DNA of 64,000 nucleotides from a virus (IMGVR_UViG_3300037313_001148:1-64000); one strand, 5' to 3'. Positions 1-64,000 are shown, numbered from the stretch's first letter. Program-made: numbers and translations. The notes: generated by a model not told the origin, from the sequence alone.

Positions 1-503
1 TGAGTCTGGCCAGGGTAATTGGCATCCGGAATCCAGTCTTTTCCAGCTTGACAGCCTTAACCAGCACGCCAGGGTATTCCGGATCCGGCTCGGCAATCAC
101 GTCGTAATCACGAAAAATATCATTCATATCATCGACCGTGAAACGCCATCGGTCAACAGGATGCTCGTGATACGGGAATCCCGGCCCGCGAGTCGTCAGT
201 ACGACATATCCACCAGTTTTGAGCAACCTGTCGATCGCAAAAATGACGATCCGCCAGTCTTCGGCGTGCTCAAGCATCTCCGTACAAATAATGATATCAA
301 AGATTTCTTCTTTAAAGTAATCACACAACTCTTCCGCCGTAATCTTCAGATCAACCGCCCATCCGCTCCCCGGAGTTTTTTCCAAATCTGTTCCTATATA
401 GATCTTTGGATTTTGGCTTTGAACATGAAACCTCAAAGTCCCATTAACATCGGCTGATCCGATTTCCAGGACGCGCTTGCTTTCGGCGTCCCGGATCATC
501 GAT

Positions 504-1019
504 TTACCGAATTCCATTACCGAGTTGTGCATGGCTGAAATGGCTCCGTTGGGGCTTGTTTACCGGCTCGACAGGCTTGAATCCGAGCGTAACACGACTT
601 TGATTAAGGACTTCCCATCCGGGTGAATCCTTGCTCCATTCTTCCCTGACCGCCTCGTCTTCCATGAACTGCAATGCCTGGATTAACGCCTCGGTGGCCG
701 ACCGGGACATTGCGGTTGACCGGCTGTCAAGCTGACCGGCCACCGTCTCGGGTCGTCCGCAGTTCTGTCTTTGCGTCTTAACCGGGATACACCATTTCTT
801 GATTACATATCTTCTTACAATTCCGAACGTAATCGCTTCCTCCGGTTGCTCCTTAAAGCCCTTCAAAGATGTACCGTTGTACATGTCTTTGACGGCATTC
901 CAGAGATGACTCTGGGATTGTAGCGGGCCATCCTTTTCCGCAGTCCTGATTGCGGCTTCGAGCCGTTTTCGATCGACGTGCATACCCATCCAGATAGCCT
1001 TTATCTCGACAACTAGCAA
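504..1019 (-). CDS. hypothetical protein, paralog of 11020..11529
   Basis: VDRKRLEAAIRTAEK..LWNAV..IT..V..KT..GR aligns with VSATELQAEIDLAEK..LFDAV..IT..KT..GR; start uncertain (TTG 1019 or downstream ATGs). Confidence 0.6.
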   Translation of the reverse strand: MLVVEIKAIWMGMHVDRKRLEAAIRTAEKDGPLQSQSHLWNAVKDMYNGTSLKGFKEQPEEAITFGIVRRYVIKKWCIPVKTQRQNCGRPETVAGQLDSRSTAMSRSATEALIQALQFMEDEAVREEWSKDSPGWEVLNQSRVTLGFKPVEPVNKPQRSHFSHAQLGNGIR

Positions 1020-1055
1020 GGACTTTCGATTCCATAGTGGTTCCCCTATCCGGCT

Positions 1056-1084
1056 AGTATACCGGAAGCATGACGAATTTTCAA
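1056..1084 (-). promoter_or_regulatory. sigma70-type promoter
   Basis: minus strand TTGAAA-17 nt-TATACT, with TCCGG directly before the -10 box. Confidence 0.7.
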
Positions 1085-1172
1085 GCTTTTTCAGAACTAG
1101 GCCCTTGACTTGACTGAAATCGCCTCTCTCGCACTAACCCGAAACACGGATACCCGTCTATGACGCAGCCCA

Positions 1173-1219
1173 CGACACTCCCCTTTCTCCGTCGTCCCCC
1201 TTGCCCGCGAAGCGGGCAA
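1173..1219 (+). repeat. dispersed motif+GNA hairpin element, copy 1 (intergenic)
   Basis: cgacactcccctttctccgtcgtcc + ttgcccgc-GAA-gcgggcaa. Confidence 0.9.
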
Positions 1220-1248
1220 CTCAGTTCCCATAAATTGCCACCTTGGCG

Positions 1249-1500
1249 TCACAGACGAACCTCAGAGCCATCAGCGATTGCTTGCATAGCCTTGAGTGCA
1301 AGCGGCCCTGGATTTCTTGTTCCTGCTTCGATCTTTTCTACCCATGACACACTATAACTCACATCGATATTATAGCGATCGTGGATGAAATTAGAAATAA
1401 TTGTGGCGAACTCCTGGGTGTTAATTGATCGGCCGAGCCGTTTTTTGAGAGTGGTTCGCCTCAGATCGCGAACAAACTTCTTATTTGATCTCGTCATCAT
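1249..1500 (-). CDS. XRE-family HTH protein
   Basis: VRDLRR..NTQEFA..SVSWVEKIEAGTRNP pattern; ATG at 1500 preferred. Confidence 0.6.
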   Translation of the reverse strand: MMTRSNKKFVRDLRRTTLKKRLGRSINTQEFATIISNFIHDRYNIDVSYSVSWVEKIEAGTRNPGPLALKAMQAIADGSEVRL

Positions 1501-1549
1501 GCTTATGACTCCGAAAAGAAGACTGGGCCGATCCATCGGCCCTTGATTA

Positions 1550-1990
1550 TTACATGATTTTTGATTTGTTCCACTGTTCAATAACGATACTGGCAATAGT
1601 TTTCCTGATATCGATTTCCTCCGCTTTGAACTTGCCTGTTGCGATATCCCCGATAAGCGCGGTAAGTTCTTCGATCTGACTCAATGCCTCTCTGTGTTCT
1701 TCCTGGAGAAGTTTCAAGGCTTGTGAATCTGCCTTGAGCCTTTCAAGGTCTTCGGCAGAGACACGCGGTTCTGTGTCGCTTGTGGCGTCGTTATTGCTTC
1801 CCTTTGGCTGCCTTCCCCTGACATTCGGATAAGGGATTTCAAAATCCCTACTGTACTCTCTGTAGGCAATCTCCGACACTCCAGCCCTTCTAGTCGCCTC
1901 GAATACGGTGTACCCGCTTTCGCGAAGACGGTTCACTTCCTGGACCAACGACTTCTTTTTACTGTCGCTTCTGCCTCGTCTTCCCATCAC
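1550..1990 (-). CDS. HTH-like DNA-binding protein
   Basis: VNRLRESGYTVFEATRRAGVSEIAYREY followed by a coiled coil; similar to the next gene. Confidence 0.55.
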   Translation of the reverse strand: MMGRRGRSDSKKKSLVQEVNRLRESGYTVFEATRRAGVSEIAYREYSRDFEIPYPNVRGRQPKGSNNDATSDTEPRVSAEDLERLKADSQALKLLQEEHREALSQIEELTALIGDIATGKFKAEEIDIRKTIASIVIEQWNKSKIM

Positions 1991-2658
1991 TCGCTCTCCA
2001 GAAACACAAGGGGCCGCTCGTATCGCCCTGTCCGGTCGCTTCCACAGGCTCCCGGCTCTCTGGGGATTTTCGATTTATGGATAGGAACAGGGCCGCTCCA
2101 ATCCCAGTCCTCCACGGTATCAACAGTTCCGTAGATCTTTGATCGATCTGGCGACAGGATCGCACCTCCGGAACTCACGATTGCGTAAACTGTTCCCCCT
2201 CTCAGAACGATTGCCTCTCGATCTCCGTTTCTCACTTCAACAAATGAAATCCTGTCTAATTCCTCCCTTGGTACGCTTGCTGTTACCTGAAAGTCCATGC
2301 CTGCCGCAATCTTTTTCTCGAGGATATGCCGACGCCTCGCATGTGCTTCGAGTGTTTGGGCCAGGAACTCGACCCCTTCCGTATCCTTGGCCATTTCGGA
2401 TCGCTTGAAGCAGATACGTTTTCGCGGCAGGGAATCCGGAGGATCGATTCCAAAGCTTTTCATGTATTTCCTATAAGTTGTTACATTTGTATGGATCTTC
2501 CTGCAAGATTCTTCGATCGTCATCCCTGACGATCGAAGCTGATTGACCCGAAGCACGATCGACCGCATTTTTTCCTCGGAAGGCTGGCCGCGTTTTCTCA
2601 CGAAATCATTCCTTATTTTTCTCGGTGTGCCCTTCGGACCACGCCGCTTACAACCCAC
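1987..2658 (-). CDS. HTH-like DNA-binding protein
   Basis: VNQLRSSGMTIEESCRKIHTNVTTYRKY, paralogous to 1550..1990; 4-nt overlap with it. Confidence 0.55.
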   Translation of the reverse strand: MGCKRRGPKGTPRKIRNDFVRKRGQPSEEKMRSIVLRVNQLRSSGMTIEESCRKIHTNVTTYRKYMKSFGIDPPDSLPRKRICFKRSEMAKDTEGVEFLAQTLEAHARRRHILEKKIAAGMDFQVTASVPREELDRISFVEVRNGDREAIVLRGGTVYAIVSSGGAILSPDRSKIYGTVDTVEDWDWSGPVPIHKSKIPREPGACGSDRTGRYERPLVFLESE

Positions 2659-3089
2659 GCGAGAAATGCGTCTCGCTGAATGGCTGGAAGCTTCCGATAA
2701 ACATTGGACAAAGAGTCAATGTTTTCTTCAACTTCCTTGTACTTGTTTTTGGTCGCCTCATTCTTGTTCCTGGCGATCGTCTCGAGAGTGCGAACTTGTG
2801 CCTGCCACTTCATTACCTCTTCTTCGCATTTCCATCTTTCGATGGAACCCAGATTGTTCCATGTTGAGCTATTCTCGCCTTTATTCTCCCGAAATCTGAT
2901 GACCAGGCCGATTGAAGCATAGCCGACCGGCTTCTTGAAGCCAACGTCTCTAAGCCCCTTTCCTTCAGTGGATTCCCCGTTGTTTGGTGTGTCCCCGAGA
3001 AGCCGATAGAAATGGAAGAACCCGCCGCTCGCTCCTTCGTGTTTGCCGATGTAGATTGCTCTATGCTCAATCTCTTTGGCATCCATCAT
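2613..3089 (-). CDS. hypothetical protein
   Basis: 158-aa ORF, aggaggagc RBS, coupled to neighbours. Confidence 0.65.
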   Translation of the reverse strand: MMDAKEIEHRAIYIGKHEGASGGFFHFYRLLGDTPNNGESTEGKGLRDVGFKKPVGYASIGLVIRFRENKGENSSTWNNLGSIERWKCEEEVMKWQAQVRTLETIARNKNEATKNKYKEVEENIDSLSNVYRKLPAIQRDAFLAWVVSGVVRRAHREK

Positions 3090-3340
3090 GCTCCTCCTTT
3101 CCAGGCTAGGTAATCCGCTTGAAGCCTCTGAAGCACAGCGTACGCCACGTCGATATTCCCCCTGGCGTCCCTCGGAGCCAATTGGAGCGATGCCCGGAAA
3201 GCCACGTCTTCTCCGTTGTCGATGCGGTCAATCAGATCGTTTCCACGATTAATCATGTATTCTTTTGGCCCGGTTACACTCTCTTCCGTAGCCATAAAAA
3301 CTCCGACACGCTTGACAGGAACGTCGAATCCGAAGTACAT
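3086..3340 (-). CDS. hypothetical protein
   Basis: ATG 3340 after aaaggaaa; 4-nt overlap with the downstream gene. Confidence 0.6.
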   Translation of the reverse strand: MYFGFDVPVKRVGVFMATEESVTGPKEYMINRGNDLIDRIDNGEDVAFRASLQLAPRDARGNIDVAYAVLQRLQADYLAWKGGA

Positions 3341-3394
3341 TATATGATTTCCTTTGCGTGTTGTCTGACAAGCCGAATTAGTTGCACGTCTCAT

Positions 3395-3628
3395 TCAATT
3401 AACAGGCAGATACTTGATCTGAACATCATCGGTGCATGATTCAGGCTTGGCCCACTTCCAAAGCTTCCCCTGGCGATCGATCATCCAATGAGACCGGAAC
3501 CGGCTTGGCTGTTTGTCGGTAGCCGTCCAGCTTGCGAGATGCAAGAGATAGATCGGCCGTTGTTCGCTGATAGCTTGGCGTTGCAACTCTATCACGAGCT
3601 TCATGGGAAATTGCGGAGCTTTGGTCAT
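3395..3628 (-). CDS. hypothetical protein
   Basis: 77-aa ORF co-oriented with the block. Confidence 0.5.
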   Translation of the reverse strand: MTKAPQFPMKLVIELQRQAISEQRPIYLLHLASWTATDKQPSRFRSHWMIDRQGKLWKWAKPESCTDDVQIKYLPVN

Positions 3629-3696
3629 TGTCGGAATCTCCCGGCGCCCCTGGATTTGATTCGAGATAAGGGGCCGTCCGTGGCCCCATCCCCCAT

Positions 3697-4614
3697 TCAG
3701 GCCGTTGCGGTTTCCGCTTCCTTCGCTTCTGCTTCAGTTCGTGAGAAATTGAGAATATATTCAGTCACTTGCGATGCTCGGTACGAAGCTTTAAGAATCC
3801 AGGAGTTATCTCGCTTCATGCGGTCAATCCACGATCCCAGGTAGTCAACCGAGTCGTCCCATCGCTTACCTGCCGGGATCTCGCATGCATCCGCGAGGTA
3901 ACATGCTGAGATTTCGGCAACCAATTCGCCAAAGAAGTAATCTTCATCCCCGAATCGCTTACCCATGACTGAGCCGATGGCATGGTCTGCCCAATGCGAC
4001 AACTCATGAAATAGTGTTGTGTAGTAGTTTTCCTCTGTGTCAAACTTGGACTTCCAAGGAATCGAGATCTCGCGACCTGACGTTGCGAAGTGGGCCGAGT
4101 TTCCGCCGTGACTGATCTTTGCTCCGGTTTTCTCGATCACTGCATCCGCTGTTGCGTAGTCAGCCACGCCGTCATTGGTTCCGTTGGGATCGGGCCGAAG
4201 ATGGTCCAAGGAATCCCCGTTGACTTGATCGATGCAAAACACTGGAAACATTCTCATAAGAGAATATCTATCCACTTCTTCGTTACCGTTGGAGTCCGTT
4301 TTCCCGGTGCGCTTGACGATCGGCTTATAGAGGGTAATCCAGGTTGCTTTCGCACCAGACTTGACCGATCCACCGTGCTCCTTCCATTGGTTGAAGGTTG
4401 CCCACCAACGACCCGACAGGCCACCGCACAAGGCCGTCAGATCCAACAGGATCGGGTTGATTCCCCGATAGGGCTTGCGTGTTACCAGCGAACTGGGATG
4501 ACCCATGTTCGGATCGAGGGACCAGGGTCGGACCCACGGCTTGACCCCCTTTTCCAGTGCCTCAAGGATCCGCGAGGTAATCAGGGTTCGCATCTGATCG
4601 CTTGACAGGGCCAT
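3697..4614 (-). CDS. ardC: ArdC-like ssDNA-binding antirestriction protein (DUF1738 + zincin-like domain)
   Basis: LEKGVKPWVRPW, YRGINPILL, WATFNQW, VFCIDQ, TLFHELSHW, EELVAE-like motifs. Confidence 0.9.
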   Translation of the reverse strand: MALSSDQMRTLITSRILEALEKGVKPWVRPWSLDPNMGHPSSLVTRKPYRGINPILLDLTALCGGLSGRWWATFNQWKEHGGSVKSGAKATWITLYKPIVKRTGKTDSNGNEEVDRYSLMRMFPVFCIDQVNGDSLDHLRPDPNGTNDGVADYATADAVIEKTGAKISHGGNSAHFATSGREISIPWKSKFDTEENYYTTLFHELSHWADHAIGSVMGKRFGDEDYFFGELVAEISACYLADACEIPAGKRWDDSVDYLGSWIDRMKRDNSWILKASYRASQVTEYILNFSRTEAEAKEAETATA

Positions 4615-4664
4615 ATAGAAGTGCTCCGGATTCCAAGGGGTTTGTATTCAGTCGATCCAGGGTA

Positions 4665-4693
4665 ATGATATTGCACAATGTCCGGTAAGTCTA
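4665..4693 (-). promoter_or_regulatory. sigma70-type promoter for ardC
   Basis: minus strand TAGACT-17 nt-TATCAT; ATCCTGAAAA upstream. Confidence 0.55.
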
Positions 4694-4758
4694 GAGGATG
4701 TTTTCAGGATTTTCACGCCAGGACTTCCGTGTCCCGGCGCCCCTGCCTTTTGACCCCC

Positions 4759-5325
4759 TTATGGACTCTGGGGAGTGGTGGTAACATTCACGAGAATGCC
4801 GGAGAACACAGTCAAATCAAGATCTTCCCATGAGAACATCATTCGCATGATTGAATCAGAGGGCACGCAATGCGTGTCTTGAGTCAGGTCACTTAGGGCT
4901 TGGCAGCGATTTTTGACCCAAGTTCGGTTGCACATTTTTCCATTCAAATAAGGTCTGATCTCTTGAACCCAAATCGCCGAGATGGGTTCCCGGAATCTGA
5001 CAGTGTATCCATAATTAACCGCAATATCAACATACGGTTTCATATGGATATTCAGAACATTGCAGTTATCCACAATAACGTAATCGGTCTCGCGCTCCAT
5101 AGCGAACCGAGCATGACTGAAACACCATTCATGCGCGGCAGGGAGTCGGGAAGGATCGAAATTCTTGACGTAGGTATATCGATCCCAGCCGAAGTAATTG
5201 TCCGCAGAGCAAACCGCCACAGAGTAAGGGATTCCCCGTGAATCCAATTCGCGACAGATCGTCCGTGCTTCGGTGGACTTCCCCGATCCAGGCAGACCAC
5301 GCATGAGATAGAGAGTCTTTTTCAT
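4759..5325 (-). CDS. AAA_33 / polynucleotide-kinase-like P-loop kinase
   Basis: LYLMRGLPGSGKST Walker A, CSADNYF, VIVDNCN, HCVP..I.RM. Confidence 0.8.
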   Translation of the reverse strand: MKKTLYLMRGLPGSGKSTEARTICRELDSRGIPYSVAVCSADNYFGWDRYTYVKNFDPSRLPAAHEWCFSHARFAMERETDYVIVDNCNVLNIHMKPYVDIAVNYGYTVRFREPISAIWVQEIRPYLNGKMCNRTWVKNRCQALSDLTQDTHCVPSDSIMRMMFSWEDLDLTVFSGILVNVTTTPQSP

Positions 5326-5343
5326 CGCCATTGCCCTCAAAAA

Positions 5344-5555
5344 ATGCATGCACTCATTGAACATGCCGAACTACTGAACAAACGTTCACAACGTCCTAGA
5401 ATCGCTTATACGGCCCGCCACGCTATCGCCGGGCGGGAAGGTAGGATCTATCTACCACACTCCAGGAGATGCCACTACAAGCCAAAGAGAGCCGATTTTC
5501 GCCCGGCCCGGCCGGCAGCCCCAAGCCGGGCCAGGCGAAGTGCATCCATGCACTC
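5344..5555. repeat. intergenic module A, similar to 8919..9129
   Basis: atgcatgcactcattg; tcctagaatcgcttatacggcccg (22/24 identical to module B); ends in gtgcat-cc-atgcac. Confidence 0.65.
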
Positions 5556-6030
5556 AATCGTATATTACGCCAACGACTCGACCGCTAATCCCATTGGGAT
5601 CACGGAAGATCCGGTATCGGTGTCCAGCGCTCAATCCTGTATTAATGTTCCGAAAACTGTCCACATGTTCAACTGCACGTTGTGCCATTTCCAGGGACAC
5701 AATCTTGAAAGTTGTTGACCATGTTTTCCCATGATCTCCCGAGAATTGCAGCACATCCATTGCGATTGGGGAGAAAATGCTATTCAAGTATCTTTCCCGC
5801 CGCGTATCGGCGTCATGCCGTTCCATCATCTCGCAAAATTCCACGGCCATTTCCGCGCCCGACTCCAACGCCAGTTGCGCGGCAAATCGGGAGATCGCAT
5901 AGACGTTGTGAATAATGCCGAAATGAAACCATTTGACGATCTCACGCCGTTTGCTCGGGTCGGAAATCCAAGATTCGAGCATGATCGCCAGGTTGTCCAT
6001 CTTCAGTTGCGAGCTAATTGAAGTTGCCAT
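5554..6030 (-). CDS. hypothetical protein downstream of a solitary CRISPR repeat
   Basis: 158-aa ORF, ggag RBS; repeat ends 27 nt before the ATG. Confidence 0.6.
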   Translation of the reverse strand: MATSISSQLKMDNLAIMLESWISDPSKRREIVKWFHFGIIHNVYAISRFAAQLALESGAEMAVEFCEMMERHDADTRRERYLNSIFSPIAMDVLQFSGDHGKTWSTTFKIVSLEMAQRAVEHVDSFRNINTGLSAGHRYRIFRDPNGISGRVVGVIYD

Positions 6031-6057
6031 TGTGATTTGCTCCGTAGGTTGTGCGCA

Positions 6058-6088
6058 GTTTCAATCCACGTTCCGCGTGAGAGGCAAC
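6058..6088 (-). CRISPR. solitary degenerate type I-C CRISPR repeat
   Basis: minus strand GTTGCCTCTCACGCGGAACGTGGATTGAAAC (31 nt), similar to the 15384 repeat; no array. Confidence 0.75.
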
Positions 6089-6123
6089 GAAAAGAAGGCC
6101 GGCAAGCCCAATGCTTGCCGGCC
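6089..6123 (-). terminator. intrinsic terminator after the helicase
   Basis: perfect 11-bp stem ggccggcaagc/gcttgccggcc followed by TTCTTTT on the minus strand. Confidence 0.75.
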
Positions 6124-6158
6124 AGTCACATCATCGCTTGCCGGCCGGTTACATCATC
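6113..6158. repeat. 23-bp tandem duplication
   Basis: gcttgccggccagtcacatcatc / gcttgccggccggttacatcatc. Confidence 0.8.
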
Positions 6159-7842
6159 GTTGGGTCAATTGCTCTTCAGTCGTCCCGTTTCGCTTAGGCT
6201 TGGGTTCGACCCAGTAAAGTTCAGACGTTGCGCGGGTGATCGCCACGTAGATCAGGTTGCTCTCTTGCTTCCGTGCCCATGATTTCTTGGCCATCGGGTG
6301 CGGCAGCAACTCGGGATGAAGGATCCAAACCCGCTCCGACTCCAACCCCTTGACACGGTGGATTGTCGAGAGCACGACTCCGGTCGTCTTGTCTGAAAAG
6401 ATCGACAAAATCTTATTCTTGACGTCGTTGATATTTTCGCATCCTTCGGCCAGGACTTTGAGAGTATCGATCCGGTCGGCCAAACGCTGAGACTTGGCTT
6501 CTTGACCGGGCTTGGCCAGCTTGGCGATTTCGCGATTTCCCCAAGCGTCGATGCGCTCCCAAACGTCGCCGTTCTTTTGTTCCCGGCCGATCTTGTCGAG
6601 AAGAGAGCACAAATTCTTGCCGATGTCGCTTCCCCGGATCGTTGCTTTAACGCCGTTGCGGATCAGCGCCATACAATGCTCGGCCAGGGGAGCAGTCGTG
6701 CGACAGATCACCATATCCCCATCTTTGACGTTCTTCATGAAATCGTCTTCCTTGACGTTTTCCACGGTTCCGGGCTTTGCGGTCGGGGACGCTTGGATAT
6801 GGGGAACGATCTCCTGGGCCGCTTCGATGACCTTGGACGGGCAGCGCCAGCAAATCGAGAGAGGGAGTTCGACGGCCGAGAAGTCTCGCACCACGCTATC
6901 GATGGCTTCCGGATCGGCACCCCTAAATCCGTAGATAGCTTGGTTCCTGTCGCCGACGAACACCGCGCGCCCACCGTTTGCCGTCAGCCGCCGGATCATC
7001 TCGACTTGGATCGGGTTCAAGTCTTGACTCTCATCGATAAACACGTACTGATAGTACGTGGGGAACGCCATGTTCTTTGCGATCGGCAAGAGCAACTGAT
7101 CGTTGAAATCGATCATGGTTTCACAATTGAAACCGTCCTCGTATGTGCGAAGAAGCACGTCGAAAAACTTGTCTGTGCTAACTTCTTTGGGATCCGGGAT
7201 GTCGATGTCGTATCGATCGCAAAGTTCCATCACGTCAGCGCGGGTCGGCAGACCACGGATCGCGCCGTAGCCGAACCCCTTGAACAGCGCCACAAGCCGG
7301 CGGATCGGCGGGAGCATCAACGAAAACTCAATCTCATCCTTGCGATTGAGCATGTCATAACCCACGACGCCCTTGGCCACGAAATCGGTCTTGGAGTCGT
7401 TGAGGGTGGGCTTGACCGTCGCATTTTTGAAAACGATCCCCGCGCCGAGGGAGTTGAGGGTCTTCGCGGTGCAGTTCGGCAGAGAGATCCGCGCCGTCAG
7501 TTCTTCGGCGATCACTTTGTTGAATGCGAGCAAAAGGATGTTCGGCCGCTTGCCACCGTAGGTCAGGGCCGCGCAGGCGTCAATCAGTGTGGATGTCTTC
7601 CCCGACCCCGCCACGGCGTTGACGACCGCGTGGCCGCGTCCTTCGAGAAGCCATTGATAGATGTTCACTTGAAAAGACGTTGGGGCGCGGCCGGTCTTCT
7701 TCGTGAGCCGGTCAATCGTGTCAAGTACCAGCGTCGAGTGTTCCGTGGCCGTCTTGCGCTTGCGGTTTTTGGCGGGAGTGATCGCGACGGGGACCGGGCC
7801 AAAGTCGATGGAAGCGTCGGCGGTCTTGCGCTTGCGTGCCAT
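6154..7842 (-). CDS. UvrD/Rep-family SF1A helicase
   Basis: AVAGSGKT, FIDESQD, GDRNQAIYGFRGA, STIHRVKGLE, YVAITRA; start MARKRK at 7842. Confidence 0.93.
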   Translation of the reverse strand: MARKRKTADASIDFGPVPVAITPAKNRKRKTATEHSTLVLDTIDRLTKKTGRAPTSFQVNIYQWLLEGRGHAVVNAVAGSGKTSTLIDACAALTYGGKRPNILLLAFNKVIAEELTARISLPNCTAKTLNSLGAGIVFKNATVKPTLNDSKTDFVAKGVVGYDMLNRKDEIEFSLMLPPIRRLVALFKGFGYGAIRGLPTRADVMELCDRYDIDIPDPKEVSTDKFFDVLLRTYEDGFNCETMIDFNDQLLLPIAKNMAFPTYYQYVFIDESQDLNPIQVEMIRRLTANGGRAVFVGDRNQAIYGFRGADPEAIDSVVRDFSAVELPLSICWRCPSKVIEAAQEIVPHIQASPTAKPGTVENVKEDDFMKNVKDGDMVICRTTAPLAEHCMALIRNGVKATIRGSDIGKNLCSLLDKIGREQKNGDVWERIDAWGNREIAKLAKPGQEAKSQRLADRIDTLKVLAEGCENINDVKNKILSIFSDKTTGVVLSTIHRVKGLESERVWILHPELLPHPMAKKSWARKQESNLIYVAITRATSELYWVEPKPKRNGTTEEQLTQR

Positions 7843-7894
7843 AATCGAAACTCCAGTGAAAGCCGTGAGAGGCGAAAACCGGCGATAGCCGGAA

Positions 7895-7937
7895 GTCCCG
7901 TCCGGGGAATCGAACCCCAGCAACGCCAGTACGGGAC
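7895..7937 (-). repeat. tRNA-like T-loop minihelix element 1 (leader of the helicase gene)
   Basis: gtcccgt-10 nt-ctgggg TTCGATT ccccgg-acgggac. Confidence 0.85.
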
Positions 7938-7947
7938 AAATGGTCCA

Positions 7948-8175
7948 TCATCGCAGCCAAAACCGAACGTCGTGCACTCCAACAGCCCATTCAATCGAAT
8001 CGGACGTCTCGATTTTGATAGGCTCTCCCCCGTGCAGGCGGGCCGCTTGTGAGGAATCGTATCGGTCAAACCAAGTGGCATGACCCACGTTATTTACCCA
8101 TCCCATTGCACGGGAAAGATCCGATTCCAAGGTTAAATAGAGATTCGTGTCTCGGTCGTATACAACGAAATTCAT
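7948..8175 (-). CDS. hypothetical protein
   Basis: gggag RBS; downstream of element 2. Confidence 0.6.
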   Translation of the reverse strand: MNFVVYDRDTNLYLTLESDLSRAMGWVNNVGHATWFDRYDSSQAARLHGGEPIKIETSDSIEWAVGVHDVRFWLR

Positions 8176-8218
8176 CGCCACTCACTCCCAGAGTTCCGTT
8201 TGTCTAATCAACCCGGAA

Positions 8219-8259
8219 GTCCCGTCCGGGTTGCGAAACCCGGTAACGCAGTACGGGAC
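8219..8259 (-). repeat. tRNA-like minihelix element 2 (variant loop)
   Basis: gtcccgt-actgcgtta-ccggg tttcgcaa cccgg-acgggac. Confidence 0.8.
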
Positions 8260-8266
8260 AGGGCAA

Positions 8267-8563
8267 TCAGCGATCACCAGCAGAGCCAGCCCGATAGCCA
8301 TCGGCAACAACGAGGATCCGTCCATTCGAGTCCACTTCGCCAACGGATCCCTTGGTTGCCGTGTGGAATTCGATCGATCTCAAGACGACTTGCAGCAACG
8401 AGGGATGAACCCATCCCCGGATCGGCCGTTTCCAGTCTTCATGGTCTGCAACCATGTGAAACGCATGCCGCAATTCTTCGACCGAGAACCAATCAACGAT
8501 CTGTTTCCTGTCAATAGCTTGCTCTTCAAGCCGTGCTTTCCGGATAGCTTCGTCGGTAGACAT
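8267..8563 (-). CDS. hypothetical protein
   Basis: 98-aa ORF co-oriented with the block. Confidence 0.65.
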   Translation of the reverse strand: MSTDEAIRKARLEEQAIDRKQIVDWFSVEELRHAFHMVADHEDWKRPIRGWVHPSLLQVVLRSIEFHTATKGSVGEVDSNGRILVVADGYRAGSAGDR

Positions 8564-8587
8564 GGCAGTTTGCTCCGAATAGGCATG

Positions 8588-8812
8588 TCACTTGGACCGT
8601 CGTTGCAACTCGAATTCGGCACGCGCTCCGCATCGCGCCATAGCTTGCGACTGAGCGATGCTTGCTCGGTTATAGGGTCCGATGGCTTCGATTTTGTTTC
8701 GATCCATCAAACACAGAACCCGATCAAGTAAGATCAGGGCGTCAGACATGCGACCCGAATCGTAGTTCTCATGAGCTTTTTTCAGGATTGGTCTGATTTC
8801 GTCGGCAGTCAT
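8588..8812 (-). CDS. hypothetical protein
   Basis: 74-aa ORF downstream of the promoter, ggag RBS. Confidence 0.55.
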   Translation of the reverse strand: MTADEIRPILKKAHENYDSGRMSDALILLDRVLCLMDRNKIEAIGPYNRASIAQSQAMARCGARAEFELQRRSK

Positions 8813-8857
8813 GAGCGGTTTACTCCAAGGGTTCCGCGATCCGATAACCGAGACAGC

Positions 8858-8886
8858 ATCTTACCGGACGATATGCGGTCAAACAA
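8858..8886 (-). promoter_or_regulatory. sigma70-type promoter
   Basis: TTGTTT-17 nt-TAAGAT with TCCGG before the -10 box; ATCCTGAAAA upstream. Confidence 0.55.
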
Positions 8887-8918
8887 CGGGAATTTTCAGG
8901 ATTACTTTGATTTTCTCA

Positions 8919-9129
8919 ATGCATGCATTCATTGTGCCGTTTCTCTGGTCATTAGTACACCATCCTAGAACCGCGTATACGGCCCGTGGCGTGATCCGCT
9001 CCGTTCAAGGCCCGATCTATCACCCCGCCATCCCAGAGCCACGCCAGCAGCCAGCCAAGCGACCCCGGATCCGACCAGCGATTCCGGCCAGATCCGGGAG
9101 CAGGACGGTTGCCGCGAGTGCATGCAATC
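8919..9129. repeat. intergenic module B, similar to 5344..5555
   Basis: atgcatgcattcattg; tcctagaaccgcgtatacggcccg; agtgcatgca. Confidence 0.65.
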
Positions 9130-9463
9130 ATCCATTCGGGTCAGGATCAATTCCCAGCCCTTCACAATGAGGACATAGACACTTGATCTCGGTTTCCCCG
9201 ATTCCGACCAGGGTATCCGGAGCCTTCACTTCAACAAATCTATATCCTTCTTCGCAAAAGTGTTCCATCGCCCGATCTCGAAATCCGATCGGATCCCGTT
9301 TTTCGTCCCACTCCCACGACTCAAACTCCTCTGTGTGAACTTCGCTGCTCGAGCAGTCACAGCGCTTTCGAGATCCATCGTTATATGTTCTCATCCATGA
9401 ATTGTCACACGACGCCACTGCTTGCAGTCGGATCCGGATTCCCATTTGCGTTCTCTCAATCAA
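9128..9463 (-). CDS. hypothetical Cys-containing protein
   Basis: 111 aa, CxC and CLCPHC motifs; coupled to the upstream gene. Confidence 0.6.
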   Translation of the reverse strand: MIERTQMGIRIRLQAVASCDNSWMRTYNDGSRKRCDCSSSEVHTEEFESWEWDEKRDPIGFRDRAMEHFCEEGYRFVEVKAPDTLVGIGETEIKCLCPHCEGLGIDPDPNG

Positions 9464-9810
9464 GGGTCGATCAGTCGCTTCAATTCAGCGATACGCTTCC
9501 CGCAAGCGCGAAGTTTCCGGCCGTCGTGAGTCTTCGACGGGTTATCTTCGTTCAGCAGTTCGCCGAACTCTTCCATGATTGTATCAGCAATCTTCTTAGC
9601 GTGAGTCACTTTTTTCAGAAACGAGCAACAGCCAAGCCCAGTCTTTATATGAGTGATATTAAATCTTTCGGTGTTGGGTTCCCCGTGGAGACGTGGATGA
9701 GTGATCGCAAGCGGTCCTTTGATCCAGGCTTCCGCTTCGACCCATTCGACTTGTCTTTTCGAGGGTCCGCATGCAATCCAGATCGTGCCCTTCTTCCATC
9801 CTTTGCTCAT
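9460..9810 (-). CDS. hypothetical protein
   Basis: 116 aa, ggag RBS. Confidence 0.65.
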   Translation of the reverse strand: MSKGWKKGTIWIACGPSKRQVEWVEAEAWIKGPLAITHPRLHGEPNTERFNITHIKTGLGCCSFLKKVTHAKKIADTIMEEFGELLNEDNPSKTHDGRKLRACGKRIAELKRLIDP

Positions 9811-9811
9811 A

Positions 9812-10222
9812 TCAATCTCCGTTGAAGATTTTCAATCCGATCGCATTGAGCCGGGTCGGTTTCTCGGTCAATTGATCCGCGTACCATTGTTGCCAGAGAT
9901 GCCATGCGATCCCGTCGCCGTCCGCAATTGCTTCCCGAACGTACTTCACACCATCGGCCGTCAGGGGGTTTTCGAGCCAAGCTCCGATTCGGCAACCGCC
10001 AAGTCCGTCAATCGCGTTCACACATTCGGATCCGCATCCGCAATGATCGGGAGAGTCCGCTTCCCCGGCATCTGGATACCATCCATTTTCGATGATATCT
10101 TTATACTCCTCCTTTTGTTCGGGGGACATCATTTTGGGGAACGTGTCGCGGATCGAAGGGATGATCTTCTCGCGAGCACAGTCTTCACAGTAGAGCGAAC
10201 AATCATAAACGAAGATTCTCAT
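9812..10222 (-). CDS. hypothetical protein
   Basis: 136 aa, LYCEDC and HCGCGSEC motifs. Confidence 0.65.
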   Translation of the reverse strand: MRIFVYDCSLYCEDCAREKIIPSIRDTFPKMMSPEQKEEYKDIIENGWYPDAGEADSPDHCGCGSECVNAIDGLGGCRIGAWLENPLTADGVKYVREAIADGDGIAWHLWQQWYADQLTEKPTRLNAIGLKIFNGD

Positions 10223-10225
10223 GTG

Positions 10226-10495
10226 TTAGTCTTTTGGTTCGATTTTGTGGATGTAGAAACGGAATTTGGGTTCCAATTCCGGAACGTCACAGTAAGACCA
10301 TTTCATGTATCCCAGGGCGTCCGCGTAATCGGTCCAGAATTGGACTTGGAAGTCCTTTCCTGTGCAATTCAAGCCCTCAAGTTTGAGTCCGCAGTCTCGG
10401 GCCGCTCGTTCTGCGTTGCCGAGGGAATTAAAAAGTCCGATTGGTTTGATAGAAAAATCGCCGCACCCGATCGGCCGATAATAGACAGCGAACAT
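10226..10495 (-). CDS. hypothetical protein
   Basis: ATG 10495 after aaggag; the longer TTG start runs through repeat copy 2. Confidence 0.6.
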   Translation of the reverse strand: MFAVYYRPIGCGDFSIKPIGLFNSLGNAERAARDCGLKLEGLNCTGKDFQVQFWTDYADALGYMKWSYCDVPELEPKFRFYIHKIEPKD

Positions 10496-10546
10496 ATGAA
10501 AATTCTCCTTCGTCAAACGGTAGTCGGATATGACGCAGAGACCAGC

Positions 10547-10597
10547 CGACACTCCCCTTTCTCCGTCGTCCCGTTTGACCGGGCGAAGCCCGGTCAA
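10547..10597 (+). repeat. dispersed motif+GNA hairpin element, copy 2 (intergenic)
   Basis: cgacactcccctttctccgtcgtcc + ttgaccgggc-GAA-gcccggtcaa. Confidence 0.9.
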
Positions 10598-10599
10598 CG

Positions 10600-10797
10600 T
10601 CAAATCTTACGCGCGGAACGTTCTTGAATGATCTGACGAAGTGTCATCGTCAGATGGGGAAAAATCGCGTACAACGTTGGCCAGTCAAAACCGTAAGGCT
10701 GATACCCCATGCCGTTAGTAATACGACGCCAGACCTGAAAGTGAAACCGGATCAATTGGTCATCAGAAAGAGACCTGATGTATTCATGGACTTTCAT
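10600..10797 (-). CDS. hypothetical protein
   Basis: 65 aa, aaggaa RBS. Confidence 0.6.
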   Translation of the reverse strand: MKVHEYIRSLSDDQLIRFHFQVWRRITNGMGYQPYGFDWPTLYAIFPHLTMTLRQIIQERSARKI

Positions 10798-10985
10798 GCC
10801 GATTTCCTTTCGTATCGAACATTGACGGTCCCGACCGTATACCCCTTGACTCTGGACTCCCGCGCGAATCGTTCGACGATCGCTCGCGATTCAGACCCGA
10901 AGACTTCCAATACCTCCGGGTCTTCCGGTCGGCGGTAGCCGACCCAATAGAACTCGGTTGCTTGAATGAGAAAAACAGCATCCAT
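10794..10985 (-). CDS. hypothetical protein
   Basis: ATG 10985 after aaaggag. Confidence 0.6.
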   Translation of the reverse strand: MDAVFLIQATEFYWVGYRRPEDPEVLEVFGSESRAIVERFARESRVKGYTVGTVNVRYERKSA

Positions 10986-11019
10986 GTTTGTTTCTCCTTT
11001 GGTTTGCCCAGCACTTCGA

Positions 11020-11529
11020 CTAGAGCGAAGGATCGGTAACAGTGTGTTCACGCAGACGCAGAAACCGCGCGGCATCTGACGTTCTCAGGAGACTCTGGCC
11101 ATGAATGCCAAACCCTTCGACGTGTGCCCGGTAAATCAGTTCGACCCAGGAAATCAGCTTTCCGTCAAGATTGTATTTCTTGATGGTTCCATTCGGGTTT
11201 GTGGGCGTTGCGACACTCGGCGCCGTTTGGGTCTTTTGCTCCGAGGTTATCGTTGGCTCTGTTGTGAGTGGCGCGGGTTCCGTCGCGGTCGGTTTCACTC
11301 CGGGGGGACGACCGCGTTTGCCGGGGACCGTCTTTGATGTCAAGCTGAATTCCTTGTATCGCAACGCGATCACGGCAGCAGTGATGCCATTAGACTTCGC
11401 CCACTTATTCGAGGCGACGGCATCAAAAAGTTTCGACAGATTCTTGTATGCTCCTTTGTTTTTCTTTTCGGCCAAGTCAATCTCGGCTTGGAGTTCCGTA
11501 GCGGACACTTGGACTTTCGCTCTTGCCAT
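11020..11529 (-). CDS. hypothetical protein with an AT-hook-like PGKRGRPP motif, paralog of 504..1019
   Basis: 169 aa, ggag RBS. Confidence 0.65.
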   Translation of the reverse strand: MARAKVQVSATELQAEIDLAEKKNKGAYKNLSKLFDAVASNKWAKSNGITAAVIALRYKEFSLTSKTVPGKRGRPPGVKPTATEPAPLTTEPTITSEQKTQTAPSVATPTNPNGTIKKYNLDGKLISWVELIYRAHVEGFGIHGQSLLRTSDAARFLRLREHTVTDPSL

Positions 11530-11559
11530 GACCGGATTCTCCGTTGGATGTAAATGTGT

Positions 11560-12210
11560 TTATTTCTTGACTCTGCTTCTCAGGAAACCGGGAGCTTCGT
11601 CGCCATCCTTGACCCATTTCGCCAGAGAATCAAGCGCCCAATCTTTGAGGTTGCTGTCAATCTCGAGGAAATCTTCCCAGCAAAAATCACGTTTGAAGAG
11701 AATCAGTCCTGCAATCATAAGTTTTTCGATCTCATCTCCTGATTCTCTTACAAGAATTTCACTGATAAGATCATGAGATTGCCAATTCACAACGATATTT
11801 TTCAGGTTGGCGGAACGAAGGTCAGTGAAACTCAGGTCAGTGGAACCCAAGTTAGTGAAACTCAGATCAGCGGAGCGAAGGTCAGCGTAACGAAGGCTAG
11901 CATAGCGCAGGTCAGCGTAACGCAGACTAGCGTAGTACAGGTCAGCGTGGCGAAGGTTAGCGCGGCGCAAACTAGCATAGCACAGATCAGCGGAGCGCAG
12001 ACTAGCGTGGTACAGGTCAGCGTGGCGAAGGTTAGCGCGGCGCAAAATAGCATAACGCAGGTCAACATAGCACAGACTAGCGTAGTACAAATCAGCGTAG
12101 TGAAGGTTAGCGGAGTGCAGGTCAGCGTAACGAAGGTCAGCGTGTTGAAGGTCATCGGAATCAACAATTTTGATTACTGTTCCATCGAAACGTTTTTTGA
12201 TTTCAATCAT
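11560..12210 (-). CDS. pentapeptide repeat protein
   Basis: about 20 A[D/N/S]Lxx repeats; start MIEIKK at 12210. Confidence 0.92.
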   Translation of the reverse strand: MIEIKKRFDGTVIKIVDSDDLQHADLRYADLHSANLHYADLYYASLCYVDLRYAILRRANLRHADLYHASLRSADLCYASLRRANLRHADLYYASLRYADLRYASLRYADLRSADLSFTNLGSTDLSFTDLRSANLKNIVVNWQSHDLISEILVRESGDEIEKLMIAGLILFKRDFCWEDFLEIDSNLKDWALDSLAKWVKDGDEAPGFLRSRVKK

Positions 12211-12253
12211 GGAAATTCTCCTATAAGTAAACCAGAAACGCATCATCGAGAAA

Positions 12254-12296
12254 GTCCCGTCCGGGGAATCGAACCCCAGTAACACCAGTACGGGAC
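12254..12296 (-). repeat. tRNA-like T-loop minihelix element 3
   Basis: 48 bp (12250-12297) identical to 13441-13488. Confidence 0.9.
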
Positions 12297-12307
12297 ATAT
12301 TTTCTTA

Positions 12308-12520
12308 TTACGATTTGGCGATATAAATCATCCCATTCGCACGCGCGGCCTTACGGATCTTGCGGCGGTCGGACTTCGGCAGCACGGCGAACAACTCGGC
12401 GGGGGGAGTGACACGGCCCGAAGATCCCAGCTTCAAGCCCGTGGGCGTGGCCAGGATGTTCTTGCCGTTGATCGACACGTTGAGATTGACGGATCGGACG
12501 CGGCGGGCAGAAGCAATCAT
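12308..12520 (-). CDS. small basic hypothetical protein
   Basis: ATG 12520 after ggag. Confidence 0.55.
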   Translation of the reverse strand: MIASARRVRSVNLNVSINGKNILATPTGLKLGSSGRVTPPAELFAVLPKSDRRKIRKAARANGMIYIAKS

Positions 12521-12572
12521 GGGGTGCTCCGTGGACAGGACAAAAAGGTTGGCCAGGAAACACGAACGGCAG

Positions 12573-12848
12573 TCAGGCAATTCGCTCGATACGTTCCTCT
12601 GGTGGTGGCAGGGGTGGATATCCGAGGGATGCGATTGCTTCAGTAGCACCCGGATCCGTATCGTCGATCCGATAGTACCAAGGGCTATTAGTCGGCGGGA
12701 TCGAAAAGATCTCTCCCGCGCCGTAGCGTGCTTCACTGTCAACTGTGTACGTACCTGTCGGTGTCCCAAGGCACAATTCCACAATCACGCTATCCAAAAC
12801 TCGATAGCGGCCCGGTTTCAAAACCATGACGATTTTCTCCCAATTCAA
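12573..12848 (-). CDS. hypothetical protein
   Basis: 91 aa, coupled to the upstream gene. Confidence 0.55.
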   Translation of the reverse strand: MNWEKIVMVLKPGRYRVLDSVIVELCLGTPTGTYTVDSEARYGAGEIFSIPPTNSPWYYRIDDTDPGATEAIASLGYPPLPPPEERIERIA

Positions 12849-13393
12849 GCAATCGGATCAATCTTATATGTGCATCCCTTACCGATGAACAGCGATGGCT
12901 GTTCAAGCATGCCGCAATACTTTTCCCATTGACTCGGTTCATCGCTCGAGGACTTCAGACGCCCCCAGCAATGCACGCCGAATTCATCAACGAATGCGAA
13001 TCCGTACCATCCTCCGGAAGTTGCAACTTCGGTCCCAGTAGCGTTTACTGCTGTTCGCCAAAGATAGGCGATCCGCCGGCCAGGACAGAAAGCGGCGTCA
13101 ACAGGTTGCGTTTCCACCCGGAAATAACGGGTTTTCCGGCCGGTGTTCGGACTTGTAATCGCAATCAGGGCATCGTGTCGAGTCACGTCGTAGGTGAGCG
13201 GTGAAATCACTGGTGCGGCCGACTTGGTTCGGCGCCGAACAGGACGAAGATCGGCGCCCTTGACGGCACCAGTCTTGCGAGTCGGCCGGCGGATCGGTTC
13301 GGCCGACGCGGCGGTCGGCGGTGGCGTTGGATCCACCGTCTTGCGGGCACGGGTTGGCTTGGCGGGAGATTCCGCCGTCTTCTTTCGGGCCAT
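12845..13393 (-). CDS. hypothetical protein with a basic Pro/Ala N-terminus
   Basis: start MARKKT after ctggagtg. Confidence 0.6.
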   Translation of the reverse strand: MARKKTAESPAKPTRARKTVDPTPPPTAASAEPIRRPTRKTGAVKGADLRPVRRRTKSAAPVISPLTYDVTRHDALIAITSPNTGRKTRYFRVETQPVDAAFCPGRRIAYLWRTAVNATGTEVATSGGWYGFAFVDEFGVHCWGRLKSSSDEPSQWEKYCGMLEQPSLFIGKGCTYKIDPIA

Positions 13394-13444
13394 GCGAGGG
13401 CACTCCAGGGGGCCGTGAAAGGCAAAGATCGGCACCAGCCGAAA

Positions 13445-13487
13445 GTCCCGTCCGGGGAATCGAACCCCAGTAACACCAGTACGGGAC
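13445..13487 (-). repeat. tRNA-like T-loop minihelix element 4
   Basis: identical to element 3. Confidence 0.9.
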
Positions 13488-13504
13488 AGGTTGTTTCACG
13501 AAGC

Positions 13505-13732
13505 TTACCAGCGTGCCCATGATGGAAGTTGATTGTAAATTCTCTCCATTTCTTTCTCACACAAAACGGCATGGCCCATGTCGCCAGTCAGACGGCTTCG
13601 CATCGACCGTTTCTTGAACTGAGCATATCTCGACAATGACAGAAAAACAACTTCTAAGGCCGCGTAATCCGTGGGATCGTTAGAGAAATCGTCCAGGTTC
13701 GGCACGTCAAAGTATTCAGTCTTGCTTGCCAT
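13505..13732 (-). CDS. hypothetical protein, first gene of the leftward arm
   Basis: ATG 13732 after gggag. Confidence 0.6.
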   Translation of the reverse strand: MASKTEYFDVPNLDDFSNDPTDYAALEVVFLSLSRYAQFKKRSMRSRLTGDMGHAVLCEKEMERIYNQLPSWARW

Positions 13733-13776
13733 CGTCGTTCGCTCCCAAGGTTCCGTGTGTCGGTCATTCACCCACC

Positions 13777-13805
13777 ATAATACCGGACACTGTAAGGTAG
13801 ATCAA
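13777..13805 (-). promoter_or_regulatory. sigma70-type promoter of the leftward arm
   Basis: TTGATC-17 nt-TATTAT with TCCGG before the -10 box; ATCCTGAAAA upstream. Confidence 0.7.
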
Positions 13806-13947
13806 CCGCGGATTTTCAGGATTACCCGGTTTTCTCAATGCATGCATGCACTCGGCTGGTTATACTGGCCATTAGTATACTATGCTGGCAGGTTTTCGGG
13901 CCGCATAGTAGGATAGAGCTTTCAACCCCATTTCAGGAGTTTTCGGC

Positions 13948-15315
13948 ATGGCCATTCTTCGTGCTCTGAACGAATTCACAAAAGAGTCAGTTGTACTTGC
14001 TCTTGAACCTTCACGTCAATGTATCTGCAACTGTACATATTGCTTTGCCTCACTTAATAGCAAATCTCAATACGAGAATAAGAAAAAGGACTTCCGCGAT
14101 CCATCTACATTTGAATTTACTCTAGAGAAAGCATATAGCCACAATTACAATCCCGAAGACTTCCTTCAGTGGGCTGTCCGAAGCCGCCTCGTCCTCGGAT
14201 ACGCCAACACGGTCGAGCCGTTCCAGGATATCGAGCAATCCAAATCTATCCTCAAGGCTTGCGATCATCACTCTATCCCTCTATTCATTCAAACTAAAGG
14301 AATTAACTTCTTTGATGTGTGGTCGCACCTGAAACCGTTCCACGACAATGCGGCCCTGTTCGTCTCGTTTCCGACGATGGACGATCGCGTTCTCCGTCGT
14401 TTCGAGATTGGTACGCCCCTCTCGCTTGACCGGCTTCGCGTGATCGAAACGGCTGCTAATGCCGGATTTCATGTTATTCTTGCACTCTCGCCTTATCATG
14501 AAAAATGGTGTTCAGATCCAGAACAATTTATTCGTATCGCCAAAGATGCTGGTGTTGGCTCCGTGTTCTTCGATCGGCTTCACCTGAATATCAGGCAGCG
14601 CAAGGCAGCCGGCGATAAGGTCATGGTAGACCTGGCTCACAAGACGGAGCATCCCAACTGGCCACCCCTGGCCCTCGAGCATTACGAGCACATCTATTTT
14701 CTGTGCGAAGAACTCGGCCTACCGATCTTCGCTAATGGATCCATCCCGATCCATTTCGGCTGGCCGAACACCCTGGCTACAATCTCTCCAGCCGGCATCT
14801 ATACACGGGGACTGCAATGGACCTATCACGACGGCGACCTGTTCCATAACCTCGATTTCAGTTTCTACGATGATGAATTTGGAGATAAGTTTGATTCACT
14901 GGACGATCCGGCCGACTATGACGGGTCCGATTCGGTTCTGGTTCGCTGGCCTGATGTCATTTCGATCATGGAATCACCAACGCCAATCAATCAGGAGTTC
15001 TCATATTCATCACTGTCTGACTTGATCTCTGTCAAGACCCTGCCGAAGATCTGGATTGATATGCTCAAGCCTCGCGCCCGCCTCTCGGAATACTATCGCG
15101 CGATTTGGAATAATCGATCTCATTCATTTGTATGGCATCATCCATTCATTAAAGTTGCCCTGAAACCTGACGGTACTCCGTGGACTGACGAAGAAGGAAA
15201 TATCATGTCTTTATACGATCCTTGGTTCCAGGTGGACGGCCCTAAAGAGCGTGTCGTGGAAACGGTTGAAGATTTTCGTGTTCTTGAGCCTGAACACGAC
15301 ACCGCTTCGCCTTAA
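13948..15315 (+). CDS. radical SAM protein (spore photoproduct lyase-like)
   Basis: CICNCTYC (CxxxCxxC), EPFQ, IQTKG, FEIGTP..RL motifs; caggag RBS. Confidence 0.8.
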   Translation: MAILRALNEFTKESVVLALEPSRQCICNCTYCFASLNSKSQYENKKKDFRDPSTFEFTLEKAYSHNYNPEDFLQWAVRSRLVLGYANTVEPFQDIEQSKSILKACDHHSIPLFIQTKGINFFDVWSHLKPFHDNAALFVSFPTMDDRVLRRFEIGTPLSLDRLRVIETAANAGFHVILALSPYHEKWCSDPEQFIRIAKDAGVGSVFFDRLHLNIRQRKAAGDKVMVDLAHKTEHPNWPPLALEHYEHIYFLCEELGLPIFANGSIPIHFGWPNTLATISPAGIYTRGLQWTYHDGDLFHNLDFSFYDDEFGDKFDSLDDPADYDGSDSVLVRWPDVISIMESPTPINQEFSYSSLSDLISVKTLPKIWIDMLKPRARLSEYYRAIWNNRSHSFVWHHPFIKVALKPDGTPWTDEEGNIMSLYDPWFQVDGPKERVVETVEDFRVLEPEHDTASP

Positions 15316-15383
15316 CTTGCTCTAGAAATTCTTTGAACAGTCAAGTAGAATCAACCTGTCCCGAGTGGAGTGTAATTACTGAT

Positions 15384-15415
15384 GTCGCCTCCCACGCGGG
15401 GGCGTGGATTGAAAC
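15384..15415 (+). CRISPR. solitary type I-C CRISPR repeat
   Basis: GTCGCCTCCCACGCGGGGGCGTGGATTGAAAC, 32 nt with 7-bp stem and ATTGAAAC end; no second repeat nearby. Confidence 0.88.
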
Positions 15416-15438
15416 AAACAAGAAAGGAGAGACGCCCG

Positions 15439-15798
15439 ATGCCAAACACCACAGGCGGCGCCGCCGTCAGGGAGGCTGTTGGAGCGGGTCTAGCTCACCG
15501 TCTGACCAGTTTCCGCAGCGAACAGGAAGCGCGAGGCTCCAAGCGGCGTGGCAAGCACGGTTACACCGCCGGCGCGACCGAAATCGGTGGCAAGCATATG
15601 ACCGGCCGTCATGAAGCGGCTGCCCGCAAGGCGGTCAAGGGAACGAAGGTTGACAGGCACGGCAATATCAACCTGCGCGGCAAGTCGTCCATGTTCAGCG
15701 AGAAGCTGCATGGCCCGAAGGCTGTCGCCCGAGTTCACAAAAACCGAGTTGCCGCGTCCAGGCGTGTCGCTCGCAAGGGTAAGAAGAAGGCTGGCTAA
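15439..15798 (+). CDS. highly basic 119-aa protein (possible nucleic-acid-binding protein)
   Basis: aagaaaggaga RBS, K/R/H-rich, biased codon use. Confidence 0.75.
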   Translation: MPNTTGGAAVREAVGAGLAHRLTSFRSEQEARGSKRRGKHGYTAGATEIGGKHMTGRHEAAARKAVKGTKVDRHGNINLRGKSSMFSEKLHGPKAVARVHKNRVAASRRVARKGKKKAG

Positions 15799-15895
15799 TA
15801 CGCACAAGCTCACCGGCAGGTGCCGTGCAAATCGGCTAATAACTTACAATTGACCTGTTCGGGACAGGGTTCGGTTACGCCGGGCTTTGCATTCC

Positions 15896-15925
15896 GCCCC
15901 TGGCTTTCCGCCGGGGGCTTTTTTT
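15896..15925 (+). terminator. intrinsic terminator
   Basis: gcccctgg/ccgggggc stem followed by T7. Confidence 0.85.
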
Positions 15926-15941
15926 GTGTCCGGAGCCTCCC

Positions 15942-16973
15942 ATGCCCGCCCAAAGCAAACTCGGCAAAGAAACTTCCCTCCCCATTCACTTGATCGATAA
16001 ATGCGATTTTAATATCAAGATTCCCATACATGGGGTCTACCGGGAAGGCTTGAAAACCTCTCTCGATTACTTCAATGTCCGGGATCGATTGAAGGTATGG
16101 CCGCATCCCAACAAAAAAGGTCGATACATCTACTTGGATGGAAACCAGAGAATTGATCTCATTATCGACCTTCGCGTCCTTGAACAAATCCATGAACATT
16201 TCAATCTAAATCCAGAGCACGAGCATTCCCGTGACCCGGCTGTCCGCAACGAGTACAAAAAGCGGCTACGTTCGATCAAGACTGACCCCGAGAATCAAAA
16301 ACTCCTGGACAGTTTCCGAATCAAAGCTAATCAATCAAATGTAGATGTAGCCATACAGGAAGATCTTGACGAAGACGACGCCCGTCTGTTTGTCGCCACC
16401 TACAACCGCAATCATTCCAAGCCTGACGAAGCCAAGATCGTTTCCCAGGTGGTTGACGTTGTGGCTCAGCACCAAAATAAAAATATGGACATGGTTCGGA
16501 GAATGATTCGCCCCGAGCAAGCCTATATCAATCCACTTCCGCCTCCCGTCAATCCCTTCACGCCTGCTGTTGCCCCCGAAAACCTGACCCCCCTTGTCAC
16601 TGAGACGCCCAAAACTCCCGAACAAATCAAGGAAGAAAAGAACCTTTACGGAGAATGGGGACCGCCGCCGCCCATCGAATCCAGGCCCGATCCTCTACAA
16701 AAAGCTTATATCCCGTTCGGCCCTCTTTCGCTTTCTCGTGAAGGGCACCGAGAAATTTCCGAGCGAATTCTTCGGTGCCAGGCTCGCATCTTCCGTGAAG
16801 AAGTCCTCAAGACGGCCCTCCGGGAGCTTGAGGAATCTCTAGAAGAATCCGGCGATCGAATCGACCCTGACGGCATCGTTTTCGAGATCGCTCTTCGCGC
16901 AATGGGAAAACATATAAAGAAAGAAGAGAAAGAGCAAACGGCACCCCGCCGACGCCGCCGTGAAAATTCTTGA
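15942..16973 (+). CDS. ParB/Srx-like N-terminal domain protein
   Basis: LKVWPHP..YIYLDGNQR..EDDARLFVATYNR. Confidence 0.6.
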   Translation: MPAQSKLGKETSLPIHLIDKCDFNIKIPIHGVYREGLKTSLDYFNVRDRLKVWPHPNKKGRYIYLDGNQRIDLIIDLRVLEQIHEHFNLNPEHEHSRDPAVRNEYKKRLRSIKTDPENQKLLDSFRIKANQSNVDVAIQEDLDEDDARLFVATYNRNHSKPDEAKIVSQVVDVVAQHQNKNMDMVRRMIRPEQAYINPLPPPVNPFTPAVAPENLTPLVTETPKTPEQIKEEKNLYGEWGPPPPIESRPDPLQKAYIPFGPLSLSREGHREISERILRCQARIFREEVLKTALRELEESLEESGDRIDPDGIVFEIALRAMGKHIKKEEKEQTAPRRRRRENS

Positions 16974-17043
16974 AAATTCCCTTGACCTGTCTCCAGATCC
17001 GTGCGAAGATACGTATGGCTCGAGTGAATCCGAGCCTTCCCCT

Positions 17044-17087
17044 GCCAGGGGGAAAGCTGGGGCGAAACAGCTTTCCCCCTGGCTTTT
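17044..17087 (+). terminator. terminator-like hairpin
   Basis: perfect 16-bp stem gccagggggaaagctg/cagctttccccctggc followed by TTTT. Confidence 0.7.
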
Positions 17088-17442
17088 AAATCGTCGCAAG
17101 CAAGCATCGCGGTTTCCCGGCCTTGGTTGGAGAGAACGTTATGCACTCACCGTTGTCAGGGCGTGGCGGCGGGCACGTCCAATCATCGGATGACGCGGCT
17201 GAGTCCCCGCCATACACTCCTTTCCCCCACAGCTTTCACGGACATATGTTCCAAGCTAGCATGTGGCGAGATTACGCGAGGATCTGGGAAGGGAAAAAGT
17301 CGTCACATGCGTCCCCAGTAGATCGGAAGTGGCTGGAGTGGGTGAAATTTCCCAGCCGGAAAGAATGCTTGCGTCGTTCCAGGCTGCACGTCGAGTTGGC
17401 TCGGCAAGCGAACATTTGTTTACGAAATCAGCAAGGAAACTA

Positions 17443-17504
17443 GGGGCGCCCGGTCGTAGCAGGACTCTCGCCCTGACTACGATGGGCCACCGGGCGCCCC
17501 ACCA
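17443..17504 (+). ncRNA. CCA-ending armless tRNA-like hairpin
   Basis: 12-bp stem ggggcgcccggt/accgggcgcccc followed by ACCA; inner hairpin cgtag-cagg/cctg-ctacg. Confidence 0.35.
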
Positions 17505-17524
17505 TCACCCAAGGAAATGTCATC

Positions 17525-17815
17525 ATGATTAATTATTTTGTTGATCGTGTTGGCCATGTTGGAGACAAGACGATCGGCATTGGGTTGACTCACGAAGAGT
17601 TATACGCCCTGGCGAGAGGAGAGATTCTACTTATCGATATGGATCGATTCGGAATGCATGGAAATATCTGTGTATTTGCAGGAAAAAATGACGAAGCCTT
17701 GAAAGAGAAGATCAGTACGACCGCCGCCAAGGATTTCGGCCTGGAAATTACCCACTTTGACGACCCTGAAGCGATGGGCCGAAGTATTCGTGAGATCAAG
17801 ACTCGCAGGAATTAA
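17525..17815 (+). CDS. hypothetical protein
   Basis: 96 aa, aaggaa RBS. Confidence 0.65.
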   Translation: MINYFVDRVGHVGDKTIGIGLTHEELYALARGEILLIDMDRFGMHGNICVFAGKNDEALKEKISTTAAKDFGLEITHFDDPEAMGRSIREIKTRRN

Positions 17816-17818
17816 CTC

Positions 17819-18352
17819 ATGGATATTCGTCAACTGAAGTCAATTCAACGGGCGATTATCTTCCTGACGATTCTATGCGGGCTTGGAATTGCAGCGTCCT
17901 TTGCATTCCTAATCACGCCATCGCCTCCCTTAGAGCCGGCCTTGCCGAAAGAAGGGAAAACTTCTTACGCGCTTCGTCAGGCTGTGAACCGGGAGCGTGG
18001 CGCGGCTGGCTTGCCTGAACTTAAGCCTCACGTCTCTCTGGCCGAAGCGGCGTTGGCTCATTCGATCGACCAGGCTCGGCACGACAATCTTGACCATTAC
18101 GGTTCTGACAAATCAACATGGGCCGATCGATGTTCCAGGGCCGGATACCCTGGCGCTTCTCTGGCAACGATTGGCGAAATCGTAGCGGAATGGCAGGTTA
18201 CGCCGGAACAGGCGATTGCCGATTGGATGCAGTCACCTGGCCACAAAGCGGCGATCTTGGATAAGCGATGGCAGCACTGCGGGGGCGGCATGGCCGAGTC
18301 ATCGGCTGGCCGGCGGTACTGGACCGTGGATTTTGGATTTATAAAAGACTGA
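17819..18352 (+). CDS. CAP (SCP-like) domain protein with an N-terminal membrane anchor
   Basis: VNRERGAAGL..LAEAALAHS..GEIVA..WMQSPGHKAAIL. Confidence 0.88.
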   Translation: MDIRQLKSIQRAIIFLTILCGLGIAASFAFLITPSPPLEPALPKEGKTSYALRQAVNRERGAAGLPELKPHVSLAEAALAHSIDQARHDNLDHYGSDKSTWADRCSRAGYPGASLATIGEIVAEWQVTPEQAIADWMQSPGHKAAILDKRWQHCGGGMAESSAGRRYWTVDFGFIKD

Positions 18353-18356
18353 TTAC

Positions 18357-18522
18357 GGCTCCGAGATGGGATACCTGGATAGCCCAATCCTAAATGAAAG
18401 AATGCCGATGCGAGTCCAAAGGATCGTGGCACGGCCGATCACGCAAAGGAACAACATTCTGTCACATGGAGGCTCCCGCCTGCGAAAGCGGGAGCGTGCG
18501 GGTTCAAATCCCGCCGGAGTCG
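18357..18522 (+). tRNA. expanded tRNA-Asp(GTC)-like gene with insertions (166 nt)
   Basis: acceptor ggctccg/cggagtc, G73, T arm gcggg-TTCAAAT-cccgc, CTGTCAC loop at 18458-18464; anticodon stem not canonical. Confidence 0.6.
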
Positions 18523-18581
18523 CCTCAAACTTACTATTCATTAATAAATGATTACATCGAGACGTTAAGGCGATTTTTTCC

Positions 18582-18899
18582 ATGTCATTCAAAAAATCCG
18601 AATTGACGTTTTCTATTCGAGATTTTACTGACAAAGACGATCTCATATCTGATTTTATCGGTGAAATGGCTCGCAAGATTGCTGAACAGCATCTTGGCTT
18701 TGTTGAAGAATTCCTCAAGACGAACAACGCCGATCCTCAGAATCAAACATTGTTATGTGTTCCGCAATATCATCCAACGGCACTTGTTTGTGAGGTTATT
18801 ATCCTAGTTCCTAACGAGACCGTGCGAAACAATTCGTTTACCGTGTCGGACCTGGCGATGCGGTTTCCAAGCGAACTCATCATCATTAATCAGAAGTGA
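18582..18899 (+). CDS. hypothetical protein
   Basis: 105-aa ORF. Confidence 0.55.
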   Translation: MSFKKSELTFSIRDFTDKDDLISDFIGEMARKIAEQHLGFVEEFLKTNNADPQNQTLLCVPQYHPTALVCEVIILVPNETVRNNSFTVSDLAMRFPSELIIINQK

Positions 18900-18906
18900 C
18901 TGACTC

Positions 18907-19098
18907 ATGAACGTCACAGTAACAATGAAAGATGGAACCAAACGCAAATTTACTGATAGACCTGGAGGATCGTACTATGTTAATCTGGAATATGTAATTG
19001 GATTCGTAGTTATCACGGAAGAATGGGGCGCGAAGACTTCGATTCCGTCTGATGAGATCAAAGAAATTCTCCAGGAACCCTCTAGAGGCGGGTGGTGA
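18907..19098 (+). CDS. hypothetical protein
   Basis: 63-aa ORF in tandem arrangement. Confidence 0.6.
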   Translation: MNVTVTMKDGTKRKFTDRPGGSYYVNLEYVIGFVVITEEWGAKTSIPSDEIKEILQEPSRGGW

Positions 19099-19099
19099 C

Positions 19100-19369
19100 A
19101 TGAAATTTTCATTTATAGATTGCCTGATCTATCGCCTTACAGCAAGGAGGTGGAATCGCCTGATTTGTTCCATTCTGCTGCGGCACTACGGGTTAAGCGC
19201 GGAGTGGACATCTCGCCTTTCGTCTGAACAACTCCACAAACTGTGTGCTGAGTTTGATCCGACTCAGAAGGCTAGGTGGACGAATATTCGACCTGACGGC
19301 TCTTTGGTGTTTCCGGAAGACGTGACAACAGAAGGAAGCTCGTTTCCAACGAACAGGCATGCGGTCTGA
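19100..19369 (+). CDS. hypothetical protein
   Basis: ATG 19100 directly after the previous stop. Confidence 0.55.
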   Translation: MKFSFIDCLIYRLTARRWNRLICSILLRHYGLSAEWTSRLSSEQLHKLCAEFDPTQKARWTNIRPDGSLVFPEDVTTEGSSFPTNRHAV

Positions 19370-19458
19370 ATTCAGAGGAAACACAGGAAAGTCAACAACA
19401 GTGATTTTAATACAATCTTATTATATGATTTAAGCAGACGTTTACTTCATTTGCCGCC

Positions 19459-19505
19459 CGACACTCCTCCTTCTCCGTTGTCCTTCTCGTCCGCGTAGCG
19501 GACGA
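19459..19505 (+). repeat. dispersed motif+GNA hairpin element, copy 3 (intergenic)
   Basis: cgacactcctccttctccgttgtcc + tcgtccgc-GTA-gcggacga. Confidence 0.88.
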
Positions 19506-19520
19506 CACAGGAATTAACTC

Positions 19521-19937
19521 ATGAATATTTTCAAGAAAATTCCATATTTCGATGTTGGGGACGGCAACGGCGATGTGTTTTTTCGTCGATGGAAGATTCT
19601 CAAAACGGCCTGGTTTTCCGTTTACCTTCACCAGTTCTTTCGTAGCGACCGATATCGTTGTCTTCACAACCATCCTTGGTGGTTCTGGGTTTTGATTTTG
19701 AGGGGTGGTTATTGGGAGCATTTGCCGACAGGCCGGGTCTGGCGACATCCCGGCTACTTTGCTCGTTACCCGGCGGATCACTTTCACCGAATCGAGATTG
19801 ATCCTGCCCAACCTAAACCGTGGTCGTTGGTTCTAGTTGGCCCCAAGTTTCAGGAATGGGGATTCAGGGCTTCCGATGGTAGTTTTGTCGCCTGGGATCC
19901 GAAACTTCCTAATCCTGTTTGTGAAACGGGAGATTAA
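19521..19937 (+). CDS. cupin-fold protein
   Basis: YLHQF..LHNHPW..ILRGGYWE..DHFHRIE. Confidence 0.65.
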   Translation: MNIFKKIPYFDVGDGNGDVFFRRWKILKTAWFSVYLHQFFRSDRYRCLHNHPWWFWVLILRGGYWEHLPTGRVWRHPGYFARYPADHFHRIEIDPAQPKPWSLVLVGPKFQEWGFRASDGSFVAWDPKLPNPVCETGD

Positions 19938-19942
19938 CACAC

Positions 19943-20422
19943 ATGGGCAACAATAACCGAGATCGCCGCCGGAACCATGATTCCGGTTATGGTCCCAGTC
20001 ATATCGAGCCGATTCGCCCCTCGCTCATGCCGAATTTTGCCGGAGCTTCAGGGGAAGTTATCATATCAGTAGACTTTGGTCGCGATTTCATCGGCCTGTT
20101 GCTCGCATCGACGCCGTACATGGTACAGTGTCCAGCCTGCAAGGAGTCGGCGTGTCTGCTGTTTAATCGGGACACCTGCCGGCCGTGTATAGACTGCCAT
20201 TGTGGAAATCAGCGTCGTCACATACGTACAAATTATGACGCGATCGCTCATGTTCGCTCGGTCCTGCTTCGGCCTGTCAATTACAACATCAAGCCAGGTG
20301 ATTACCTTTACGAAGTTTTCGGCGAAGAGAACTATGTTTCGTGGGGTGATCGGTACAGGCATTCCCGGATGGGATTTGTTCGCCTGGCGCGGCACCATCC
20401 CGAGCCTTCTGCTCTTCCCTGA
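19943..20422 (+). CDS. hypothetical Zn-ribbon-like protein
   Basis: CPAC..C..CIDCHC motifs. Confidence 0.55.
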   Translation: MGNNNRDRRRNHDSGYGPSHIEPIRPSLMPNFAGASGEVIISVDFGRDFIGLLLASTPYMVQCPACKESACLLFNRDTCRPCIDCHCGNQRRHIRTNYDAIAHVRSVLLRPVNYNIKPGDYLYEVFGEENYVSWGDRYRHSRMGFVRLARHHPEPSALP

Positions 20423-20493
20423 AAACAGTGTTGACTTTTCAGTCGTTTTCATGTTAGGCTTCCGGCAGACGGGATTTTACTGGAGTTCAAGGC

Positions 20494-20922
20494 ATGTGTT
20501 TGCCAATAGCCGTGAAACATCCTGAGCGGGTGCTTGGCAAAGGCGAGCACGCTGGGTTTGAGTGGATGGTTCTTGCCTCTCCTTTCGGGTTTCGCTGCGG
20601 CTACACCCGCGTCCCATCGGGTCATCCGTGGTACGGAAAAAAATATCCTGATATTGATGCATGCGTTCATGGAGGATTGACGTTCACCTCATACGATTTA
20701 GCGTGCGACGCGCCTGGACCTGATGACGGATACTGGGTAGGATTCGATTTTGGCCACGGCGGGGACGGTTCTGATCCTGAGATTAGCCAATCTGTTTCTC
20801 CTGTAATTCTTGACCTGTACGATTTTCCAGGGTCGCACATCTGGACACAGCAGGAGGCTGAGCAGGAGTGTCGGAGCCTGTGCGAGCAAGCCCGCGCCGC
20901 CTCGGAGTTATCTCGTACATGA
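20494..20922 (+). CDS. conserved phage hypothetical protein
   Basis: FRCGY..HPWYG..VHGGLTF..WVGFDFGH pattern. Confidence 0.7.
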   Translation: MCLPIAVKHPERVLGKGEHAGFEWMVLASPFGFRCGYTRVPSGHPWYGKKYPDIDACVHGGLTFTSYDLACDAPGPDDGYWVGFDFGHGGDGSDPEISQSVSPVILDLYDFPGSHIWTQQEAEQECRSLCEQARAASELSRT

Positions 20923-21140
20923 GCCTTCATCAATCAAAGATCTACCCCGGAGTTTACCGCGAGCCTGCCACGGGCCGCGAGATTTACGTCTCTAGTATCA
21001 GGGCGGATACTGTCAACCCTGAAATCATGATTGTTAATTTCAGTTCAATTGTAAACAGTCATATCTTGTCCAAAAACGAATCGATGCCTCTGAGCGAGTT
21101 TTCTGTTGTCGGGCGATTCGTCCGAATTAGTGGGGTCTAA
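20919..21140 (+). CDS. hypothetical protein (DUF1653-like)
   Basis: PGVYRE..GREIYV..MPLSEF..RF; 4-nt overlap with the upstream gene. Confidence 0.5.
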   Translation: MSLHQSKIYPGVYREPATGREIYVSSIRADTVNPEIMIVNFSSIVNSHILSKNESMPLSEFSVVGRFVRISGV

Positions 21141-21142
21141 CC

Positions 21143-21637
21143 ATGCCGGCCGATCGCAAGACAATCGTATTCACATTTGACGGCACGATCACAGATGATC
21201 CACACTTTGATGATGCCACGTCGATCTTTGCCGAGCCACGCCCTAACGCTTTCCTCCTTCTGGAAACCCTGGTCCGCCGGTTCAATATCGTAATCATTTC
21301 ATCTAGATTCTTCGATCTGTCTACTCGAAATGAAGCGGCTTCAGCCATTCTCAAATGGTTTACGAGGCACAATTTTACTCCAGCCTTAACCGTCAAGCGA
21401 TTTCATATCGATGACACTCCTGAAAACCCGGATCTCGATTTCTACTCAGATCAAAATATTTGGATTTCAGAAGTTATTCCGCCGTTTGCCGCTCTCGTTA
21501 CTCCTCACAATTTCAGCCTTGTGGAGTCGTTACTTCTCGATGACGCCGAACCTGTCCCCGTTGTTCGCTCCGTTCCGCAAGGCCAGCAAGGAGACCCGTT
21601 CCACGGTCCTCCCGGCTCGAAGCCACCACGGCGGTAA
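21143..21637 (+). CDS. HAD-like hydrolase-fold protein
   Basis: TIVFTFDGTI..PRPNA..IVIISSR (degenerate motif I). Confidence 0.5.
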   Translation: MPADRKTIVFTFDGTITDDPHFDDATSIFAEPRPNAFLLLETLVRRFNIVIISSRFFDLSTRNEAASAILKWFTRHNFTPALTVKRFHIDDTPENPDLDFYSDQNIWISEVIPPFAALVTPHNFSLVESLLLDDAEPVPVVRSVPQGQQGDPFHGPPGSKPPRR

Positions 21638-21799
21638 GAAAGCTCCCATATGGTGCGTTCGCGTTATGCACCCGATCGGGGTATTCTTCTATGTTCATGC
21701 ACATACGAAATCTGAAGCTCGCGCCCTCGTCAAGCGGGAGATCAATTTCAAGCGTCACTATCGGCTTCCGGTTGGCACTTTCTTCCAGAGGATACCCTA

Positions 21800-22432
21800 A
21801 TGGATTGTCGGCGGTGCGGTAAGGCTTCGTCGCCTCTATTCAAGGGAAACGGTACACGTTTTCTCGACCTTACTGCGCTGCCGATTTCTCCCGAGAACTG
21901 CATTCACGCGATCCTCTGCCTCAACTGCTACTCCGAGTTTAAGGTTCTTCGCGACTCGTATCCCCGCCTGGCGGAATACCACAACCTGATTCTCGATCTA
22001 AATATATACATCTCTTCAAATCCCAAGTATACAGACAATTTTACACTTGAAGATCCAAAAGATCTTTATATCAAAGTTCTTGAAATTCGCCGCGAGTTCC
22101 GCGTTCTCGCCCTCCGCTTCCTTGACCCCACGGTCAACCCGGCCAACCTTCTCGGCCCCACGTCGGCCGAGACTGCCACACAGTTAATCATCAACTCACA
22201 TGAGCAATCCAACGCCTCATCCGCCGGAGAACTCATCTCCTCCGTCCACGGACCCGGTTCAGCCTCCCGCGCCGCTTCCGCCGCCTCCTGCCCCTCGTTC
22301 TCAGCGGAAAGGAAAGGGGACGGGCAAGGGGCCACGGTCAAACGTGGTCAGCCCCGAAGAAAAGCTCAACCGCAAGCAACTTCGGCTTCAGAACCGCAAA
22401 AGGTTTCTCGAAGACGAAGTAAAAAACGGTAA
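21800..22432 (+). CDS. hypothetical protein with CxxC motifs
   Basis: CRRC..CLNC; the C-terminal part overlaps the next ORF by 233 nt. Confidence 0.5.
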   Translation: MDCRRCGKASSPLFKGNGTRFLDLTALPISPENCIHAILCLNCYSEFKVLRDSYPRLAEYHNLILDLNIYISSNPKYTDNFTLEDPKDLYIKVLEIRREFRVLALRFLDPTVNPANLLGPTSAETATQLIINSHEQSNASSAGELISSVHGPGSASRAASAASCPSFSAERKGDGQGATVKRGQPRRKAQPQATSASEPQKVSRRRSKKR

Positions 22433-23156
22433 TCTTTCATGGGTTGATGCTAACCGGCTGGCGACCAAATCGGGGATCGTTCTCGACGGTTTTCAACCGA
22501 CAGATGATCCCTTGCTCATGAATGATAATCAAAAGATTGAGCAAAATAGAAAGAGATCATCTGCACGTATATATCTATCAGAAAGTGAAAAAAAATCCAT
22601 TGCTGAGAAACTCCAGGCGGGGGCCAACCGCCAGCTTGCATGCGTGCAATCAAGCGTGGGTTATGAACGGTTCCTCCGGCAGTTGACTGAAGATCACGAA
22701 TTTCGCACACTTATATATACAATTGAAGGATCGACGATCGGTGTATGCGAGATGGTGGTTTTCGGTGCCGCATTAAATGGAGACGTAAACGCTGCTTCAC
22801 GTTACATTGGTTTGCGGCACAACAAGGACGAAGGACGTTTCAAGCGCAAGCTAGCCCTGGCCGAGTTCAAACTTAAAGAAAAGGCTGTAAATTCACAACT
22901 TGATACGATCAATCCGTCCCCCCGTCTCTCATTCGCCTGCCTCTCCAATGATGAACTTATCGACTATGATGAACTTCAAGATAAGATCAAATCTGGAACA
23001 GAATGCACCGCGAACGAGTTGACTCGCCTTGGCTTCTACACCGCTAAGTTGATGAAGGCTAACCAACCCCAGCCTGCTCCGGTTGTCGATTTCGTGGCCC
23101 AAGCTGCCTCTGAACCGCTCCGGCTTGAATCAACAAAGGTAGATATCAGTGAGTGA
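22200..23156 (+). CDS. possible terminase small subunit / HTH protein
   Basis: helical HTH-like segment followed by FGAALNGDVNAASRYI. Confidence 0.4.
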   Translation: MSNPTPHPPENSSPPSTDPVQPPAPLPPPPAPRSQRKGKGTGKGPRSNVVSPEEKLNRKQLRLQNRKRFLEDEVKNGNLSWVDANRLATKSGIVLDGFQPTDDPLLMNDNQKIEQNRKRSSARIYLSESEKKSIAEKLQAGANRQLACVQSSVGYERFLRQLTEDHEFRTLIYTIEGSTIGVCEMVVFGAALNGDVNAASRYIGLRHNKDEGRFKRKLALAEFKLKEKAVNSQLDTINPSPRLSFACLSNDELIDYDELQDKIKSGTECTANELTRLGFYTAKLMKANQPQPAPVVDFVAQAASEPLRLESTKVDISE

Positions 23157-23556
23157 GCTATCTCAATTCTCAGACCGTCTTGTCACCGAGCCTGACCAGA
23201 AAGAGGCTCCCCCGAAAAACTTGCCCTACCGGCTTACCGACGATTTTAAGGCCTGGGAAGAGTTTTGCAAGCAAAATAATATTACCAAAGCATATAAAGA
23301 TAAAATTCCCCAATCTACTTCCGGCAATAAGTATCACCGGCAGATTCGTCTGCTTAAAGCCTATTCTCCTGATACTCCCACCATTGATGTCTATTCGGTA
23401 CTGACCGCCTTCGCCGTCGTTTCGCCTGGCCTTCAGCACGCCGTCAAGAAACTTCTCTGTGCCGGATTGCGTGGCAAGGGTTCGGCCTTGCAGGATCTCA
23501 AGGAAGCGCGGGACGCCCTTGACCGCGCCATTGAAGACGCGGAGCATGAATCATGA
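23149..23556 (+). CDS. conserved phage protein (DUF3310-like)
   Basis: IDVYSVL.AF..LQHAVKKLLCAG.RG..QDLKEA. Confidence 0.65.
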   Translation: MSELSQFSDRLVTEPDQKEAPPKNLPYRLTDDFKAWEEFCKQNNITKAYKDKIPQSTSGNKYHRQIRLLKAYSPDTPTIDVYSVLTAFAVVSPGLQHAVKKLLCAGLRGKGSALQDLKEARDALDRAIEDAEHES

Positions 23557-23954
23557 GCAAATTTCTATGCAAAGAAGAGTACAAAAACCTTATTGCCTTT
23601 GTTGACTCCCTGAAACAGTTCCTTGAGGACCAATCGGAATACCCTATCAAGATTGGCGATGAACTGTACGATTACGTAATCGCCAAGTCGCATCTCCATT
23701 TCATCAGGCAATGCTTGGACCATTGCCTGATGTGCGATCCCCTGGCAAATAAAATCACGCCTCATCTCGCACGGGACGTCAAACCAGACCTTCACGCGGT
23801 CATCACGGAGTCAATTGACAAGATCCTTTATATCTGCAAAACAACCGAAAAAAAGAGCGTAGCCATTGGCATTGATGTCCAGCTTGGAGACGGCGAACGA
23901 ATCGAAATCCAGACATATCACGGAATGCCGAAATCCGAACCTGAAACATCCTGA
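23553..23954 (+). CDS. hypothetical protein
   Basis: 133 aa, 4-nt overlap with the upstream gene. Confidence 0.6.
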   Translation: MSKFLCKEEYKNLIAFVDSLKQFLEDQSEYPIKIGDELYDYVIAKSHLHFIRQCLDHCLMCDPLANKITPHLARDVKPDLHAVITESIDKILYICKTTEKKSVAIGIDVQLGDGERIEIQTYHGMPKSEPETS

Positions 23955-24005
23955 CTTGTGGTCAGGGTTCCCCACGGTGAAAGAAGTGACCTGAAAGGAC
24001 TTTTC

Positions 24006-24830
24006 ATGCCGACTCCTACAGAGATCAAGATTTACCGAATTGCTGAAACCAAGGTCAATCGTCCGGTTGCCCGCGAATGGCTGAAAGATCTTGGTGCAGA
24101 AGAATACCCCTTTCCGGCTCCGTCTCAAGTTACAGACCAGGCACTCCTTGTATCGCTTGCCGGCAAGCGTTGTTACAAGTCTTTCGAGGTTGGCCTGAAC
24201 CCCAACATTACCAGGATTCGCGAAAGTTACGCCGATTATTTTGAAAACATTCTTTCAAGTGGACATGGGTCAGTTCTTGAACATTCGACATATACTTACG
24301 CAATTGAAAATGTGTCTCGCGTGTTCTCGGCAGAGATGAACCGGCATCGTGCCGGCTGGGCGATCAGTGAAGGATCTCTAAGATTTATTCGTTTTGATGA
24401 GAACATTCCGTATTGGCTTCCCGATTCCATCAAGCCTAAAGCTGGCGATGACCCTGATCTTGAAGAACGGAAAGCGAAGACGCGAGACGCCTTTTACCGG
24501 GCATTTGCCCACCAGGAAAAGATCTATGCCGAACTTATCGATATTTGGGAGATGAACGATACCAACAAAAACTTTTCATATAAAAAGAAGATCACTTCAT
24601 GTCTCAGAAGAATCGTAGGCCTGGGCGTTTCGACGGGTGGCGTGTGGACTGGAAATGTTCGCGCCTTGCGGCACGTCATCACGATGCGATGCTCTCCAGT
24701 GGCCGAAGAAGAGATGATTCACGTTTTTTCGAGAATTGCGGCGGATATCGCCAGAGATGATCCTCTTTTGTTTGGAGATTTCCAGCAAGACGAAGATGGA
24801 TTTTGGTATCCTAAATATGTAAAAGTGTGA
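24006..24830 (+). CDS. thyX: FAD-dependent thymidylate synthase
   Basis: GHGSVLEH, SRVFSAEMNRHR..SEGSLRF, LRHVITMR..AEEEM. Confidence 0.93.
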   Translation: MPTPTEIKIYRIAETKVNRPVAREWLKDLGAEEYPFPAPSQVTDQALLVSLAGKRCYKSFEVGLNPNITRIRESYADYFENILSSGHGSVLEHSTYTYAIENVSRVFSAEMNRHRAGWAISEGSLRFIRFDENIPYWLPDSIKPKAGDDPDLEERKAKTRDAFYRAFAHQEKIYAELIDIWEMNDTNKNFSYKKKITSCLRRIVGLGVSTGGVWTGNVRALRHVITMRCSPVAEEEMIHVFSRIAADIARDDPLLFGDFQQDEDGFWYPKYVKV

Positions 24831-24839
24831 CTGTCTTTT

Positions 24840-24946
24840 CTGGCGTTGGTCTGAAGTGACCCTTGTTAGATTCCTCAGCATAACAGGGCGAGCGTGGCTA
24901 AGACGTGGCGAAAGCCGAGACGAAGGTTCGACTCCTTCACGCCAGA
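24840..24946 (+). tRNA. atypical tRNA-like gene (107 nt, 12-nt anticodon loop)
   Basis: acceptor ctggcgt/acgccag, T arm gaagg-TTCGACT-ccttc, stem ccttgtta/taacaggg. Confidence 0.55.
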
Positions 24947-25243
24947 CTTCAGCATAGAAACATATCATGGGAAGAAATGATCGTCTGCCGCTTTCTAGAA
25001 TTTCTCCGACGCCTCCACCCCCGCCGCCGAAGCCGCCAACCCATTATTCTTATAGCGGATCGGTATCAAGAGATAACAATAAGTTGCAAGACGTATCCCG
25101 AGAAGAAATGCCGTCTCGGGGACCGCTCTCTTGGCTTTGGTGGCTCTAGATACTTTCTTGAAGGCCATAGCCTTATGAACCTCATCGAACCTGCCATCTT
25201 CAAGGTTGTGCCGTAGCAACCTACGTGTCATAAAGGGAAACCT

Positions 25244-25334
25244 GAGCCGCTGGCGCAACTGGCAGACGCCACCGCAAGAGCGGTGTCCCAAAACTGGGAA
25301 GTAAGAGATCCGGGTTCAAATCCCGGTCGGCTCA
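25244..25334 (+). tRNA. atypical tRNA-like gene (Leu-type D arm, no canonical anticodon loop)
   Basis: gagccg/cggctc acceptor, GCGCAACTGGCAGACGC D arm, ccggg-TTCAAAT-cccgg T arm; two 4-nt-loop hairpins between them. Confidence 0.55.
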
Positions 25335-25676
25335 GATTGATTGTTTCCTTGAAAGCCCTGGCCCTCCCTGATACCATGTTGGCCACGCGGCTCGTAGCCG
25401 CTTCCGCCGCCGGGAGGGCAGCCGAAATGATAAACAGAAATGTTGATCTTTTTGTGCCGCTGTAAGTTTTCTCCCGGCGGTTTTTATGCTCATACCTTTT
25501 CCTTCCCGCAAGCCCACCTCCGCCAATCCCTGCGATCGGTGCGGCGATCCTGCCGGCTACATTCCTAGGCACCGCAAGACCCCTGTGCGGATTCGTACCA
25601 ACTGGAAGGAGGAAGGACAGATCAAAGTGGGTCACGTATGCCAAAAATGTTATTCATATATAGAAAGGCATAAGCA

Positions 25677-26567
25677 ATGAATACTAAATGGCATAACAAG
25701 ATTGGACGATACGGACAAGCCACGCATATTGATTTTGATTCATACATGAACGAGATTGGCCCTCTTCTCGATCATGTCTTGATCCCTCATTATGAAGAAA
25801 AATCCCTGATCTCCGAAGCTAAGCGTGAAATCGTCCGCTTTATCGATTCGGGGATCTCCTACTTCCCCTGTCGCGACCGAATCATCCTTTGTAACCAGAG
25901 GCTCATTTTCTCTGAAGTCCTCAAGATTCATAATCCGTTCCCCAATTTCGAGGATTACATGCAGGCTGGTACTTTCGGCCTGGTTGAAGCAATCAAAAAA
26001 TTCGACACGTCAAAACCATTCAAATTCTCGACATATGCAACTCACTGGATTCGTAGATATTTAAAAGATGAGCGAGTCAAGTCAAATACAGGGAAGCCGG
26101 TTCTAACCAACGCCGCTGTTACCATCTGGTATCACTATTCAAGGGTGCAACGGAACCAGCCTGCCCCTCTCTCTTATGCCGAAGTGTTCGCTATCATCTC
26201 ACAGCTTCCACAAATGAAGTTTCTTTCATTCGACACATTCTGTGATACGATTCGGACAATGGAGGCGATCTCTTACTCCCTAGATTATGACAGTGACAGT
26301 GGAATTGATATCCTTTCCGATCTTCCTGAATACTACGATGACGAGTTTCAGCCTGTTCGGGACGCTCTTTCGACTCTGGACCCGAGAACCCGCCGCGTCA
26401 TTTCCGCTTTCTTCGGCCTGGACTGCCAGAAGCTTTCGCTTGAGGATATCGGCCTCGAGATCGGCGTAACCCGCGAGCGGGTCCGTCAGATCAAGGAAAG
26501 GGGCGTCAAAGAAATTCGTCAATATATCTCCAGAAAACCAAAGCTCCGTTACACTGGAGTCGCCTGA
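25677..26567 (+). CDS. phage-encoded sigma-70 family factor
   Basis: region 2 DYMQAGTFGLVEAIKKFD..FSTYATHWIR; region 4 SLEDIGLEIGVTRERVRQI. Confidence 0.9.
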   Translation: MNTKWHNKIGRYGQATHIDFDSYMNEIGPLLDHVLIPHYEEKSLISEAKREIVRFIDSGISYFPCRDRIILCNQRLIFSEVLKIHNPFPNFEDYMQAGTFGLVEAIKKFDTSKPFKFSTYATHWIRRYLKDERVKSNTGKPVLTNAAVTIWYHYSRVQRNQPAPLSYAEVFAIISQLPQMKFLSFDTFCDTIRTMEAISYSLDYDSDSGIDILSDLPEYYDDEFQPVRDALSTLDPRTRRVISAFFGLDCQKLSLEDIGLEIGVTRERVRQIKERGVKEIRQYISRKPKLRYTGVA

Positions 26568-26570
26568 ACA

Positions 26571-27122
26571 ATGATCGGCCATAAACAGATCCAATCCGCA
26601 ACATTCAAGAATCATCTATACACTCTCTCAGAGCGATTCCCTGAACTCCATTTCAATACCCGTAATTGCAACATCACATCATTCTACGATGTCGCAATCC
26701 GGAGCCTCGTGCTTCGGATGGACGCCAATTTCTACTGTTCCGAGCCGAAACGCCGCGTTGTCAAAACTCAAAACATTCCAAAATATGAACATGAAAAAGT
26801 CTCGGTCCCTCAAACCCCCTGGGACGGCGTAAAGCTCTGGGCAAAAGAAATTCTTGCAAAATTCTACTATAAACATATCTCTAACATCCGGAACCCATTG
26901 TGGGGAGAGCAAACGGAACGCGACAGCCTTGTCCTGGATTGGATCTTCAATAGAATCATGTCAATTAAATCAAATGTCCGTACCGTCACACATTCCAGGA
27001 TTATCAAAACAGATACAATTAACGTGGTGACTAATGAATACCGTATCTGCCCTCATCTGGAATGCCAGCAAAGCGAGCTTCATTATCGTTTCCTTGCTGA
27101 TGCTCCCGGCTTGCGGCCCTGA
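26571..27122 (+). CDS. hypothetical protein
   Basis: 183 aa, follows the sigma factor. Confidence 0.65.
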   Translation: MIGHKQIQSATFKNHLYTLSERFPELHFNTRNCNITSFYDVAIRSLVLRMDANFYCSEPKRRVVKTQNIPKYEHEKVSVPQTPWDGVKLWAKEILAKFYYKHISNIRNPLWGEQTERDSLVLDWIFNRIMSIKSNVRTVTHSRIIKTDTINVVTNEYRICPHLECQQSELHYRFLADAPGLRP

Positions 27123-27298
27123 GCCGTGCCGATGCGGGGCCACGTCTTGCGGCTGCAAGCCTGGCTCCGGCTCTTGCATGGTTGTTCCGTCCGGTCCTCG
27201 GAAGACGATCTGTATTCCGATGAACATGGATCAGAGATCAAAGATTCGTTAATTTATTGCCGCAATTTCCCGCCTCGAGCGAATTTTCTTGAAAACTC

Positions 27299-27327
27299 TT
27301 GAAAATTCCGCCGGCTCCTGCTATGAT
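27299..27327 (+). promoter_or_regulatory. sigma70-type promoter
   Basis: TTGAAA-17 nt-TATGAT. Confidence 0.7.
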
Positions 27328-27364
27328 AGCGAAGGCTGGACAATCAAACCCCGAGGGACGGCCA

Positions 27365-27571
27365 ATGCGGCTCAAATTTTTCCGTATCAGAGGCCTCGGA
27401 GGCACTATCATCGATGCCGACGAAATCCTCATGGCAGAAGAACGAAAAAATAAATCAAAAGACAATGTATATGTTGTAGCTTATATGAGAAACGGAGAGT
27501 CATTCTTCCTCAAAACCTCAATGGCCGACTTCATCGAAGATATAAAGAAAGAAGGAATCACTGAATCATGA
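27365..27571 (+). CDS. hypothetical protein
   Basis: ATG 27365 after gaggga. Confidence 0.55.
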   Translation: MRLKFFRIRGLGGTIIDADEILMAEERKNKSKDNVYVVAYMRNGESFFLKTSMADFIEDIKKEGITES

Positions 27572-27834
27572 GCAAATCAAAACAAGATCAACCTTCAACA
27601 ATCACGCCGCCGCCGCTGTTTCAGGCAGGCGACTCGATCTCTTGCGTGATCCTGACGGACGGACTTGCGGAGCGGGACATTTTCCGTGTCGAGTCTGTGC
27701 GGGGGGACGGCGACGACATGGAGTTGGCGATCCGGCTCAAGCCCGACATGGAACCCGTGTTCCATCCGGCCTGGCGGTTCCGCAAGCTGGAAGACGAGCC
27801 GCCGAAGCTTCCCGTCAAGAAACCTGCAAGTTAA
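27568..27834 (+). CDS. hypothetical protein
   Basis: 88 aa, 4-nt overlap with the upstream gene. Confidence 0.6.
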   Translation: MSKSKQDQPSTITPPPLFQAGDSISCVILTDGLAERDIFRVESVRGDGDDMELAIRLKPDMEPVFHPAWRFRKLEDEPPKLPVKKPAS

Positions 27835-28212
27835 CATACCAAGAGAAGATCAGGTTGTCTGTTTGGCGGGCAATCGGTCTAAGGTCTGTAGGACCGCCTC
27901 AAGTGTCCTATGCCGACTCTCGGCAATGAGGGGGTTCTCGGCACCAGGCCGAGCGGTCCAACCCGGACTTTAAACGGGGGTCTAGCGGACGACCATAAAC
28001 TTCCGCCGGCGCTTCCCAGGCTAAAAGCGACCGAGAAACTACACGACTAGTCAAGTGTTGATGTTTCAAGGAAAAGGCATGCCTATCCCGGATGACCTTG
28101 ACGCATCTACACAAGATAAACCGTGGAAATCTTTGCGTGCCGCAAGCATGCTTCAAACACACCTGGGCGCGTTTTTCTCCATCTCAGGCTCAGTTTTCTG
28201 CTGGAGCTTTGC

Positions 28213-28881
28213 ATGGGCGAAGACGAACACGACTACTGGTATCCGGGAGACAACCGCGACAAAGAACCCTCAACTCCCGATCGGATAAAAAAATTACAGG
28301 AACATCTCAGCAAGCTCAACAAAATCTTTTTCAGGCTCGGACTGATCTTTCAGCGGCTCGCCCCTCAAATTGACGACAGGTGGACAGGATTGGCCGTCGT
28401 CAATCCTGTGCTCGAATGTCTAGATCCCATGGATCCTGATGATCTCGTGCGGTTATACGCCGACGTAATGGATACGGCACGGTCCAAGGTCAGGACCATG
28501 AATTCCTTGGAGTCCAAGCTTCGCGAGACACACCGGCTCGCAAAACTTGCGGGCGGTGAAAACGTTTGGATGTTGAAGGATCCCGGCCTCTCCCGTTCTC
28601 AGCCATCTCCTAAAAACGAAAACACATCTCCATCTCTCGATTACGTGGAGATATTACCGATCGACACCCCTCCTTCTCCGTCGTCCCTTTCGTCGGCGCA
28701 GCCGACGACTCAGCCAAGCTCCGATCGCCCTGGGATAGCCCTGGCCGAGATCGCCGCAATGCTTCGCGTAAATCCAGAGTCATTTAATTTCTCATTCGAG
28801 GATGTAAATAAGATGCATCACTCGATCTGGCCTCTGCTTCGTGAAGATATGTGCAAATTTCTAAATCAGCCGAGCCATTGA
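28213..28881 (+). CDS. hypothetical protein
   Basis: ATG 28213 after ggag; contains repeat copy 4 in frame. Confidence 0.6.
   Translation: MGEDEHDYWYPGDNRDKEPSTPDRIKKLQEHLSKLNKIFFRLGLIFQRLAPQIDDRWTGLAVVNPVLECLDPMDPDDLVRLYADVMDTARSKVRTMNSLESKLRETHRLAKLAGGENVWMLKDPGLSRSQPSPKNENTSPSLDYVEILPIDTPPSPSSLSSAQPTTQPSSDRPGIALAEIAAMLRVNPESFNFSFEDVNKMHHSIWPLLREDMCKFLNQPSH
28662..28708 (+). repeat. dispersed motif+GNA hairpin element, copy 4 (in frame, DTPPSPSS)
   Basis: cgacacccctccttctccgtcgtcc + tcgtcggc-GCA-gccgacga. Confidence 0.88.
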
Positions 28882-28882
28882 A

Positions 28883-29275
28883 ATGGACGCTCGAGAGCAG
28901 GCGATTTTCGATCATTTTGAACAGCTTCGGCGGGAGGAGATTCCTGTCGTGGTGCATGCGGCCCACAATTCAGGGAATCTTCGGGCGAAACAAGTCGGCT
29001 GGGTCTGGAAAGTTCATGATACGTCCAAGCCCGACGCGAAGGATAACGTCGTGCGGCGATCCTGTGAAGAGCCGGCGGTAATTATCCAATTCCCTGATGG
29101 CGTCACTCAATTTTTCTGGGCTTCTGAGGTACGCCGCGCCAATCTCCGCAACCCTCTGGTTCGTGTGCCGCGATACCACACCGAGCATTCGGGATTCCAG
29201 CAATACTCTGCCGACGACCGCCTTGCTGTTGACCGGGAAGTTCCCAAGAAAGCCTCGAGACGGAGGAAGAAATGA
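28883..29275 (+). CDS. hypothetical protein
   Basis: 130 aa, tandem arrangement. Confidence 0.6.
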   Translation: MDAREQAIFDHFEQLRREEIPVVVHAAHNSGNLRAKQVGWVWKVHDTSKPDAKDNVVRRSCEEPAVIIQFPDGVTQFFWASEVRRANLRNPLVRVPRYHTEHSGFQQYSADDRLAVDREVPKKASRRRKK

Positions 29276-29805
29276 AGGGCACGTCTCGTCCACCGAGTGA
29301 ATCCGAAGTCTCGAAAGCATTAGTTCATGATTTCATTGACGGAATCATTGTCAGATCAGTCAATGATTTCCCTGGAGCCTCAGAACAATCGCTTCTCGGC
29401 ACGGCATTCAGTGATTTCACGGCGGCTCTCAGTGCGGGCAATGTGACATCCGCCACGGCTCTTGACGGCGTTCAGACGGTCAATCTCTTGAAGGAGCGGA
29501 TCGCCTGGCTTTGCGAAAACGCCAGGGTCATGGCTGTAGAGATTCGTGCTCCTGGACAGTTGATCGGCGTTTCGCGCTACTATCCTTCTGGGTATACCCT
29601 TACAACAACGCCCAAGCAAATGTTGTGGTCGAAAGACGAGCCTCCTCCCGGCCTTTCCGAGCCGATCAGCGAGAAGGAACAAAGCCTTACGAATCACATC
29701 ATCGGCATTCTCAATGAATGCCCTGACTCGGTTCGGCTCCGCGTGGCCAACACTTACTGCGTTCGGTGCGGCTCCGAAGTGAAAGGCCATTTCTGCAATG
29801 CCTAA
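29272..29805 (+). CDS. hypothetical protein
   Basis: 177 aa, C-terminal CVRC. Confidence 0.6.
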   Translation: MKGTSRPPSESEVSKALVHDFIDGIIVRSVNDFPGASEQSLLGTAFSDFTAALSAGNVTSATALDGVQTVNLLKERIAWLCENARVMAVEIRAPGQLIGVSRYYPSGYTLTTTPKQMLWSKDEPPPGLSEPISEKEQSLTNHIIGILNECPDSVRLRVANTYCVRCGSEVKGHFCNA

Positions 29806-30052
29806 GATTAAGCCTATCGTTAAAAAATTATTCATGTTTTCAATCACGTCCATCGCTATCTCATTCTCTTTTGCTTATTCGACATCCCCTGACGACAAAA
29901 TCCTCATGTTTATCAGGGCGTTTTGCTTGTGCTCCTGGATCTTTATTGCATTCAGGAACGGCGTAAACGTGGGCATGCAATCGCTTGCTGAAAATCTCCT
30001 TGGAAGAGCGGAAGAACTCATCGAAAATTTGGAATCAATCGAAGACGAATGA
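29798..30052 (+). CDS. small membrane protein
   Basis: two hydrophobic segments. Confidence 0.55.
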   Translation: MPKIKPIVKKLFMFSITSIAISFSFAYSTSPDDKILMFIRAFCLCSWIFIAFRNGVNVGMQSLAENLLGRAEELIENLESIEDE

Positions 30053-30378
30053 AGTTATTTCAATGGCGAGAAATTGAGGCTGCCGTCGATTACGCTGCTC
30101 AAGGTGGCCAAGCACTACATATTCACAATTTCATAATTGATCGCGACAAGGCTCCCGCCTGTTTCAAGCGGGATGTTGACGCCGGAAAGCAGATTGCTCA
30201 CCTGTTCGACCAGGACAAGAATCGGCTCATCGCCACGGCTCGACGATTAGGCGTGCGGGTAATCCTGGTGGAACGCGAAGGCACCGATGGTATGCACATC
30301 GATCTTTGCGGCAAGCCACTCGAGCGTGCCGTCAAGGAATGCGAAATTCCTGGAACTAAACAAGGGAGCTTATTCTGA
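30049..30378 (+). CDS. hypothetical protein (DUF4031-like)
   Basis: AHLFD..L...ARRLGV..HIDL. Confidence 0.5.
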   Translation: MKLFQWREIEAAVDYAAQGGQALHIHNFIIDRDKAPACFKRDVDAGKQIAHLFDQDKNRLIATARRLGVRVILVEREGTDGMHIDLCGKPLERAVKECEIPGTKQGSLF

Positions 30379-30815
30379 TGGGACTTCCGGAATCCACTGA
30401 CGATCTGACCCCGGACAATCCTCGCCGCCACATTCCCAATTGGACTGTCACTGATCCTCACGAGTGGGCTAAGAAATTTGCCGCCTGGATTTCGTATTGT
30501 CTTGGCGAGTTCACTTCTCATCGTTTCTGGGAAAATGATTACGCCGAGTGGTTTGAGATGGCGATCTTTTCCGGGAAGGAATCTTATCGGCTGGAGAAGT
30601 ACCCGTTAAAAACAGGAACACTTGAAGAAGTTATCAAGGGACGACGTTTCGCGGTCCTGCAACGTAAGTCATGGACGGACAAAAGAATCTTTGTTATCTA
30701 TTTTGATGGAAACTGGAACGTCAAAATGGGAAGCGACGGAAGTCAAATCACCACTCTGACCAAAATTGAAGATATCTTGGCGGATGACTGGGAGCACGTT
30801 ACCCTGCCGGCCTGA
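30378..30815 (+). CDS. DUF2829 / Tad2-like domain protein
   Basis: C-terminal LEEVIKG..QRKSW..EDILADDWE pattern. Confidence 0.5.
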   Translation: MGLPESTDDLTPDNPRRHIPNWTVTDPHEWAKKFAAWISYCLGEFTSHRFWENDYAEWFEMAIFSGKESYRLEKYPLKTGTLEEVIKGRRFAVLQRKSWTDKRIFVIYFDGNWNVKMGSDGSQITTLTKIEDILADDWEHVTLPA

Positions 30816-30830
30816 TTTTCAGGATTTCTC

Positions 30831-31064
30831 TTGCCTTCCCCTGCTTTCCCTGCTAGGATCTGGCGACCCGGAGGCTCCACGATGCTTTTTGCCCTCCTTT
30901 TTCTGCCACCCCTGATCGTTCTTGGGGTAATGGTAGAAATCGTCTGCCGCATCCAAGACACAGAAACAAAAGCATCCGAATATATAAACAGCAACCTCCG
31001 GATCGACCAACCTCATTCCCGGAACGTCCAACCAGAAGGAATTCGGCATGTCTTTGAACGATGA
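30831..31064 (+). CDS. small membrane protein
   Basis: hydrophobic N-terminus. Confidence 0.45.
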   Translation: MPSPAFPARIWRPGGSTMLFALLFLPPLIVLGVMVEIVCRIQDTETKASEYINSNLRIDQPHSRNVQPEGIRHVFER

Positions 31065-31788
31065 GAACGTTATCTGCGTATCCACGCAAGTTCTCGAGAC
31101 GGCCCTTAAGAGCTTGACTGGCTGGGGGCGATTCAAGGACCAGCGTGATTCGTCCTTTTACCCATCCGATCAGATTCCGCTCTATCAAGTCCTGAACATC
31201 TTTAACTACACCGAGTCTCGTTCTCCGATTGTCCTGCCTCGATCGGAAGCCGAGACTCACAAGTATTTCCGTCACCTGATCGCCTACAATGTTCTATCAG
31301 TAAATGGACAGATCTTCAACTATCGACGTGGCAAGGCTGGCTCTGAAGGCCGGCTTCATGATCTCCGTTCTCTGGGGATTGGGGGTCACGTCAACGACGA
31401 GGATTGTGAAGGGCCGCTCACGGCTGACAAGCTGTTTAATGCGGTCCTGCGTGAAATTCAAGAAGAGATGTTGATTCTTGGATACAATCATTGCGGGCCT
31501 GAAAACCTGCGATACTCTCATACGGTCAACTATCGCGGCCTGATCGTGGATTCATCCAACGAGGTTGGCAAAGTTCACGTCGGAGTTGTCTACGAATTCT
31601 CATACTTCTTCCCATTGCAGACCATTTTTAGCGCCTCCAATTTGTTTGGTTCGCGGGACCACGGGCTAGAAGACGGCAAGTTCTCCGATTTCCCTTCACT
31701 GTCCTCTCCAGAGAACAAAGAAACATATGAATCCTGGTCAAAAATCCTTATTAATGCAATGAGGGTGCCGGTGCCAACCCTCTTCTGA
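31048..31788 (+). CDS. NUDIX-like phosphoesterase (YmaB-like)
   Basis: YRRGKAGSEGRLH..SLGIGGHVN..REIQEE..NEVGKVHVG. Confidence 0.8.
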   Translation: MSLNDENVICVSTQVLETALKSLTGWGRFKDQRDSSFYPSDQIPLYQVLNIFNYTESRSPIVLPRSEAETHKYFRHLIAYNVLSVNGQIFNYRRGKAGSEGRLHDLRSLGIGGHVNDEDCEGPLTADKLFNAVLREIQEEMLILGYNHCGPENLRYSHTVNYRGLIVDSSNEVGKVHVGVVYEFSYFFPLQTIFSASNLFGSRDHGLEDGKFSDFPSLSSPENKETYESWSKILINAMRVPVPTLF

Positions 31789-31824
31789 GAGACACCAGTG
31801 TCATCCCGATCACCTGGAGACGTA

Positions 31825-32091
31825 ATGAGGTTCCGTAAAAAGCCAGTCGTGATTGAGGCGATACAGTGGACTGGATACAACATTATGGACGTGATGACGT
31901 TCATGGCTCCAGTTGAACCAGTCCACATGTCTGGCTTCGCAAATTCTGATGAGATCATCGGCATCGACACGCTGGAAGGCCGCATGACTGCGAAGCGTGG
32001 CGACTGGATTATCAAGGGCGTGAAGGGCGAGTTCTACCCGTGCAAAGACGATATTTTCAGGGCGACATACGATCCAGTTGATTATGAATAA
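31825..32091 (+). CDS. conserved phage protein
   Basis: RKKPVVIEAIQW..TLEG..GDWIIKGVKGEFYPCK.DIF.ATY. Confidence 0.8.
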   Translation: MRFRKKPVVIEAIQWTGYNIMDVMTFMAPVEPVHMSGFANSDEIIGIDTLEGRMTAKRGDWIIKGVKGEFYPCKDDIFRATYDPVDYE

Positions 32092-32103
32092 GTTCAAAGC
32101 GAA

Positions 32104-32182
32104 CACGCTTTGTAAGCCGTGAGTGGAAGCGTGAACCTGGCTACTGTTTGTTCTCCTTTCAGTGGCCAGGGTTAACCACGGT
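32104..32182 (+). ncRNA. pseudoknot RNA motif, copy A
   Basis: P1 cacgctt/aagcgtg, loop GTAAGCCGTGAGTG, 11-bp hairpin, GTTAACCACGG. Confidence 0.6.
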
Positions 32183-32199
32183 GGGTTTGAGCTTGATTT

Positions 32200-32234
32200 G
32201 AAGGCCGGGGAGTTTCTTCGGCTCCCCGGCCTTC
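32200..32234 (+). terminator. 13-bp hairpin (terminator-like, no U tract)
   Basis: gaaggccggggag/ctccccggccttc. Confidence 0.5.
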
Positions 32235-32273
32235 CTTAAGACATCCAACGTAAACACAATTCAGGAGATAATC

Positions 32274-32642
32274 ATGGGACGAGAATTAACCTCACATAAA
32301 GTGGGCGACCTGAATGATGTGCTCAAGATCGAAGTTCTGGACAAACCTGGCCCCGGCGGCGCAAATCATAGCTATATGATTACGCCAACCATCGGAAACG
32401 CGGTGGGTCTAAAGATCGATTTTCAGAATGGGCCTCTAAAGGAAACGATCTACCCAAACGGGTTGACCATCGAATCTCTTCTGGCTATCGCTGAGGATCG
32501 ACTCAAGGGCTTTCAGTCTGGACCTTTCGCCTGTCGGGAAAATGCCTTAGCATTGACTCATATTCAGAAATCAATGAATTGGCTTCACCATAGGACACGC
32601 GACAGATTGCAGCGTGGTGTCGAAGGCACGAATCAAGCCTAG
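32274..32642 (+). CDS. tad1: Tad1-family anti-defence sponge protein
   Basis: GPGGANHSY..FQNGP..G...ESLL.I..DRLKGFQSGPFACRENALALTHI...MNWL..R..DR..RGVEGT matches the Tad1 pattern throughout. Confidence 0.85.
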   Translation: MGRELTSHKVGDLNDVLKIEVLDKPGPGGANHSYMITPTIGNAVGLKIDFQNGPLKETIYPNGLTIESLLAIAEDRLKGFQSGPFACRENALALTHIQKSMNWLHHRTRDRLQRGVEGTNQA

Positions 32643-32689
32643 GATATCCAAGCACATTAATGTATAAGCAATCGTAAATATTTAGATAC

Positions 32690-32772
32690 ACACAGGGTAA
32701 GCCGTGAGTGCCTGTGTTTACTTGGCTTCAGGATTCTCCGCTCATCACCTGGAGTTCAAGGTTAACCACGGC
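32690..32772 (+). ncRNA. pseudoknot RNA motif, copy B
   Basis: P1 acacagg/cctgtgt, same loop and same GTTAACCACGG as copy A. Confidence 0.6.
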
Positions 32773-32798
32773 CGATCACTCGGAGTTGTCTCCAGTCG

Positions 32799-32839
32799 GA
32801 GTAGGGCCGGAAGGCATCACACTTCCGGCCTTACTCTTT
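32799..32839 (+). terminator. 15-bp hairpin followed by TTT
   Basis: gagtagggccggaag/cttccggccttactc. Confidence 0.55.
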
Positions 32840-32853
32840 GCCAAGGATCCATC

Positions 32854-33543
32854 ATGATTACTCGAGTTCTTGCTGTCCCCGTGATTGTCTCTGAGGGTCG
32901 GATCACATTTCACACCGCTTACATTGAAACAGGTGTAAATAATTGCGTCTTATCTTTGGTTCCCGGTGAACCTGTCATCATCTACCTTGATCCATCAAAA
33001 GAACCACAATTCTCCAAGCATCCGCAAGGAGGCTGGGTTTCTCCTGTCTGGGACCGCCTGGCGGAAGCTGAAGCGGCGGAAACAGAGATTGATTATATTC
33101 ACATTCATTGCCGTTGCCACAAGCGGGAAACTCTGACCGGGGACGACCTATATTCCCTCGAGCAGACCGGCCACACGGCGGATTGCCGCCATGGCATGCC
33201 TGTCTCCGGCTCACCCATCAACAAATTATTTCCCAGTGCTGCGAATGTTCTGACACAAGCCCGCAACACTCCCCTTCCTCCGTCGTCCCCTTCGTCGGCG
33301 AAGCCGACGACAGACGCACAGAACCCGATGAACGCGATCGCCAAGTGGCTGAACGGAACATGTGGAAGTATTCAGGATGCGTGTAAAGAGCTTGGTCTGG
33401 CCGTCGAAACTGATTCGACAAGAGATATTCTCAAATCAGAATACCATTTCATGCCTTGTACTGGTTGCGCGACGTGGGGATTCTTCCAGAACTCAACCAA
33501 TCCCATGTGTCGCGCCTGTGCTGCGGAAGTAGAATCAGCTTGA
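32854..33543 (+). CDS. hypothetical Cys/His-rich protein
   Basis: ATG 32854 after aagga; contains repeat copy 5 in frame. Confidence 0.6.
   Translation: MITRVLAVPVIVSEGRITFHTAYIETGVNNCVLSLVPGEPVIIYLDPSKEPQFSKHPQGGWVSPVWDRLAEAEAAETEIDYIHIHCRCHKRETLTGDDLYSLEQTGHTADCRHGMPVSGSPINKLFPSAANVLTQARNTPLPPSSPSSAKPTTDAQNPMNAIAKWLNGTCGSIQDACKELGLAVETDSTRDILKSEYHFMPCTGCATWGFFQNSTNPMCRACAAEVESA
33264..33310 (+). repeat. dispersed motif+GNA hairpin element, copy 5 (in frame, NTPLPPSS)
   Basis: caacactccccttcctccgtcgtcc + tcgtcggc-GAA-gccgacga. Confidence 0.88.
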
Positions 33544-33627
33544 CATCTTTACCTCCTTATTAACAAACATTAACCAGACAGTTACGCTTGTCTTGACGCA
33601 GTATCACGATTTCCCATAAAATCTCTC

Positions 33628-35304
33628 TTGAGAAATCAAGGGGGTTTTTCTTTGAGCGTTGCAACTTTTCCGATCCCTGGCTCCTCTTACCATGATCTCG
33701 CCATCAAGGCTGAGCGGTGTCGGCGATCGCTCGCCTACTTCACGCGAACCTTCTGGGATGAGATTGTCCCCGAGAAACTAACCTGGAATTGGCACATGGA
33801 TGCCGTGTGCGATCATCTCCAGGCTGTTTCCCAAGGATCAATACAACGACTTATAATCAATATTCCCCCTGGATCCGCGAAGTCTACGTTAGTAAGTGTG
33901 ATGTGGCCTGCATGGGAATGGATCGACCGGCCGGGTGAGCAATCTCTTTTTGGTTCATATGACGAGAAGCTTGCCCTTCGTGACTCGGTGCGCTGCCGCA
34001 AGGTCTTCGATTCTGAGCGATACCGGACGATCTTCCAGCCGGACTGGAAGATGGCAAAAGACCAAAATGCGAAAGGTTTCTACACTAACACGGCCAACGG
34101 GAATCGTTACACGTTCGGTCTGAACTCCTCCGGCAAGATGGGCTGGCGCGGAAACAAGGTTGTCCTGGACGATCCTAACGATATCAAGGCTCGGTTTGAC
34201 ACGCGGATCAAGGCGGATGCCTGGGACGTGTTCGCCAGCGTGCTTCAGACCCGCGTCAACGACCTGCCGACCGCGAAATTTCTGATTGTCCAGCAGAGAA
34301 CATCTTTTGATGATTTCACTGGCCGAATTCATGACATGGAATCCGACCCCGAAGTCATGGCGGTAATGGAGAAGATCGGCAAATGGGAAACGGTCGTGAT
34401 TCCGGCCGAGTTCGACCCTTCCCGGCGGTTCTTCACGAGCATTGGTTGGACTGACCCTCGCAAGGAAGCGGGGGAGAACTTCTTCCCCAAAAAGTACCCC
34501 GACGAATCTCTCGAGGGAATGAGGCTAGTCCTTGGAGACGAAGGGTACGAGGGTCAGTTCAACCAATCCCCGGCTCCCGCCGGAGGGCAAAGATTATCGC
34601 GTGATCTCTTCTGCAAGTATAAGCGAGTTTCCGGCGACATCATCGAGCTTACCAACAAATTCGGCAACAAATCTATCATCAAGCTTGGATTATGCTGGTC
34701 GTTCGTCTCGGTAGATCTCGCCGCCTCTGAGAAGCAAACAGCCGACTACACCGCATTTTCGGTCTGGGCCGTCACGCCTACCTATGATATGATCCTTCTC
34801 AATGTTGTTAATGAAAGAATGGGAGAACCTAAGATCATTGAGAAGGCTATTGCACTACACGCCTTTACTGGATATAACGGGCGGAAGCATCTTGCCTTTG
34901 TCGTTGAAGACAACGGTTTAGGACTGCCGATTGCTCAGAGCATGGCCAAACATGGACTTCCGGTCATGCAAGTCCATATTCATAGGACTGACAAGCTTGT
35001 GCGGTCGGCAACCGCCGTGATTCGCGCCAATGCCGGCGGGATCTACCTTCCCGAAGACGGACCAGAGTATCCCTGGAAAGAACCCTGGCTTCGTCAACAC
35101 GAGCGATTCCCTGGAGACGAGCACGACGACATGGTGGATGCGACATCGCTAGCCGCATCGGCTCTCTTCGACATGGGAATCGCTGGTTTGCATGGCGGGG
35201 AGTTCCTGAAGCATTCAAAGAAGAGTGCTCACGAGGTAATGGAGCCTCAGAAACAGGAACTCCCCGCCGCGACCAAACAAAACAAAAGATTATTTGGCAC
35301 ATGA
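33628..35304 (+). CDS. terL: terminase large subunit
   Basis: LIINIPPGSAKST Walker A, VVLDDP Walker B, SVDLA nuclease motif, FPGDEHDDMVDA; start codon uncertain. Confidence 0.93.
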   Translation: MRNQGGFSLSVATFPIPGSSYHDLAIKAERCRRSLAYFTRTFWDEIVPEKLTWNWHMDAVCDHLQAVSQGSIQRLIINIPPGSAKSTLVSVMWPAWEWIDRPGEQSLFGSYDEKLALRDSVRCRKVFDSERYRTIFQPDWKMAKDQNAKGFYTNTANGNRYTFGLNSSGKMGWRGNKVVLDDPNDIKARFDTRIKADAWDVFASVLQTRVNDLPTAKFLIVQQRTSFDDFTGRIHDMESDPEVMAVMEKIGKWETVVIPAEFDPSRRFFTSIGWTDPRKEAGENFFPKKYPDESLEGMRLVLGDEGYEGQFNQSPAPAGGQRLSRDLFCKYKRVSGDIIELTNKFGNKSIIKLGLCWSFVSVDLAASEKQTADYTAFSVWAVTPTYDMILLNVVNERMGEPKIIEKAIALHAFTGYNGRKHLAFVVEDNGLGLPIAQSMAKHGLPVMQVHIHRTDKLVRSATAVIRANAGGIYLPEDGPEYPWKEPWLRQHERFPGDEHDDMVDATSLAASALFDMGIAGLHGGEFLKHSKKSAHEVMEPQKQELPAATKQNKRLFGT

Positions 35305-35651
35305 TTACTCATCCATACTGTTCCACCTGCCCGTGCTACGTGGAGAAGCCGAAGGCTTCGTGTGCCCTGGAACCTACCTGGCTGCCGATCTCGAATCCAA
35401 AAATCCATTTCTGTTCACATCATCCTAATTGGATTCTTTACATCGACTCTCTCAAACGCGGCTCCGAGAGCCGAGTCGATTCATTTCAGATTCCCAATTG
35501 CGAATGTGTAAAAATCGGCATGTCATTTCACATGCCTCCCCTCTCTGTTCTGCACACCGACAACAGTGGCACCCCTTACGTGGCGATGACGGACTGCGAG
35601 CATTGCCACGGCTCGGGCCGAATCCCCGGCAAACCTGCACGGAAATTCTAA
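35301..35651 (+). CDS. hypothetical Cys-rich protein
   Basis: 116 aa, 4-nt overlap with terL. Confidence 0.55.
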   Translation: MITHPYCSTCPCYVEKPKASCALEPTWLPISNPKIHFCSHHPNWILYIDSLKRGSESRVDSFQIPNCECVKIGMSFHMPPLSVLHTDNSGTPYVAMTDCEHCHGSGRIPGKPARKF

Positions 35652-35912
35652 TGGGACACGGATTAGGAGATCTTCATACTTTCTGGTTTGATTTCTCCGT
35701 ACTCGGCCTCGGTCAGACCGAGTATGAAATCCGCGATCGCCGGTTTCAGAATTTCATGCGCTGCGCCCGACTTCAAGACGGATCTCAGATTTGGCTCTCC
35801 GATCAGGTTGACCGCATCCTCTCCACGATCCGTCTCGAGTCTAATCGTTTCCCCGTCCTTACTGTCCACTGGGGCACGATTCAGCCGGTTGTTGTCAGCG
35901 GAAGGAGGTAAA

Positions 35913-36218
35913 ATGTTTGAGTTCTTTCATAAGCTAATTCACAAGGGGTACACCCCCAAGGATCCTCCCCGGTACACCAAGAATTCCAACGGTGGATTGA
36001 CACCCTCCGCGAAATTCGATCTCAGTAGATCAGAGTATGCTGATCTAATCTCTCTTCCAAAGGATGTGCCTGGAACCAACTGTTCAAATTGTCTTTACAT
36101 CAACAACGGTATCTGTCATAATTCGCGGCTCTATGGAATTCAAGTAAACGAACGTATGTGTTGTATTTATTGGGACCACGAAGGATCGATTCGTCCCTGG
36201 GAGGACATCGATGGCTGA
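35913..36218 (+). CDS. hypothetical Cys-rich protein
   Basis: aaggaggt RBS; CSNC..C..CC. Confidence 0.65.
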   Translation: MFEFFHKLIHKGYTPKDPPRYTKNSNGGLTPSAKFDLSRSEYADLISLPKDVPGTNCSNCLYINNGICHNSRLYGIQVNERMCCIYWDHEGSIRPWEDIDG

Positions 36219-36594
36219 CGCTCCATTGAAAGCGGCTTCTGGAGTCGATCTCTTTGACAAGACGGAGGCTGCCCCTGGACTGGTGAACGTGGATGCACAT
36301 GTTCATTCCGCCGGGATGGGGCCTCCCAACGTTACGCCTCACACCTTCCGGTTTGCCTGTCCGTCGTGCGGCAAGGTCAATGTTCTCGAGGTTACGGCAG
36401 ACATTCTAATTGTCGCATATATCATCGGAACAAAACTTCTCCATATTGATTCCCTCAGCCTTCTCAAGCCGATCATTACGACGTGTTGCGGCTGGAAGGG
36501 CATGCTGACCGCCGGCCAGTTCATTGCGGAGCCACAAGCCGCCCCTGTTGTTGTTTCTGAGTCGTCTCCTCCCCAAGAACCTTCTCAAGTATAG
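36211..36594 (+). CDS. hypothetical Zn-ribbon protein
   Basis: CPSC..CCGW; ggagga RBS. Confidence 0.6.
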   Translation: MADAPLKAASGVDLFDKTEAAPGLVNVDAHVHSAGMGPPNVTPHTFRFACPSCGKVNVLEVTADILIVAYIIGTKLLHIDSLSLLKPIITTCCGWKGMLTAGQFIAEPQAAPVVVSESSPPQEPSQV

Positions 36595-36604
36595 GAGTTT
36601 AACC

Positions 36605-36889
36605 ATGTCTGTCAGAGCGAAGTTTAGTGTTTCTTCTATCACATGGAGAATGGGCACCGGAAAAACTGGCCAAAAAGACGATCATGGCCGAGATATCTAT
36701 GGTCCATGCAGGATGGCTACAATTGAGATGCATCCGGTTTACGGCAATGGCGACCCCAGCCACGAGAACACGAAGCTCTGGAATGCTTCCCCTGGAGGCA
36801 AACTTGAACTGAACTGCGTCAATGTGGCGACTGTCGAGCAATTCGAGCTTGACCGAGAATACTACATCGACTTCACGCCTGCACCTTGA
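36605..36889 (+). CDS. conserved phage hypothetical protein
   Basis: MSVRAKF..ENTKLWNASPGG.LEL..F..EYYIDFTPA; aggag RBS. Confidence 0.7.
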   Translation: MSVRAKFSVSSITWRMGTGKTGQKDDHGRDIYGPCRMATIEMHPVYGNGDPSHENTKLWNASPGGKLELNCVNVATVEQFELDREYYIDFTPAP

Positions 36890-36925
36890 GCATTCACTAA
36901 CAAATTGAGAGATTGAGAATTTCTT

Positions 36926-37426
36926 ATGTCGTCCCACCGTCCGATCATCTTGGGGCTGGACGGCCAGCCTCTTTTCAAGTCCTTCGCCCAAGTCTCGGCC
37001 GCAAAGAATCCGGACGGATCGGTGACGATCCCACGTCCCAAGCTTCCACAAATCCAGAAGAAAGTCATGGAAGACTTCTTCACTTTTATGAAGGAAGGCG
37101 CGACTTCGCCTCGCGATCAAGAAGAGAGGTTGACCAGTGACAATCCTCTCCTGTTCTTCCTTCGCGATCAGATTTTCGAGGGAATTAATCAGGCTTCACG
37201 GATGCGCCAGGCAGCAGGCAAGACGCCAGATATTCCACGAGGACAAGCGATGTTGATGGTATGGGAGGCGATGCTAGCCACCTACACGGTCCTTGACCTT
37301 CAGCTTTCCTTTGACGCTTACACATTAACACAACAGGAGATGAACAAAAATGCCTTACAAGATCAAGAGGCTGGGGAACGGGAAGTTCAAGGTGATAAAC
37401 AAGGAAACAGGCAAGGAATACTCTAA
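36926..37426 (+). CDS. hypothetical protein
   Basis: 166-aa ORF. Confidence 0.6.
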   Translation: MSSHRPIILGLDGQPLFKSFAQVSAAKNPDGSVTIPRPKLPQIQKKVMEDFFTFMKEGATSPRDQEERLTSDNPLLFFLRDQIFEGINQASRMRQAAGKTPDIPRGQAMLMVWEAMLATYTVLDLQLSFDAYTLTQQEMNKNALQDQEAGEREVQGDKQGNRQGIL

Positions 37427-37498
37427 GAAACCTCAGACTCTTGAGATGGCGAAGAAACAACTCGCGGCCCTGGAAATCCACGCACCAGATAAATAATC

Positions 37499-37882
37499 AT
37501 GAAAATCTTCATGTGTGCAAATTACGGGGAAAACTCCCATTTCCTCGATCTCATGATCTATACCCGGCTGGCCCGAACGGTGCCAGCCGGTTGCACGTCC
37601 CTGGAAGACGTTGGTCGCTCGCTCAATGGCGCCCAGTTAACGCTTCAGAACCGGGCGAAGCTGATGGGCGAAACAAAAAGAAATCCAAATCTCTCAATAT
37701 TAGTCGATTATAATGCATTATGCCTTCTCGCTTCCATTCCCGGAGTCGGACGGGACGGCCTCATTCTCGGATTCCCCGTCCATGACATCCGAGATCTTCC
37801 CGAGATGACTTCCAGCCACAACTTTCAGATGATCGCTGCCACTCTCTCGGAAGCCCTTGCCAAAAATCCCGCGACAAGCTAG
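37499..37882 (+). CDS. hypothetical protein
   Basis: 127-aa ORF. Confidence 0.5.
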   Translation: MKIFMCANYGENSHFLDLMIYTRLARTVPAGCTSLEDVGRSLNGAQLTLQNRAKLMGETKRNPNLSILVDYNALCLLASIPGVGRDGLILGFPVHDIRDLPEMTSSHNFQMIAATLSEALAKNPATS

Positions 37883-37935
37883 CCTTGAAGTTTAACCATT
37901 CAATCCTGAAAATACTTGAAAAAAGCACATAAAAC

Positions 37936-40900
37936 ATGGACGCGATCACATCAAGTGTTGTAGATACAAATTCGCTCCATGAACAGCCTCAATCGCGGGC
38001 CGTAGCCGAAAGCGCCTTACTTGCGGCGGCGCAAGCCCTGCGCAATATCGCCGAGAACAAGAATCAAGACCCTTACGGCCAAATCCTCTCCCAGCAAAAA
38101 GATTACTTGGTCCCACACCAATTCACTTACGCATCCGTTTGGAATTGGTATCAAAAATATTATTATAATTACTTCGACGAATCTTTAATTAACTCTCAAC
38201 AAAACTCTCTGGCCATGTGGAGGGATGGACTTACTTGTGAACTTCACTGGCATCGAACGCTGCCTACCATGTCCCTGCCGTCCACGGTCGAAGTAGACGA
38301 TGAGGACGATCAGGATCAGGTCAAGATCAAGAAACAAGCCCAGCAAATCATCGACAGACTTCCATATTTTCAAAATCTGAAACAACAACTCCTCCAGGCG
38401 ATTTTCTTCGGCAAGAGCGGGTCACAGTTCCTCTACCACCACAAGAAGATTGCCGGCAAGGATCGGTTTACCGTCCGGTCGCACATTCCCATCCAGGGCG
38501 ATAAAATCGTTTATGGGTGGTCCGAAGGGAATGACGAGATCCCCGGAGTCTTTGTATATCGCACGTCGCCGATGTTCAAAGATCCGGAGATGAAAAAACA
38601 TCTTCGATTTCTTGATAAAGGGCCGGCGTTCTTCCTGGAGAATCCGTATCACCGCGACCAGTTCATCATCCACAATTTCAACCCGACCGATTCTGATTAT
38701 TTATTTGAGTCTGAGAAAGCCCTGATGATCCACGGCCGGGGCATGCGTGATGCCCTGTACTGGACGTGGAACATGCGGGCCGAACTTCTCGGCTGGGATC
38801 TCAATGCCCTTCAGCGGGTCGGCGCGAATGGGATGTTGTATGCGTTCTTCCAATCAGGGGACGACGCCTCGAAAAATGCAGTTCTGGATGCATTGATGTC
38901 TCTAATTCAATATAACGTTGCCGCTTTTCCCAAGAATTTCGGCGACGGCTCCGGCGACATCATTCAGAGGATTGATCCGTCTCAAGTCGGCTACGACGTT
39001 CTCTATCAACTTATCACGCATCTAGAAGAGATCATGCGTAGGTGCTACCTGGGACAAAACCTCTCATCCCAGTCAGCACCGACCGGCCTCGGTAGCGGCG
39101 TGGCCGATCTTCAGGCTGGCACATTTCAGAACATCGTTCTGTTCGACGCCGGCTGTCTCTCTGAATGCATCGACGACCAGTTATTTCAGAATATTATCAA
39201 ATACAATCTATGGGAATACCACGGCAAGGTCTATCGAGGCTCGGACCTGCCATTCTCGATGCGGTACAAGATCCAAGTTGAGCGAGAGAATGTTAAAGAG
39301 TTGATTGATGCCGCCGCCACCCTGATTCAGATGGGCGTTCCGCTTGACGTTGAAGATCTTCGAGACAAGGCCGGCTTTGTGGCTCCGAAGACCAAGGCAA
39401 CCACGGTAGCCATGCCTGGAGGGCAGTCAGGCGGCGTGGATAATCAACACGTTCTCACGTCAGAACACAAATCGGCACCCGGAAGCGGCGGTCAATCTCA
39501 GTCGCGGCCCGACACTCCCCTTTCTCCGTCGTCCTCTTTGCCCGCGAAGCGGGCAACTCAACCTGAGCAATTTGCCGCCAACGAAACAACAGGCTATTAT
39601 AACTTCACTCCATCCGAGCGGATCGGCTACGAGTTGGCGAACATGGGCGGGGATCTCGCTCTTGGCGGCTGGTATCACTCTTCGACCCGGCGGGCCTGGG
39701 TGTCGATTTCGCCTCACACGCCGATCGACAAGATTCGCCAGCTTGGCAACGCGCTCGAGCAAATCGTCGGCCCTGACAAGTGGAAGATCGTCGTCGAAAC
39801 TCCGCCCTCCGGGCCTGGATGGCAAAAGGTTTCAACAGATGAATTTATCATCGAACCAGAATGGTTCTCAAAGGAGAACTGCGGGACTGGAGCGGGAGGA
39901 TTCCAGTCAGGGAACACCTGCGCGAAGACGAGAAGCAACGAAGAAAATCGCTCGAGACTAAAGGACTTCTCCGGATGGCTTTCTCCCGAAGGGAAGCTCC
40001 TGATTCACGCTGGTTCTCACGGAAAGACCCTTCGTGATTACGGGGTGAACGTTTCGCCAAACCGCGCGTTGAACGAGGGTTATACATGGATGAATCAAAG
40101 TGGGAGCACGCTCTACGTCGAAGTTCATCATTCCAGGGTCAGCAAGGTCAAATCTTCTCTTGAAGACCTGCTTAACGAAAACGTCAAATCTGTAATCATC
40201 GAAGTTTTCGGAGATTCTGGAAAGAAAACTAAAGAATTTAACTTCTCGTTTAAAAATGGATTCTTGCATGACGATCTGGAAAAGTTTGCCAAGGATCGCG
40301 GCGAGGATCCTGGAGTAATGATCGCCCTGACTCTTCATCCCGACCTTGCCCGCCAGCTTGCTCTGAAGGACGGCGAAGACCCCTCAGATTTCCACATCAC
40401 CCTAGCTTACCTAGGTCGCGTATCTTCGATCGGCCAAGAGGCGGTTGAGATGGTGCACAAAGTTTGCGAGCTTCTGGCATTAAATTCTGAGCCTCTACGC
40501 GGCTCCGTGGGGGGCGTTGGACGTTTTCCGGCCTCAGATTCGTCGGACGGCAAGGATGTCGTATACGCGGGCGTGGACGTTCCTCGATTGACCGATTTTC
40601 GGGCCGAACTGACCCATGTTCTCGGCCTGGCCAAAGTCCCCTACAAGGCCAACCACGGATTTACGCCTCACATCACGCTTAAATACATCGACAAACAAGA
40701 AGACATGCCAGTCTCCCGGATCGGCTCGTTCCCGGCTGAGTTCCTTTCCCTTGATCTTTACGTGGGGGACGAGGTTACTTCCTACTCTTTCTCGGAGTAT
40801 AGCGGTCCTGGCCGGGAGAATTTCGAGCCTAATCCTTGCGGGGATACGAAGGGCGGTTTTCAGCCTCACAACACCTGTGCTAAGAGTGGTGGCGATTCTC

Positions 40901-41496
40901 GCAAAAACCCCCCAAAGCTTGACCCTCAGCATCCGTCGTTCAACGAAGAAGACGAGTCTGTGTTCGCTTTGGAAGAAAAGTCCGAAGCGTGGTTTAACGA
41001 TCTCGGTAAAGATGAAAAACATGCAATAAGAGAATATATTCATTCAATGGATTATAAGGAGGTTGGCAAGAGGTTTCGATCCGGGGACACGACCAAAGAG
41101 GACATAGCTTTGGTCGATGCGATCAAATCGGCTCCGATCACAGACAAGATTGCGTGGCGTGGCCTGGACAGCGAATTCGGAGGAACCCGGAATGAACTAA
41201 AAGACAAGATGAGGAATTCCATTGGACAGGTTCTCGAGTGGAAAGCCCCGACTTCCGCCTCTCTGTCCGAAAGAATTGCCGGGACATTCGGTGACGTACT
41301 ATTTAAGATTGTAAGCAATAATGGAAGATATATAAACCAGGCAAGCCCGACATTATACAAAGAAGAGAAAGAGGTAATGTTCCTCCCCGGTTCCAAGTTT
41401 AAGGTGACTGACGTTAGAGAGGATGTAGTTTTTGACAATGATATGTTTGGTTCTAAAAATTTTGTTGTTTTACTGAAGGATGTTACCGATGAATGA
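37936..41496 (+). CDS. portal protein (DUF935-like) fused to a 2H phosphoesterase (Acb1-like) and an ADP-ribosyltransferase domain
   Basis: follows terL; N-terminal ~500 aa portal-like (LGQNLSS..GLGSG); two HITL motifs; WRG / TSAS / EEKEV ART triad. Confidence 0.82.
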   Translation: MDAITSSVVDTNSLHEQPQSRAVAESALLAAAQALRNIAENKNQDPYGQILSQQKDYLVPHQFTYASVWNWYQKYYYNYFDESLINSQQNSLAMWRDGLTCELHWHRTLPTMSLPSTVEVDDEDDQDQVKIKKQAQQIIDRLPYFQNLKQQLLQAIFFGKSGSQFLYHHKKIAGKDRFTVRSHIPIQGDKIVYGWSEGNDEIPGVFVYRTSPMFKDPEMKKHLRFLDKGPAFFLENPYHRDQFIIHNFNPTDSDYLFESEKALMIHGRGMRDALYWTWNMRAELLGWDLNALQRVGANGMLYAFFQSGDDASKNAVLDALMSLIQYNVAAFPKNFGDGSGDIIQRIDPSQVGYDVLYQLITHLEEIMRRCYLGQNLSSQSAPTGLGSGVADLQAGTFQNIVLFDAGCLSECIDDQLFQNIIKYNLWEYHGKVYRGSDLPFSMRYKIQVERENVKELIDAAATLIQMGVPLDVEDLRDKAGFVAPKTKATTVAMPGGQSGGVDNQHVLTSEHKSAPGSGGQSQSRPDTPLSPSSSLPAKRATQPEQFAANETTGYYNFTPSERIGYELANMGGDLALGGWYHSSTRRAWVSISPHTPIDKIRQLGNALEQIVGPDKWKIVVETPPSGPGWQKVSTDEFIIEPEWFSKENCGTGAGGFQSGNTCAKTRSNEENRSRLKDFSGWLSPEGKLLIHAGSHGKTLRDYGVNVSPNRALNEGYTWMNQSGSTLYVEVHHSRVSKVKSSLEDLLNENVKSVIIEVFGDSGKKTKEFNFSFKNGFLHDDLEKFAKDRGEDPGVMIALTLHPDLARQLALKDGEDPSDFHITLAYLGRVSSIGQEAVEMVHKVCELLALNSEPLRGSVGGVGRFPASDSSDGKDVVYAGVDVPRLTDFRAELTHVLGLAKVPYKANHGFTPHITLKYIDKQEDMPVSRIGSFPAEFLSLDLYVGDEVTSYSFSEYSGPGRENFEPNPCGDTKGGFQPHNTCAKSGGDSRKNPPKLDPQHPSFNEEDESVFALEEKSEAWFNDLGKDEKHAIREYIHSMDYKEVGKRFRSGDTTKEDIALVDAIKSAPITDKIAWRGLDSEFGGTRNELKDKMRNSIGQVLEWKAPTSASLSERIAGTFGDVLFKIVSNNGRYINQASPTLYKEEKEVMFLPGSKFKVTDVREDVVFDNDMFGSKNFVVLLKDVTDE
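39510..39556 (+). repeat. dispersed motif+GNA hairpin element, copy 6 (in frame in the portal linker)
   Basis: cgacactcccctttctccgtcgtcc + ttgcccgc-GAA-gcgggcaa (same hairpin as copy 1). Confidence 0.9.
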
Positions 41497-42256
41497 TAAC
41501 AGGCCTAGTGCCCGGCTGTTCTTTGGATCATGGGAAGAGTTTGGATTTGTCGGAACCGGGAAGGCTGACAGCGAGGGTCCGGAGAAATTCGAGCCTGATC
41601 CATGCGGAGACGCTTCAGGCGGATTCCAAAAAGGGAACACCTGTGCCAAGGGCGGCAATCCGTCTGGCAAGCCTGCAAAGTCTCCTGCCGGCTGGGGTGA
41701 CGTAGGCGGCGACGACGACCACGCCGAATCTCTCGCAAAGCGAATGAAAAATATCGACAAATTCTCACTAATCGCCGCCAAGAACGGCTTTTACTTCATG
41801 AAGAAGGGAAGCGGGTTCTACGAAGCCTACGACGCCGCACAGGGAACCGGCAAAGCGGCGACCGCCATTGCATCGTTCTACGCCAATAAAAATGCGATCA
41901 TATTTAATGAAAAGAATGAATTCTACTCCGATCCCAAGGGGTACATGGAGAGAATGGGAGATACCGGCTGGTTCAGTACGAACCATGAAGATCATGTCAT
42001 TGTTCACGAAATTGGACACGGCAAGCACTACAACACGGTTGGCGAGAAGCGATATCGCGAGATTAAGGCGTCGGTCATTCCCGACGACGTGCTTCCCCTG
42101 GTAAAATCGGAAGTGAGCCGTTATGCCGGCGGTAAACAGGGAAACCCGCTCGAGGTTGTGGCGGAAATGTACACGGCCATGAACCTGACCGGCAAGAAAT
42201 TCAGCAATACTCTCATGAATTACTATAAATCACTAGGTGGCCCTGAATCCGATTGA
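41480..42256 (+). CDS. zincin metallopeptidase-like effector
   Basis: CG..GGF..GNTC motif, VHEIGH, VSRYA..NPLEVVAE. Confidence 0.75.
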   Translation: MLPMNDNRPSARLFFGSWEEFGFVGTGKADSEGPEKFEPDPCGDASGGFQKGNTCAKGGNPSGKPAKSPAGWGDVGGDDDHAESLAKRMKNIDKFSLIAAKNGFYFMKKGSGFYEAYDAAQGTGKAATAIASFYANKNAIIFNEKNEFYSDPKGYMERMGDTGWFSTNHEDHVIVHEIGHGKHYNTVGEKRYREIKASVIPDDVLPLVKSEVSRYAGGKQGNPLEVVAEMYTAMNLTGKKFSNTLMNYYKSLGGPESD

Positions 42257-42280
42257 CGATCAATCCCAGGACATGAACCT

Positions 42281-42517
42281 ATGACAATCTTTCCTCAATG
42301 CATGGTTTGCCGGCACCTTGAAAAAGGCAAGCCAATGCATTGCAAAGCGTTCCCGCGAGAAATTCCTGACGAGATCGTTTTCAACGAATTCGATCACAGA
42401 AAGGAATTCCCTGGCGATCATGGGATTCAGTTTGAGCCGTTGCCTGGCAAACATTCTCCATTCGAGGAATCTTCTAATGAAAAACCTTCTCGCCCTTATT
42501 CTTCTGATCGTGGCTAG
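42281..42517 (+). CDS. small Cys/His protein, putative cognate immunity protein
   Basis: CMVC..CKAFP.EIP.EI..FDH..FPGD.GIQFE, directly after the effector. Confidence 0.65.
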   Translation: MTIFPQCMVCRHLEKGKPMHCKAFPREIPDEIVFNEFDHRKEFPGDHGIQFEPLPGKHSPFEESSNEKPSRPYSSDRG

Positions 42518-42677
42518 CGGCTGTTTCGTCGAAGAAACGAAGATCGAACCGCCCAAGCTTCCTGCACCTGACCAGCCGCGCCGGCGTTGCCCTGGGCCTC
42601 GCTGTCCCAAGGAACTCGGAAAGTGTCCAGTTCATGACGAAAAGGGAAACCTCCGGTCTTCCGGCGAAATCAGTTAA
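42477..42677 (+). CDS. small Pro-rich lipoprotein
   Basis: signal peptide with lipobox VASGC. Confidence 0.55.
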   Translation: MKNLLALILLIVASGCFVEETKIEPPKLPAPDQPRRRCPGPRCPKELGKCPVHDEKGNLRSSGEIS

Positions 42678-42681
42678 TCGC

Positions 42682-42963
42682 ATGTTAAAGACTTTAATCC
42701 TTCTATTGTTCCTCTCGGTTACGGGATGCACTCAGGATCAACCGGCCATTCCTCCGGTTGATCCTGTTCGCGTTCCCCATCCCTATTCATCGCCAAATCC
42801 CCGCCCTTTCCGTTGCCTCTGCGGTGATGGCTGGTGCACTGGAAACCCCTCTGTTTGGTGCCGGTGCCAGAATCGAATCTGTGTTTGCCCCGGATCTCAC
42901 TATCCCTCTCCCGCTCCGCGCCCATACCGTCCCTGTCCCTCTCCGCTTCCCCGACGAAAATAA
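42682..42963 (+). CDS. small Pro/Cys-rich lipoprotein
   Basis: signal peptide with lipobox VTGC. Confidence 0.55.
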   Translation: MLKTLILLLFLSVTGCTQDQPAIPPVDPVRVPHPYSSPNPRPFRCLCGDGWCTGNPSVWCRCQNRICVCPGSHYPSPAPRPYRPCPSPLPRRK

Positions 42964-45714
42964 TTGGGATATTTAAAAATGAAATTATCTCAACTCTTCA
43001 ACTATCTATCTACGGAACCCATTCAATGCAAGACGACGGCAAGCCGAAAGACCCAGAGAAGCCTCGAGACGTACTCCAGGGCGGCGAACAGCCCGACCCA
43101 TATCCGGACGATGAGGAGATCCTTGATCGCGTCTGGAAGCGGATTGCCGAATCCAGAAACGTTCGCCAACCAAAAGGATCCTGACAACTGCGGAACCGGC
43201 GCGGGCGGTTTCAAGCCCGGTAACACCTGCGCCAAAGGCAAAGGTTCCAAGCGGTCATTTGGTAAAACCCAACGCCCCTTCGGTGTCGCCCGCGATTACC
43301 AAAAAGAAGAAACATTCCTAAATAACACCAAACGTATCTTCGGTAAGCCGTTACCCGAAGAAGACGCAATGTCTCTGGCCGGCATCCTTGACGGGATGTC
43401 GGTCAGATTCAGTATGTATGACGAATATTCAGGTAAAAAGTTTCTCAAACACATCGAAGTTGAAGGAACTGATCTAGATACCCAGACATATACGCATCGA
43501 AAAATCGGTATCGATCATCGTGGTAAAAAATACATTTACAACGCAGTATTCGTTATCGATGACCCGAACGCGCGAGGCAAAGGAATCGGCATCGAAGTTC
43601 TCGGCCGGCAAATCGAGAACGCGATCGAGCAGGGTTTCGTCTACATGGAGACGGATGCCGCCCGGCTCGACCACGAAGATCCTAAACGTCAAATGATCGG
43701 TTACAAGGTATGGCCCAAATACGGATACGACGGAGAAATTCCCTGGGAAGAGATCGAAGACTGGAATCCTGACCTAGAAATCCCAGAAAAGTTCAGAGAC
43801 ATGAAAATGATCTCTGAACTTTATATGTCCAAGGAAGGCCGTGACTGGTGGGAGAAGTACGGAGGGACGGTCACTCTTCGATTCGACCTGACGGAAGGCA
43901 GTTTAAGCCGTCAAATCTGGGATGCGTACCTGGAAGAGCGTCAGAATCGGGCGCCCAAAGAGACAAGCCCCGCCATCTCCTCAGAAGAACGCCGCAAAGA
44001 CGAGGAAAAAGTTCTCCAGGCACGCGCCGATATGCTCATGTATAACATGAGAAGCCCAAACTTCCTGAAATCGATCCGCTCCGACCCTCGGACCCTCAAA
44101 TCAGTTGTCCGAGAATTCCAGACCGTAAGCCACCTGATCCCGGCTGACATTGCCGACGATATTGAAGACATCCTAGGTCTCAAGAATTACCCCGACTCCT
44201 ACTCTCGTAATCCTTGCGGCGACAGCGAAGGCGGATTCGAGAAGGGTAACACCTGCGCCGCCTCAAACTCCGGTGCGGCCGGAGGCCGCACGGTGACGAC
44301 GGAGGAAAGGGCAGTGCGGGAGGGCGAACATATTAAAAGACAAGCGGATCTAATTAGAAAACTCGCGCCCAATCTCGGGGTGGGCATGAAAGGTGGCAAG
44401 TTCTTTCAGGCGGTTTTCGATCGCGAAGCCGACGACGTGATTGCCGCCTTTTACCCCGAGAAACGGACGATCTTTTTCAATGATCTTCATCCGACATTTT
44501 GGAGTGATCCGGCCTCGGAGATGGCGCGGATTCACGACACGGGATTTCTCGGCTCGCCCGACCCCAACCACATCGTTTATCACGAAATCGGCCACGCCAA
44601 ACATTACGAGAGTGCCGGCCACGAATTCTACAACGAGATGCGGACAGAGCCGGTCGATCCAAAATATCGCGATATTATTAAAGAGCATGTATCACAATAC
44701 GCAACCATGAACCCCCTGGAATTTGTTGCGGAAGTTTACGCGGGCATGATTTCAGGCATCGATTACAATGAACGTGACCCGATGATTATGATTTACTACG
44801 ACATGCTTGACGGGCCTTCCGCCGAATTTCAAGATCAAGAATCATACATCAAAACATTCAATTTCCTTCTTGAACAATTCGCCAAGTCGGCCGACAATTG
44901 CGGTGACGGCGCCGGCGGATTTAAACCAGGCAATACCTGTCAGCGCGGCAATGGCCGATTCAAACCGCCGGCCGGATCGTCAAAATCAGCCGCCAACACC
45001 CCTCCTTCTCCGTCGTCCCATTCGCGGCCGAAGGCCGCGACTTCATCCAAGTCGATTACTAAACTGCTTTCCTCTCCTCACGTCAAATCTCAAGCCAAAA
45101 CTCTGGCGGGGGGAGCGGAACCTTCAATGCAGACCGAGCTTTCCTCTCGCGCGGTGACAGCCTTGAAGTTTTACAAGCCGGTAACAGGCGACAAGCGAAA
45201 ATCGGCCAACGAAAAAGAACAGGAAGTGGCCTCAGCCTTGGGTGGCGAATGGCTACCAAACCACGAGCCGGCTGACGCCTTGATTCCTGTGGGGAAGCGT
45301 AAGATCGGCCTCGAGATCAAGACGATGTTCGAGAACGAGAAGGGAGAGATCCGGATCGACGATGGCGCCATGAAGAACAAGGTCAACTGGGTTCGTCAAA
45401 AGATGTGTGATCGTTTTGACATGGTTGTCATCAATCATCAGACCGGAGAGATGTGGTATCGTCGTGGAATCGGCAATTTCTCAATCAATTCTATGTACAA
45501 AGTTAAAGACTATAACGAACTCAAGAAATTGATCGAAGCGAAGCCGAGTAGCCTTCCTGCATCCGCCCAGTACAAGGAAGATACCGAGTATCATCGCGCG
45601 TTGACTCACGGTCCCTCTTACGCCCGCCTTCTCGAGCGTGCCGCCGCCGCCGACGCTGCCAAAAAGGCTCGTCGGGACAAGTCTCGAGCTAAAGCTAAGG
45701 AAGCAATCGTATGA
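42964..45714 (+). CDS. multi-effector polyprotein: GNAT-like + zincin + PD-(D/E)xK nuclease-like
   Basis: ARGKGIG..GY.VWPKYGY; YHEIGH..SQYA..PLEFVAE; ADALI..GLEIKT; three CG..GGF..NTC motifs; start uncertain (possibly TTG 43123). Confidence 0.75.
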   Translation: MGYLKMKLSQLFNYLSTEPIQCKTTASRKTQRSLETYSRAANSPTHIRTMRRSLIASGSGLPNPETFANQKDPDNCGTGAGGFKPGNTCAKGKGSKRSFGKTQRPFGVARDYQKEETFLNNTKRIFGKPLPEEDAMSLAGILDGMSVRFSMYDEYSGKKFLKHIEVEGTDLDTQTYTHRKIGIDHRGKKYIYNAVFVIDDPNARGKGIGIEVLGRQIENAIEQGFVYMETDAARLDHEDPKRQMIGYKVWPKYGYDGEIPWEEIEDWNPDLEIPEKFRDMKMISELYMSKEGRDWWEKYGGTVTLRFDLTEGSLSRQIWDAYLEERQNRAPKETSPAISSEERRKDEEKVLQARADMLMYNMRSPNFLKSIRSDPRTLKSVVREFQTVSHLIPADIADDIEDILGLKNYPDSYSRNPCGDSEGGFEKGNTCAASNSGAAGGRTVTTEERAVREGEHIKRQADLIRKLAPNLGVGMKGGKFFQAVFDREADDVIAAFYPEKRTIFFNDLHPTFWSDPASEMARIHDTGFLGSPDPNHIVYHEIGHAKHYESAGHEFYNEMRTEPVDPKYRDIIKEHVSQYATMNPLEFVAEVYAGMISGIDYNERDPMIMIYYDMLDGPSAEFQDQESYIKTFNFLLEQFAKSADNCGDGAGGFKPGNTCQRGNGRFKPPAGSSKSAANTPPSPSSHSRPKAATSSKSITKLLSSPHVKSQAKTLAGGAEPSMQTELSSRAVTALKFYKPVTGDKRKSANEKEQEVASALGGEWLPNHEPADALIPVGKRKIGLEIKTMFENEKGEIRIDDGAMKNKVNWVRQKMCDRFDMVVINHQTGEMWYRRGIGNFSINSMYKVKDYNELKKLIEAKPSSLPASAQYKEDTEYHRALTHGPSYARLLERAAAADAAKKARRDKSRAKAKEAIV
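44273..44318 (-). repeat. inverted degenerate copy of the motif+hairpin element
   Basis: minus strand cactgccctttcctccgtcgtca next to the 8-bp hairpin gtgcggcc/ggccgcac. Confidence 0.5.
44994..45040 (+). repeat. dispersed motif+GNA hairpin element, copy 7 (in frame, NTPPSPSS)
   Basis: caacacccctccttctccgtcgtcc + tcgcggcc-GAA-ggccgcga. Confidence 0.88.
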
Positions 45715-46022
45715 GCACAAATATTGTATTTGATAATCACTACAACGTGGCTGTTGCTTCGTCAGGCGGCTGGATGGATTTCACGGATTGGATTAGTTCG
45801 CTGCCTGTCCATGAATTTCCCAATCTTTGTCACTTAATCAAGTATGGATGGACCGGAAACCTCCGTTCGCTCGCGACAGAGATTGACCACGCTCTCCGCA
45901 ATTATCCTCCGAGGAAGATTGGAGTACGATCGACAACTCAGGGAATTCTCCAACAGATCAAATCTCAAGAACATAAAGCTCAACTAGTAATGGTCGGAGG
46001 GGGAATTGTTCCTCCGCGTTGA
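45711..46022 (+). CDS. putative immunity protein
   Basis: 4-nt overlap directly after the nuclease-like C-terminus. Confidence 0.5.
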   Translation: MSTNIVFDNHYNVAVASSGGWMDFTDWISSLPVHEFPNLCHLIKYGWTGNLRSLATEIDHALRNYPPRKIGVRSTTQGILQQIKSQEHKAQLVMVGGGIVPPR

Positions 46023-46043
46023 GAAAAATTTTTCCGATCGGCA

Positions 46044-46072
46044 TTGACATTGCAACCCTGCTAACGTTAACT
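46044..46072 (+). promoter_or_regulatory. sigma70-type promoter of the capsid operon
   Basis: TTGACA-17 nt-TTAACT. Confidence 0.5.
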
Positions 46073-46152
46073 TGAAATTGTCCGTGGAAGATGCTCAATT
46101 AAAGCTAAGTCTGAATTGATCCTGAAAAAACATTTAAAAGTTCATAAATAAG

Positions 46153-47655
46153 ATGGCAACGGACACACTTCCCGCCTCTCGCGTCACACCGCCGCGCCTC
46201 GAAGATCCACGTCATTACGTGCGGGTTCCGCGCGTGCCGATCCTCGACCGCCATCTCCGTCAAATCACTAATCCGGAGACTGGAGAAACTCGGGTCACGG
46301 CTGTCGATAAAGACCAATTGCAAGTTATCTGCAATAATTCAAATAATCGTGCCAATCGAGGCGATCTCGCCCTGATTACGATCGGGCACACCGACCGCAG
46401 AAAGCCCGAGCACGAACAACCACCATTGGTCGGCTATCTCAAGGATTTCATTGTCGGCCAGCACAACGGCGAGCCGACAATTCTTGCCGATCTCTACATT
46501 AAAGCAGAAGAGAATCAGAGAGAAGTTCTGGCCAACTTCCCTCGCCGTTCGGTCGAAGTCTGGAATAAGACGCTTCCAAATGCATATATCGATATTCTTG
46601 CACTTCTTCGACGCGCGCCCGAACGTGACCTTGGACTGGTCACTCATCACTCGAAGCCATATGATCTAGAATACTTTGAGTGTTCATGTGATAAACAGGA
46701 GAAAACCACGATGCCGTTGCCTCCCTCGCCTGATTCCGACGTTGATCCGACCGAAGGGAAGCCGGCCTCTCCTTCCGATCCTGATCCGAATCCGGATCCG
46801 GCCAACCCGCCGCAAGACAACCCGGCAGAGCCTAACGAATCGGAGCCGAGCGAAGAGGCTGTGACTCGGTTTGCGGACGCCATCGCCGATCGGATGGTGG
46901 GCCGACTAATCGAACATGATGATTTCCATCAAAAGATTGCCCAGGCGGCTGCCAAGTTTCACGCCAGCAATCAAGAAATGATTGATGCGATCATCATGCG
47001 AATTTCTGAACTCCTAGAAACGGCGTCCGAGCAGTCCGAAGGATCGCCGCCGAAAAACGAACCGGAAAAACTAGAAGGCGGAACGCCGATGGCTTCGCCT
47101 CCTTCTGGAACGAATACTTATGTCCCTTCGTCTGGAAATGAAGAGGTTGAAAAAATGAGCAAGGAAACAGACAATCAGATTGCTGTTCTGACCAAGCAGG
47201 TTGAGGATCAGCAGAAGCTAATCAATCAACTCCTTGATGCAAATAAGGCCCAGCAAGAGCAGTTCTCGAAGAATTCTCGTCGGATCCGGCTCGAGGGGAT
47301 TCGTCGAAGCGGTGTCGATGTGGATGTGGACGGCCAGCTTGAGCTTATGGAAAAGCTCGATGACTCCACCTTTGAGGCGTTCGCGAAGAACATCGAAACC
47401 AATTTCCCGAAGATCCCTGTCAACAACGCTCGCCTTGAGACGGCGTATTTCTCCATGATTCCGGAGAATCCGGCGGCAGAAACATTGGACAGCGAACTGA
47501 CCAAGCAGGAGTTCCTTGACGGTGCGGTGGAGAAGTTCCGCAAGGAAAACAATATCCCTATCGCCAATTCGACTGACGGTGGAACGGAACTCCTGAATCA
47601 GTATTTCGAGAAGGCCGACCGGAGCAAGTACGGCGTCAAGAAGAAGACCGCCTAA
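46153..47655 (+). CDS. prohead protease/scaffold (Mu gpI-like)
   Basis: ITIGHT..PLVG..FPRRSVE..ALL..PER N-terminal domain; acidic Pro-rich linker; coiled-coil C-terminus; position before capsid genes. Confidence 0.75.
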   Translation: MATDTLPASRVTPPRLEDPRHYVRVPRVPILDRHLRQITNPETGETRVTAVDKDQLQVICNNSNNRANRGDLALITIGHTDRRKPEHEQPPLVGYLKDFIVGQHNGEPTILADLYIKAEENQREVLANFPRRSVEVWNKTLPNAYIDILALLRRAPERDLGLVTHHSKPYDLEYFECSCDKQEKTTMPLPPSPDSDVDPTEGKPASPSDPDPNPDPANPPQDNPAEPNESEPSEEAVTRFADAIADRMVGRLIEHDDFHQKIAQAAAKFHASNQEMIDAIIMRISELLETASEQSEGSPPKNEPEKLEGGTPMASPPSGTNTYVPSSGNEEVEKMSKETDNQIAVLTKQVEDQQKLINQLLDANKAQQEQFSKNSRRIRLEGIRRSGVDVDVDGQLELMEKLDDSTFEAFAKNIETNFPKIPVNNARLETAYFSMIPENPAAETLDSELTKQEFLDGAVEKFRKENNIPIANSTDGGTELLNQYFEKADRSKYGVKKKTA

Positions 47656-47696
47656 AATTATCAACCTATAAACATTCTTAAAACAGGAGAAGATAA

Positions 47697-48119
47697 GTGA
47701 ATTTTCTAAATGGCCTTAAGCTCGTTGCGACAACAACTATTTATCCGTCCACGTTCTGCACGATCGATTCCGCGTCCAACTTTGGCGTGAAGCCGGCGAC
47801 CCTTGCCACGGATTTCCCGATCGCCGTGAGCCAGCCGGGTACAGCGCAGTTCCCTGGTGCGGCCAATGCGATCGACGGAAGCACGAGCGCTCAACCGGCT
47901 GCACAGTCAGGCCAAGAGCTTGGTCTGTTCGGCGTGGGAGACATTTGTGACATCACGGTCGGGTCGGCTGCCGTGACCGCCGGGCAACGGCTCACGAACG
48001 ACGGCAACGCCAATGCGATCCCAGCCACTTCGGGTAAGTATTACGGCGCGATCGCGCTTCAGTCGGGTGCTGTCGGCGAGTTGATTCAAGTTCTCGTGAT
48101 CTACAATTACAACACCTAA
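47697..48119 (+). CDS. capsid cement/decoration protein (DUF2190-like)
   Basis: Gly/Ala-rich, V.AG..L.ND.N..AI..G.Y.GAIAL..GAVGELI.V. Confidence 0.75.
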   Translation: MNFLNGLKLVATTTIYPSTFCTIDSASNFGVKPATLATDFPIAVSQPGTAQFPGAANAIDGSTSAQPAAQSGQELGLFGVGDICDITVGSAAVTAGQRLTNDGNANAIPATSGKYYGAIALQSGAVGELIQVLVIYNYNT

Positions 48120-48169
48120 TTTTTCCACCTATCGGCGGATAACTACCGCCCATGTAGGAGTATATTAGA

Positions 48170-49243
48170 ATGGCTTATCAGCCTTACGCGGGTTATCCGT
48201 CTGGAACTAACACATATGTTCCTAATTTTGCCGCTTCTCAATCGCTAGTTGTCGGCTATAGTCGCCAGCCGAACACATTTCAGCTTCCTCGCTATACTCA
48301 ATATGTGATGGCGAAGAACAATACCGGATGGTATTTCGTCTGGACTTCGCGTCAAGCCGCGAGAATCCTTACGTCGGACGACCGAGAGCATGTCTGGTCT
48401 GACGGGGACGCCGCGCCGACCGGGATCAACAACGTGGATTCCGGACAGTGGTATTTGTTCGGAACCACACGGCGAGCTTATCCGTTTATGCTTGGCCAGA
48501 TGGCTGTTGAGCAGGCGGAATACCCCCTGATCGCGGCCGTCGCGGGTGATGCGGCTCAACAGTGCATGACCGCGCGAACGTTGCTCACCTACAATGCTCT
48601 TTCAGGCGCGTCGTGGGGGAGTAATACTGCCGCCGTCAACGGCACGATCCTTGGCGCCGGCCAGGGCTGGAACACGGGACAGGACGGCCTCGGAACCAAT
48701 CCCGGACCCAATATCAAGAAATCATTCCAGTATGCCGATAAGATTATCAATCTTCAGACTATCGGCGTTGTTCAGCCTCGCGACACAACTGTCGTGGTTA
48801 ATCCCACCACGGCTATGGCGATGGCGGCGTCCGGGGAAATCCAGGATTATATCAAGCAGTCTCCATTTGCTCTTGCCCAGCTTCGGGGTGACGTGCCGAA
48901 CCAGAACGGCAGATGGAACCTGCCGGATACACTCTACGGCCACCCGATCGCCGTTGAAGACGCGGTGCGAGTATCAACGAACAAGGGTGCGTCCTCCACG
49001 ACGATTGGATACGTCGTTCCTGACGGCGAAGCCTACATGCTGGCCCGCCAAGGCGAGCTTGAAGGTCTCCAGGGAACTCGGTCGTATTCAACTGTTCAAA
49101 TCTTCTTCTATCAAGATGAAATGACAGTTGAAACGATGTACGACGCGAACAATCGTCGGTATTCGGGCCGGGTCGTTTCCAACTTCTCGCCGGTCGTTGT
49201 CTCGACGATTAGCGGGTTCAAGTTCACGAGTTGCCTGGTCTGA
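48170..49243 (+). CDS. major capsid protein
   Basis: 357 aa after scaffold and cement genes, aggag RBS. Confidence 0.8.
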   Translation: MAYQPYAGYPSGTNTYVPNFAASQSLVVGYSRQPNTFQLPRYTQYVMAKNNTGWYFVWTSRQAARILTSDDREHVWSDGDAAPTGINNVDSGQWYLFGTTRRAYPFMLGQMAVEQAEYPLIAAVAGDAAQQCMTARTLLTYNALSGASWGSNTAAVNGTILGAGQGWNTGQDGLGTNPGPNIKKSFQYADKIINLQTIGVVQPRDTTVVVNPTTAMAMAASGEIQDYIKQSPFALAQLRGDVPNQNGRWNLPDTLYGHPIAVEDAVRVSTNKGASSTTIGYVVPDGEAYMLARQGELEGLQGTRSYSTVQIFFYQDEMTVETMYDANNRRYSGRVVSNFSPVVVSTISGFKFTSCLV

Positions 49244-49273
49244 TAGCGGGTTCGCCGTCGTTCCGTTCGCCGC

Positions 49274-49323
49274 CGACACTCCTCCTTCTCCGTAGTCCAT
49301 CGTGGCCGGCGCAAGCCGGCCAC
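49274..49323 (+). repeat. dispersed motif+hairpin element, copy 8 (intergenic)
   Basis: cgacactcctccttctccgtagtcc + gtggccggc-GCAA-gccggccac. Confidence 0.88.
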
Positions 49324-49345
49324 CTGTTTATGAAGGGCTAGACAT

Positions 49346-49888
49346 ATGACACAGACTCCAAATTCAAGTCTGACTCCATATGTCACGGTCAATGATGTCA
49401 TTGACCGAAAGGACGTTCGTACTCTCGGGCAACTAGCAACGGACAACGGAACCCAGCTTACCTCTGCCCAACTTCAAACCAATCCTCGGATGCTGGCGGC
49501 GATCAATGATGCTTCTGGATATGTAGAATCATATCTGGTCGCATCAGAGCGATACCTTCCTGATGATCTCCAGGCGATCATCTCTCAAGGTGGAATGTCT
49601 GGCGATTTCCTCAAACGGATCATTTCAAATATTGCTTTCTATTTCATGTTTGGTGGGCGTGACGCTCCGAATCCGCCTGAGACAGTGACTACCGACTATA
49701 ACATGGCGATGAAGGATCTGGAGTCGCTTGGAAACGGCTCTTTGGTCCTGTCCTTTCAGCAGGCAGAAGCGGCCGGAGTTGCGTCAAACTTCAACATGAC
49801 TCAATCTCAGATTCTCGCGCTGAATCAGTTCACCGACCGATGCCAGCGCGTGATGGGAATCCGCAATTATCTGAGACGAGGATTTTGA
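49346..49888 (+). CDS. head-tail adaptor (Mu gp36 / DUF1320-like)
   Basis: YVTVND..AAINDASGYVESYL..RY.L..NIA.Y..Y..AMKDL. Confidence 0.75.
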   Translation: MTQTPNSSLTPYVTVNDVIDRKDVRTLGQLATDNGTQLTSAQLQTNPRMLAAINDASGYVESYLVASERYLPDDLQAIISQGGMSGDFLKRIISNIAFYFMFGGRDAPNPPETVTTDYNMAMKDLESLGNGSLVLSFQQAEAAGVASNFNMTQSQILALNQFTDRCQRVMGIRNYLRRGF

Positions 49889-50547
49889 ATAAACTCATTG
49901 AATGGAGTAGAATGTTCTCCAAACAGTTCTTTTGCTTTTTCATTATAAGCTTTTGCTGCATCTTCTTCATTGCCAAATGAACCAATATGAATTCTTTTGT
50001 CTTTGTATTTTATAGCAGCTACCCATTTCCTTTGTCTTTTATGAAAGCAAACGCCAATATATTTGCTAGTTTTCTTGATATGTTTTCTTCTGTATGTATT
50101 ATTTTGTCTTGTAGTGCAAATTTCAAGATTGGCGAGAGTGTTGTCAAGAGTGTCAAAGTTTTTATGATTAACAACTTCTCCGGATTTTGCGTTGACAATT
50201 ACTCTGCTCATATTTATACTTGTATTTTTATAGTGCCTATGAGCGTAGTAGCTCCTGGTTCCTTTGGACCACCTGGCGCTCCAACATTTATCTCGAAGCT
50301 CAGGAATAGCATCCCAAGATTCTCGGCTGACTTTCGCCCATTGGCCAAGAGACAGAGGAATCAGAACGGTATCACCTTCAAAGATAGGGTCGGTAGGAGT
50401 TCCAGATTTCAGCCTTTTTCTCCTTCCTTTATCCGAGCATGAACGAGAACAAAAAACGACCCCTCCGTTTTTTTTGAATTCGTACATGGACAGATTGGAA
50501 CGATTCTTAATTTCTTCTTTACAGAAATTACAGAAGAAAACGCTCAT
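49867..50547 (-). mobile_element. HNH-AP2 homing endonuclease gene
   Basis: VNHKNFDTLDN..NLE.CT..N HNH motif; KYIGV..KW.A.I..IHIGSF..EDAAKAY AP2 domain; AT-rich, antisense to the operon. Confidence 0.88.
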
Positions 50548-50655
50548 TGACGCAGTGTCCTGTTTTCGAGGAAACGACTAAACCAAGACCAAGTTTACCT
50601 TGTACTGAGAAAATTTTCAATAGCCCTGAAGCTTTAATGAAAGGATGGACATAAA

Positions 50656-51216
50656 ATGTCACAAGGATATGTTCCTGGACCCTGCGCAATCTTTACGGGA
50701 ACAGGAACTTCGGCAGCCTGGGAATTCCTGGGATGGTCCGAGGACGGTGTTCAACTTCAGATCATTGCCACATACGAAGATATTGTCAGTGATTTTGGTG
50801 GTCCTAGCGTACCTGTTGACGCTCAGTTCATGGGCGAGCAAGCTTACGCTTCGATGACTCTCAACAAGTACAATCAAACAGTTCTTGATAAGATCGCTAA
50901 ACGTCGTGTCGGCGCGGGGGTCACGGCTGGAGCAGTCGAAGCGAACGGCCTCGGATCACTAATGATCGCACAGGGATATTATTTCCCTATGCTATATCTG
51001 AATCCGTACCGTGCCCTCACATTCCAAAACACGACAGTCACCCCCTGTTATCAGTTTGGCGTGTCGTGGCTCCATGACGACTATACGGTGCCTCAGAGCG
51101 TTCGCTTGAAGAGGCCCCGTATCGTGATCCGCCACATTCCTCTCTGGAATTCCATCAACCTGACCGCCACGCTCTACTCTAACACCGTTCCTTCTCCTGT
51201 TCCCAGTACGGACTAA
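50656..51216 (+). CDS. tail tube protein
   Basis: 186 aa, FLGWSEDGV; position before chaperone and tape measure genes. Confidence 0.65.
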   Translation: MSQGYVPGPCAIFTGTGTSAAWEFLGWSEDGVQLQIIATYEDIVSDFGGPSVPVDAQFMGEQAYASMTLNKYNQTVLDKIAKRRVGAGVTAGAVEANGLGSLMIAQGYYFPMLYLNPYRALTFQNTTVTPCYQFGVSWLHDDYTVPQSVRLKRPRIVIRHIPLWNSINLTATLYSNTVPSPVPSTD

Positions 51217-51217
51217 C

Positions 51218-51733
51218 ATGAGCACGCGAAAGATTTTTAAGTATTTCAATGGCGAAAAAGAAGTTTTCGCCGATCCGATGGTGATTGAACGACGATTCCA
51301 GAAGGCGTGCGAATCTGTTGATATCAACACCATTATCGGTATGGTTGCTGGCCCCGAATGGCTTGGACAGATTGCCAGGACAGACGAAGAAGGCAAGTCC
51401 TACGATTCGGCTGGAAACTTCCTCCCGGAAGTGACTGCTGCCAGCGTCAAGATTGCCATCGATCGCCAGAACGAGGGGATTGAAGAACTCCTCCCTGTCC
51501 TTTACGAAACGTTCGGACTCAAACCTCTCCAGGGAGACGGCACCGGAACTACAACCGAAGAGATCTTGGACGCATACTCATCTTACAATGAGTTCGTTGC
51601 TTCGTTAAAAAAAAATACCGAGAACGAGCCGAGCTTGCCGCCATCTTCGGGCACCGGCCCCGCTCCTACCGAGAATGGCTCGGCTTCTGGTACAATCGAG
51701 AGCGCGCCGTTGCCGTCAATGCCGTCAGTGTGA
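51218..51733 (+). CDS. tail assembly chaperone (gpG-like)
   Basis: position; contains the A9 slippery run. Confidence 0.7.
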   Translation: MSTRKIFKYFNGEKEVFADPMVIERRFQKACESVDINTIIGMVAGPEWLGQIARTDEEGKSYDSAGNFLPEVTAASVKIAIDRQNEGIEELLPVLYETFGLKPLQGDGTGTTTEEILDAYSSYNEFVASLKKNTENEPSLPPSSGTGPAPTENGSASGTIESAPLPSMPSV

Positions 51734-51888
51734 TGAAAGGCATCCAAGCGGCCTTCGTCAAACCAGACAAGGCAATGTTCGACGCGATGGCTCCGAACAA
51801 GGAATGGGCGCAAGTTCTCGAGCAGGCTCACGACGTAGCCGCCGCCGAACAGGAGTCGATTGCGACCGGACATGGTAAACGGTACTAA
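51607..51888 (+). CDS. -1 frameshift extension (gpGT-like)
   Basis: A AAA AAA at 51607-51613; the -1 frame is open to TAA 51888 (YRERAELAAIFG..GHGKRY). Confidence 0.75.
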   Translation, partial: KKKYRERAELAAIFGHRPRSYREWLGFWYNRERAVAVNAVSVMKGIQAAFVKPDKAMFDAMAPNKEWAQVLEQAHDVAAAEQESIATGHGKRY

Positions 51889-53662
51889 CCAGAACGAAAA
51901 CGCGCTCCTCCAGGCCATCGAGCGACTTCGCCAGTCGATCGCTGGCCTGGCGGGCAATTTCCTTGGCGGAATTGGGGGAACCCAGTCTCAGTCTGGTACT
52001 CAGCAATTCTCTGTAACCCAGACAATCACTAAAGCATTCTCTGATGCATTAAAAAAAGCATTTTCTCAACTCTCATCTCAAAACCAAAATCAGCAACAAA
52101 CATATCAAAACAACAACTACTCTCCAGGATTTTTCAGCCGGCTTTTTGGGAAGAATTCCGGCAGCCCATCCGGAACCCCCTTTGCTCCTGGACAGAATTC
52201 CAATCAGTCAACTCTCCCGTCTCTGAGATCCCAGGCAGGGTCAATCACGGGAAATATTTTCGGAAAACTATCCTCACATATCATTGAGTCTCTTCCTGCC
52301 TTCGGAAAGCTCCGCAACGAAGTCTTATCTACCACGGAGTTTTTCCGCAAATTCCGTCAATCCAAGGCAACAGCGGCTCAACTTGCAACAACGTCGCCAC
52401 TTGGAGAAGTCGGCCTCCAGAAACTCCGCGAGTTCGCCAAGAATCCCTTTCTTCGGCCATCTCAGCGTCATCAGATTGAGACTCAGGTTGATCTCGCCAC
52501 CTTTCAGGCTCGTCAGGCAGCCAAGCTCCAAAAAATTGCCGTGCGTGCCCAGGCCGACACGGCTCAGGCCGGCGAAGAATACCGCGAATCTCTTACCGCA
52601 GAATCAACAGCTTCAAATATTCTGAAAAGAAGGCAGGTTCAACAGGCCCGCGCATTCAGGGCCAGAGATTCTATTTATCAACAGTATCGCCATATGTTAA
52701 ATCAGCATATGGGATATACGGCCGGAACCTCCCCTTACGGTCCTCATCTTGCGGCTCTCAGGGCGCGTCACAGGCAAGCCAGTCGGGTAGCCAATCGGAC
52801 GGCAACGCAGTACCGGAAGGCAGCTCAAACATTCCGTGCGGCTCAAGCGAACGTTGCGACCAGATACCAGAACTTTCGATCCGTTGCGAATCGCGGAGCA
52901 GCCGCGAAGGTTGCGGCTCGAGGGGCAGCCCAGGCCGCACGCAGCACAGCACAAACTGCCCAGTCCACCGCCGCAGCAGCAGCCGGATCGGTTGCCGTGC
53001 GTGCCCTTGGTGCCGCCGCCGGATCGGCTGTTGCTGGTCTCTCACTGATGGTTTCTTCTATTTCGGCTGCCCGGTCTTCTCTCCTGTCTTTCGCGGAATC
53101 GACCAACGAAAATAATCGAGAATTCCAGGCATATTCAGGTAAACTTTCTCAGGCATTTGCACGTCTTGAATTTGGTAACATTCGTCGGAACTTCGCTATT
53201 GCCGGTGGGACAGAAAATACGTCAACCGCCCTGGTTGATGCAATTAATCGAATGAGAGATAATCAAGTTGAATTAAATATAAGTATCAGGAATATTGCTA
53301 ATACATCTGCAATTTTAACAGCAGGCGCTGTCGGAGGATTCGATAAGTCTCTCGGGAAGCTGACAAGTCAGATTAACCGGATCATTCAAGGCTCTGGGAT
53401 TGGCGGCGCAGGTGGCGTGATCGAATCGCTTACCGAAAAATTTACTGACCAATTATTGTTACCACTTCAGGCTCTCGTTGACTTGGTTGCCTGGTTCTTT
53501 CCGGCAGTCAAAGGCGATCCCGGAAAGATGCTTCCTGCTGATGCCCTTGCAAACCAATGGGCCAAAAATGCGGCTGACCGTGGCGCCGGGATTCGTGATC
53601 CTCGCGGCCCTCTGCCTGGTTTTGGAGAGATCGGAAAGGGACCGCGAAGGCACGGACCTTGA
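51872..53662 (+). CDS. tape measure protein
   Basis: ~597 aa Ala/Gln-rich helical protein after the chaperone. Confidence 0.75.
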   Translation: MVNGTNQNENALLQAIERLRQSIAGLAGNFLGGIGGTQSQSGTQQFSVTQTITKAFSDALKKAFSQLSSQNQNQQQTYQNNNYSPGFFSRLFGKNSGSPSGTPFAPGQNSNQSTLPSLRSQAGSITGNIFGKLSSHIIESLPAFGKLRNEVLSTTEFFRKFRQSKATAAQLATTSPLGEVGLQKLREFAKNPFLRPSQRHQIETQVDLATFQARQAAKLQKIAVRAQADTAQAGEEYRESLTAESTASNILKRRQVQQARAFRARDSIYQQYRHMLNQHMGYTAGTSPYGPHLAALRARHRQASRVANRTATQYRKAAQTFRAAQANVATRYQNFRSVANRGAAAKVAARGAAQAARSTAQTAQSTAAAAAGSVAVRALGAAAGSAVAGLSLMVSSISAARSSLLSFAESTNENNREFQAYSGKLSQAFARLEFGNIRRNFAIAGGTENTSTALVDAINRMRDNQVELNISIRNIANTSAILTAGAVGGFDKSLGKLTSQINRIIQGSGIGGAGGVIESLTEKFTDQLLLPLQALVDLVAWFFPAVKGDPGKMLPADALANQWAKNAADRGAGIRDPRGPLPGFGEIGKGPRRHGP

Positions 53663-53689
53663 TCGAAATATTTGTTTTGGGATAACCAT

Positions 53690-55462
53690 ATGAGAGGCGC
53701 ATATTTAATCTATAACGGAATCAAGATCGCTCTTACCAAGACCAATCAAATTTCCGTTGAGCCTCAGTACACTCCTGACGGCGTGGATTATCTGTGGTCT
53801 AAGGTAACAATTAATGTAGATGGGATTATTAATCCTTTAGAGATGGCTTATGCCGGTTCCCCTCCCGTAGAATCTCCGGGATCGTTGCCGTCTACTACAT
53901 TTGTTGCTGTTCGCGGCTCTCTTATGGCACCCAAAGGGAATCTTACGTTTGATTCATGGAATCAAAATGTACTTACTTCTCCTTTACCAAACACTCCTGT
54001 AGATGCAAATAACGGTCCAGTTCCCCAGTCTTGCACGATCACTCGTCTCGCCGGAGATCAGACCTGGCATGTCAATTACGTAATCACTACTTATATTTAT
54101 GAATGTTTAGAATCGGCTCCGGTCCTGATTTCTAACCGATTTTCTCAGTCTCAGGATATCGATTGGCAACAGAAAACCGTGCTTACAACAACCGGAGTTG
54201 CTTACTTCCGGATCGATCTTCTCGCCCAACAAAAAGCCGTTGCTGATTCGTTTCGGGATTCAGTGCTTCCTCCTGTCCCTTTTGGATATCACAGAAAACG
54301 TGTTCGGGTCGGTGTCAATACTGAAGGAAATGCGCTTCAATATGAAGCTATAGACGAAGAAGTTCTCCTTAATCTAGGCGACACCAGCGAAACAGGCTCG
54401 GGAAGCTATATCGTAAAAATTGATGGAACATTCAATGTATCAACCGTAAAGGCTCCAAAATCTGATTTTCCAGGGGGATGGACCGCCCAAACAATGAACG
54501 TCAAGCTCTGGGGTTCCCTTCGTGCCTCGAATTGGGTTCTTACTCAGCTTGCCTTCCAAGTTCTTCAGTCCAAGCTCACTTTCGGTAATCCAAATGTTGC
54601 AAATATTATGCATATGAGCATTACTCAGGGAATCGCCGATCGATATGTTGATGTGACCGTCGTTCAACGAGTCTACCAAACCAACGGCACTGACGAGATG
54701 GGAACCATCAACACAAACGGACTTAAACAAGATAATATTCTTGGATCAGATTTTGGCGGAAGAAATCCAGGCCCTCCGCGAGATCAGGGAACACGGGGAT
54801 ATAACGCCCTTCTCCTTCTTTCATCATCTATCAAGTCGTCAATCTGTGACAACTTTCCTGATCCCGGTTGCGTTAAGGAGGGTGGAGCAGTCTACCCTGT
54901 TCCTTATTGCGGTCCCCCGCCTGTCGTTCAAGTTTTCCCGGCGAACATTCTTCCTTCGTCATCCAACCGATATTCAAGCAAAAGCAACGAAGGAATGTAC
55001 ACTCAGGTTAAAATTGACTCATACATCGAAACTCACCACGGAAACTATCAAGCCCCTCTAGCGGACCAGGGCGATTCCAACGAAACATGCTCAATCGTAT
55101 CACTTCATCAGCCCTACACTCGCCGTGTGGTCGAATGGGAAGCGGAACGAATCGGCAGTGTTCCCAAGATCCCCTCATTTGTTTCCAGCGATCCAAATCA
55201 AGTGTTGATGGAATCATTAATCAATCCTGCCGAACTTCTCATCATCGAAGATGGTCAAACGCCCACATTTAAAGTTACGGGAAGATATCTGTATGCAATG
55301 AGAACTGCAATGCCTGACCTTGAACAGATTGCCTTTGACGTTCCTCAATGGATTAATTATCCTTATGGGGGCACCGGAGCGACCCTGACGCTCCCCTCAT
55401 CTGGTAGCAGTGACGGCGGCAGCTTTACCCACGGAATCATCGATCCGGGGAATCAAAGTTAA
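53690..55462 (+). CDS. minor tail protein
   Basis: ~590 aa beta-rich protein after the TMP. Confidence 0.65.
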   Translation: MRGAYLIYNGIKIALTKTNQISVEPQYTPDGVDYLWSKVTINVDGIINPLEMAYAGSPPVESPGSLPSTTFVAVRGSLMAPKGNLTFDSWNQNVLTSPLPNTPVDANNGPVPQSCTITRLAGDQTWHVNYVITTYIYECLESAPVLISNRFSQSQDIDWQQKTVLTTTGVAYFRIDLLAQQKAVADSFRDSVLPPVPFGYHRKRVRVGVNTEGNALQYEAIDEEVLLNLGDTSETGSGSYIVKIDGTFNVSTVKAPKSDFPGGWTAQTMNVKLWGSLRASNWVLTQLAFQVLQSKLTFGNPNVANIMHMSITQGIADRYVDVTVVQRVYQTNGTDEMGTINTNGLKQDNILGSDFGGRNPGPPRDQGTRGYNALLLLSSSIKSSICDNFPDPGCVKEGGAVYPVPYCGPPPVVQVFPANILPSSSNRYSSKSNEGMYTQVKIDSYIETHHGNYQAPLADQGDSNETCSIVSLHQPYTRRVVEWEAERIGSVPKIPSFVSSDPNQVLMESLINPAELLIIEDGQTPTFKVTGRYLYAMRTAMPDLEQIAFDVPQWINYPYGGTGATLTLPSSGSSDGGSFTHGIIDPGNQS

Positions 55463-55465
55463 ATT

Positions 55466-56851
55466 ATGAGCATTCCATTAACCGGCACCGAAGGCTTGTT
55501 CACCCGCCTCGGTAAGATCTTCGGGCTTACAAACCTGCTCAACACGCAACGGGGAACCGACGTTCCTCCGCACGTTGATTCTATCAATGCTCAGTACGAA
55601 AATACCGATCAAAATTTAGTTACTAATCTTTACAGTAATCTTCTTTCATATCAAAATTCAAACGGTGGATTCCCGTCCAATCTTCAGCAGCTTGCCCAGG
55701 GCACAATTACTCAGATGGCGAATGACGCCATCCCGCAAACCTCCCTATCTTCTCTTCAAGTATGCATGAATGCGGTTATCAATCAGATGCTTACATCTGG
55801 TTCGACCGTCCAGGCATGCACTGTCTCCGGGTCCGTGGCTGCCGGGGCCAGCAACTCCGGCAATGCCGTTGTTGCCGTGAGTCTCTGGAACGGACTGGGA
55901 TATATCCAGGAGAATTCCTTCGCCGAACTGATCCGGGGAACGGTCACAAATGATGCTCAGTCAGGCTCGGCGACCGCCGGTCGCGAGCAAATCACGTTTC
56001 TTGGCCAGTATCCCGTCAGTGATCCTCTTTCGTGGTTGTACCCAGTTGGCTCCGGTGCGTCTCAGTCTGTAACCTGCATCGACGCGACTCAAAGCCAGGG
56101 AAGGGGGATTCAAAATAATCTCAACAACAGTAATTTTGAATCTTGGACATCGACCAATATTCCGTCGTCCTGGAATATCCTTGTCGGTACAGCCGGATCC
56201 ACGGTTTTCCAGTCGTCCGGACAAGTCTACGATGGAACGTGGTCTCTGGAATACGCGGGAGACGGATCTGAACTCACATCTTTATATCAGCAATTTGCAA
56301 CCAAAACGGCCTCTGGCGACACGTCCGCGATCATCGCCCCTCTGACCCAATATGCCATTAACGCATTCGTTTCTGTAAACTCAGCTCCGTCTCAAGGTGT
56401 CATTGAATTTTCACTTACTGATAACAGCAACGCCATCATCAACAGTGAAACCGGAGTTCCAAACCTTGTTTCGGCAGACCTAACTTCCCTTTCTTCGGCG
56501 TTTGTTCCGGTTACAGGGTTCTTTCAGACGCCGCGTGTCCTGCCGACCGCCATTCGTCTTCGGGTTCGCCTTTCGACCGCTTTACAGGCCGGTCACAACG
56601 TTTTCATCGATCATCTGGCGATGGCGCAGCCGGCCATTTTCTATCCCGGTGGACCGTCGATTGCCGCGTTCTCGGCCTCCAAAAATCTTATTAACGGCGA
56701 TACATATAATATCACAATCAGCAACAACTATTCCGGTCAATTCCAAAGACTCTTTGATAGATTCTTTAACATGAAGAGCCTATCTCAGTCTTACGGACTT
56801 TTGCTCCCCTCGAGCCAGTCTCCAACAATCCCTGATTCATTGATCTCTTAA
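55466..56851 (+). CDS. tail protein with a carbohydrate-binding-like domain
   Basis: LNNSNFESW..P.SW..YDGTWS CBM-like motif. Confidence 0.65.
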   Translation: MSIPLTGTEGLFTRLGKIFGLTNLLNTQRGTDVPPHVDSINAQYENTDQNLVTNLYSNLLSYQNSNGGFPSNLQQLAQGTITQMANDAIPQTSLSSLQVCMNAVINQMLTSGSTVQACTVSGSVAAGASNSGNAVVAVSLWNGLGYIQENSFAELIRGTVTNDAQSGSATAGREQITFLGQYPVSDPLSWLYPVGSGASQSVTCIDATQSQGRGIQNNLNNSNFESWTSTNIPSSWNILVGTAGSTVFQSSGQVYDGTWSLEYAGDGSELTSLYQQFATKTASGDTSAIIAPLTQYAINAFVSVNSAPSQGVIEFSLTDNSNAIINSETGVPNLVSADLTSLSSAFVPVTGFFQTPRVLPTAIRLRVRLSTALQAGHNVFIDHLAMAQPAIFYPGGPSIAAFSASKNLINGDTYNITISNNYSGQFQRLFDRFFNMKSLSQSYGLLLPSSQSPTIPDSLIS

Positions 56852-56886
56852 TATATTAAAAAATAAAGAAATTATCGGGGATTACG

Positions 56887-64000: not shown

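Follow-up and report, generated by a model that had tools for sequence, protein, structure and literature searches.

A recurrent two-cysteine loop tag marks modules of candidate effector trains in phage head-gene regions

Introduction

In phage T4 the internal proteins and Alt carry a short N-terminal peptide, the capsid-targeting sequence (CTS), which is removed by the gp21 prohead protease and can be transferred between cargoes. Giant phages (SPN3US, phiKZ-like) mature their ejection or inner-body proteins through prohead-protease cleavage at short motifs (PMC7411985, PMC10052503). Iyer, Burroughs, Anand, de Souza and Aravind in 2017 (PMC5512222) and Iyer et al. in 2022 (PMC9503650) described phage-type polyvalent proteins, among them fusions of the portal with 2H or PBECR, and predicted that effectors joined to portal, MuF or protease enter the virion and are injected. 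The MuF polymorphic toxins of temperate phages (Jamet et al. 2017, PMC5576092) have been proposed to be expressed late in the cytoplasm or released at lysis, and in polymorphic toxins the border of the variable part is marked by demarcation motifs such as VENN and the Rhs DPxGL (Zhang et al. 2012, PMC3482391).

Here we analyse the head module of an uncultured phage (~90 kb) in a window, the whole stretch of 64,000 nucleotides that was analysed. The genes follow in the order terminase (33628-35304), portal fusion (37936), scaffold/protease (46153), major capsid protein (MCP, 48170) and adaptor (49346), and the portal fusion between terminase and the downstream head genes is the setting expected of polyvalent proteins. 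At least two enzymatic domains per polypeptide were likewise found, in P0001 (2H and ADP-ribosyltransferase, ART) and in P0003, the protein of cargo gene 3 (GNAT fold, putative zincin and nuclease-like module).

Results

Three cassette trains lie in the region, one on the C-terminus of the Mu-type portal and two that make up the next two genes. The C-terminal end of the portal is its capsid-interior side, and it is there that the first train is attached. Cargo genes 2 and 3 hold the slot usual for MuF. A previous, sequence-only reading of this DNA had recognized no MuF domain, and our searches agree: Pfam at E<=0.1 gave no Phage_Mu_F domain in the window, and jackhmmer from two MuF seeds found 64-65 domains elsewhere and zero in the window. 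The first train has the following parts.

37936-41496, + strand: portal-cargo polyprotein, 1186 aa, composed of Mu-type portal, M1a, tag, M1b, 2H, tag and ART (ORF and translation)
38215-39375, + strand: Portal_Mu domain, residues 94-480 (Pfam E 5e-28)
39556-39879, + strand: module M1a, between portal and first tag (homologues at the same position in P0112 and P0014)
39565-39579, + strand: tagless EQFAA boundary motif after the portal, a candidate protease site (EHFAA occupies this position in the relative P0112)
39859-39921, + strand: EWFSKEN flank and tag 1, CGTGAGGFQSGNTC (pattern and flank match)
39922-40320, + strand: module M1b, ending with EKFAK at 40279 (weak Tox-HDC match, E 0.097)
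40321-40836, + strand: 2H phosphoesterase with two HxTx motifs (Pfam 2H models)
40816-40878, + strand: ENFEPNP flank and tag 2 (pattern and flank match)
40879-41493, + strand: ADP-ribosyltransferase of Alt/VIP2 type (ADPrib_exo_Tox; homologues in 43 tagged or head-locus proteins)

The portal (PF06074) scored 98.8 bits vs. a gathering cut-off of 23.9 and covered model positions 7-335 of 336, and M1a had no Pfam match. For the 2H module, both 2_5_RNA_ligase2 (E 1.9e-10, 41.4 bits vs. 27) and LigT_PEase (E 3.9e-8, 33.8 vs. 23.3) passed their gathering cut-offs, and the translation contains FHITL and PHITL, the motif pair of the 2H superfamily. The sequence-only reading had named Acb1, an anti-CBASS 2H nuclease, as a known 2H enzyme. 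Its 2H assignment stands, but an Acb1 identity found no support (PF23474, E 0.25, 11.5 bits vs. a cut-off of 27), and only membership in the 2H superfamily is supported. Its ADP-ribosyltransferase call is upheld by a marginal pass of ADPrib_exo_Tox (24.1 bits vs. 23.4); the motifs WRG, TSAS and EEKE, for the R, S-x-S and E-x-E motifs of R-S-E ADP-ribosyltransferases, are present in the translation.

The two further trains are organized as follows.

41480-42256, + strand: cargo gene 2, 258 aa, with a 41-aa leader, EKFEPDP flank, tag 3, linker and putative zincin (HEIGH at 42005-42019)
41603-41644, + strand: tag 3, after the EKFEPDP flank, inside cargo gene 2 (pattern match)
42964-45714, + strand: cargo gene 3, 916 aa, with leader, tag 4, GNAT-fold module, tag 5, putative zincin, tag 6 and nuclease-like module
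43156-43230, + strand: ETFANQKDPDN flank and tag 4 (pattern and flank match)
43231-44214, + strand: GNAT-fold module followed by a helical extension (AF2 and Foldseek; homologues in 35 proteins)
44194-44256, + strand: DSYSRNP flank and tag 5 (pattern and flank match)
44257-44898, + strand: second putative zincin, a paralogue of that of cargo gene 2 (alignment motifs; Peptidase_Mx)
44872-44940, + strand: EQFAKSADN flank and tag 6 (pattern and flank match)
44941-45711, + strand: low-complexity linker and PD-(D/E)xK-like nuclease module (E..PxD..(L/V)E(I/V)K motif)

The AF2 model of cargo gene 2 reached pLDDT 86-98 in the C-terminal half of the zincin. In an alignment of 8 sequences of this putative zincin family the HExxH, a third His and Y-A..E..AE were all invariant; the two zincins named before have the HExxH and a downstream E motif. 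Known families are matched weakly, Peptidase_Mx at E 0.008, 4l7a at E 0.016 and by Foldseek at prob 0.38. The GNAT module itself had no Pfam match. Structure prediction (AF2 pLDDT 81) and Foldseek, whose listed PDB matches were mostly GNAT acetyltransferases (prob 0.9-1.0, E about 2e-3), confirmed the previous description of it as GNAT-like, and motif A, R/Q-x-x-G-x-G/A, is present as RGKGIG. The last module of cargo gene 3, also without a Pfam match, is PD-(D/E)xK-like by its signature motif, which is conserved in 8 homologues; each of these follows a tag as the final module of its protein. The cargo gene 3 protein had no match among 50,697 phage records, and the tagged phages, this one included, are all uncultured.

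Small ORFs and putative head genes surround these trains.

42281-42517, + strand: 78-aa Cys/His-rich, Zn-ribbon-like ORF (resembles ORF N-termini from loci L071 and L096)
42634-42963, + strand: 109-aa ORF, Pro/Cys-rich in its body, with a lipoprotein-type signal (sequence features)
45711-46022, + strand: 103-aa partner gene, which may serve the nuclease module as immunity protein or chaperone (conserved pairing)
46153-47655, + strand: putative prohead protease fused to scaffold, 500 aa (invariant H79/D113/S133 in the N-terminal ~180 aa)
48170-49243, + strand: putative major capsid protein, Mu-type group (position)

Small putative immunity genes had been proposed here. That proposal gains some support for the 103-aa gene, whose pairing is kept in one other genome: a homologue lies directly downstream of a homologous nuclease module in a Singulisphaera acidiphila prophage (L135, 1887-2192). 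It found no support for the 78-aa (Zn-ribbon-like) and 109-aa (lipoprotein-like) ORFs, the latter without a Pfam or PHROG match. The 500-aa protein gave no Pfam match, PDB sequence match or hhalign link to S78, and its protease role is therefore putative. Likewise, since the MCP candidate had no Pfam or PHROG match, its assignment rests on position; it is 34-36% identical to MCP-position ORFs adjoining Mu-type protease homologues in other tagged loci.

The tag, C-G-x3-G-G-F-x3-N-T-C, matched exactly six times in the window, always on the + strand and at a module start (39880, 40837, 41603, 43189, 44215, and 44899), just as the sequence-only reading had it. The chance expectation is 0. None of 100 dinucleotide shuffles matched, the reversed control pattern had zero matches in the window, and a tag profile HMM run over the window revealed no extra or degenerate copy (next score 5.6 bits vs. 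36-48 bits for the six tags). In the AF2 model of cargo gene 2 the tag was predicted without secondary structure, at a pLDDT of about 50, and consequently neither fold nor partner is readable from that model.

A survey with the tag pattern and with a tag profile, the latter as had been proposed before, linked the tag to head genes elsewhere. At least 119 IMG/VR loci bear it. At E<=1e-3 the profile picks up at least 693 protein clusters, and a single protein can have as many as 6-7 tags. The consensus across loci is a 14-residue two-cysteine loop, [DN]-C-G-T/D-G-x-G-G-F-x-x-G-N-T-C. Both cysteines, G-F and G-N are invariant in all variants, and positions outside the search pattern are conserved as well (T2 80%, G3 95%, G10 93%, D/N at -1 89%). 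Tagged ORFs also carry Phage_portal, Phage_portal_2, Portal_Mu, Peptidase_S78 or Phage_Mu_F domains, and their effector domains include ART, GNAT, Zeta toxin, Fic, and 2H. The tag accompanies three unrelated portal families and prohead proteases and lies C-terminal of them (113/113 portals, 13/13 S78 proteases); a head gene is fused to or adjoins the tagged ORF in 106 of 125 tag-bearing loci. From 185,579 cellular genomes we obtained 13 pattern matches, which is about chance level. Seven look real, and the 4 of these on contigs long enough to judge are all in prophage head modules; apart from such modules the tag is essentially absent from cellular genomes. These data establish the anatomy of the cassettes, the distribution of the tag and its linkage to head genes.

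Fewer than 60 residues precede the first tag in 58 of 150 proteins (some just 3-10), fewer than 60 follow the last tag in only 7 of 150, and free cargo proteins often have the tag at their extreme N-terminus. The median tag-to-tag spacing is 285 aa and modules begin 14-55 aa downstream of a tag: the tag belongs to the module on its downstream side. Head-fused effector trains without any tag also exist, which makes the tag dispensable for portal-linked cargo and tagged trains a distinct subset.

Pfam, NCBIfam, PHROGs and PDB sequences contain no model of or match to the tag, Jamet et al. 2017 (PMC5576092) do not mention it, and term searches of PMC5512222 and PMC9503650 found neither a repeated Cys-loop tag nor a motif at module starts. 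On these searches the tag seems to be new. Portal-effector fusions as such have already been described (Iyer 2017, PMC5512222).

All eight ExF-type boundary sites listed by the sequence-only reading were present (EQFA 39565, EWFS 39859, EKFA 40279, ENFE 40816, EKFE 41582, ETFA 43156, DSYS 44194, EQFA 44872), and so were its three sites in the scaffold, EQFS at 47257, EAFA at 47374 and EKFR at 47530 (with the next residue EQFSK, EAFAK, and EKFRK). The pattern [ED]x[FY] lies 7-11 residues upstream of 6/6 tags in the window. E.F[AS]K occurs 5 times in the 2860 aa of cargo and scaffold vs. 0.09 expected, with zero copies in the rest of the window. Across loci, F/Y upstream of the tag was found for 21/22 Mu-type tags vs. 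144/454 others (Fisher 1.4e-9), and the ExF flank in other loci (9/92 tags) equals background, which rules it out as a general part of the tag outside the Mu-type clade. Homologous scaffolds keep REKFxRE and PEEFAKA. In four relatives the ExF motif stands ahead of the 2H module irrespective of the sequence upstream of it, and the tagless P0159 is one of them. The flank is thus specific to the Mu type, recurs in scaffolds and is also found at a module start that has no tag. It behaves as a prohead-protease site would, and cleavage there is predicted. Shared descent or recombination, instead of protease specificity, could account for part of the likeness of flanks within one genome, and the E-x-F-x-K-D that precedes the 2H domain could belong to the structure of the 2H module.

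Discussion

The trains of this head module are probably virion-packaged effector enzymes, that is polyvalent proteins, with cassettes released by the prohead protease and ejected with the DNA, a reading in line with the sequence-only one, which the comparison of loci supports in part. We infer packaging, cleavage, ejection, and the role of the tag from sequence. In the Mu-type clade a cassette consists of a boundary motif E-x-F/Y-x-K/R-D/N, the tag, a flexible Gly/Ser/Ala-rich linker, and one enzyme domain. The trains would be incorporated into the prohead, where the putative prohead protease, encoded just downstream with the scaffold, would cut the boundary motifs that are also found in the scaffold. 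Each freed enzyme would then have its tag a few residues from the new N-terminus, as in the free cargo of other phages, and the enzymes would exit with the DNA and hit the host ahead of phage gene expression. ADP-ribosylation and acetylation are likely activities, as are nuclease action, proteolysis by the zincins and an attack of 2H on RNA or nucleotide signals. The tag may serve as a cargo handle: a short linear motif that head cargo needs in order to be incorporated, retained or ejected. A bolder version, to which we give only tentative credence, makes it a universal, portable head-cargo address across HK97-, lambda- and Mu-type portals, perhaps by metal-bridged contacts of tags with each other or with the head, such that any bearer would be loaded and injected. 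If so, one 14-residue profile would define a large and mostly uncharted set of injected effectors (the 693 or more clusters), and the tag would offer a handle to load designed cargo into phage heads.

It seems unlikely that a processing protease, be it the prohead protease or a train zincin, recognizes or cleaves the tag, whose sole job would then be the splitting of polyproteins into domains. Roughly one tag per module, its place in linkers that AF2 models as disordered, and S78 proteases fused just upstream of tags would suit this role; moreover, zincins have been proposed as processors of polyvalent proteins (Iyer 2017, PMC5512222), and zincin domains end just before the next tag or at the protein end. 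However, the 58 of 150 proteins that begin with the tag, some at residue 4-10, have nothing upstream to remove, and small single-domain proteins bear it too. The zincin family of the window occurs in just 13-16 of several thousand proteins and six-frame ORFs (285 tagged). The tag is also conserved across the unrelated proteases of S78, Mu-type and lambda-type heads, and it is the flank, not the tag, that varies with head type.

We likewise doubt a role of the tag as sticker by metal bridging or disulfides, in which two tags, each contributing two cysteines, would hold one Zn (a zinc hook) or tags would form redox-switched loops, and so network cargo on a tagged portal, protease or MuF. Self-association would account for conservation over unrelated head types, and the invariant cysteines, G-F and G-N, the multivalent repetition of sticker and flexible Gly-rich spacer, and the greater likeness of tags within than between genomes (0.70 vs. 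0.56, even with unrelated cargo; 0/300 permutations reach this) all agree with it. Against this, free tagged cargo adjoins an untagged portal, MuF or protease in 38 loci, albeit short ones, many phages have a single tag, and AF2 predicted no hairpin. That the trains are late cytoplasmic or lysis-released toxins rather than virion cargo, with the tag as a demarcation or recombination joint like VENN or DPxGL, is less probable still. In its favour, the cassettes are heavily shuffled among relatives, the modules split into many unrelated clusters and a small partner gene is conserved next to the nuclease module, an arrangement known from toxin-immunity pairs. Against it, the six tags vary at synonymous sites, which indicates selection on the protein and not on a DNA joint, the strict position of the tag C-terminal of portals and prohead proteases fits a head-interior topology, and the tag is nearly absent from cellular-genome prophages, where MuF toxins abound.

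Packaged effector trains would resemble the T4 CTS system in that a short N-terminal peptide on unrelated head cargo is combined with a prohead-protease site, here a candidate one; the analogy is positional only. Tag and CTS are unrelated in sequence, the CTS belongs to one phage group and the tag to three portal lineages, and with the candidate cut site upstream of it the tag would stay on the cargo, whereas the CTS is cut off. With the inner bodies of giant phages the locus would share many packaged and ejected proteins and a short clade-specific prohead-protease motif common to scaffold-like proteins. Giant phages, however, have another motif, no Cys-loop tag, no portal-fused trains and much larger heads. 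VENN and DPxGL are also short conserved motifs at the border before swappable cassettes, but a protein has only one of them, ahead of its C-terminal toxin, and some cleave autoproteolytically, whereas the tag stands before every module and often at the very N-terminus.

Like the MuF polymorphic toxins (Jamet et al. 2017, PMC5576092), the locus has head-anchored variable effectors, sometimes with a small downstream gene, here a candidate for immunity; unlike them it has no MuF domain in the window, and cellular genomes contain almost no tagged proteins while MuF toxins are mainly prophage-borne. The polyvalent proteins share with it that one polypeptide, encoded among the head genes of a portal-terminase phage, combines effector domains such as ART, zincin peptidase, 2H and GNAT. 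In contrast to these proteins as term searches of PMC5512222 and PMC9503650 show them, every cassette here, and the free cargo genes as well, start with the tag.

Tagged genes for putative cargo in the head module

Six strict matches to the 14-residue two-cysteine motif C-G-x3-G-G-F-x3-N-T-C (the tag) were located in the window at positions 39880, 40837, 41603, 43189, 44215 and 44899, exactly where the sequence-only reading had placed them, all on the + strand and in frame of three co-directional open reading frames (ORFs). The strict pattern gave 0 matches in 100 dinucleotide shuffles, and a reversed control pattern gave 0 matches across the whole IMG/VR virus record, which comprises 90,669 bases, is estimated to be 78% complete and contributes its bases 1-64000 to the window. 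A profile HMM of the tag brought up neither a seventh copy nor a degenerate one in the window. Many synonymous positions vary among the six copies, and conservation of the tag is therefore at the protein level.

Cargo genes and their domain order
37936-41496, + strand: P0001, portal-cargo fusion, 1186 aa; Mu-type portal, module of ~100 aa, tag 1, module of ~130 aa, 2H phosphoesterase (2H), tag 2, ADP-ribosyltransferase (ART)
41480-42256, + strand: P0002, second cargo gene, 258 aa; 41-aa leader, tag 3, linker, putative zincin
42964-45714, + strand: P0003, third cargo gene, 916 aa; leader, tag 4, predicted GNAT-fold module, tag 5, putative zincin, tag 6, low-complexity linker, E..PxD..ExK module
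45711-46022: P0004, 103 aa, after P0003

Residues 94-480 of P0001 constitute a Mu-type portal (Pfam Portal_Mu, E 5e-28). The 2H phosphoesterase and the ART proposed for the same protein were both borne out, the former scoring above the gathering score of two Pfam models and the latter narrowly, with 24.1 bits for ADPrib_exo_Tox (cut-off 23.4). Assignment of the 2H domain to Acb1 was not supported, as the Pfam Acb1 model gave only E 0.25, below threshold. The GNAT-like module of P0003 was supported by structure prediction: the AF2 model (pLDDT 81) is probably of GNAT fold, the Foldseek PDB matches listed (probability 0.9-1.0, E about 2e-3) being mostly GNAT acetyltransferases. The putative zincin of P0003 is a paralogue of that in P0002; an alignment of 8 sequences shows no variation in HExxH, a third His or a Y-A..E..AE motif, and similarity to Peptidase_Mx and PDB 4l7a is weak. 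The last module of P0003 has an E..PxD..ExK signature, conserved in 8 homologues and typical of PD-(D/E)xK nucleases, which would make it nuclease-like. No MuF domain is detectable in the window, in agreement with the earlier reading, and the tagged cargo genes occupy the usual MuF position in the head module.

Distribution of the tag

A back-translated pattern scan recovered the tag from at least 119 IMG/VR loci. Among 110 non-redundant tags, position 2 is T in 80%, positions 3 and 10 are G in 95% and 93%, respectively, and the residue directly before the first Cys is D or N in 89%. All four were left free by the search pattern, and their strong conservation thus indicates that the instances are homologous and not chance matches. 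A Gly/Ser/Ala-rich stretch follows the tag. When a 34-column tag profile was compared with 1.84 billion representative proteins, 693 matched at E<=1e-3 and 120 at E<=1e-10, with up to 6-7 tags in some proteins and lengths up to 4085 aa. Variants differ in loop length (CGTGxGGF, CGANxxGGGGF, CGIGxxGF) and all retain C-G ... G-F ... G-N-x-C. The tag is covered by no model in Pfam, NCBIfam or PHROGs and has no match among PDB sequences or in the ESM Atlas. A comparison with 50,697 phage records gave no match to P0003 or to the 8-kb region.

In 185,579 cellular species genomes the pattern matched 13 times, approximately the chance expectation, and seven of these matches look real. For four of the seven the contig is of sufficient length for a judgement; these come from two Singulisphaera genomes, a Pirellulaceae metagenome-assembled genome (MAG) and a MAG labelled 'archaeon'. 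In the two Singulisphaera genomes and the Pirellulaceae MAG an HK97-type portal is either part of the tagged ORF or encoded immediately before it. In the fourth (locus L137 on JBAXMY010000004.1, locus positions 1947-7667, a contig binned as archaeal) a 1907-aa ORF shows the tag in perfect form at residue 28; either the contig is phage DNA that was mis-binned, or the tagged element belongs to an archaeal virus. None of the tagged phages is cultured, and the most accessible experimental handle is the prophage of S. acidiphila DSM 18658.

Association of the tag with head genes and effector modules

The relation between tag and head genes that had been proposed from the window extends to other genomes: in 106 of 125 tag-bearing loci the tagged ORF contains or adjoins a head gene. 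According to Pfam, the head domains on tagged ORFs include all three portal families, the S78 and S78_2 prohead proteases and MuF, and the effectors include ART families, GNAT, Zeta toxin, AAA_33 kinases, Fic, DRAT, ParB_N and 2H; tagged proteins also contain putative nuclease and zincin modules, plus many modules of unassigned kind. With head domains labelled by iterative searches seeded from the Pfam-defined segments of tagged ORFs, the tag is C-terminal of the portal in 113/113 cases and of S78 in 13/13, and is found on either side of MuF. One protein, P0164 (1189 aa), has both Phage_capsid (PF05065) and 2H in its precomputed Pfam annotation, and effector fusion may extend to capsid proteins, besides portal, MuF and protease.

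The tag goes with the module downstream of it. Fewer than 60 residues precede the first tag in 58 of 150 representative proteins, some having only 3-10, and fewer than 60 follow the last tag in only 7 of the 150. Tags are spaced by a median of 285 aa, recognised modules start 14-55 aa from the tag, and the linker after the tag measures 0 to about 120 aa. Three relatives with Mu-type portals (P0038, P0112 and P0014) contain the same GNAT-fold, 2H and zincin modules in differing order, indicating that the shuffled unit is tag, linker and domain together. Single-linkage clustering of modules produced one giant cluster because many segments contain several domains, and only small clusters were used. 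At a prophage locus of S. acidiphila DSM 18658 (L135, within NC_019892; locus positions 2179-4986, minus strand), encoding a portal-tag-nuclease protein, the linker between tag and nuclease module holds about 25 tandem KPNAST-like repeats; the length of the post-tag linker is thus very free.

Possible role of the tag

For the AF2 model of P0002 the alignment was supplemented with 64 tag segments. Confidence is high in the zincin core, and the flanks of the tag are disordered; the tag itself (pLDDT 50-54) is without secondary structure, and was seen neither as an autonomous fold nor docked onto the zincin. As modelled, the tag thus resembles a short linear motif in need of a partner. At variable positions, tags are more alike within one protein or genome than between genomes (0.70 vs. 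0.56), as are their flanks (0.35 vs. 0.17). The likeness of tags within genomes persists when the downstream modules are unrelated, and 0 of 300 permutations reach the observed value. It points to a partner that the genome encodes and its tags have in common, to contact between tags, or to recombination at them.

In the reading that best accommodates these data, the tag would be an N-terminal cargo handle retained on the matured cargo, with a logic analogous to that of the T4 capsid-targeting sequence; a handle of a metal- or redox-dependent kind is possible. The neighbour of a free tagged ORF is an untagged portal, MuF or protease in 38 loci, which weakens the proposal that such cargo necessarily docks onto a tagged anchor. 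A role as a pure cleavage site fits poorly, since some free proteins have the tag at residue 4-10 and the tag is conserved across unrelated protease families. The zincin family of the window was rejected as a universal tag protease, having only 13-16 proteins or ORFs in the searched set.

A clade-specific flank and the putative prohead protease

All eight [E/D]-x-[F/Y]-[A/S/E] sites that the sequence-only reading had placed before module boundaries (the ExF flank), and the three in the scaffold, were found in the window. As a general part of the tag this flank was rejected: [ED]x[FY] occurs <=15 aa upstream in 9/92 tags of other loci, equal to the 10% background. The ExF flank is specific to the Mu-type clade and lies outside the universal tag. 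F or Y occurs at -9 to -2 in 21/22 non-redundant tags of the Mu-type group (loci with a Mu-type portal, protease or capsid) versus 144/454 elsewhere (Fisher 1.4e-9), [ED]x[FY] matches half of the Mu-type tags versus 5% elsewhere, and E-x-F-[AS]-K occurs 5 times in 2860 aa of cargo and protease-scaffold versus 0.09 expected from shuffles, statistics that are inflated by shared descent and post-hoc choice of the motif. E-x-F-[AS]-K has no further occurrence in the ORFs of >=100 aa of the window (35,675 aa). Other flanks, e.g. ..AFAQSRN and ..KKETELD, characterise the S78 and lambda-type groups.

In other Mu-type loci, REKF[SEA]RE and PEEFAKA are kept in the scaffold parts of homologous protease-scaffold proteins. 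E-x-F-x-[KR]-D stands directly before the 2H module in P0001, P0038, P0112 and the tagless P0159, the module upstream of it varying, and EQFAA or EHFAA follows the portal in P0001 and P0112. From these sequence patterns we infer that the ExF flank behaves as would be expected for a cleavage motif of the clade's prohead protease.

The cargo genes are followed by a 500-aa protein (46153-47655), then by a small protein resembling a scaffold, the capsid protein and a head-tail adaptor. In the 500-aa protein a conserved domain occupies the N-terminal ~180 aa (46153-46710), with H79, D113 and S133 invariant, and the C-terminal part is helical and scaffold-like. Position and invariant residues point to a protease role for the N-terminal domain, which has no match in Pfam or PDB sequences and may represent an undescribed prohead-protease family of Mu-type heads. 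No similarity to S78 was detected (hhalign probability 0.5%); the His-Ser spacing, 54 residues versus 51 in S78 proteases, is close. The nonapeptide PSGTNTYVP occurs twice, at residue 317 of the 500-aa protein (47101-47127) and residue 10 of the capsid protein (48197-48223), and may be an assembly or cleavage element common to the two.

Small genes and other ORFs

The suggestion that small immunity genes accompany the cargo gained some support for P0004, and the 78-aa and 109-aa ORFs showed no marks of immunity. A homologue of P0004 (29% identity, 68 aa) is encoded directly 3' of the homologous nuclease-like module in the Singulisphaera acidiphila prophage, one independent conservation of the pair, and compatible with a role of P0004 in immunity or as a chaperone. 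The 78-aa ORF (42281-42517) is Cys/His-rich (CxxC…HC) and Zn-ribbon-like, and resembles the N-termini of much longer ORFs located downstream of tagged portal ORFs at two other loci, L071 and L096. The 109-aa ORF (42634-42963) combines a signal of lipoprotein type (…LLFLSVTGC) with a Pro/Cys-rich body; a lipoprotein is unexpected here, with a cargo gene on either side in the head module, and the ORF is possibly spurious. A 734-aa ORF contains two copies of …DG(S/A)YNEVFRAQIAGNL (57985 and 58594), spaced about 200 aa apart, an internal repeat of what is probably a tail or fibre protein.

Implications and comparison with known systems

Proteins injected with phage DNA act earlier than the expression of any phage gene and are thus a first line of counter-defence. 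To our knowledge, they are hard to spot from sequence outside T4, P1, N4 and the giant phages. If the tag does mark head cargo, a conserved short motif of this kind would allow injected effectors to be catalogued directly from metagenomes, the biochemical question would become the ligand of a two-cysteine, glycine-rich loop inside the capsid, and reporter or enzyme cargo could possibly be loaded generically into laboratory phages. A universal tag with a clade-specific flank also yields testable predictions on prohead-protease specificity in Mu-type heads.

Three features appear to be new: the tag; its occurrence, as a rule, once per cassette, also in free cargo genes; and the division into a tag that is universal and a flank that is specific to the head type. 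No mention of the tag was found by text searches of the polyvalent-protein, NAD-ADPr and MuF-toxin papers or of the other literature searched. Portal-2H fusions have been described among phage-type polyvalent proteins (Iyer et al., PMC5512222; PMC9503650), and the defining architectural features of that class recur in the trains of the window. Head-fused 2H trains without any tag exist, and the tag therefore marks a subset of polyvalent proteins, not the whole class.
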